20,435 bases of DNA, taken from contig CBDDTI010000012.1 in the NCBI GenBank assembly GCA_965233585.1, positions 1 through 20,435 of the forward strand, in the 5' to 3' direction. Made by a program: the position numbers and the translations under genes. Shown one piece after another: positions 1 through 20,435 of the stretch; within the stretch, counting starts at the first letter, position 1, and every line of letters starts with the position of its first letter. The stretch is from a bacterium. GTDB lineage: Bacteria > SAR324 > NAC60-12. A model generated the notes under the pieces. The model saw nothing but the letters and a program-made list of their open reading frames with translations. It did not search any database and had not been told where the DNA came from.

Positions 1-1250
1 CAAACAATTTTGATTCTATTCAGGTTGGCAGTAGACTGAACATAAGATGTCCGCTGCCCTGACCTTTGCCCGCTAAAGTTGTGGAAGGGCTGTGTATTTT
101 CATATTGTCTCCATTGTCTCCATTCAATATATTTTTCAGAGGGGTTGGTGGAATTGATCCCAAGAATGAAGACAAGTTGAAACTAATATCCGCTTCAAAA
201 TATATTGTAGCGACGGGTGATCCCTGAAGAGTTTTGTGGTGGGCGAATGTCGTTGGAGATCTCAAGAGATGCAATTTGAAACAAAAAAAATCCAACGGAC
301 ACCATTTGAACCCAACGGAAGTTTGAATTTCGCATGCGCTGCTGGGACATGGCAAAGCAGAAAAGTGTCGAACTTAGAAGGCTGCCACAGTGTGACAGTG
401 TGACCCACTTTGCATTCGAATTACCATGAACGACGTTTGTTGAAAGATGCTGCATAGTACACAGGTGATGCAATTCAATCCGCAGAACTTCAGCATGTCC
501 CACATTTCGCAGCTGGAGAAGAGCAAGTACATGGTACGGCGGTACGGGGCCAAGAATTGACATAGTTATCATAGTTGCCTTTGCAAAAATCCACTGTGTG
601 ATCTGTGTGGCCAATGTTTGGGAATCACCATGTAGAGTATGGACGCAGTCTTAATGCAGAAGAGATTCAGTGTGGATCCATCCAACTCATTCCCTCTGAG
701 ATCCATCTGAGATTTCTATAGATTTCTCAGTTTCTTTCCACGCTTTGGACAAGTTGACAACAGATATTTGATCAACGGACCAGACCACATCCATTTGCAG
801 TGAAGACTTGCACTTGGTGTTTTTCGATTAAAGTTCTTGCCCTGCAGATTTCTGGCCAAAACAACACGGTTTCACCCTGTGAAAAAGATGCGGAGGAAAC
901 CCTCGTTTTCGAAGATCGTCCCAGCACCTGAAGGCCATGAGCCGCCGCTGGGCGAAGATCCAGCGGCGAAGTTTGAACGGATCCAACTTCTTTTGCAGTC
1001 GCTGCAGGAGGATGTAAAGTTTGAGCATGGTGATCGGATCAACTCAGTGGCTTGGAGCCCAGATGGGAAAAAGGTGGCCACGGCCTCTGAGGACAAAACC
1101 TGTCGCATCTTTGATGTGGAGGCCCAGATAGAGGATGCAAAGTTTGAGCATGGCGGTCTGGTCAACTCAGTGGCTTGGAGCCCAGATGGGAAAAAGGTGG
1201 CCACGGCCTCCAAGGACAAAACCTGTCGCATCTTTGATGTGGAGTCCCAG
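1..1250 (+). repeat. Segmental duplication, copy 1 (upstream region plus WD40 gene start)
   Basis: 1-740 aligns with 10115-10774 and 732-1250 aligns with 12841-13425, with small indels. Confidence 0.93.
465..560 (+). other. Possible terminal coding exon of an upstream gene (VMQFNPQNFSMSHISQLEKSKYMVRRYGAKN*)
   Basis: Preceded by a CAG|G acceptor and ends in TGA. It lies in the best-conserved, indel-free part of the duplicated flank (paralog 10549-10644). No family recognised. Confidence 0.3.
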
Positions 1251-3260
1251 ATAGAGGATGCAAAGTTTGAGCATGGCGATTGGGTCTACTCAGTGGCTTG
1301 GAGCCCAGATGGGAAAAAGGTGGCCACGGCCTCTCACGACAAAACCTGTCGCATCTTTGATGTGGAGTCTGAGAGAGAGGATGCAAAGTTTGAGCATGGC
1401 GATGAAGTCAACTCAGTGGCTTGGAGCCCAGATGGGAAAAAGGTGGCCACGGCCTCTGACGACAAAACCTGCCGCGTCTTTGATGTGGAGTCTGAGAGAG
1501 AGGATGCAAAGTTTGAGCATGGCGATTGGGTCTACTCAGTGGCTTGGAGCCCAGATGGGAAAAAGGTGGCCACGGCCTCTGACGACAAAACCTGCCGCAT
1601 CTTTGATGTGGAGTCTGAGAGAGAGGATGCAAAGTTTGAGCATGGCGATGAAGTCAACTCGGTGGCTTGGAGCCCAGATGGGAAAAAGGTGGCCACGGCC
1701 TCTGACGACAAAACCTGCCGCATCTTTGATGTGGAGTCCCAGATAGAGGATGCAAAGTTTGAGCATGGCGATTGGGTCTACTCAGTGGCTTGGAGCCCAG
1801 ATGGGAAAAAGGTGGCCACGGCCTCAAAGGATAAAACCTGTCGCATCTTTGATGTGGAGTCCCAGAGAGAGGATGCAAAGTTTGAGCATGGCGATAGGGT
1901 CAACTCAGTGGCTTGGAGCCCAGATGGGAAAAAGGTGGCCACGGCCTCTGAGGACAAAACCTGTCGCATCTTTGACGTGGAGTCCCAGAGAGAGGATGCA
2001 AAGTTTGAGCATGGCAGAGGGGTCAACTCAGTGGCTTGGAGCCCAGATGGGAAGAAGGTGGCCACGGCCTCTGAGGACAACACCTGTCGCATCTTTGACG
2101 TGGAGTCCCAGAGAGAGGATGCAAAGTTTGAGCATGGCAGAGGGGTCAACTCAGTGGCTTGGAGCCCAGATGGGACAAAGGTGGCCACAGCCTCTGAGGA
2201 CAAAACCTGCCGCATCTTTGATGTGGAGTCCCAGATAGAGGATGCAAAGTTTGAGCATGGCGATTGGGTCTACTCAGTGGCTTGGAGCCCAGATGGGAAA
2301 AAGGTGGCCACGGCCTCAAAGGATAAAACCTGTCGCATCTTTGATGTGGAGTCCCAGAGAGAGGATGCAAAGTTTGAGCATGGCGATTCGGTCATCTCAG
2401 TGGCTTGGAGCCCAGATGGGAAAAAGGTGGCCACGGCCTCTCACGGCAAAACCTGCCGCGTCTTTGATGTGGAGTCTGAGAGAGAGGATGCAAAGTTTGA
2501 GCATGGCGATTGGGTCTACTCAGTGGCTTGGAGCCCAGATGGGAAAAAGGTGGCCACGGCCTCTGACGACAAAACCTGCCGCATCTTTGATGTGGAGTCT
2601 GAGAGAGAGGATGCAAAGTTTGAGCATGGCAGAGGGGTCAACTCAGTGGCTTGGAGCCCAGATGGGAAAAAGGTGGCCACGGCCTCTGACGACAAAACCT
2701 GTCGCATCTTTGATGTGGAGTCCCAGAGAGAGGATGCAAAGTTTGAGCATGGCAGAGGGGTCAACTCAGTGGCTTGGAGCCCAGATGGGAAAAAGGTGGC
2801 CACGGCCTCTGACGACAAAACCTGTCGCATCTTTGATGTGGAGTCCCAGAGAGAGGATGCAAAGTTTGAGCATGGCGATAGGGTCAACTCAGTGGCTTGG
2901 AGCCCAGATGGGAAAGAGGTGGCCACGGCCTCTTACGACAAAACCTGTCGCATCTTTGATGTGGAGTCCCAGATAGAGGATGCAAAGTTTGAGCATGGCG
3001 ATAGGGTATTCTCAGTGGCTTGGAGCCCAGATGGGAAAAAGGTGGCCACGGCCTCTTACGACAAAACCTCTCGCATCTTTGATGTGGAGTCCCAGAGAGA
3101 GGATGCAAAGTTTGCGCATGGCGATTGGGTCATCTCAGTGGCTTGGAGCCCAGATGGGAAAAAGGTGGCCACGGCCTCAAAGGACAAAACCTGTCGCATC
3201 TGGTCCTACTGGCAACAGCCGCTGTCTTATACATCTATCTTTTGGAGGTCTTTTGATTAG
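888..3260 (+). CDS. N-terminal WD40 beta-propeller part (18 x 41-aa repeats) of a WD40-TRP-like channel gene
   Basis: First ATG at 888 (MRRKPSF...); the ORF track starts at a TTG at 837. Repeat consensus EDAKFEHGxxVxSVAWSPDGKKVATASxDKTCRIFDVESQR is a textbook WD40 repeat. Ends at TAG 3258-3260, after which the same frame stays open. Confidence 0.92.
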   Translation: MRRKPSFSKIVPAPEGHEPPLGEDPAAKFERIQLLLQSLQEDVKFEHGDRINSVAWSPDGKKVATASEDKTCRIFDVEAQIEDAKFEHGGLVNSVAWSPDGKKVATASKDKTCRIFDVESQIEDAKFEHGDWVYSVAWSPDGKKVATASHDKTCRIFDVESEREDAKFEHGDEVNSVAWSPDGKKVATASDDKTCRVFDVESEREDAKFEHGDWVYSVAWSPDGKKVATASDDKTCRIFDVESEREDAKFEHGDEVNSVAWSPDGKKVATASDDKTCRIFDVESQIEDAKFEHGDWVYSVAWSPDGKKVATASKDKTCRIFDVESQREDAKFEHGDRVNSVAWSPDGKKVATASEDKTCRIFDVESQREDAKFEHGRGVNSVAWSPDGKKVATASEDNTCRIFDVESQREDAKFEHGRGVNSVAWSPDGTKVATASEDKTCRIFDVESQIEDAKFEHGDWVYSVAWSPDGKKVATASKDKTCRIFDVESQREDAKFEHGDSVISVAWSPDGKKVATASHGKTCRVFDVESEREDAKFEHGDWVYSVAWSPDGKKVATASDDKTCRIFDVESEREDAKFEHGRGVNSVAWSPDGKKVATASDDKTCRIFDVESQREDAKFEHGRGVNSVAWSPDGKKVATASDDKTCRIFDVESQREDAKFEHGDRVNSVAWSPDGKEVATASYDKTCRIFDVESQIEDAKFEHGDRVFSVAWSPDGKKVATASYDKTSRIFDVESQREDAKFAHGDWVISVAWSPDGKKVATASKDKTCRIWSYWQQPLSYTSIFWRSFD
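1008..3203 (+). repeat. 18 tandem 123-bp coding repeats (WD40)
   Basis: GAGGATG(C/T)AAAGTTTG recurs every 123 bp (1008, 1131, 1254 ... 3099). Units are nearly identical outside a few codons. Confidence 0.97.
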
Positions 3261-5336
3261 CAGTCCATTGGTGTTCGCGATGAAATCCTCGATAGAATCT
3301 TGTTTAAAGGCAGGCTGAATGTGACTCTGTTCGGAGTCCTTTGCTATTGTCGGTGCTTCTACCTCAAAGGCTGGAACGTCCCAATGCCCCCACTCAAGGA
3401 GAAGGAGTTGCAGGAACTTGTGGAAGGGAAACGGCAGAAACCTGGGGACCTTTGGGAGCTTGTGTGCAGTGTAGATGCTGAAGGCATCAGTCCCATGAGC
3501 CTGGCAATTGAAAGTGGGAATGCGCAGTGGATGGCTGCATACATCAACAAAGACGCTTTGAGTTACTTGAGTTCTTGCCACGCAGGTGAGCAGAACTGGC
3601 TGAGCTACCAGACAAGGTGTAAGTACTTGATCAGTGCCAGCAGTGCCATTGCCAAATTGCTGTCAATCCAGGAGCTTGGCAGGTTGAGCGATCCACTGAG
3701 CGATCTGCTGAAGCTTTTCGTTTTGCCAGTGGAAAAAAATCCTTACAAATCCAATGGGCAGCCTGTGCTAAACCGGGGCAATGCAGCCATCCAGTTGCAC
3801 CCGCTCGTCTCTGAAACCATTTGGTGGCCACAAGGCTTTGAGGAATCCCAATTGCCCACGGATGCTGGATACAAGATCGAACTGGCAGCAGATATTTTTG
3901 TCCTGCCGCAAATTCTTTCGAGCGACTTTCTGGCACAGCTGTGCGAGCAGGATATCCCCGAGGATCCCGTGGCCGTATTCTCGTGCACTCCAATCATGGC
4001 CGCAACACAATTCAAGTGGCAAACATGGAAATGGTATTACTACGGTGAATGCATTGTGTACTCTCTTTTCCAATTTCTGTACATGTGGGTCACAGTGCAG
4101 GGCATTGATGCTTTGAGCACTTGCATCGATGCGGATGATGGAAATGAAACTGATGTGAGCGGTGAAGATGCAGCAGATGAAGCAGATTCCTCTTGCTTTC
4201 CAGCCCAAGTGCAGAAAGCGAAACTGGCAGTCACAAGTTTGGCGCTTTTGATTGTCCTCCGTGAGTGCAGAGAGCTGTATGCAGTGGCGCGTGAGCTGTA
4301 TCTACTGTATGCAGTGGCCGATGATCTCCCCGAGGCCAAAACAGTTCAAGGATCTAACCACTTGGCAAAACTTCACAAGTTGCACAACATAGCAGTTATA
4401 GCATTCAACAAGGCAATGAAGTTGTTTCTTTCTTGGTCCTTTACACAGATGACCATGCCAATCCTTGTCATTGTGAACGTTTGGTTCCAAGAGTTGCTGC
4501 CGTTGCAGCCCATTGTCGCATGCTGGTCCTGGCTCTATGTTCTGTACTTTCTTGGTGGGCTGGACACAACCGGGGCCTATGTTGGCATGCTGTGGGAAGT
4601 CATCAAAGATATGCGAAGTTTCTCTGTAGTCCTTGTAGTTGTGATTCTTGGACTTGGCCACGCATTCTCTTTGGCAGCCCACAACAGAGACACTTGGAAT
4701 CAGCTCCAGCGGGTATACCGCATGGGCATCATGGGTGACTTTGAAGTCGACGATTATAATGTGGATGGCTCAGACCTGGAACAGCATCATATGCTTTACC
4801 TTTTCTTCATTTTGATCACAGTGTCCATCACCGTCTCCATGCTGAACTTACTCATTGCTGTAATCTCTGACACTTACGATCGAGTTAATGAAAACATGAT
4901 ATCACGGCTGAATTGGGCAAAGGCATCCCGGATTGCCGAATTGGAACGAACCTACGGAAAACGCCGCATGTGTGGCTTCTTGATGATCCTTCAACCAGCT
5001 CATGGCTCGGACACAGCAGGTTGGCAAGGAACAGTTGCAACAATTCCAAAGAGAACTCATCAAATCCTACAAGGAGAGCTGAAGGACGTCAAAGATGCGA
5101 TTCCAAAGACCCATGAAATCCTGCACAGAGAGCTGGAAGACGTCAAAGGAGAGCTGAAAGCAGAGCTGAAAGATGTGAAAGATGCGCAAGGAGAGCTGAA
5201 AGGAGAACTCAAAGAAGTTCACAAATTCCTGGAAGACCTTTCAGACAAATTCAACGCCAACGCTGGGTCATCTGGATTCAGAAGGAATGAAGCTCCTGCC
5301 GCAGAGGACATGTTCGACGACGTAATTTTGGAGTAA
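3261..5336 (+). CDS. TRP-like (TRPA/TRPV-type) 6-TM cation channel domain with ankyrin-like remnant and C-terminal coiled coil; in-frame continuation of the WD40 ORF
   Basis: Ankyrin-like DAEGISPMSLAIESGNAQWMAAYI, pre-S1 P..AATQFKW and six hydrophobic segments. S4-S5 linker TGAYVGMLWEVIKDM, S5 ending LGHAFSL, pore YRMGIMGDFEVDDY, S6 MLNLLIAVISDTYDRV, TRP-helix-like WAKASRIAELE, and heptads ELKDVK. No stop between 3261 and the TTG at 3300. Confidence 0.88.
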   Translation, partial: QSIGVRDEILDRILFKGRLNVTLFGVLCYCRCFYLKGWNVPMPPLKEKELQELVEGKRQKPGDLWELVCSVDAEGISPMSLAIESGNAQWMAAYINKDALSYLSSCHAGEQNWLSYQTRCKYLISASSAIAKLLSIQELGRLSDPLSDLLKLFVLPVEKNPYKSNGQPVLNRGNAAIQLHPLVSETIWWPQGFEESQLPTDAGYKIELAADIFVLPQILSSDFLAQLCEQDIPEDPVAVFSCTPIMAATQFKWQTWKWYYYGECIVYSLFQFLYMWVTVQGIDALSTCIDADDGNETDVSGEDAADEADSSCFPAQVQKAKLAVTSLALLIVLRECRELYAVARELYLLYAVADDLPEAKTVQGSNHLAKLHKLHNIAVIAFNKAMKLFLSWSFTQMTMPILVIVNVWFQELLPLQPIVACWSWLYVLYFLGGLDTTGAYVGMLWEVIKDMRSFSVVLVVVILGLGHAFSLAAHNRDTWNQLQRVYRMGIMGDFEVDDYNVDGSDLEQHHMLYLFFILITVSITVSMLNLLIAVISDTYDRVNENMISRLNWAKASRIAELERTYGKRRMCGFLMILQPAHGSDTAGWQGTVATIPKRTHQILQGELKDVKDAIPKTHEILHRELEDVKGELKAELKDVKDAQGELKGELKEVHKFLEDLSDKFNANAGSSGFRRNEAPAAEDMFDDVILE

Positions 5337-5510
5337 AATGGCCGCACGATGCGCCAGCATACGCATGTTTGCAGCAACCTGTTTGCATCTTGTGTTCATA
5401 CAAATCAAGCAAAACCCTCTTGCTCTCACCGAAACTCCGAACTCTCATTGTTTCGTGCTGGTGAGGTAGGTATCTGCAGCAGAGTGATTGGGAGCGTTTT
5501 GATGTTGACC

Positions 5511-8500
5511 ATGGACCTTAAGAAGTTCGCGGCACGGATGCTCTTTATGTGTTGGGTTTCCCAGGTTGTGTGTGTTGGGTATGTGGGCAACTGCAAAAGC
5601 TGTGAGCCATCGTTAGTTCCAGTTTCCTCATATCCTCATTGACTTCGCACCGCTGCAGGAGGGTTGAGCATGGAGTAGTCACCTCCGATTCCTTCATTTT
5701 TCGACCTTGCATTGAATGTGACATCACCCAAACAAGGCACTACTTAGCACTACATACTTAGCAGACTTAGCACTTCTTGTTTGGGCCCTAGATGCATTGG
5801 CATCAAACTCAGCAATGCTTAGCAATGTTCAGCACATGAAAATCAAGTGCTTCAAAGTTGCATCATTGAGTTGGAGATACTTGGAAGATGCAGGGAATGC
5901 CTGAAAAACTCAATCTGGTCACCTGCAGATGGTGATGTTTCGGTTGGGGCAGCCTGGGGTGGGATGTTGAGGTGATGACGAGAAGTGCCAGCTACAGAGT
6001 CGAAAGACCTACTTCCGTGTTTGCTTCTGGAGCTCTCTCAAGCGCCCGGACAAGGTGGGAGCTTAAGGAACAGCCTGGCGCTCCGTTCGCGAATAGTTGA
6101 TGTTAAGAAATAGTTCTACGGAAAGTAGTCAGCAATTATCAAATTTATCAACAAATAATATGTTTGACAACGCTACGTATAATAAACACTACATAAGTTT
6201 AGATAACACTGTGTGTAATTATATATTTTTATATATAACACTACATTACACTAATGATGATTATAGAAATATACCAGAAATAAACTATATATATATACGT
6301 GATAATGATGATTATACAGCTAAAATAGATGATAATATCATCAGCCATGGCTTTCCTTTTCACCTTTTCGTCCTGAGCCGAGACTCAGGACGTTGTGATG
6401 AAAGTCGCTGGACAGTCCCTTGATCTGTTGAAGCGTCCGCCTGGCGAAGTCTTTGTCAAAAACCTTGAAAATCATCATGAATCCAATATGATCTAATTGT
6501 ATCTAATAATGATCCAATAATCCATTGCTCATCCATAATCATTAAAAGATAGTCATAAAATAATGATCCAATATTCATCCAAGAATAATTCAATAATAAT
6601 CCATTGTTCATTGTAGCAATGGTCATGCCATCAGCGAGTTTCCACGCATCGCTATCTTTGACCTGCAGCGGCACCCAGGGAGGCGGAAGCATCTCAGCAA
6701 CTTGCCGAAGGCTGTGCATCTCAAGGACGCGAGAAACGCGGTTGGGTTGGGGCAAAAACCTGTTTTGATGCTGATGAAAGATGATGAAAGATGGGTGGAT
6801 GATGAAAGATGATGAAAGTATGTTGTAAAAAAATGCATGTCAAGCTATACTTCCGAACTCTTCTGTACGGATTGGTGGATTGGCAGGACTGTCGCTTTTT
6901 GGGCTAAATGTTTTCCAGCCACTTGGAACTGCAGAACAGGTTGCGATTCAGCAGTGATAAATCCAGAGAGAACGCCTGTGGAACATGTGGAAACCATGGA
7001 AACCAAGGTGCTGCGTGAACTGGGAATCTGCACCAGCTAGCTGTGTCTTGTAGCCCACTGAGTTGTGCCGTTCAAGAAATCAATGGCCATTCCAGGATCC
7101 TAAATTGGAGGTACCTACCATATATAAGGCCTATGTAAGGCCTATGTAAGGGAATATCCCCACAAAATATGGCCTTATACGGTACAGTACCTCCAATTTA
7201 GAATCCTGGAATTCCTATTGAAGAAAAGCTTCTGGGAGAGAACCGCATTGTGACATGGAACGATCATGGAACAGATGATGTTGATGACACTGATGACATT
7301 CATGACATGATGATGTAGCTGCACATGATTTTGTGAAACGTGTGGCTTCCAAAGCTGAAAAGGTGTTGTTTGGTCAGAGACTCTCCATGGCGATTCTTCA
7401 CACATAAATCATACGGCATCACCAAACCCAGCGCGACGCGACGCGCCGACACGGTCTGCCCGTTCTAGGCATCTCCACTGAGCCGAGACATCGAAGACAT
7501 CACGGTTGAGGAGATGCTGACCGATGGGCTGTGGGGCAGAGATAAGAAATATGTGTCACAGTAAAATGATGCGGAATGTATATAGGACATTATAGGACTG
7601 TGTTAACCTATATCAATTCTGGGATCATCAGATGTTCGTTTTTAGCAAGTAGTGTATCTATTTATCTTGTTGATCCTCAATCGTCAAGTAACCAGGAGAC
7701 CGACTCCATTCGTGAGGTCAAGCAGGACATTAAGGCAAGAGTTGCCGAGGTGCCCCTGATGATGCGCGTTTCCGTTGGAATAAAAGGGGATGCCGAAAGA
7801 TCATAATATGACTTTTATGTCCATCCCATAATTCATAAAATCTATATAGCAAAAGAATCTATGTAGATATCTATAGAGATATCTTTGGAGATATCTAAAT
7901 CTTACCCAATATACCCTTGAATGTCAATGAAACATTCTTGCTATGAAACATGAAGTGAAACAGTTAGCCAGGTTCCATCCCCAGCAGGGAATCTGACAGG
8001 CTGACGAGCCCCTCTTTTACAACGGTGTAGAGCTGGCAGACGAAGATGCCACCCTGCTGGAGTACAACATCGCCGGCTCCCGAGTTTCCAACGGCAAATG
8101 ATGCTTGCCATGGGTTCTTGAAATATGGGAACATCGGGAACCCCAAATCCTAACATTTAGTGATTTTAGTGGCGATTTCATGGGCTTCCCCAATGGTTTT
8201 TTGGTAGTTGTGGTAAAACCATAGAAAACCCGGAAGTTTGAGAAACACAGATTGGTGGCAGATTGCTGATGTTCACCTGAGGTCCCCGACGACTGTCCTG
8301 GTGGTCCAGTGATCCATTTGGGCGGAGCGCCCTGGAGATCTTTTGATCTGGAGCCAGTGCCCCAGTGCCAGGGATATTTGATTCATGAGTCAATGATACA
8401 GAGATGATTAGATGTATGAAATGTATGAATAAATCAAAGGCGCAGGATTTTATATTCGATTCATCGATGATTCATTGATGGATATTCCATGTCAATCATG

Positions 8501-9864
8501 TTGTAAGCCATTGAAAATCCATGTTGGATCCAGGTGCCGGCTTCCAAGTGGAGGCCACATCAAGGCCAGAGCACAGCCGCACCGCATCGCATCGCACGGC
8601 GCCATCCCAACTTGGCTCTGTCGAATGCCTGTCGCGTCGAATGCCTTGTGGGCAGGAGCACGTCACAGCTGAAACCACTGTGGCCCAGTTGAAAGGACGA
8701 ATCACCTCTGAGGTTCCTTGTGATCAGCTTGTGATCAGATTGTGTCCAGAATTTGTTGAACTTCTTGAAATAGACTGTGATTATACAATTATTATATGTG
8801 GACTATAGGATTTGGATGGATTTGGATTATGATAAGCGGACACAACTATGATTGAATTATACTTGAAGTGATGGGACTATGATCGGACTATGATTGGACT
8901 ACTGGATTACTCTTCTGAAGTTTTCAGTCTTGATCACCAGTGTAAGCTCTGGATAAACAGGCTTGCAATGGACTTCACAATTGATTAGGCATATGGCGAC
9001 ATCATCCTATGCCGTGCCCCATCCTGGAGACAGAGCCCCAAAGGATCCCAGAAGAACTTTCCGATTCCATCCGATTTTTCCATCCAAGATTTACCATATT
9101 TCATCATTCATCTCCCTTCATCTCCCATGTGTGTTTAGACATGTGTTTTTCTTTCCAGATCCACAATTCGAAACGTTCTTTCCAGAACTTGTGTAATCTC
9201 CATTTTTCCAATCATCATCGAATATCCAAACATGTCCCATAAAAATCCAATCATTTTTCCAATCATCTAAAAGAATCTCCCAAAAATTTCATGTTGAGGT
9301 TATATATATATATATATCCACTACTTCTTGGGATATTTAGGACATTTCCCATGGTTTTTCCCACCATTTTTCCCATCCATTTGTTCCAGGTGGGCATCCC
9401 TTACCTCTGCATGAAGCTCTTCGCGGGCTCCGTGGAACTCCGCGATCCGCTGCCGCTGCAGCGCTACGGCCTGGCGGGGGACTCGGCAGTGCAGGTGATG
9501 ACCACCAGGCCTGGGGGGAAAGGTTGGGAAAACCATGGGAAAATGTGGGGAAAAGCCCAAAACTCATGGGAAAATGTGGGGAAAAACCATGAAACAACCA
9601 ATCTTGCTGATCATTTTTGTGTAATGAACTCTGTTGGAGTTTTGTCGTATCCTTCTTTATTCCACAAACAGATGGAAAATGAGGGTCGTTCATGGTTGTT
9701 CTCTATAGATGGTCAATTAAATGGCCAAATATCGAGTGGCAACTAGGAGAGGGTTGGGCTTGAGTGTGTGTCGTTTTGTTTTCGAATGAAGATGTTCAAT
9801 CACCGATGGAAATTCAGCTTGTGATCGCCAGGTCTCTATACACGGGGCCTGCCGCGTGAGCTGA
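5511..9864 (+). CDS. Multi-exon gene encoding a protein with two ubiquitin-like domains (manual model)
   Basis: Phase-consistent exons: 5511-5536, 5659-5708, 5972-6054, 6389-6443, 6679-6725, 7469-7510, 7696-7749, 8000-8071, 8282-8352, 8534-8564, 8656-8712, 9390-9494, 9832-9864. All acceptors are AG|G; donors are GT/GC/GA. Joined peptides align with the ubiquitin pattern. The first two exons and the last junction are uncertain. Confidence 0.7.
6679..8352 (+). CDS. Ubiquitin-like domain 1 (spliced from 5 exons)
   Basis: VHLK|ASPLSRDIEDITVE|ETDSIREVKQDIKARVAE|ADEPLFYNGVELADEDATLLEYNI|VPDDCPGGPVIHL, compared with ubiquitin [18 protein letters not shown]...[19 protein letters not shown]...TLHL. 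Confidence 0.7.
7080..7221. mobile_element. 142-bp MITE in an intron
   Basis: About 35-bp imperfect terminal inverted repeats (TCAATGGCCATTCCAGGATCCTAAATTGGAGGTAC ... GTACCTCCAATTTAGAATCCTGGAATTCCTATTGA), flanked by direct repeat AGAAA at 7075-7079 and 7222-7226. Confidence 0.85.
8342..9494 (+). CDS. Ubiquitin-like domain 2 (spliced from 4 exons)
   Basis: FDLE|CRLPSGGHIK|EHVTAETTVAQLKGRITSE|VGIPYLCMKLFAGSVELRDPLPLQRYGLAGDSAVQ aligns essentially without gaps to ubiquitin [68 protein letters not shown]. Confidence 0.8.
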
Positions 9865-10785
9865 TGATGCAAATCTTCCCCTGACAAAAAAGCAGAAGCT
9901 GTGGAGATTTGCAGAGCTGTTTTGATTGTTTCGTGAGTCACTTTGACCTTGAGACTGGACAGATACTATCACGGTGGCAGAAACTCATGTGATTTGCAAA
10001 CTTCCAATCTTTTGCACCTGACCGACTGGTCCCTAGTTTGCGAGTTTGCAGTTGTACTCATACAGACGTTGCAAGGTGAAAGAGAATCATGGCAACCCAT
10101 GGAACTTCTTAGCACAAACAGTTTTGATTCTGTTCAGGTTGGCAGTAGACTGAACATAAGATGTCCGCTGCCCTGACCTTTGCCCGCTAAAGTTGTGGAA
10201 GGGCTGTGTATTTTCATATTACGTATGTATTAATGTGCATCTCCATTCAATATATTTTTCAGAGGGGTTGGCGGATTTGATCCCTCATGAAGATAGTGGG
10301 CGAACGTCCGGGTTGGAGACAAGATGTCTTAAGACTCAGATGCGGTTGATCACCTGACTTGAGTTGTCAAGAGATGCAACTTGAAACAAATTTCCAACGG
10401 ACACCATTTGAACCCAACGGAAGTTTGAACTTCTCATGGGCGAGCGGACATGGCAAAGCAGCAACTTCGAAGGCTGCCACAGTGTGACACGCTTGGCATT
10501 CGAATTACCATGAACGACGTATGTTGAAAGATGCTGCATAGTACACAGGTGATGCAATTCAATCCGCAGAACTTCAGCATGTCCCACATTTCGCAGCTGG
10601 AGAAGAGCAAGTGCATGGTACGGCGGTACGGGGCCAAGGATTGACATAGTTATCATAGTTGCCTTTGCAAAAATCCACTGTGTGATCTGTGTGGCCAATG
10701 TTTGGGAATCACCATGTAGAGTGTGGATGACTGACCCTCCGAGATTCATCTGAGATTTCTCATTTTCTTTCCATGGATATATTGC

Positions 10786-10930
10786 GATTCAGAAACTTTC
10801 CCCGATTCAGAAACTCCAAGGATTCAAGAAACTCCTGGTTGTCCCGATTCAGAAACTCCAGTGTGTCCCGATTCAGAAACTCCGGGGTTTCCCCGATTCA
10901 GAAACTCCAGGTTGCCCCGATTCAGAAACC
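10786..10930 (+). repeat. Subterminal tandem motif (CC)GATTCAGAAACTCC, about 7 copies
   Basis: Copies at about 10786, 10804, 10822, 10846, 10870, 10895 and 10919. Degenerate inverted copies occur at about 12766, 12790 and 12818. Confidence 0.9.
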
Positions 10931-12755
10931 CCTACATGCAATATCAGTCCTCAATGCAAATCCTTCCCTTTCAAAGAGTTCTTGTCACGATTGCAAGTCA
11001 TTTCTTAAACTTAATCATCATTTTCAAAAATTTCCCCCCCAAAGCCCTACATGCAATGGTATTCCTCAATGCACATCCCTCCCTTTGATAGAGTTCTTGT
11101 CATGATGGCAAGTCATTTTCTAAACTTCCCTCCCCAAAGCCCTACATGCAATGGTATTCCTCAATGCAAATCCCTCCCTTTGATAGAGTCCTTGTCACGA
11201 TTGCAAGTTATTTTCTAAACTTCCCCCCCAAAACCCTACAAGCAATAGTAGTCCTCAATGCAAATCCTTCCCTTTCAAAGAGTTCTTGTCACGATTGCAA
11301 GTCATTTTCTAAACTTCCCCCCTCAAAGCCTACATGCAATGGTATTCCTTAATGCGCATCCTTCCCTTTCATAGAGTTCTTGTCACGATGGCAAGTCATT
11401 TTCAAAACTTCCCCCCCCAAAACCCTACATGCAATAGTAGCCCGCAATGCAAATCCTTGCCTTTCAAAGAGTTCTTGTCACGATTGCAAGTCATTTTCTA
11501 AACTTATCCCCCCCAAAGCCCTACATGCAATGGTATTCCTGAATGCACACCCTTCCCTTTCATACAGTTCTTGTCACGACTGCAAGTCATTTTCTAAACT
11601 TCCCTCCCCAAAGCCCTACATGCAATGGTATTCCTCAATGCAAATCCCTCCCTTTGATAGAGTCCTTGTCACGATTGCAAGTTATTTTCTAAACTTCCTC
11701 CCCCCAAAACCCTACATGCAATAGTAGTCCTCAATGCAAATCCTTCCCTTTCAAAGAGTTCTTGTCACGATTGCAAGTCATTTTCTAAACTCCCCCCCCC
11801 AAAGCCCTCCATGCAATCGTAATCCTCAATGCAAATCCCTCCCTTTCATACAGTTCTTGTCACGATTGCATGTCATTTTCTAAACTTCCCCCCCCCCAAA
11901 ACCCTACATGCAATAGTAGCCCGCAATGCAAATTCTTCCCTTTCAAAGAGTTCTTGTCACGATTGCAAGTCATTTTCTAAACTTATCCCCCCCCAAAGCC
12001 CTACATGCAATGGTATTCCTGAATGCACACCCTTCCCTTTCATACAGTTCTTGTCACGACTGCAAGTCATTTTCTAAACTTCCCTCCCCAAAGCCCTACA
12101 TGCAATGGTATTCCTCAATGCAAATCCCTCCCTTTGATAGAGTCCTTGTCACGATTGCAAGTTATTTTCTAAACTTCCTCCCCCCAAAACCCTACATGCA
12201 ATAGTAGTCCTCAATGCACATCCCTCCCTTTGATAGAGTTCTTGTCACGATGGCAAGTCATTTTCTAAACTTCCCCCCCAAAACCCTACACATGCAATAG
12301 TAGCCCTCAATGCAAATCCTTCCCTTTCATAGAATTCTTGTCACGATTGCAAGTCATTTTCAAAAATTTCCCCCCCCAAAGCCCTACATGCAATGGTATT
12401 CCTCAATGCCAATCCCTCCCTTTCATACAGTTCTTGTCACGATGGCTGGTCATTTTCTAAACTTCCCCCCCAAAGCCCTACATGCAATGTTATTCCTCAA
12501 TGCACATCCTTCCCTTTCATACAGTTCTTGTCACGATTGCATGTCATTTTCTAAACTTCCCCCCCCCAAAAACCCTACATGCAATAGTAGCCCGCAACGC
12601 AAATTCTTCCCTTTCAAAGAGTTCTTGTCACGATTGCAAGTCATTTTCTAAACTTCCCCCCAAAGCCCTACATGCAATGGTATTCCTCAATGCACATCCT
12701 TCCCTTTCAAAGAGTTCTTGTCACGATTGCAAGTTATTTTCTAAACTTCCCCCCC
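10931..12755 (+). repeat. About 96-bp minisatellite, about 19 copies, with a 480-bp higher-order period
   Basis: Unit CCTACATGCAATGGTATTCCTCAATGCAAATCCTTCCCTTTCAAAGAGTTCTTGTCACGATTGCAAGTCATTTTCTAAACTTCCCCCCCAAAGC. The stretch 11521-11730 recurs at 12001-12210. Confidence 0.95.
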
Positions 12756-13041
12756 TTGCATGAGAGTTTCCGCATCAGTATGTCAGTACAGTTTCCAAAA
12801 CCGGGCAGCTAAGACGAAGTTTCCGAATCCGACGTTGGCCTTCTTTCCATCCTTTTGACAAGTTGACAACAGAAATTCGACCAACGGACCAAGCAAACCT
12901 ACGAAGAAAGAAGACATCAAGACCACATTCATTTGCAGTAAAGCCATACACTTCATGTTCTTCGATTAAAATTCTCGCCTTGCCCTGCAGATGCCCTGCA
13001 GATTTCTGGCCAAAACAACACGGTTTCACCCTGTGAAAAAG

Positions 13042-13970
13042 ATGCGGAGCAAACCCTCGTTCTCCAAGATCGTCCCAGCACCTGAAGGCCATGAGCCGCC
13101 GGGCAAAGATCCACCGCCGCCGCTGGGCGAAGATCCAGCGGCGAAGTTTGAACGGATCCAACTTCTTTTGCAGTCGCTGCAGGAGGATGTAAAGTTTGAG
13201 CATGGTGATCGGATCAACTCAGTGGCTTGGAGCCCAGATGGGAAAAAGGTGGCCACGGCCTCTGAGGACAAAACCTGTCGCATCTTTGATGTGGAGGCCC
13301 AGATAGAGGATGCAAAGTTTGAGCATGGCGGTCTGGTCAACTCAGTGGCTTGGAGCCCAGATGGGAAAAAGGTGGCCACGGCCTCCAAGGACAAAACCTG
13401 TCGCATCTTTGATGTGGAGTCCCAGAGAGAGGATGCAAAGTTTGAGCATGGCGGTCTTGTCAACTCAGTGGCTTGGAGCCCAGATGGGAAAAAGGTGGCC
13501 ACGGCCTCCAAGGACAAAACCTGTTGCATCTTTGATGTGGAGTCTGAGAGAGAGGATGCAAAGTTTGAGCATGGCGGTCTGGTCAACTCAGTGGCTTGGA
13601 GCCCAGATGGGAAAAAGGTGGCCACGGCCTCCAGGGACAAAACCTGTCGCATCTTTGATGTGGAGTCCCAGAGAGAGGATGCAAAGTTTGAGCATAGTGA
13701 TGAGGTATATGAGGTCAGGTCAGTGGCTTGGAGCCCAGATGGGAAGAAGGTGGCCACGGCCTCTACTAACGACAGAACCTGTTGCATCTTTGATGTGGAG
13801 TCCCAGAGAGAGGATGCAAAGTTTGAGCATGGCCATGCGGTCATCGGAGTGGCTTGGAGCCCAGATGGGAAAAAGGTGGCCACGGCCTCCAAGGACAAAA
13901 CCTGTCGCATCTTTGATGTGGAGTCCCAGATAGAGGATGCAAAGTTTGAGCATGGGGATACGGTCTGGTC
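13042..13970 (+). pseudogene. Second WD40-repeat gene copy, truncated within repeat 7
   Basis: Paralogous N-terminus (MRSKPSFSK...) and 6 complete repeats from 13183. Homology stops at HGDTVWS (13970) and the frame runs into low-complexity DNA to a stop at 14145. No channel part is present in the window. Confidence 0.8.
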
Positions 13971-16900
13971 CAGGAAGCGTTCGAGGGAATTGGTTCCTGG
14001 ATTTGGCAGACTATTATTACTTTTTTTTTCCTGGGGGGGGTGGCAGACTATTATTACTTTTTTTTTTCTCTGGGGTGGGGGGGGCCTTATGATTATTATT
14101 TTTTTAATTCCTTTCTTGTCCTTTCCGGGATCGCCACTAATTTAGTCTACGGAAGCTTTTTCGTGCATTGAAATTAGTCTTGTGAGGCTTTCCTGTCCTT
14201 TCCCCTAGACTAACTATATATGCAAAAAAAAAGTCCCCTAGACTAAATATATCTTCAAAAAACAATTCGTAGACTAAATATATATACCAAAAAAAATCCG
14301 TAGATTAAATATATACTAAAAACAAATCCCCTAGACTAAATATATTTTCAAAAAAAAAACCGTATACTAAATATATCTTCAAAAAAAATCCGTAGACTAA
14401 ATATATATTTAAAAAAAAACCGTAGACTAAATCTATCTTCAAAAAAAAATCCCTAGACTAAATATATCTGCAAAAAAAATTCCCCTAGACTACATATGTC
14501 TTCAAACAAAAATTCTCCAGACTAAATATATCTTCAAAAAAAATCCGTAGACTAAATATATATACAAAAAAAAATCCGTAGATTAAATATATACTAAAAA
14601 AAAACATAGACTAAATATATTTTCCAAAAAAAGCCCGTAGACTAAATATATATTCAAAACAAAATCTGTAGACTAAATATATCTTCAAAAAAAAATCCGT
14701 AGACTAAATATATATTCAAAAGAAATCCGTAGACTAAATATATATTAAACAAAAAACCGTAGACTAAATCTATCTTCAAAAAAAAATCCCTAGACTAAAT
14801 ATATCTGTTAAAAAAAATTCTTAGACTAAATATATCTTTACAAAAAATCCCCTAGACTAAATATATCTTCAAAAAAAATCCGTAGACTAAATATATATTT
14901 TAAAAAAAACCGTAGACTAAATCTATCTTCAAAAAAAATCCCTAGACTAAATATATCTGCAAAAAAAATTCCCCTAGACTACATATGTCTTCAAACAAAA
15001 ATTCTCCAGACTAAATATATCTTCAAAAAAAAATCCGTAGACTAAATATATATACAAAAAAAATCCGTAGATTAAATATATACTAAAAAAAACATAGACT
15101 AAATATATTTTCCAAAAAAAGCCCGTAGACTAAATATATATTCAAAACAAAATCTGTAGACTAAATATATCTTCAAAAAAAAATCCGTAGACTAAATATA
15201 TATTCAAAAAAAATCCGTAGACTAAATATATATTAAACAAAAAACCGTAGACTAAATCTATCTTCAAAAAAAAATCCCTAGACTAAATATATCTGTTAAA
15301 AAATTTTCTTAGACTAAATATATCTTCACAAAAAATCCCCTAGACTAAATATATCTTCAAAAAAAATCCCCTAGACTAAGTATATCTTCCCAAAAAAAAT
15401 CCGAGACTAAATCTATATTCCAAAAAAAAACCTAGTAAAAAATTCAAGGACCTTCAAACATCGATTTTTTCCTTTTGAAAAGTGCTTCTTTTACAGGGTT
15501 TGGTGCCAAATCTGGACCCCTGGGCCTTTTGAAGCTCCAAAACCAATCTATATTCAAAAAAAAATCCACTAGACTAAATATATCTTCAAAAAAGTTCCCC
15601 TAGACTAAATATATCTGCAAAAAAAAATCTCCTAGACTACATATATCTTCAAAAAAAATTCTCCAGACTAAATATATCTTCAAAAAAAAAATCAGTAGAC
15701 TAAATATATATACAAAAAAAAATCCGTAGATTAAATATATACAAAAAAAAACCTAGACTAAATATATTTTCCAAAAAAAGCCCGTAGACTAAATATATAT
15801 TCAAAACAAAATCTGTAGACTAAATATATCTTCAAAAAAAATCCGTAGACTAAATATATATTCAAAAAAAATCCGTAGACTAAATATATATAAAAAAACC
15901 GTAGACTAAATATATATTCGAAAAAAAATCCGTAGACTAAAAAAAGTAATAATAATTGGCCGCCCCCCCCTCCGGTCTACGGGACGGGGGGGGTTCCACC
16001 AATTATTATTATTTCAAGTAATCGTAGTTGCTTCTCTCCCCATTATTATTACTTCAAGTAATAATAATTGCTCAAATCCCGGTTTCCCCCGATTATTATT
16101 ACTTGAAGTAATAATAATTGGTTGCCCCTCCCCCTCCCCCCCGAGAAAAAAAAAGTAATAATAATTGGCCGCCACCCCCCCCTCCGAAGAAAAAAAGTAA
16201 TAATAATTCAACACCCCCCGGCCCCCCTCACCGGTTTCTGCCTCTCACCCTAGACTAGATATATCTTCAAAAAAATTCCCCTAGACGAAATATATCTTCA
16301 AAAAAAATTCCCTAGACTAAATATATCTTCAAAAAAAATCCCCTAGACTAAATATATATTCAAAAAAAATCCCCTAGACTAAATATATCTTCAAGAAAAT
16401 TTCCCTAGACTAAATATATCTTCAAAAAATTCCCTAGACTAAATATATCTTCAAAAAAAGTCCCCTAGACTAAATATAGCTCCAAAAAAAATTCCCTAGG
16501 CTAAATATATCTTCAAAAAAATTGTCCTAGACTAAGTATATCTTGAAAAAAATCCCTAGACTAAATATATCTTTTAAAAAAATTCCCTAGACTAAATATA
16601 TCTTCAAAAAAAATCCCTGGACTAAATATATCTTCAAAAAAAAATCCCTAGACTAAATATATCTTCAAAAAAAATCCCTAGACTAAATATATCTTCAAAA
16701 AAATTCCCTAGACTAATTATATCTTCAAAAAAAACTTGCATACAAAAAATCAAACTTTCGAGGGCCTTCAAAAATCGATTTTTTCCTTTTAAAAAATGCT
16801 TGTTTTACAGGGTTTGGTGCCAAATCTGGACCCCTGGGCCTTTTGAAGCTCCAAAATCAAAATATATCCAAAAAAAAATCACCTAGACTAAATATATCTT

Positions 16901-19900
16901 CAAGAAAAGTTCCCCTAAACTAAATATATCTTCAAAAAAAATATCCCTAGACTAAATATATATACAAAAAAAATCCCCTAGACTAAATATATCTTCAAAA
17001 AAATTCCCTAGACTAAATATATCTTCAAAAAAAAATCCCTAGACTAAATATAGATTCAAAACAAAATCCGTAGACTAAATATATATTCAAAACAAAATCC
17101 TTAGACTAAATATATCTTCAAAAAAAATCCGCTAGACTAAATATATATTCAAAAAAAATCCGCTAGACTAAATATATCTTCACAAAAAAATCCGTAGACT
17201 AAAAAAAGTAATACTAATTGGCCGCCCCCCCCCCTCCGAAGAAAAAAAGTAATAATAATTCAACACCCCCCGGCCCCCATCACCCGTTCCGGGAGCTATT
17301 TCTGCCTTTCAATTCGTCTCCGGGAGCTTGTTCTGCCACTAATTTAGCTTACGGCAGCTTTTTCGTGCATTGAAATTCGTTTTCTGAGGCTTTCCTGTTC
17401 TTTCTGGGAATTATTTTTGCTCTGAATTTAGTCTCTGGGAGCTGTTTCTGCCATTAAATTAGTTGCGGGAGCCTTTTCTGCCACTAAATTCAAATTTCCG
17501 GGCGCTTTTTGTTGCCATCCAGGGCCTTTTCTGCCTTTAAAGTAGTCTCCGGGAGCTTTTTCTGCCACTAAAGTCCGCTTCCGAACGCATGTTGGTGATT
17601 CCGTGGGGGGAGGGGGTTTGTTCAATTATTATTATTTGAAATCATAATCGTTGCCCGCCCCCCCCCCGCGAAAAAAAAAGTAGTAATAATTGGCCGCTTC
17701 CCCCCTCCCCTTCGAAGAAAAAAAACAATTCAACACCCCCCGGCCCCCCTCACCGGTTCCGGGAGCTATTTTTGCCTCTCAAGTCGTTTCCGGGAGCTTG
17801 TTCTGTCACTGATTTCGTCTACGGCAGTTTTTTTGTGTATTGAAATTCGTTGTCCGGGATCGCCACTAATTTAGTCTACGGAAGCTTTTTCGTGCATTGA
17901 AATTAGTCTTGTGAGGCTTTCCTGTCCTTTCCGTTTTTTTTCCCCTAGACTAACTATATATGCAAAAAAAAAGTCCCCTAGACTAAATATATCTTCAAAA
18001 AACAATTCGTAGACTAAATATATATACCAAAAAAAATCCGTAGATTAAATATATACTAAAAAAAAACATAGACTAAATATATTTTCCAAAAAAAGCCCGT
18101 AGACTAAATATATATTCAAAACAAAATCTGTAGACTAAATATATCTTCAAAAAAAAATCCGTAGACTAAATATATATTCAAAAAAATCCGTAGACTAAAT
18201 ATATATTAAACAAAAAACCGTAGACTAAATCTATCTTCAAAAAAAAATCCCTAGACTAAATATATCTGTTAAAAAATTTTCTTAGACTAAATATATCTTC
18301 ACAAAAAATCCCCTAGACTAAATATATCTTCAAAAAAAATCCCCTAGACTAAGTATATCTTCCCAAAAAAAATCCGAGACTAAATCTATATTCCAAAAAA
18401 AAACCTAGTAAAAAATTCAAGGACCTTCAAACATCGATTTTTTCCTTTTGAAAAGTGCTTCTTTTACAGGGTTTGGTGCCAAATCTGGACCCCTGGGCCT
18501 TTTGAAGCTCCAAAACCAATCTATATTCAAAAAAAAATCCACTAGACTAAATATATCTTCAAAAAAGTTCCCCTAGACTAAATATATCTGCAAAAAAAAA
18601 TCTCCTAGACTACATATATCTTCAAAAAAAATTCTCCAGACTAAATATATCTTCAAAAAAAAAATCAGTAGACTAAATATATATACAAAAAAAAATCCGT
18701 AGATTAAATATATACAAAAAAAAACCTAGACTAAATATATTTTCCAAAAAAAGCCCGTAGACTAAATATATATTCAAAACAAAATCTGTAGACTAAATAT
18801 ATCTTCAAAAAAAAATCCGTAGACTAAATATATATTCAAAAAAAATCCGTAGACTAAATATATATAAAAAAAACCGTAGACTAAATATATATTCGAAAAA
18901 AAATCCGTAGACTAAAAAAAGTAATAATAATTGGCCGCCCCCCCCTCCGGTCTACGGGACGGGGGGGGTTCCACCAATTATTATTATTTCAAGTAATCGT
19001 AGTTGCTTCTCTCCCCATTATTATTACTTCAAGTAATAATAATTGCTCAAATCCCGGTTTCCCCCGATTATTATTACTTGAAGTAATAATAATTGGTTGC
19101 CCCTCCCCCTCCCCCCCGAGAAAAAAAAAGTAATAATAATTGGCCGCCACCCCCCCCTCCGAAGAAAAAAAGTAATAATAATTCAACACCCCCCGGCCCC
19201 CCTCACCGGTTTCTGCCTCTCACCCTAGACTAGATATATCTTCAAAAAAATTCCCCTAGACGAAATATATCTTCAAAAAAAATTCCCTAGACTAAATATA
19301 TCTTCAAAAAAAATCCCCTAGACTAAATATATATTCAAAAAAAATCCCCTAGACTAAATATATCTTCAAGAAAATTTCCCTAGACTAAATATATCTTCAA
19401 AAAATTCCCTAGACTAAATATATCTTCAAAAAAAGTCCCCTAGACTAAATATAGCTCCAAAAAAAATTCCCTAGGCTAAATATATCTTCAAAAAAATTGT
19501 CCTAGACTAAGTATATCTTGAAAAAAATCCCTAGACTAAATATATCTTTTAAAAAAATTCCCTAGACTAAATATATCTTCAAAAAAAATCCCTGGACTAA
19601 ATATATCTTCAAAAAAAAATCCCTAGACTAAATATATCTTTAAAAAAAATCCCTAGACTAAATATATCTTCAAAAAAATTCCCTAGACTAATTATATCTT
19701 CAAAAAAAACTTGCATACAAAAAATCAAACTTTCGAGGGCCTTCAAAAATCGATTTTTTCCTTTTAAAAAATGCTTGTTTTACAGGGTTTGGTGCCAAAT
19801 CTGGACCCCTGGGCCTTTTGAAGCTCCAAAATCAAAATATATCCAAAAAAAATCACCTAGACTAAATATATCTTCAAAAAAAGTTCCCCTAAACTAAATA

Positions 19901-20435
19901 TATCTTCAAAAAAAATATCCCTAGACTAAATATATATACAAAAAAAATCCCCTAGACTAAATATATCTTCAAAAAAATTCCCTAGACTAAATATATCTTC
20001 AAAAAAAAATCCCTAGACTAAATATAGATTCAAAACAAAATCCGTAGACTAAATATATATTCAAAACAAAATCCTTAGACTAAATATATCTTCAAAAAAA
20101 ATCCGCTAGACTAAATATATATTCAAAAAAAATCCGCTAGACTAAATATATCTTCACCAAAAAATCCGTAGACTAAAAAAAGTAATACTAATTGGCCGCC
20201 CCCCCCCCTCCGAAGAAAAAAAGTAATAATAATTCAACACCCCCCGGCCCCCGTCACCCGTTCCGGGAGCTATTTCTGCCTTTCAATTCGTCTCCGGGAG
20301 CTTGTTCTGCCACTAATTTAGCTTACGGCAGCTTTTTCGTGCATTGAAATTCGTTTTCTGAGGCTTTCCTGTTCTTTCTGGGAATTATTTTTGCTCTGAA
20401 TTTAGTCTCTGGGAGCTGTTTCTGCCATTAAATTA
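13971..20435. repeat. Complex AT-rich tandem array: about 29-31-bp satellite blocks plus spacers, arranged as 3.0-3.7-kb macro-repeats
   Basis: Monomer TAGACTAAATATATCTTCAAAAAAAATCC(C/G). The macro-unit restarts at 14124 and 17853 (TCCGGGATCGCCACTAATTTAGTCTACGG). Downstream landmarks recur at an offset of about 2974 bp. Confidence 0.95.

Follow-up and report, generated by a model that had tools for sequence, protein, structure and literature searches.

In fungal HNWD NLRs (Podospora HET-E, HET-D and HET-R), near-identical WD40 repeats evolve in concert and diversify at positions on the top face of the propeller. Highly-Repetitive (HR) WD40 proteins are reported from prokaryotes, fungi and protists with their diversity at predicted interaction hotspots, and proteins of this class are described as having variable hotspots in general (Hu et al. 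2017, PMC5587647). The main text of that survey is silent on channels, the word ‘channel’ appearing 0 times (Hu et al. 2017, PMC5587647). The TRPW family was defined by two June 2026 preprints (Coyle et al., bioRxiv 10.64898/2026.06.15.732144; companion bioRxiv 10.64898/2026.06.15.732245), and a later version of one of them appeared in PNAS 2026 (PMC13663828). A cryo-EM structure is available for TRPW1 of the choanoflagellate Salpingoeca rosetta; the agonist binds a vanilloid-like transmembrane pocket, the propeller is intracellular, and its proposed function is that of a scaffold or one in the flagellum (bioRxiv 10.64898/2026.06.15.732144; 10.64898/2026.06.15.732245). These preprints describe the family as expanded and variable in repeat number in protists, and as absent from animals (bioRxiv 10.64898/2026.06.15.732144; 10.64898/2026.06.15.732245).

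The DNA analysed here (the window, 20,435 nucleotides) carries a WD40 array followed, in the same frame, by a TRPV-like channel. We consider it probable that this is a mis-binned gene of a coral-associated dinoflagellate, of the TRPW kind, with a homogenised array that has diversifying sites, and that it belongs to a tandem pair undergoing birth and death. The features are as follows.

1..643, + strand: sequence preceding gene copy 1; it recurs at 10115-10727, ahead of copy 2
888..1004, + strand: ATG and 39-codon N-terminal leader, which in translation starts MRRKPSFSKIVPAPEG
1005..3218, + strand: WD40 array, 18 units of 123 nt / 41 aa, with hypervariable codons 10, 11, 13 and 29, plus 1 and 41
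3258..3260, + strand: in-frame TAG between array and channel; homologs encode Trp here, except for the 57% clade, which has Leu
3261..3665, + strand: junction, a low-confidence hydrophobic helix (3315-3365) and then ankyrin-like helix pairs (model residues 1-135)
3696..3980, + strand: TRPV-like linker β-sheet and pre-S1 helices (model strands 154-213 and helices 216-240, inside the TRPV-aligned range)
3987..4892, + strand: transmembrane domain S1-S6 with pore helix (profile, model, Foldseek, hydropathy)
4722-4754, + strand: filter-region motif MGIMGDFEVDD
4839-4886, + strand: S6 motif MLNLLIAVISDTYDRV
4896..4955, + strand: TRP helix, containing RLNWAKASRIAELER (model helix 546-565), which aligns with the equivalent region in ‘Inactive’ and the TRPVs
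4977..5255, + strand: C-terminal β-strand (4977-4997), then a long helix that contains GELK-type repeats and may form a coiled coil
5334..5336, + strand: TAA terminator of the channel frame
10926..12755, no strand: insertion of about 18 copies of a 95-nt satellite ahead of copy 2 (TRF and self-BLASTN)
13042..13966, + strand: second tandem gene copy (P0009), with the same leader as copy 1 and about 7 WD40 units
14206..20177, no strand: AT-rich 31-nt satellite blocks, at the contig end

Tandem copies and source of the contig

The contig has two tandem copies of the gene, each of which looks defective. Because the region upstream of copy 1 recurs upstream of copy 2 (self-BLASTN: 1-161 versus 10115-10284, 90.6%; 256-643 versus 10361-10727, 89.9%), we place the duplication unit at about 10.1 kb. 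The copies themselves match at 91.5% between 838-1779 and 12992-13966, and Tandem Repeats Finder (TRF) detected 6.2 repeat copies at 13183-13955 in copy 2. Indels occur in 2 of the approximately 7 WD40 units of this copy, its frame then enters satellite, and no channel part belonging to it was found on the contig. The ORF search of 5337-10900 gave no convincing candidate. Since copy 1 has a TAG between array and channel and copy 2 is truncated by satellite, a fused receptor-channel from this locus is improbable, and the locus itself probably makes none. The preliminary description had proposed the copy in the window as a candidate receptor-channel; this copy is interrupted by the stop, and the second one is truncated.

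The contig is eukaryotic DNA that was wrongly binned into a bacterial assembly, with a coral-associated dinoflagellate (Symbiodiniaceae) as its most likely source. A bacterial origin was ruled out by ORF density, satellites and a protein family that is restricted to eukaryotes. Outside the gene, the window consists of satellites and ORF-poor sequence. Of the 12.0 Mb assembly, 8.02 Mb in 701 contigs is ORF-poor (less than 75% of length in ORFs of at least 100 aa) and 3.98 Mb in 46 contigs is ORF-dense; this “bacterial” assembly probably consists of eukaryotic DNA to about two thirds, to which the marker-based contamination score (2.09% here) is blind. None of 1919 BLASTN hits represented DNA common to the window contig and other contigs of the assembly. 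The stretch is present in runs from 14 studies; some of these runs bear the label coral metagenome, and 6 are metatranscriptomic RNA libraries. One homolog comes from EukProt. The taxon call is based on the run labels, the style of one EukProt gene identifier and the absence of TRPW from animals as given in the preprint. A search of the window for a dinoflagellate spliced-leader relic was negative (0 matches at up to 3 mismatches).

The WD40 array and its variable positions

Pfam recognised 18 WD40 stretches (E 5.9e-177) and TRF counted 17.8 copies of the 123-nt unit over 1008-3201 (94% matches), in agreement with the 18 highly conserved repeats of the preliminary description. The mean pairwise identity of the first 17 units is 92.6% at the nucleotide level and 88.2% at the amino acid level. 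All of the Pfam matches listed for 888-3257 (25 of 58 families) were propeller families, and neither NACHT nor HET was among them. The leader, in which we detected no signal peptide and no other domain, also opens homologs P0010 and P0007 and copy 2. With a leader of 39 aa and WD40 repeats for the rest, there is no room for the NACHT/NB-ARC domain that had also been described as missing.

The variation among units is focused at positions 10, 11, 13 and 29 of the 41-residue repeat. The pN/pS ratio is 1.81 at these positions versus 0.20 elsewhere in the array, a contrast to be read with the facts that the codons were picked after their variability was seen and that constraint is in any case weakest in surface loops. 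Five codons carry 16 of the 26 minimal changes, a concentration with p = 0.0006 in 100,000 random allocations, and 44 repeats pooled from five proteins hold 30 distinct combinations of the four sites. Variation at these sites extends to the 57% clade. In the model of homolog P0005, whose propeller has pLDDT >90, they fall in the D-A loop, at the beginning of strand A and in the B-C turn, so the few hypervariable sites anticipated in near-identical repeats do lie at the expected positions on the propeller top face. Lag-41 identity is 0.88 in both P0005 and P0010, the highly repetitive state of the array is confined to the close clade, and each of several public runs holds multiple variants at 90–99% identity. 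The near-identical blades with their hotspot variation are apparently the new part of this gene; a literature search for hypervariable WD40 repeats fused to a channel, or in Symbiodiniaceae, found no relevant paper.

The array and the channel share one polypeptide in P0010 (1363 aa; leader, about 16 repeats and channel, 92% identity), P0005 (1002 aa), P0002, P0007 and P0008, and a further locus (L003) has a single open frame spanning at least 6 repeats and the channel. The fusion that the preliminary description proposed is thus present in relatives. Among distant relatives, WD40 or propeller Pfam domains lie upstream of Ion_trans in 13 of 20 scanned, and at least 2 repeats were found by our own, less sensitive HMM in 15 of the 30 with enough N-terminal sequence; repeat counts in homologs come from metagenome gene calls that start at internal GTG/ATG codons, and short-read assembly can collapse arrays. 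The metagenome scan yielded only 3 related loci, and the genome-contig scan found no relative.

The channel, the junction and the in-frame stop codon

The channel part was modelled with AlphaFold2 (pLDDT 79.9, pTM 0.75). Its profile matched the insect TRPV ‘Inactive’ (2.6e-53), TRPV3 (8e-44) and TRPA1 (3.5e-38) in the PDB, the structural comparison matched the model to TRPV5 (Z 20.5) and TRPV1 (Z 20.1), and TRPV entries stood at the top among the Foldseek matches listed. On the window's own protein, Pfam Ion_trans scored 19.2 bits (cut-off 25) and the NCBIfam TRP model TIGR00870 scored 40 bits (cut-off 499), both below threshold. The profile matches, the model and the TRPV structural matches bear out the six-transmembrane TRP-like pore of the preliminary description. 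The coiled coil claimed there corresponds to a model strand (573-579) followed by a long C-terminal helix (585-665) at pLDDT 55–80, with a 12-nt repeat at 5145-5214 (TRF); its coiled-coil nature is putative.

An ankyrin remnant had also been claimed between array and pore. At model residues 47-135, two to three helix pairs correspond to the final ankyrin repeats of TRPV1, within an alignment of model residues 25-582 to chain residues 252-749. However, Pfam on 3261-4300 returned nothing, and no Ank family, even at E<=10. The ankyrin likeness of the junction, as predicted by the model, is structural only. In the full-length model (pTM 0.53) the junction has pLDDT <50. An extra transmembrane helix at 3315-3365, which would place the array outside the cell, was considered and rejected, because the Kyte-Doolittle mean over 19 residues is below 1.2 there; S5 and S6 score 2.3–2.5. 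As the leader has no signal peptide either, the array would lie on the side of the TRPV-like cytosolic linker.

The array and the channel are in the same frame, as had been described, but that frame is not open. The TAG at 3258-3260 is real: contigs from public run X1 (513 nt) and from the RNA library X15 (205 nt) confirm it with 0 differences. All 9 homologs that cover the site have a sense codon there, W in 6 and L in 3. Homolog P0001 departs from the window at 3 residues only, the TAG site among them, which indicates that the TGG-to-TAG change is very recent. An intron around 3202-3369 does not explain the stop, as homologs read straight through with W and the RNA-library contigs are colinear with the DNA. 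One X15 contig omits 3208-3473 (266 nt with AC..TA at its ends; the shorter side has 46 letters); being a single contig, obtained at a 90% likeness setting and not keeping the frame, it was not used as evidence.

Two readings would give the stop codon a role or a remedy. The locus could yield a soluble WD40 array of 790 aa and a separate channel from a downstream ATG, the two perhaps associating non-covalently. The frames on either side of the TAG are otherwise open, the independent RNA-library contig reproduces it with 0 differences over 3150-3354, and the array is absent from the gene calls of homologs P0004 and P0003. However, those array-less calls start at internal GTG/ATG codons of metagenome gene calls, DNA can occur in RNA libraries so that their contigs are no proof of transcription, and the uniform sense codon of the homologs together with the recency of the change makes a functional stop very unlikely. 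Alternatively, the 1482-residue protein could be restored by A-to-G RNA editing (UAG to UGG) or by stop-codon read-through. A single A-to-G change would give back the Trp of 6 homologs, and editing of nuclear mRNA has reportedly been observed in Symbiodinium. Against it, the sole RNA-library contig listed across the site matches the DNA exactly, although contigs lose rare variants and partial editing could escape such a comparison. A-to-G differences are also equally frequent in the DNA-type run X6 (24) and in the RNA runs (23 and 26), and therefore reflect paralogs. We regard a bypass of the stop as extremely improbable.

Proposed reading and comparison with known systems

In the reading that we favour, a short leader would be followed by cytosolic WD40 blades (18 here), a degenerate ankyrin-like junction, and a TRPV-like linker with an S1-S6 pore. 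The pore would carry the ...MGD... filter region and the NLLIA S6 motif, and a TRP helix, a C-terminal β-strand and a long helix would follow. Intact homologs would be tetrameric and probably Ca2+-permeable cation channels, with propellers hanging in the cytosol as putative protein-binding platforms. In this clade, unequal recombination or gene conversion is presumed to keep the array uniform and to alter its length, with diversification at four top-face positions of each blade; given the variation observed, each paralog may present a different set of binding surfaces. The tandem pair appears to be in birth and death, with a recent TGG-to-TAG change in copy 1 and satellite truncation of copy 2.

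By analogy with HNWD proteins, the hypervariable propeller might instead sense ligands for a one-component receptor of innate immunity or allorecognition, in which the binding of a non-self protein would open the channel and cause Ca2+ influx or death. The near-identical repeats with their top-face variation, the 30 site combinations, the several variants per run, the restriction of the highly repetitive state to a close clade and the sequence of tandem duplication, nonsense copy and truncated copy all fit such a role, and HET-E is reportedly variable at almost the same repeat positions. However, the family has no experimental or genomic-context tie to defence, there is no NACHT, death or effector domain, the hot codons were selected a posteriori, and hotspots of this kind are reported to be typical of highly repetitive WD40 proteins generally (PMC5587647). 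The propeller had been proposed as a ligand-sensing gate, and in the sole TRPW studied the agonist binds in the transmembrane pocket, away from an intracellular propeller for which scaffolding or flagellar roles are suggested. An immune or allorecognition role is speculation, and we think it unlikely.

A broader suggestion, which we hold to be a long shot, is that coral-symbiont dinoflagellates keep a diversified, fast-evolving TRPW repertoire whose multi-propeller arrays serve as cytosolic recognition surfaces coupled to a Ca2+-permeable pore. Candidate targets would be viral, bacterial or host-derived proteins, or strain-specific partners. If true, a single polypeptide would do what NLR receptors do when they culminate in the formation of Ca2+ channels, which would be relevant to symbiosis or defence.

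As a family, TRPW dates only from 2026. By pairing the channel with a long, concertedly evolving WD40 array that varies at hotspots, this clade offers a natural experiment on what the propeller binds and whether it tunes gating. Its probable hosts are the algae on which coral reefs depend, and Ca2+ signalling and the recognition of partners are key issues in their biology.

Returning to the mis-binned TRPW-type gene that we favour, the architecture had been thought possibly undescribed, whereas it is that of the published TRPW family. We assign the gene, with the same good probability as the explanation as a whole, to the TRPW kind of type I TRP channel from its architecture and its TRPV-like channel, comparing TRPW by description; the entries named in the TRPW preprint (PDB 35WH and 35WI) were absent among the PDB matches listed, and WD40 repeats could in principle have joined a TRP channel more than once. 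Like TRPW, it places WD40 repeats ahead of a type I TRP transmembrane domain, which is followed by a TRP helix and, at the C-terminus, a helix resembling a coiled coil. Unlike TRPW1, which has one 7-blade propeller of ordinary diverged repeats, the clade has 16–18 blades of about 88% mutual identity with hypervariable hotspots, and its ankyrin part is degenerate. It shares with TRPV (TRPV1/2/3/5/6 and Inactive/Nanchung), the best sequence-profile and structural match, the linker β-sheet, pre-S1, S1-S6, a pore helix followed by the ...MGD... region, an NLLIA-type S6, the TRP helix and the C-terminal β-strand. It differs from TRPV in having a WD40 array in place of a detectable six-repeat ankyrin domain, a long C-terminal helix, and an identity of 12–20%. 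The HNWD NLRs resemble it in their highly identical WD40 repeats with few hypervariable positions, but they combine a HET effector with a central NACHT NTPase, whereas this gene has a 39-aa leader only and an ion channel as its output module, and an incompatibility or immune role for it would be speculation by analogy. Like the HR WD40 proteins, it has many repeats that vary at predicted hotspot sites, and its mean amino acid identity of 0.88 (17 units), by a measure that is not exactly that of Hu et al. 2017, is above their threshold of 0.7.

Gene layout and identity of the channel part

The gene under study begins as a single frame, in which a stop codon lies between the WD40 array and the channel part:

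888, + strand: start codon ATG, where the frame begins
From 888, + strand: leader of 39 codons, before the WD40 array
1005-3218, + strand: WD40 array of 18 units, each exactly 123 nt
3258-3260, + strand: in-frame TAG between array and channel part
After the TAG, + strand: channel part of 691 codons, terminated by TAA (5334-5336)

Pfam matched WD40 in 18 stretches of the array (E 5.9e-177), in agreement with the preliminary description. With the curated thresholds, the channel part stayed below the cut-off for both Ion_trans (19.2 bits; cut-off 25 bits) and TIGR00870 'trp' (40 bits; cut-off 499 bits). However, when a profile of the channel part and 43 relatives (A1) was compared with solved structures, it matched TRP channels, namely insect TRPV 'Inactive' (2.6e-53), TRPV3 (8e-44), TRPV6 (1e-42) and TRPA1 (3.5e-38). 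The AlphaFold2 model of this part (pLDDT 79.9, pTM 0.75) had only TRPV entries as top Foldseek matches (E about 1e-7). VIA-align superposed model residues 91-582 on TRPV5 (Z 20.5) and residues 25-582 on chain residues 252-749 of TRPV1 (Z 20.1), a range that spans the last ankyrin repeats, linker sheet, pre-S1, S1-S6, TRP helix and C-terminal strand. In the model, MGIMGDFEVDD follows the pore helix, S6 contains MLNLLIAVISDTY, with N529, I532 and A533 conserved at at least 90% in A1, and the TRP helix includes RLNWAKASRI; a strand (573-579) and a long helix (585-665) form the C-terminal elements. These results strongly argue for a TRP channel beyond the sub-threshold library scores, as had been proposed. 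The ankyrin remnant proposed with it is backed on structural grounds only, by the alignment to the last TRPV1 repeats; Pfam gave no match at all on 3261-4300 at E<=10.

The fused architecture and its stop codon

When 1.84 billion representative proteins were scanned in full with HMMER, 1023 relatives passed E<=0.001; of these, 85 reached E<=1e-10 and 11 reached E<=1e-30. The best relative, P0010 (1363 aa, 92% identity), comprises leader, about 16 repeats and channel, the repeat counts of the homologs (2 to 16) being taken from metagenome-contig gene calls that are possibly truncated or collapsed. The related metagenome locus L003 (57% identity) runs in one open frame from at least six repeats through the channel, so that both examples place WD40 and channel on one polypeptide, as the preliminary description had claimed. 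Distant relatives are about 22-40% identical across the transmembrane domain. In 13 of 20 long distant relatives, Pfam placed WD40 or propeller domains on the N-terminal side of Ion_trans or PKD_channel; among the 20 Pfam-scanned relatives, one had a propeller plus ankyrin repeats and one had ankyrin only. A purpose-built, less sensitive WD40 HMM detected at least two repeats in 15 of the 30 relatives whose sequence extends 450 residues or more ahead of the channel match.

At the TAG site, all nine homologous sequences that cover the position carry a sense codon, for W in P0001, P0002, P0003, P0005, P0008 and P0010 and for L in P0006, P0007 and L003. An intron around the stop was therefore rejected, and the fused array-channel protein is the norm. 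Array and channel do share a frame in the window, as described, but the TAG intervenes. This codon was spanned with 0 differences by a 513-nt contig from sequencing run X1, which is possibly the window's own source, and by a 205-nt contig from the RNA library X15, although DNA can occur in RNA-library contigs; these matches ruled out an assembly error. P0001 is nearly identical to the window, with three residue differences including the TAG site, and the change is therefore very young; the window carries either a null allele or a newly formed pseudogene. Two minor rivals would keep the locus functional despite the stop: it is improbable that array and channel act as two separate proteins, and very improbable that the TAG is bypassed by editing or read-through.

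One further contig from X15 connects 3207 to 3474, leaving out 266 nt including the TAG. Its ends are non-canonical (AC..TA), the frame is lost and the shorter side has only 46 letters, so this contig probably stems from a paralog or is chimeric. The P0001 gene call opens with MGKRWPRPLTT, which resembles a +1-frame reading of a WD40 unit; its array may have a frameshift about three repeats from its end, and P0001 may be a further damaged copy or an assembly error.

Repeat homogeneity and variable positions

The array belongs to the 'highly repetitive' class, its first 17 units having a mean pairwise identity of 92.6% (nt) and 88.2% (aa). Codons 1, 10, 11, 13 and 29 carry 16 of the 26 minimal amino-acid changes (p = 0.0006); their Nei-Gojobori pN/pS of 1.81, against 0.20 at the remaining 36, refers to codons selected for their variability. 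Five proteins of the clade with roughly 90% identity supplied 44 pooled repeats, in which entropy was 2.0-3.0 bits at positions 10, 11, 13 and 29, 0.7-1.2 bits at 1, 4, 31 and 41, and at most 0.42 bits elsewhere, and the four sites formed 30 distinct combinations. The same positions vary in the 57% clade. Thus, identity, entropy and the concentration of changes all bear out the near-identical repeats with few hypervariable sites reported beforehand. Identical blade types recur non-adjacently along the array, as expected under unequal recombination. P0005 and P0010 reach a lag-41 identity of 0.88, versus 0.11-0.32 in 23 distant long relatives, and the highly repetitive state is confined to the close clade.

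The propeller of the intact homolog P0005 was modelled with pLDDT above 90, its nine repeats forming eight D-A-B-C units plus one strand; the full-length model had a pTM of 0.53, with pLDDT below 50 at junction residues 336-408. From the unit strands (D, 1-7; A, 12-17; B, 23-28; C, 32-37), the D-A loop holds positions 10 and 11, the beginning of strand A position 13, and the B-C turn position 29. In the established WD40 topology, all four belong to the top face, which binds ligands. Hu et al. 2017 (PMC5587647) name them as hotspots whose residues differ among highly repetitive WD40 proteins. The proposal that the propeller channel is an immune or allorecognition receptor has no direct support, and we consider it unlikely. 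In our literature search we found no highly repetitive, variable WD40 array described for a channel or for Symbiodiniaceae.

The locus, its origin and the TRPW family

A second copy of the gene lies downstream, among satellites; the tandem duplication measures about 10.1 kb:

10821-10929: 24-nt tandem repeat, 4.5 copies, immediately preceding the 95-nt satellite
10926-12755: 95-nt satellite, about 18 copies, upstream of the second copy
From 13042: second gene copy with the same leader and about 7 WD40 units, two with indels
14206-20177: AT-rich 31-nt satellite (TAGACTAAATATATCTTCAAAAAAAATCCG-like), several kilobases, truncating the second copy and ending the contig

After its approximately seven units, the second copy enters the 31-nt satellite. 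The 95-nt satellite is C-rich on the + strand, with strongly negative GC skew, and the stretch of the first copy that corresponds to its insertion site measures only about 195 nt. The 31-nt satellite is broken twice by one roughly 1-kb segment, which carries a 42-nt C-run/A-run repeat (16106-16219 and 19081-19194). Each run examined contained several variants of 90-99% identity, which could represent paralogs or strains. Towards the 3' end of the coding sequence, at 5251-5332, contigs from runs X6, X15 and X16 show an identical 36 other letters instead of about 80 nt, which suggests a paralog whose C-terminal tail differs.

The window is a complete contig of a 12.0-Mb assembly (747 contigs) catalogued as prokaryote, with a marker-gene completeness of 92.5%. 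ORFs of at least 100 aa take up 75% or more of the length in only 46 contigs (3.98 Mb), and less than that in the other 701 (8.02 Mb); for contigs up to 60 kb the median fraction is 0.29. About two thirds of the assembly looks eukaryotic, yet marker contamination is only 2.09%. BLASTN revealed no DNA shared with other contigs of the assembly (0 of 1919 hits outside this contig), and beyond the gene the contig consists of the 95-nt and 31-nt satellites and ORF-poor sequence. Public runs from 14 studies contain the 2.25-kb channel stretch, several labelled 'coral metagenome' and six being metatranscriptomic RNA libraries. One homolog comes from EukProt, with an identifier style that we take to be that of Symbiodiniaceae gene models. 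Because the architecture is absent from animals according to the TRPW preprint (bioRxiv 10.64898/2026.06.15.732144), and in view of the preceding evidence, we read the contig as DNA of a dinoflagellate symbiont that was binned wrongly with a bacterium. A search of the window for a dinoflagellate spliced-leader relic found none. Taken together, the gene is likely a dinoflagellate representative of the TRPW kind whose multi-propeller array is specific to its clade, evolves in concert and varies at hotspots; the locus in the window is a decaying tandem pair.

The architecture, which had been thought possibly undescribed, is already published as TRPW (bioRxiv 10.64898/2026.06.15.732144; 10.64898/2026.06.15.732245; PNAS PMC13663828). 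The two preprints define the name as type I TRP channels set apart by N-terminal WD40 repeats. According to these papers, Salpingoeca rosetta has 17-18 members, and the family extends to euglenids, ciliates, diatoms and chlorophytes; animals lost it. Flagellar localisation is reported, and the agonist of TRPW1 is a bacterial lipid bound in a vanilloid-like transmembrane pocket. In the cryo-EM structure at 2.37 A, each subunit has an intracellular propeller, and a TRP helix and C-terminal coiled coil are also seen. The structural features named there for TRPW also occur in the present gene family, with a putative coiled coil and a propeller that would be intracellular; however, the published propeller has 7 blades per subunit, whereas the array of the window has 18 WD40 units.

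Follow-up and report, generated by a model that had tools for sequence, protein, structure and literature searches.

The window, meaning the whole 20,435-nucleotide stretch of DNA analyzed here, appears to encode a TRP-type channel whose N-terminal WD40 blades have been recently amplified and homogenized and whose contact residues have been diversified by selection, a reading to which we assign a probability of roughly 0.6. The anatomy of the gene, the pattern of variable sites and its repetition in a paralogue, recombination between units and homology to TRP channels were all observed directly. The contig is not bacterial DNA but comes from the nucleus of a symbiotic, Cladocopium-like dinoflagellate and was binned with a bacterium in a mixed bin; as a practical caution, roughly half of the 12-Mb 'prokaryote' genome holding it is DNA of low coding density. 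An earlier note made from the sequence, which had likened the repeats to those of HET-E, was partly right overall, yet missed the identity of the gene, which belongs to a dinoflagellate and encodes a channel and not an NLR.

Anatomy of the WD40-channel gene

All features described here lie on the forward strand. The region upstream of copy A of the gene (1..643) recurs, with 83.5% identity, upstream of copy B, where it occupies 10115-10727. Translation places the start codon and a 40-residue N-terminal leader (MRRKPSFSK...) at 888..1007, in a frame that stays open from 837 to 3260, and the full-length relatives P0034, P0018 and P0020 share its first residues. Seventeen complete WD40 units of 123 nucleotides (41 codons) follow at 1008..3098, as delimited by alignment, Tandem Repeats Finder (17.8 copies of period 123 over 1008-3201, with 94% matches) and Pfam PF00400 (E=9.1e-177), which matches 18 stretches in the array ORF of copy A (P0001) and 6 in P0002. 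The 25 Pfam families listed, out of 58 matched by the array, are all propeller families. Residues H7 and D29 of the DHSW tetrad are conserved in the unit, with Phe (F35) and not Trp at the strand-c position. An eighteenth unit (3099..3200) is intact through codon 34 and then passes into the linker with a ...CRIWS.W junction also present in relatives, and the array-channel linker itself (3201..3257) is conserved in P0004, P0005, P0008 and P0034. Between array and channel ORF stands an in-frame TAG (3258..3260), Trp in the relatives examined, over which contigs X1 (DNA) and X15 (from an RNA library) both run with 0 differences; this is coverage by contigs and not reads, in which depth and absence carry no meaning, and other alleles at 3259 may exist. 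The array-to-channel ORF is uninterrupted in P0034, P0018-P0022 and P0026, and in copy A it is interrupted by this one TAG.

The channel part (3261..5336, with its stop codon at 5334-5336) comprises an ankyrin-like pre-S1 region, six hydrophobic segments, a TRP-type S6/TRP-helix motif and a charged, repeat-rich tail. Its best solved relatives in a phmmer search of the PDB are TRPV-type channels, with matches to Inactive (1.5e-8) and TRPV5/6/3/2 (3e-7 to 2e-6) that span S4-S6 and the next helix; the TRPW1 chain was absent among the best 60 of 99 PDB matches. Across 12 WD40-channel relatives, the ...LNLLIA...D.Y motif is unchanged or nearly so, and the Pfam Ion_trans match, at 19.2 bits, falls short of the 25-bit cut-off. 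WD40-type propeller matches lie N-terminal to the channel-matching part in 18 of the 26 long relatives that were scanned, and most of these 18 also have an Ion_trans or PKD_channel match in that part. The gene thus encodes a TRP-type channel, TRPW-like by domain architecture, with the array at its N-terminus. Residues 28-240 of the channel part show an ankyrin/TRP_2 likeness of 0.92 in a protein atlas, which is a lead only.

Copy B (12991..13970) shares the N-terminus of copy A, interrupted by a proline-rich insertion, and continues with an array (13183-13970) of six complete WD40 units, of which one has two insertions and spans 45 codons, plus a partial unit cut at codon 12, after which the copy breaks off into non-coding satellite; either the paralogue is truncated or the assembly is broken at this point. 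All 13 matches to the query in its own genome fell on contig CBDDTI010000012.1, with no further copy elsewhere. A search of genome contigs with the channel protein returned nothing, and a metagenome scan returned three loci, with repeats in L010 only. A 20-mer of the repeat gave seven single chance matches in bacterial MAGs and no arrays. Pfam matched 0 families in seven small ORFs elsewhere in the window and in the 380 residues after the TAG (the pre-S1 region), Rfam gave 0 matches, and so did a motif query for a dinoflagellate spliced-leader relic.

Variation within and between WD40 units

The 17 complete and one partial units (1008-3201) share 93% DNA identity. Among the complete units, mean pairwise amino-acid identity is 0.884 (0.899 for adjacent units) and 26 of the 41 amino-acid columns are invariant; an offset-identity scan gave an identity of 0.96 for the best window of 82 residues at offset 41. 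The residue and codon sets named in the earlier note are all present, and variation is indeed concentrated, at codons 9, 10, 12 and 28 (nucleotides 25-30, 34-36 and 82-84 of units starting at 1008+123k), hereafter the hypervariable codons, where amino-acid identity is 0.324 vs 0.945 elsewhere in the 17 complete units. Codon 9 encodes D/R/G, codon 11 V/I and codon 28 D/E/K/H/Y, whereas codons 10 and 12 occur as TGG/GGG/AGG/GAA/CGG/CTG/TCG and AAC/TAC/ATC/TTC, respectively. Over the 24 units of both copies, these 4 of 41 codons account for 20 of the 35 minimum non-synonymous steps, and the hypervariable variants are rich in transversions (12/19, vs 10/25 for the remaining variants). Two details of the note required correction. 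Its 24 complete repeats number 23 (17 in copy A and 6 in copy B), and its description of synonymous sites as almost invariant was overstated, as there are 16 minimum synonymous steps in 13 codons, with a pairwise piS of 0.10. Outside the four hypervariable codons, 7 of 12 synonymous steps lie in the five directly flanking codons, vs 18% expected (P=0.002), and it is the 32 distal codons alone that are quiet (5 synonymous steps on 19.7 synonymous sites).

The same site pattern is found in each of 19 family proteins and in L010. The 185 units of the 19 proteins comprise 107 distinct units, of which the 103 in register were used and 4 with indels were dropped. Codons 10, 28, 12 and 9 present 13, 15, 13 and 11 residue types and 3.4, 3.2, 3.1 and 2.3 bits, respectively, compared to at most 1.6 bits in other columns, and the four positions occur in 66 distinct residue combinations. 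Weakly supportive of this pattern are the vertical differences between assemblies, 15 of 49 of which fall in the four hypervariable columns when units at matching positions are compared, the register of one pair being uncertain.

In the available text of Wu et al. 2012 (PMC3419727), WD40 hotspots are set by the pattern (V/L/I)-R1-R2-(V/L/I) and by the residue preceding the tetrad Asp. The unit presents V11-x12-S13-V14 and x28-D29, which places codon 12 at R1, codon 10 at R1-2 and codon 28 at D-1, and supports the prediction that codons 10, 12 and 28 are WD40 top-face hotspots. The part of Paoletti et al. 2007 (PMC1805685) available to us reports HET-E codons 7/9 and 25/27 as selected, each pair lying around one conserved residue; here, codons 10/12 flank V11 and codons 28/30 flank D29. 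Furthermore, a HET-E repeat given in PMC12222747, aligned by eye, matches its positions 11, 12, 14, 30 and 32 to codons 9, 10, 12, 28 and 30. Both the sequence rules and the HET-E alignment thus bear out the earlier suggestion that the variable residues would occupy top-face positions, in the region selected in HET-E.

Concerted evolution, also proposed in the note, is supported by the data: the two paralogous arrays each show an internal identity of 0.93, vs 0.82 between them, all four gametes are present in 30 of 91 site pairs, and relatives carry 10-18 units (18 in the window, 16 in P0034, 15 in P0018, 14 in P0020 and 10 in P0026, from assemblies that may be imperfect). Of 87 proteins with 400 amino acids or more, 16 have near-identical blades, all of them in the close family.

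Selection and alternative explanations

Pooled omega at the hypervariable codons is 3.4 relative to array-wide dS (P=4.5e-4). Non-synonymous change at these codons (20 steps on 10.1 sites) exceeds both distal synonymous change (5 steps on 19.7 sites; P=2.9e-6) and all synonymous steps outside the hypervariable codons (P=1.1e-4). A mixture test in which sites were not specified gave 2dlnL=7.69 (P=0.021), a value reached in 0 of 100 bootstraps, with omega2=3.0 for 11% of codons and posteriors above 0.95 at codons 10, 12 and 28. In the independent paralogue L010 (a metagenome contig with 5 units), eight hypervariable non-synonymous steps vs two distal synonymous ones (N_HV=8, S_far=2) yield an omega of 8.3 (P=0.003). 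Codons next to the hypervariable ones, by contrast, are still purified, at 0.37 non-synonymous vs 1.62 synonymous steps per site. Simple relaxed constraint alone is therefore rejected, since dN at the hypervariable codons is 3-8 times array-wide or distal dS and the result is repeated in the paralogue. The claim of diversifying selection put forward in the note nevertheless stands only in part. Omega drops to 1.13 (P=0.45) when it is set against local dS, defined on the hypervariable codons and their five neighbors (11 synonymous steps on 6.3 sites); site-by-site SLAC-type tests gave P values of 0.26-0.75, with no power and on one ML tree that recombination invalidates. Codon 10 alone reaches P=0.0017, or ~0.07 when corrected for 41 codons, and event counts are small throughout, coming from one contig and one paralogue.

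The value against local dS is what a process of local hypermutation, or escape from homogenization, would produce without positive selection, an explanation that we consider unlikely. Under it, islands at codons 8-13 and 27-29 would mutate faster or be skipped by conversion tracts, with loop residues unconstrained (omega about 1) and framework residues inside the islands purified. In line with this, 11 of the 16 synonymous steps lie in nine codons (the hypervariable ones and those adjacent), synonymous change clusters at codons 11 and 12 in L010 too, and multi-nucleotide codon differences such as GAT/AGA and TGG/GAA could come from complex mutational events. Balancing selection, however, likewise predicts raised linked synonymous diversity, and the islands match structural contact positions and HET-E selected sites exactly, to which a mutational process is blind. 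The DNA secondary structure of the repeat unit is moreover ordinary (hairpin z=0.21), and the adenine pattern of diversity-generating retroelements is absent, as hypervariable variants start from G in 14, A in 4 and T in 1 of 19 cases; together with the lack of Pfam matches in the seven small ORFs and in the 380 residues after the TAG, these counts led us to reject such a retroelement target. Between diversity-maintaining selection and local hypermutation, selection is favored, short of proof.

Two further explanations question the array itself. The array was probably assembled from metagenome data, and short-read assemblers both create and omit such repeats, as the available text of PMC12222747 reports of arrays that are often mis-assembled; if reads of several paralogues or strains in a coral metagenome had been joined, what looks like variation between blades might partly be variation between genes or strains. 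The mixed bin and the several strain variants of the channel part seen in other runs fit that account, as does the uncertainty in unit order and number for 3 of the 18 units, the first three of copy A, which differ from P0034. The other 15 nonetheless occur in the same order in P0034, a protein from another public assembly, with just four amino-acid differences, the site pattern is common to the whole family and L010, and which codons vary is independent of unit order, so we hold a chimera of this kind to be quite improbable. Less probable still, and in our view barely credible, is that the pattern reflects neutral drift in pseudogenes. The in-frame TAG of copy A and the truncation of copy B, which ends in satellite DNA, do mean that both may be decaying, and recently amplified propellers are commonly disrupted, in-frame stops being frequent in highly repetitive ones, according to the part of PMC9218822 available to us. 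Against drift, the 2.4 kb array and the 2.07 kb behind the TAG are free of stops and frameshifts, omega over the other 37 codons is 0.29, uninterrupted relatives of 1150-1400 amino acids show the same pattern, and the channel part is present in six RNA-library runs, including a polyA library.

Returning to selection on contact residues of a TRP-type channel, we propose that a single 41-residue blade was recently amplified, which turned an N-terminal WD40 domain, presumably cytoplasmic, into a series of 10-18 almost identical blades. The blade framework would stay uniform, and blade number would change, through unequal crossing-over and gene conversion, and codons 10, 12 and 28, together with codon 9, would be kept different between blades and between paralogues, most likely by selection maintaining or creating diversity at a protein-binding surface, as in HET-E/NWD of fungal NLRs. 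Short synonymous tracts would hitch-hike next to the selected codons. Such a surface may bind variable partners, and this binding may in turn modulate the channel; near-identical repeats that vary at their binding face hint at a fast-diversifying sensor on a channel.

A tentative extension, which we regard as possible but doubtful, is that Symbiodiniaceae possess a family of receptor-channels, clustered in tandem, in which an NLR-style, rapidly diversifying WD40 surface on a TRP channel converts, in one polypeptide, recognition of variable partners, with viral, bacterial or host-derived proteins as candidates, into a Ca2+/cation signal. If true, this would be an innate-recognition design undescribed for any channel, with implications for the sensing of partners or pathogens by coral symbionts. 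The literature searched, supplements aside, yielded no description of a hypervariable WD40 array on a TRP-type channel. Near-identical arrays with hypervariable contacts are taken as a hallmark of non-self recognition in fungal NLRs and bacterial STAND proteins, and the same signature on a TRP-type channel of a coral symbiont would widen the range of such 'repertoire' evolution. It would also suggest a testable propeller role, variable partner recognition, for the newly named WD40-bearing TRP channels, and point to a gene family that is a candidate for sensing, in an organism with poorly known machinery for symbiosis recognition and signaling.

Comparison with known repeat arrays and channels

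The internal identity of the array (mean 0.884) lies above the cut-offs for WD40 repeats of high internal conservation (85% across 100 or more amino acids; Dyrka 2014, PMC4986451, in its available text) and for highly repetitive WD40 repeats (0.7; Hu 2017, PMC5587647). As described in the accessible parts of PMC1805685, PMC12222747 and PMC4986451, the HET-E/HET-D/NWD arrays of Podospora anserina NLRs likewise consist of near-identical WD40 units with number variation and inter-unit recombination, carry two hypervariable pairs, located in the d-a loop/strand a and the b-c turn and each surrounding a conserved residue, and have lengths that do not fit one propeller (10-18 units here). In contrast, the channel array lacks a NACHT/NOD or effector domain, with only 40 residues preceding it; its unit has 41 residues instead of 42; it forms the N-terminal part of a fusion with a six-TM TRP-type channel; and its host is a dinoflagellate and not a fungus, so that RIP cannot be invoked. 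Identification as a fungal NLR of the HET-E/NWD type was rejected, given the absence of NACHT/NOD and the full-length relatives, which start from the same Met and run on into a channel.

Among solved structures, the best match of the array is 2ymu (E=3e-202), to which the 41-residue units align without gaps and whose blades also vary at the column of codon 12. The array shares its high repetitiveness with 2ymu and other WRAP or repetitive bacterial propellers, including the WRAP-T designs 7bie and 7bid, as far as they are described in the available text of Pereira and Lupas 2022 (PMC9218822) and in Hu 2017. Beyond its own family, bacterial WRAP-type proteins are the next best matches, at only 40-48% identity. 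These proteins are often linked to STAND NTPases, whereas the array described here is eukaryotic and fused to a channel.

The closest architectural parallel is with TRPW, TRP-related channels with an N-terminal WD40 domain such as Salpingoeca rosetta TRPW1 (bioRxiv 10.64898/2026.06.15.732144; PNAS 2026 PMC13663828). In the available portions of these sources, the shared layout comprises an N-terminal WD40 domain, an optional ankyrin-like region, a TRP-type transmembrane domain and, at the C-terminus, a charged tail; activation of the TRPW channel studied is tied to hydrophobic molecules, and a role of its WD40 domain in protein interaction is proposed only (bioRxiv 10.64898/2026.06.15.732144). 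TRPW-type architecture is widespread in protists, with relatives here from Paulinella, Protocruzia and Mucochytrium. TRPW1, as presented there, has one ordinary 7-blade propeller, whereas the channels described here carry 10-18 blades with 88% mean amino-acid identity and hypervariable contacts.

Distribution of variation along the WD40 array

Tandem Repeats Finder delineated a 123-nt period at 1008-3201 (17.8 copies, 94% matches) and a second array of the identical unit type at 13183-13955 (6.2 copies), lying respectively in the array-channel gene at 888..5336 (+; copy A) and in its paralogue at 12991..13970 (+; copy B). Translation of the open forward-strand frame of copy A (837 to 3260) yields a 40-residue leader starting at the ATG at 888, 17 complete 41-residue units and an 18th that stops at its own codon 34. 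Pfam reports 18 PF00400 WD40 stretches in copy A (E=9e-177), and the top solved relative of the array, aligned free of gaps, is 2ymu (E=3e-202), a highly repetitive bacterial propeller that shares the 41-residue unit.

In the codon table of the 17 complete copy A units, 26 of the 41 columns are protein-invariant, and amino-acid identity is 0.324 at codons 9, 10, 12 and 28 of the unit (hereafter, the hypervariable codons) compared with 0.945 in the remaining columns. Codon 10 presents seven codons encoding six residues, with five residues at codon 28, four at codon 12 and three at codon 9. The concentration of residue variation in a few codons described in the earlier note is hence confirmed, and the multi-nucleotide codon differences it listed are present in the table. 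Its description of synonymous sites as almost invariant does not stand, given 16 synonymous steps and a piS of 0.10 over the 24 units of both copies. Events were counted in these 24 units as a per-column minimum-spanning count of codon states, a lower bound that is tree-free and therefore robust to recombination. Of the non-synonymous steps, 20 fall in the hypervariable codons (10.1 sites) and 15 in the other 37 codons (86.9 sites), with piN values of 0.40-0.44 and 0.023-0.026, respectively. Outside the hypervariable codons there are 12 synonymous steps, 7 of them in the adjacent codons 8, 11, 13, 27 and 29 (18% expected, P=0.002).

The units also bear the marks of the concerted evolution previously proposed: all four gametes are seen in 30 of 91 informative-site pairs within the 123-nt unit, several units are identical at the DNA level (A7=A11, A5=A13, A14=A15 and A1=B1), and unit number ranges from 10 to 18 among relatives. 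Window units 4-18 correspond to units 2-16 of P0034, a full-length relative from another assembly, with four amino-acid differences. Arrays of near-identical repeats are reported to be unreliable in short-read assemblies (PMC12222747), so the first three copy A units and the exact unit count are provisional. Copies A and B are 97.4% identical over the leader and units 1 and 2 (837-1376 and 12991-13551), with no difference in unit 1, versus 88.9% for the upstream non-coding DNA, which is consistent with gene conversion between these tandem paralogues. The copy B leader carries a proline-rich insertion, as do several relatives. One copy B unit (13675-13809) comprises 45 codons, with insertions of three codons in the d-a loop and one in the b-c turn that fall exactly on the two hypervariable sites; it also occurs in the full-length relative P0020, so this variation in contact-loop length is inherited.

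Selection and mutation at the hypervariable codons

Against array-wide dS, the hypervariable codons show an omega of 3.4 (binomial P=4.5e-4, for sites chosen post hoc), rising to 7.8 (P=2.9e-6) against the 32 distal codons. A Poisson mixture model, run without being told the sites, prefers a class with omega above 1 (omega=3.0, 11% of codons, 2dlnL=7.69, chi-square P=0.021; this 2dlnL was reached in 0 of 100 parametric bootstraps), with posteriors above 0.95 at codons 10, 12 and 28 and of 0.68 at codon 9. A single-tree Sankoff count assigns N=10, 11, 5 and 4.8 to codons 10, 28, 12 and 9.

Variation in a paralogue follows the same layout. A metagenome contig (L010), whose channel part is 56% identical to that of the window, carries five units set apart from the window's by array-specific substitutions (unit identity 0.93 within each array versus 0.82 between them). 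In these units, too, variation falls on codons 9, 10, 12, 28 and 30 and synonymous change on 11 and 12, giving an omega of 8.3 against distal synonymous changes (8 non-synonymous at the hypervariable codons versus 2; P=0.003) and of 4.3 against all five synonymous changes (P=0.010). Across the family, 185 units from 19 proteins collapsed to 107 distinct sequences; four with indels were dropped, leaving 103 in register. Column entropy ranks the codons as in the window (codon 10, 3.4 bits; 28, 3.2; 12, 3.1; 9, 2.3), followed by codons 40 (1.6), 41 (1.5) and 30 (1.1), with the remaining columns at or below 0.7, and the hypervariable codons display 66 different four-residue combinations.

Simple relaxed constraint at a uniform rate is firmly rejected, because homogenisation of the array should hold the diversity of an unconstrained site to that of a distal synonymous site at most. 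Local hypermutation at the hypervariable islands remains as the rival explanation: with the synonymous rate of the four codons and their five neighbours as local baseline, omega falls to 1.13 (P=0.45). The diversifying selection proposed in the earlier note thus stands against array-wide and distal dS and in the mixture model, but not against local dS, and the site-wise dN/dS check suggested there yielded no significant codon (own-site SLAC-type tests at codons 9, 10, 12 and 28, P 0.26-0.75). The islands coincide with structural contact positions, and their framework codons V11, S13, S27, D29 and G8 are purified (N/site 0.37 versus S/site 1.62). The variants at the hypervariable codons are, moreover, rich in transversions (12/19 versus 10/25 elsewhere), and an adenine bias among them and a DNA hairpin in the repeat unit were looked for and found absent. 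For these reasons we favour selection that maintains diversity, with tightly linked synonymous sites hitch-hiking along, as the explanation of the hypervariable codons; diversifying selection over a local mutational cause is the best reading, not a proven one.

State of the two copies and nature of the contig

In copy A, the array is followed on the forward strand by a short linker, an in-frame TAG (3258-3260) and an open frame to 5336. In the relatives examined, a Trp codon stands in place of the TAG, and leader, array and channel form a single protein of 1150-1400 residues. The TAG is unchanged in a DNA contig from sequencing run X1, possibly the source sample, and in one from an RNA library sequenced for a different study (run X15), which extends from the last WD40 unit past the stop; other assemblies contain 650-residue channel-only gene calls starting at the Met behind the stop. 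Based on these observations, the nonsense allele seems real and is probably polymorphic, segregating as a variant that splits array from channel. Copy B ends inside its seventh unit, followed by a 31-nt satellite. Recently amplified propellers have been described as often disrupted (PMC9218822).

The window comprises all of contig C12 in a 12-Mb, 747-contig 'prokaryote' genome. Among named proteins, the nearest belong to two Symbiodiniaceae, Cladocopium sp. Y103 (EukProt) and Cladocopium goreaui; public contigs as long as 1.36 Mb carry family members, several to each, and the channel stretch was found in coral metagenomes and in six RNA-library runs, one a polyA library. The contig is eukaryotic and dinoflagellate-like. 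Among the 322 contigs of at least 10 kb, long-ORF cover is below 60% in 244 (4.35 Mb) and at least 75% in 44 (3.97 Mb), so the bin looks mixed, about half non-bacterial; the non-bacterial share would escape the marker-gene contamination figure of 2%.

The A/T-rich 31-nt satellite (14206-17203, 17946-18916 and 19223-20177; about 98, 32 and 31 copies) alternates with copies of a block about 740 nt long, occupies the final 6.4 kb and adjoins the copy B break; it was not found on other contigs of the bin. A 95-nt C-rich tandem array (11018-12755; 18 copies, 87% matches), inserted between copy B and a duplicated upstream stretch (10115-10727, which resembles 1-643), has matches on one other contig, C287.

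The channel part and comparison with known systems

The C-terminal part contains six hydrophobic segments, and its best solved channel relatives, among the best 60 of 99 matches, are TRPV-type (Inactive, 1.5e-8; TRPV5/6/3/2; Nanchung; a Chlamydomonas TRP-like channel), with matches spanning S4-S6 and the following helix. A ...LNLLIA...D.Y... motif is common to the channel part and 11 distant WD40-channel relatives. For the transmembrane part, an exhaustive search returned 1012 relatives (E up to 0.001). WD40-type propeller matches lie N-terminal to the channel-matching part in 18 of 26 long relatives scanned, most of which also present an Ion_trans or PKD_channel match in that part; ankyrin repeats occur in three of the 26, one of them also with weak propeller matches. 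Paulinella, Protocruzia and Mucochytrium provide named examples.

The region between array and membrane domain (3384-4020; residues 28-240 of the channel-part protein P0003) has no Pfam match; its language-model features resemble the ankyrin/TRP_2 regions of TRPC channels (score 0.92), and an ankyrin-like D..G.SP...A motif is kept there across WD40-channel relatives. In the channel C-terminal tail, a 12-nt repeat (5145-5214 and 5251-5332) encodes reiterated E/K/G/L motifs; tail length varies among relatives, and 73-80 nt are replaced there in contigs of one metagenome run.

Judged from its sequence, the gene has the architecture named TRPW in 2026, a WD40 propeller preceding a TRP-type channel, whose studied member is described as having an intracellular seven-blade propeller (bioRxiv 10.64898/2026.06.15.732144; PMC13663828). 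Of 87 proteins at least 400 aa long, 16 have an adjacent-blade identity of 0.83 or more, all of them in the close family; distant relatives reach at most 0.35, with a single exception at 0.59. This pattern suggests an old WD40-TRP gene in which recent blade amplification rebuilt the propeller in the close-family lineage. In the literature searched, a hypervariable array of near-identical WD40 units carried by a TRP-type channel in a coral symbiont appears to be undescribed.

Top-face hotspots of WD40 propellers have been defined as D-1, the residue preceding the tetrad Asp, together with R1 and R1-2 of the motif (V/L/I)-R1-R2-(V/L/I) with which strand a begins (Wu et al. 2012, PMC3419727). By these published rules, V11-x12-S13-V14 and x28-D29 in the unit give codon 12 as the predicted R1, codon 10 as R1-2 and codon 28 as D-1, in agreement with the top-face position initially proposed for the variable residues. 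The parallel drawn at that point with the fungal NLR WD40 sensor HET-E also holds, by these rules and by an alignment made by eye: the selected HET-E codons are reported to be two pairs, 7/9 and 25/27, located in the d-a loop and the b-c turn with a conserved residue at the centre of each pair (Paoletti et al. 2007, PMC1805685), and positions 11, 12, 14, 30 and 32 of the HET-E repeat printed in PMC12222747 align with codons 9, 10, 12, 28 and 30 of the window unit.
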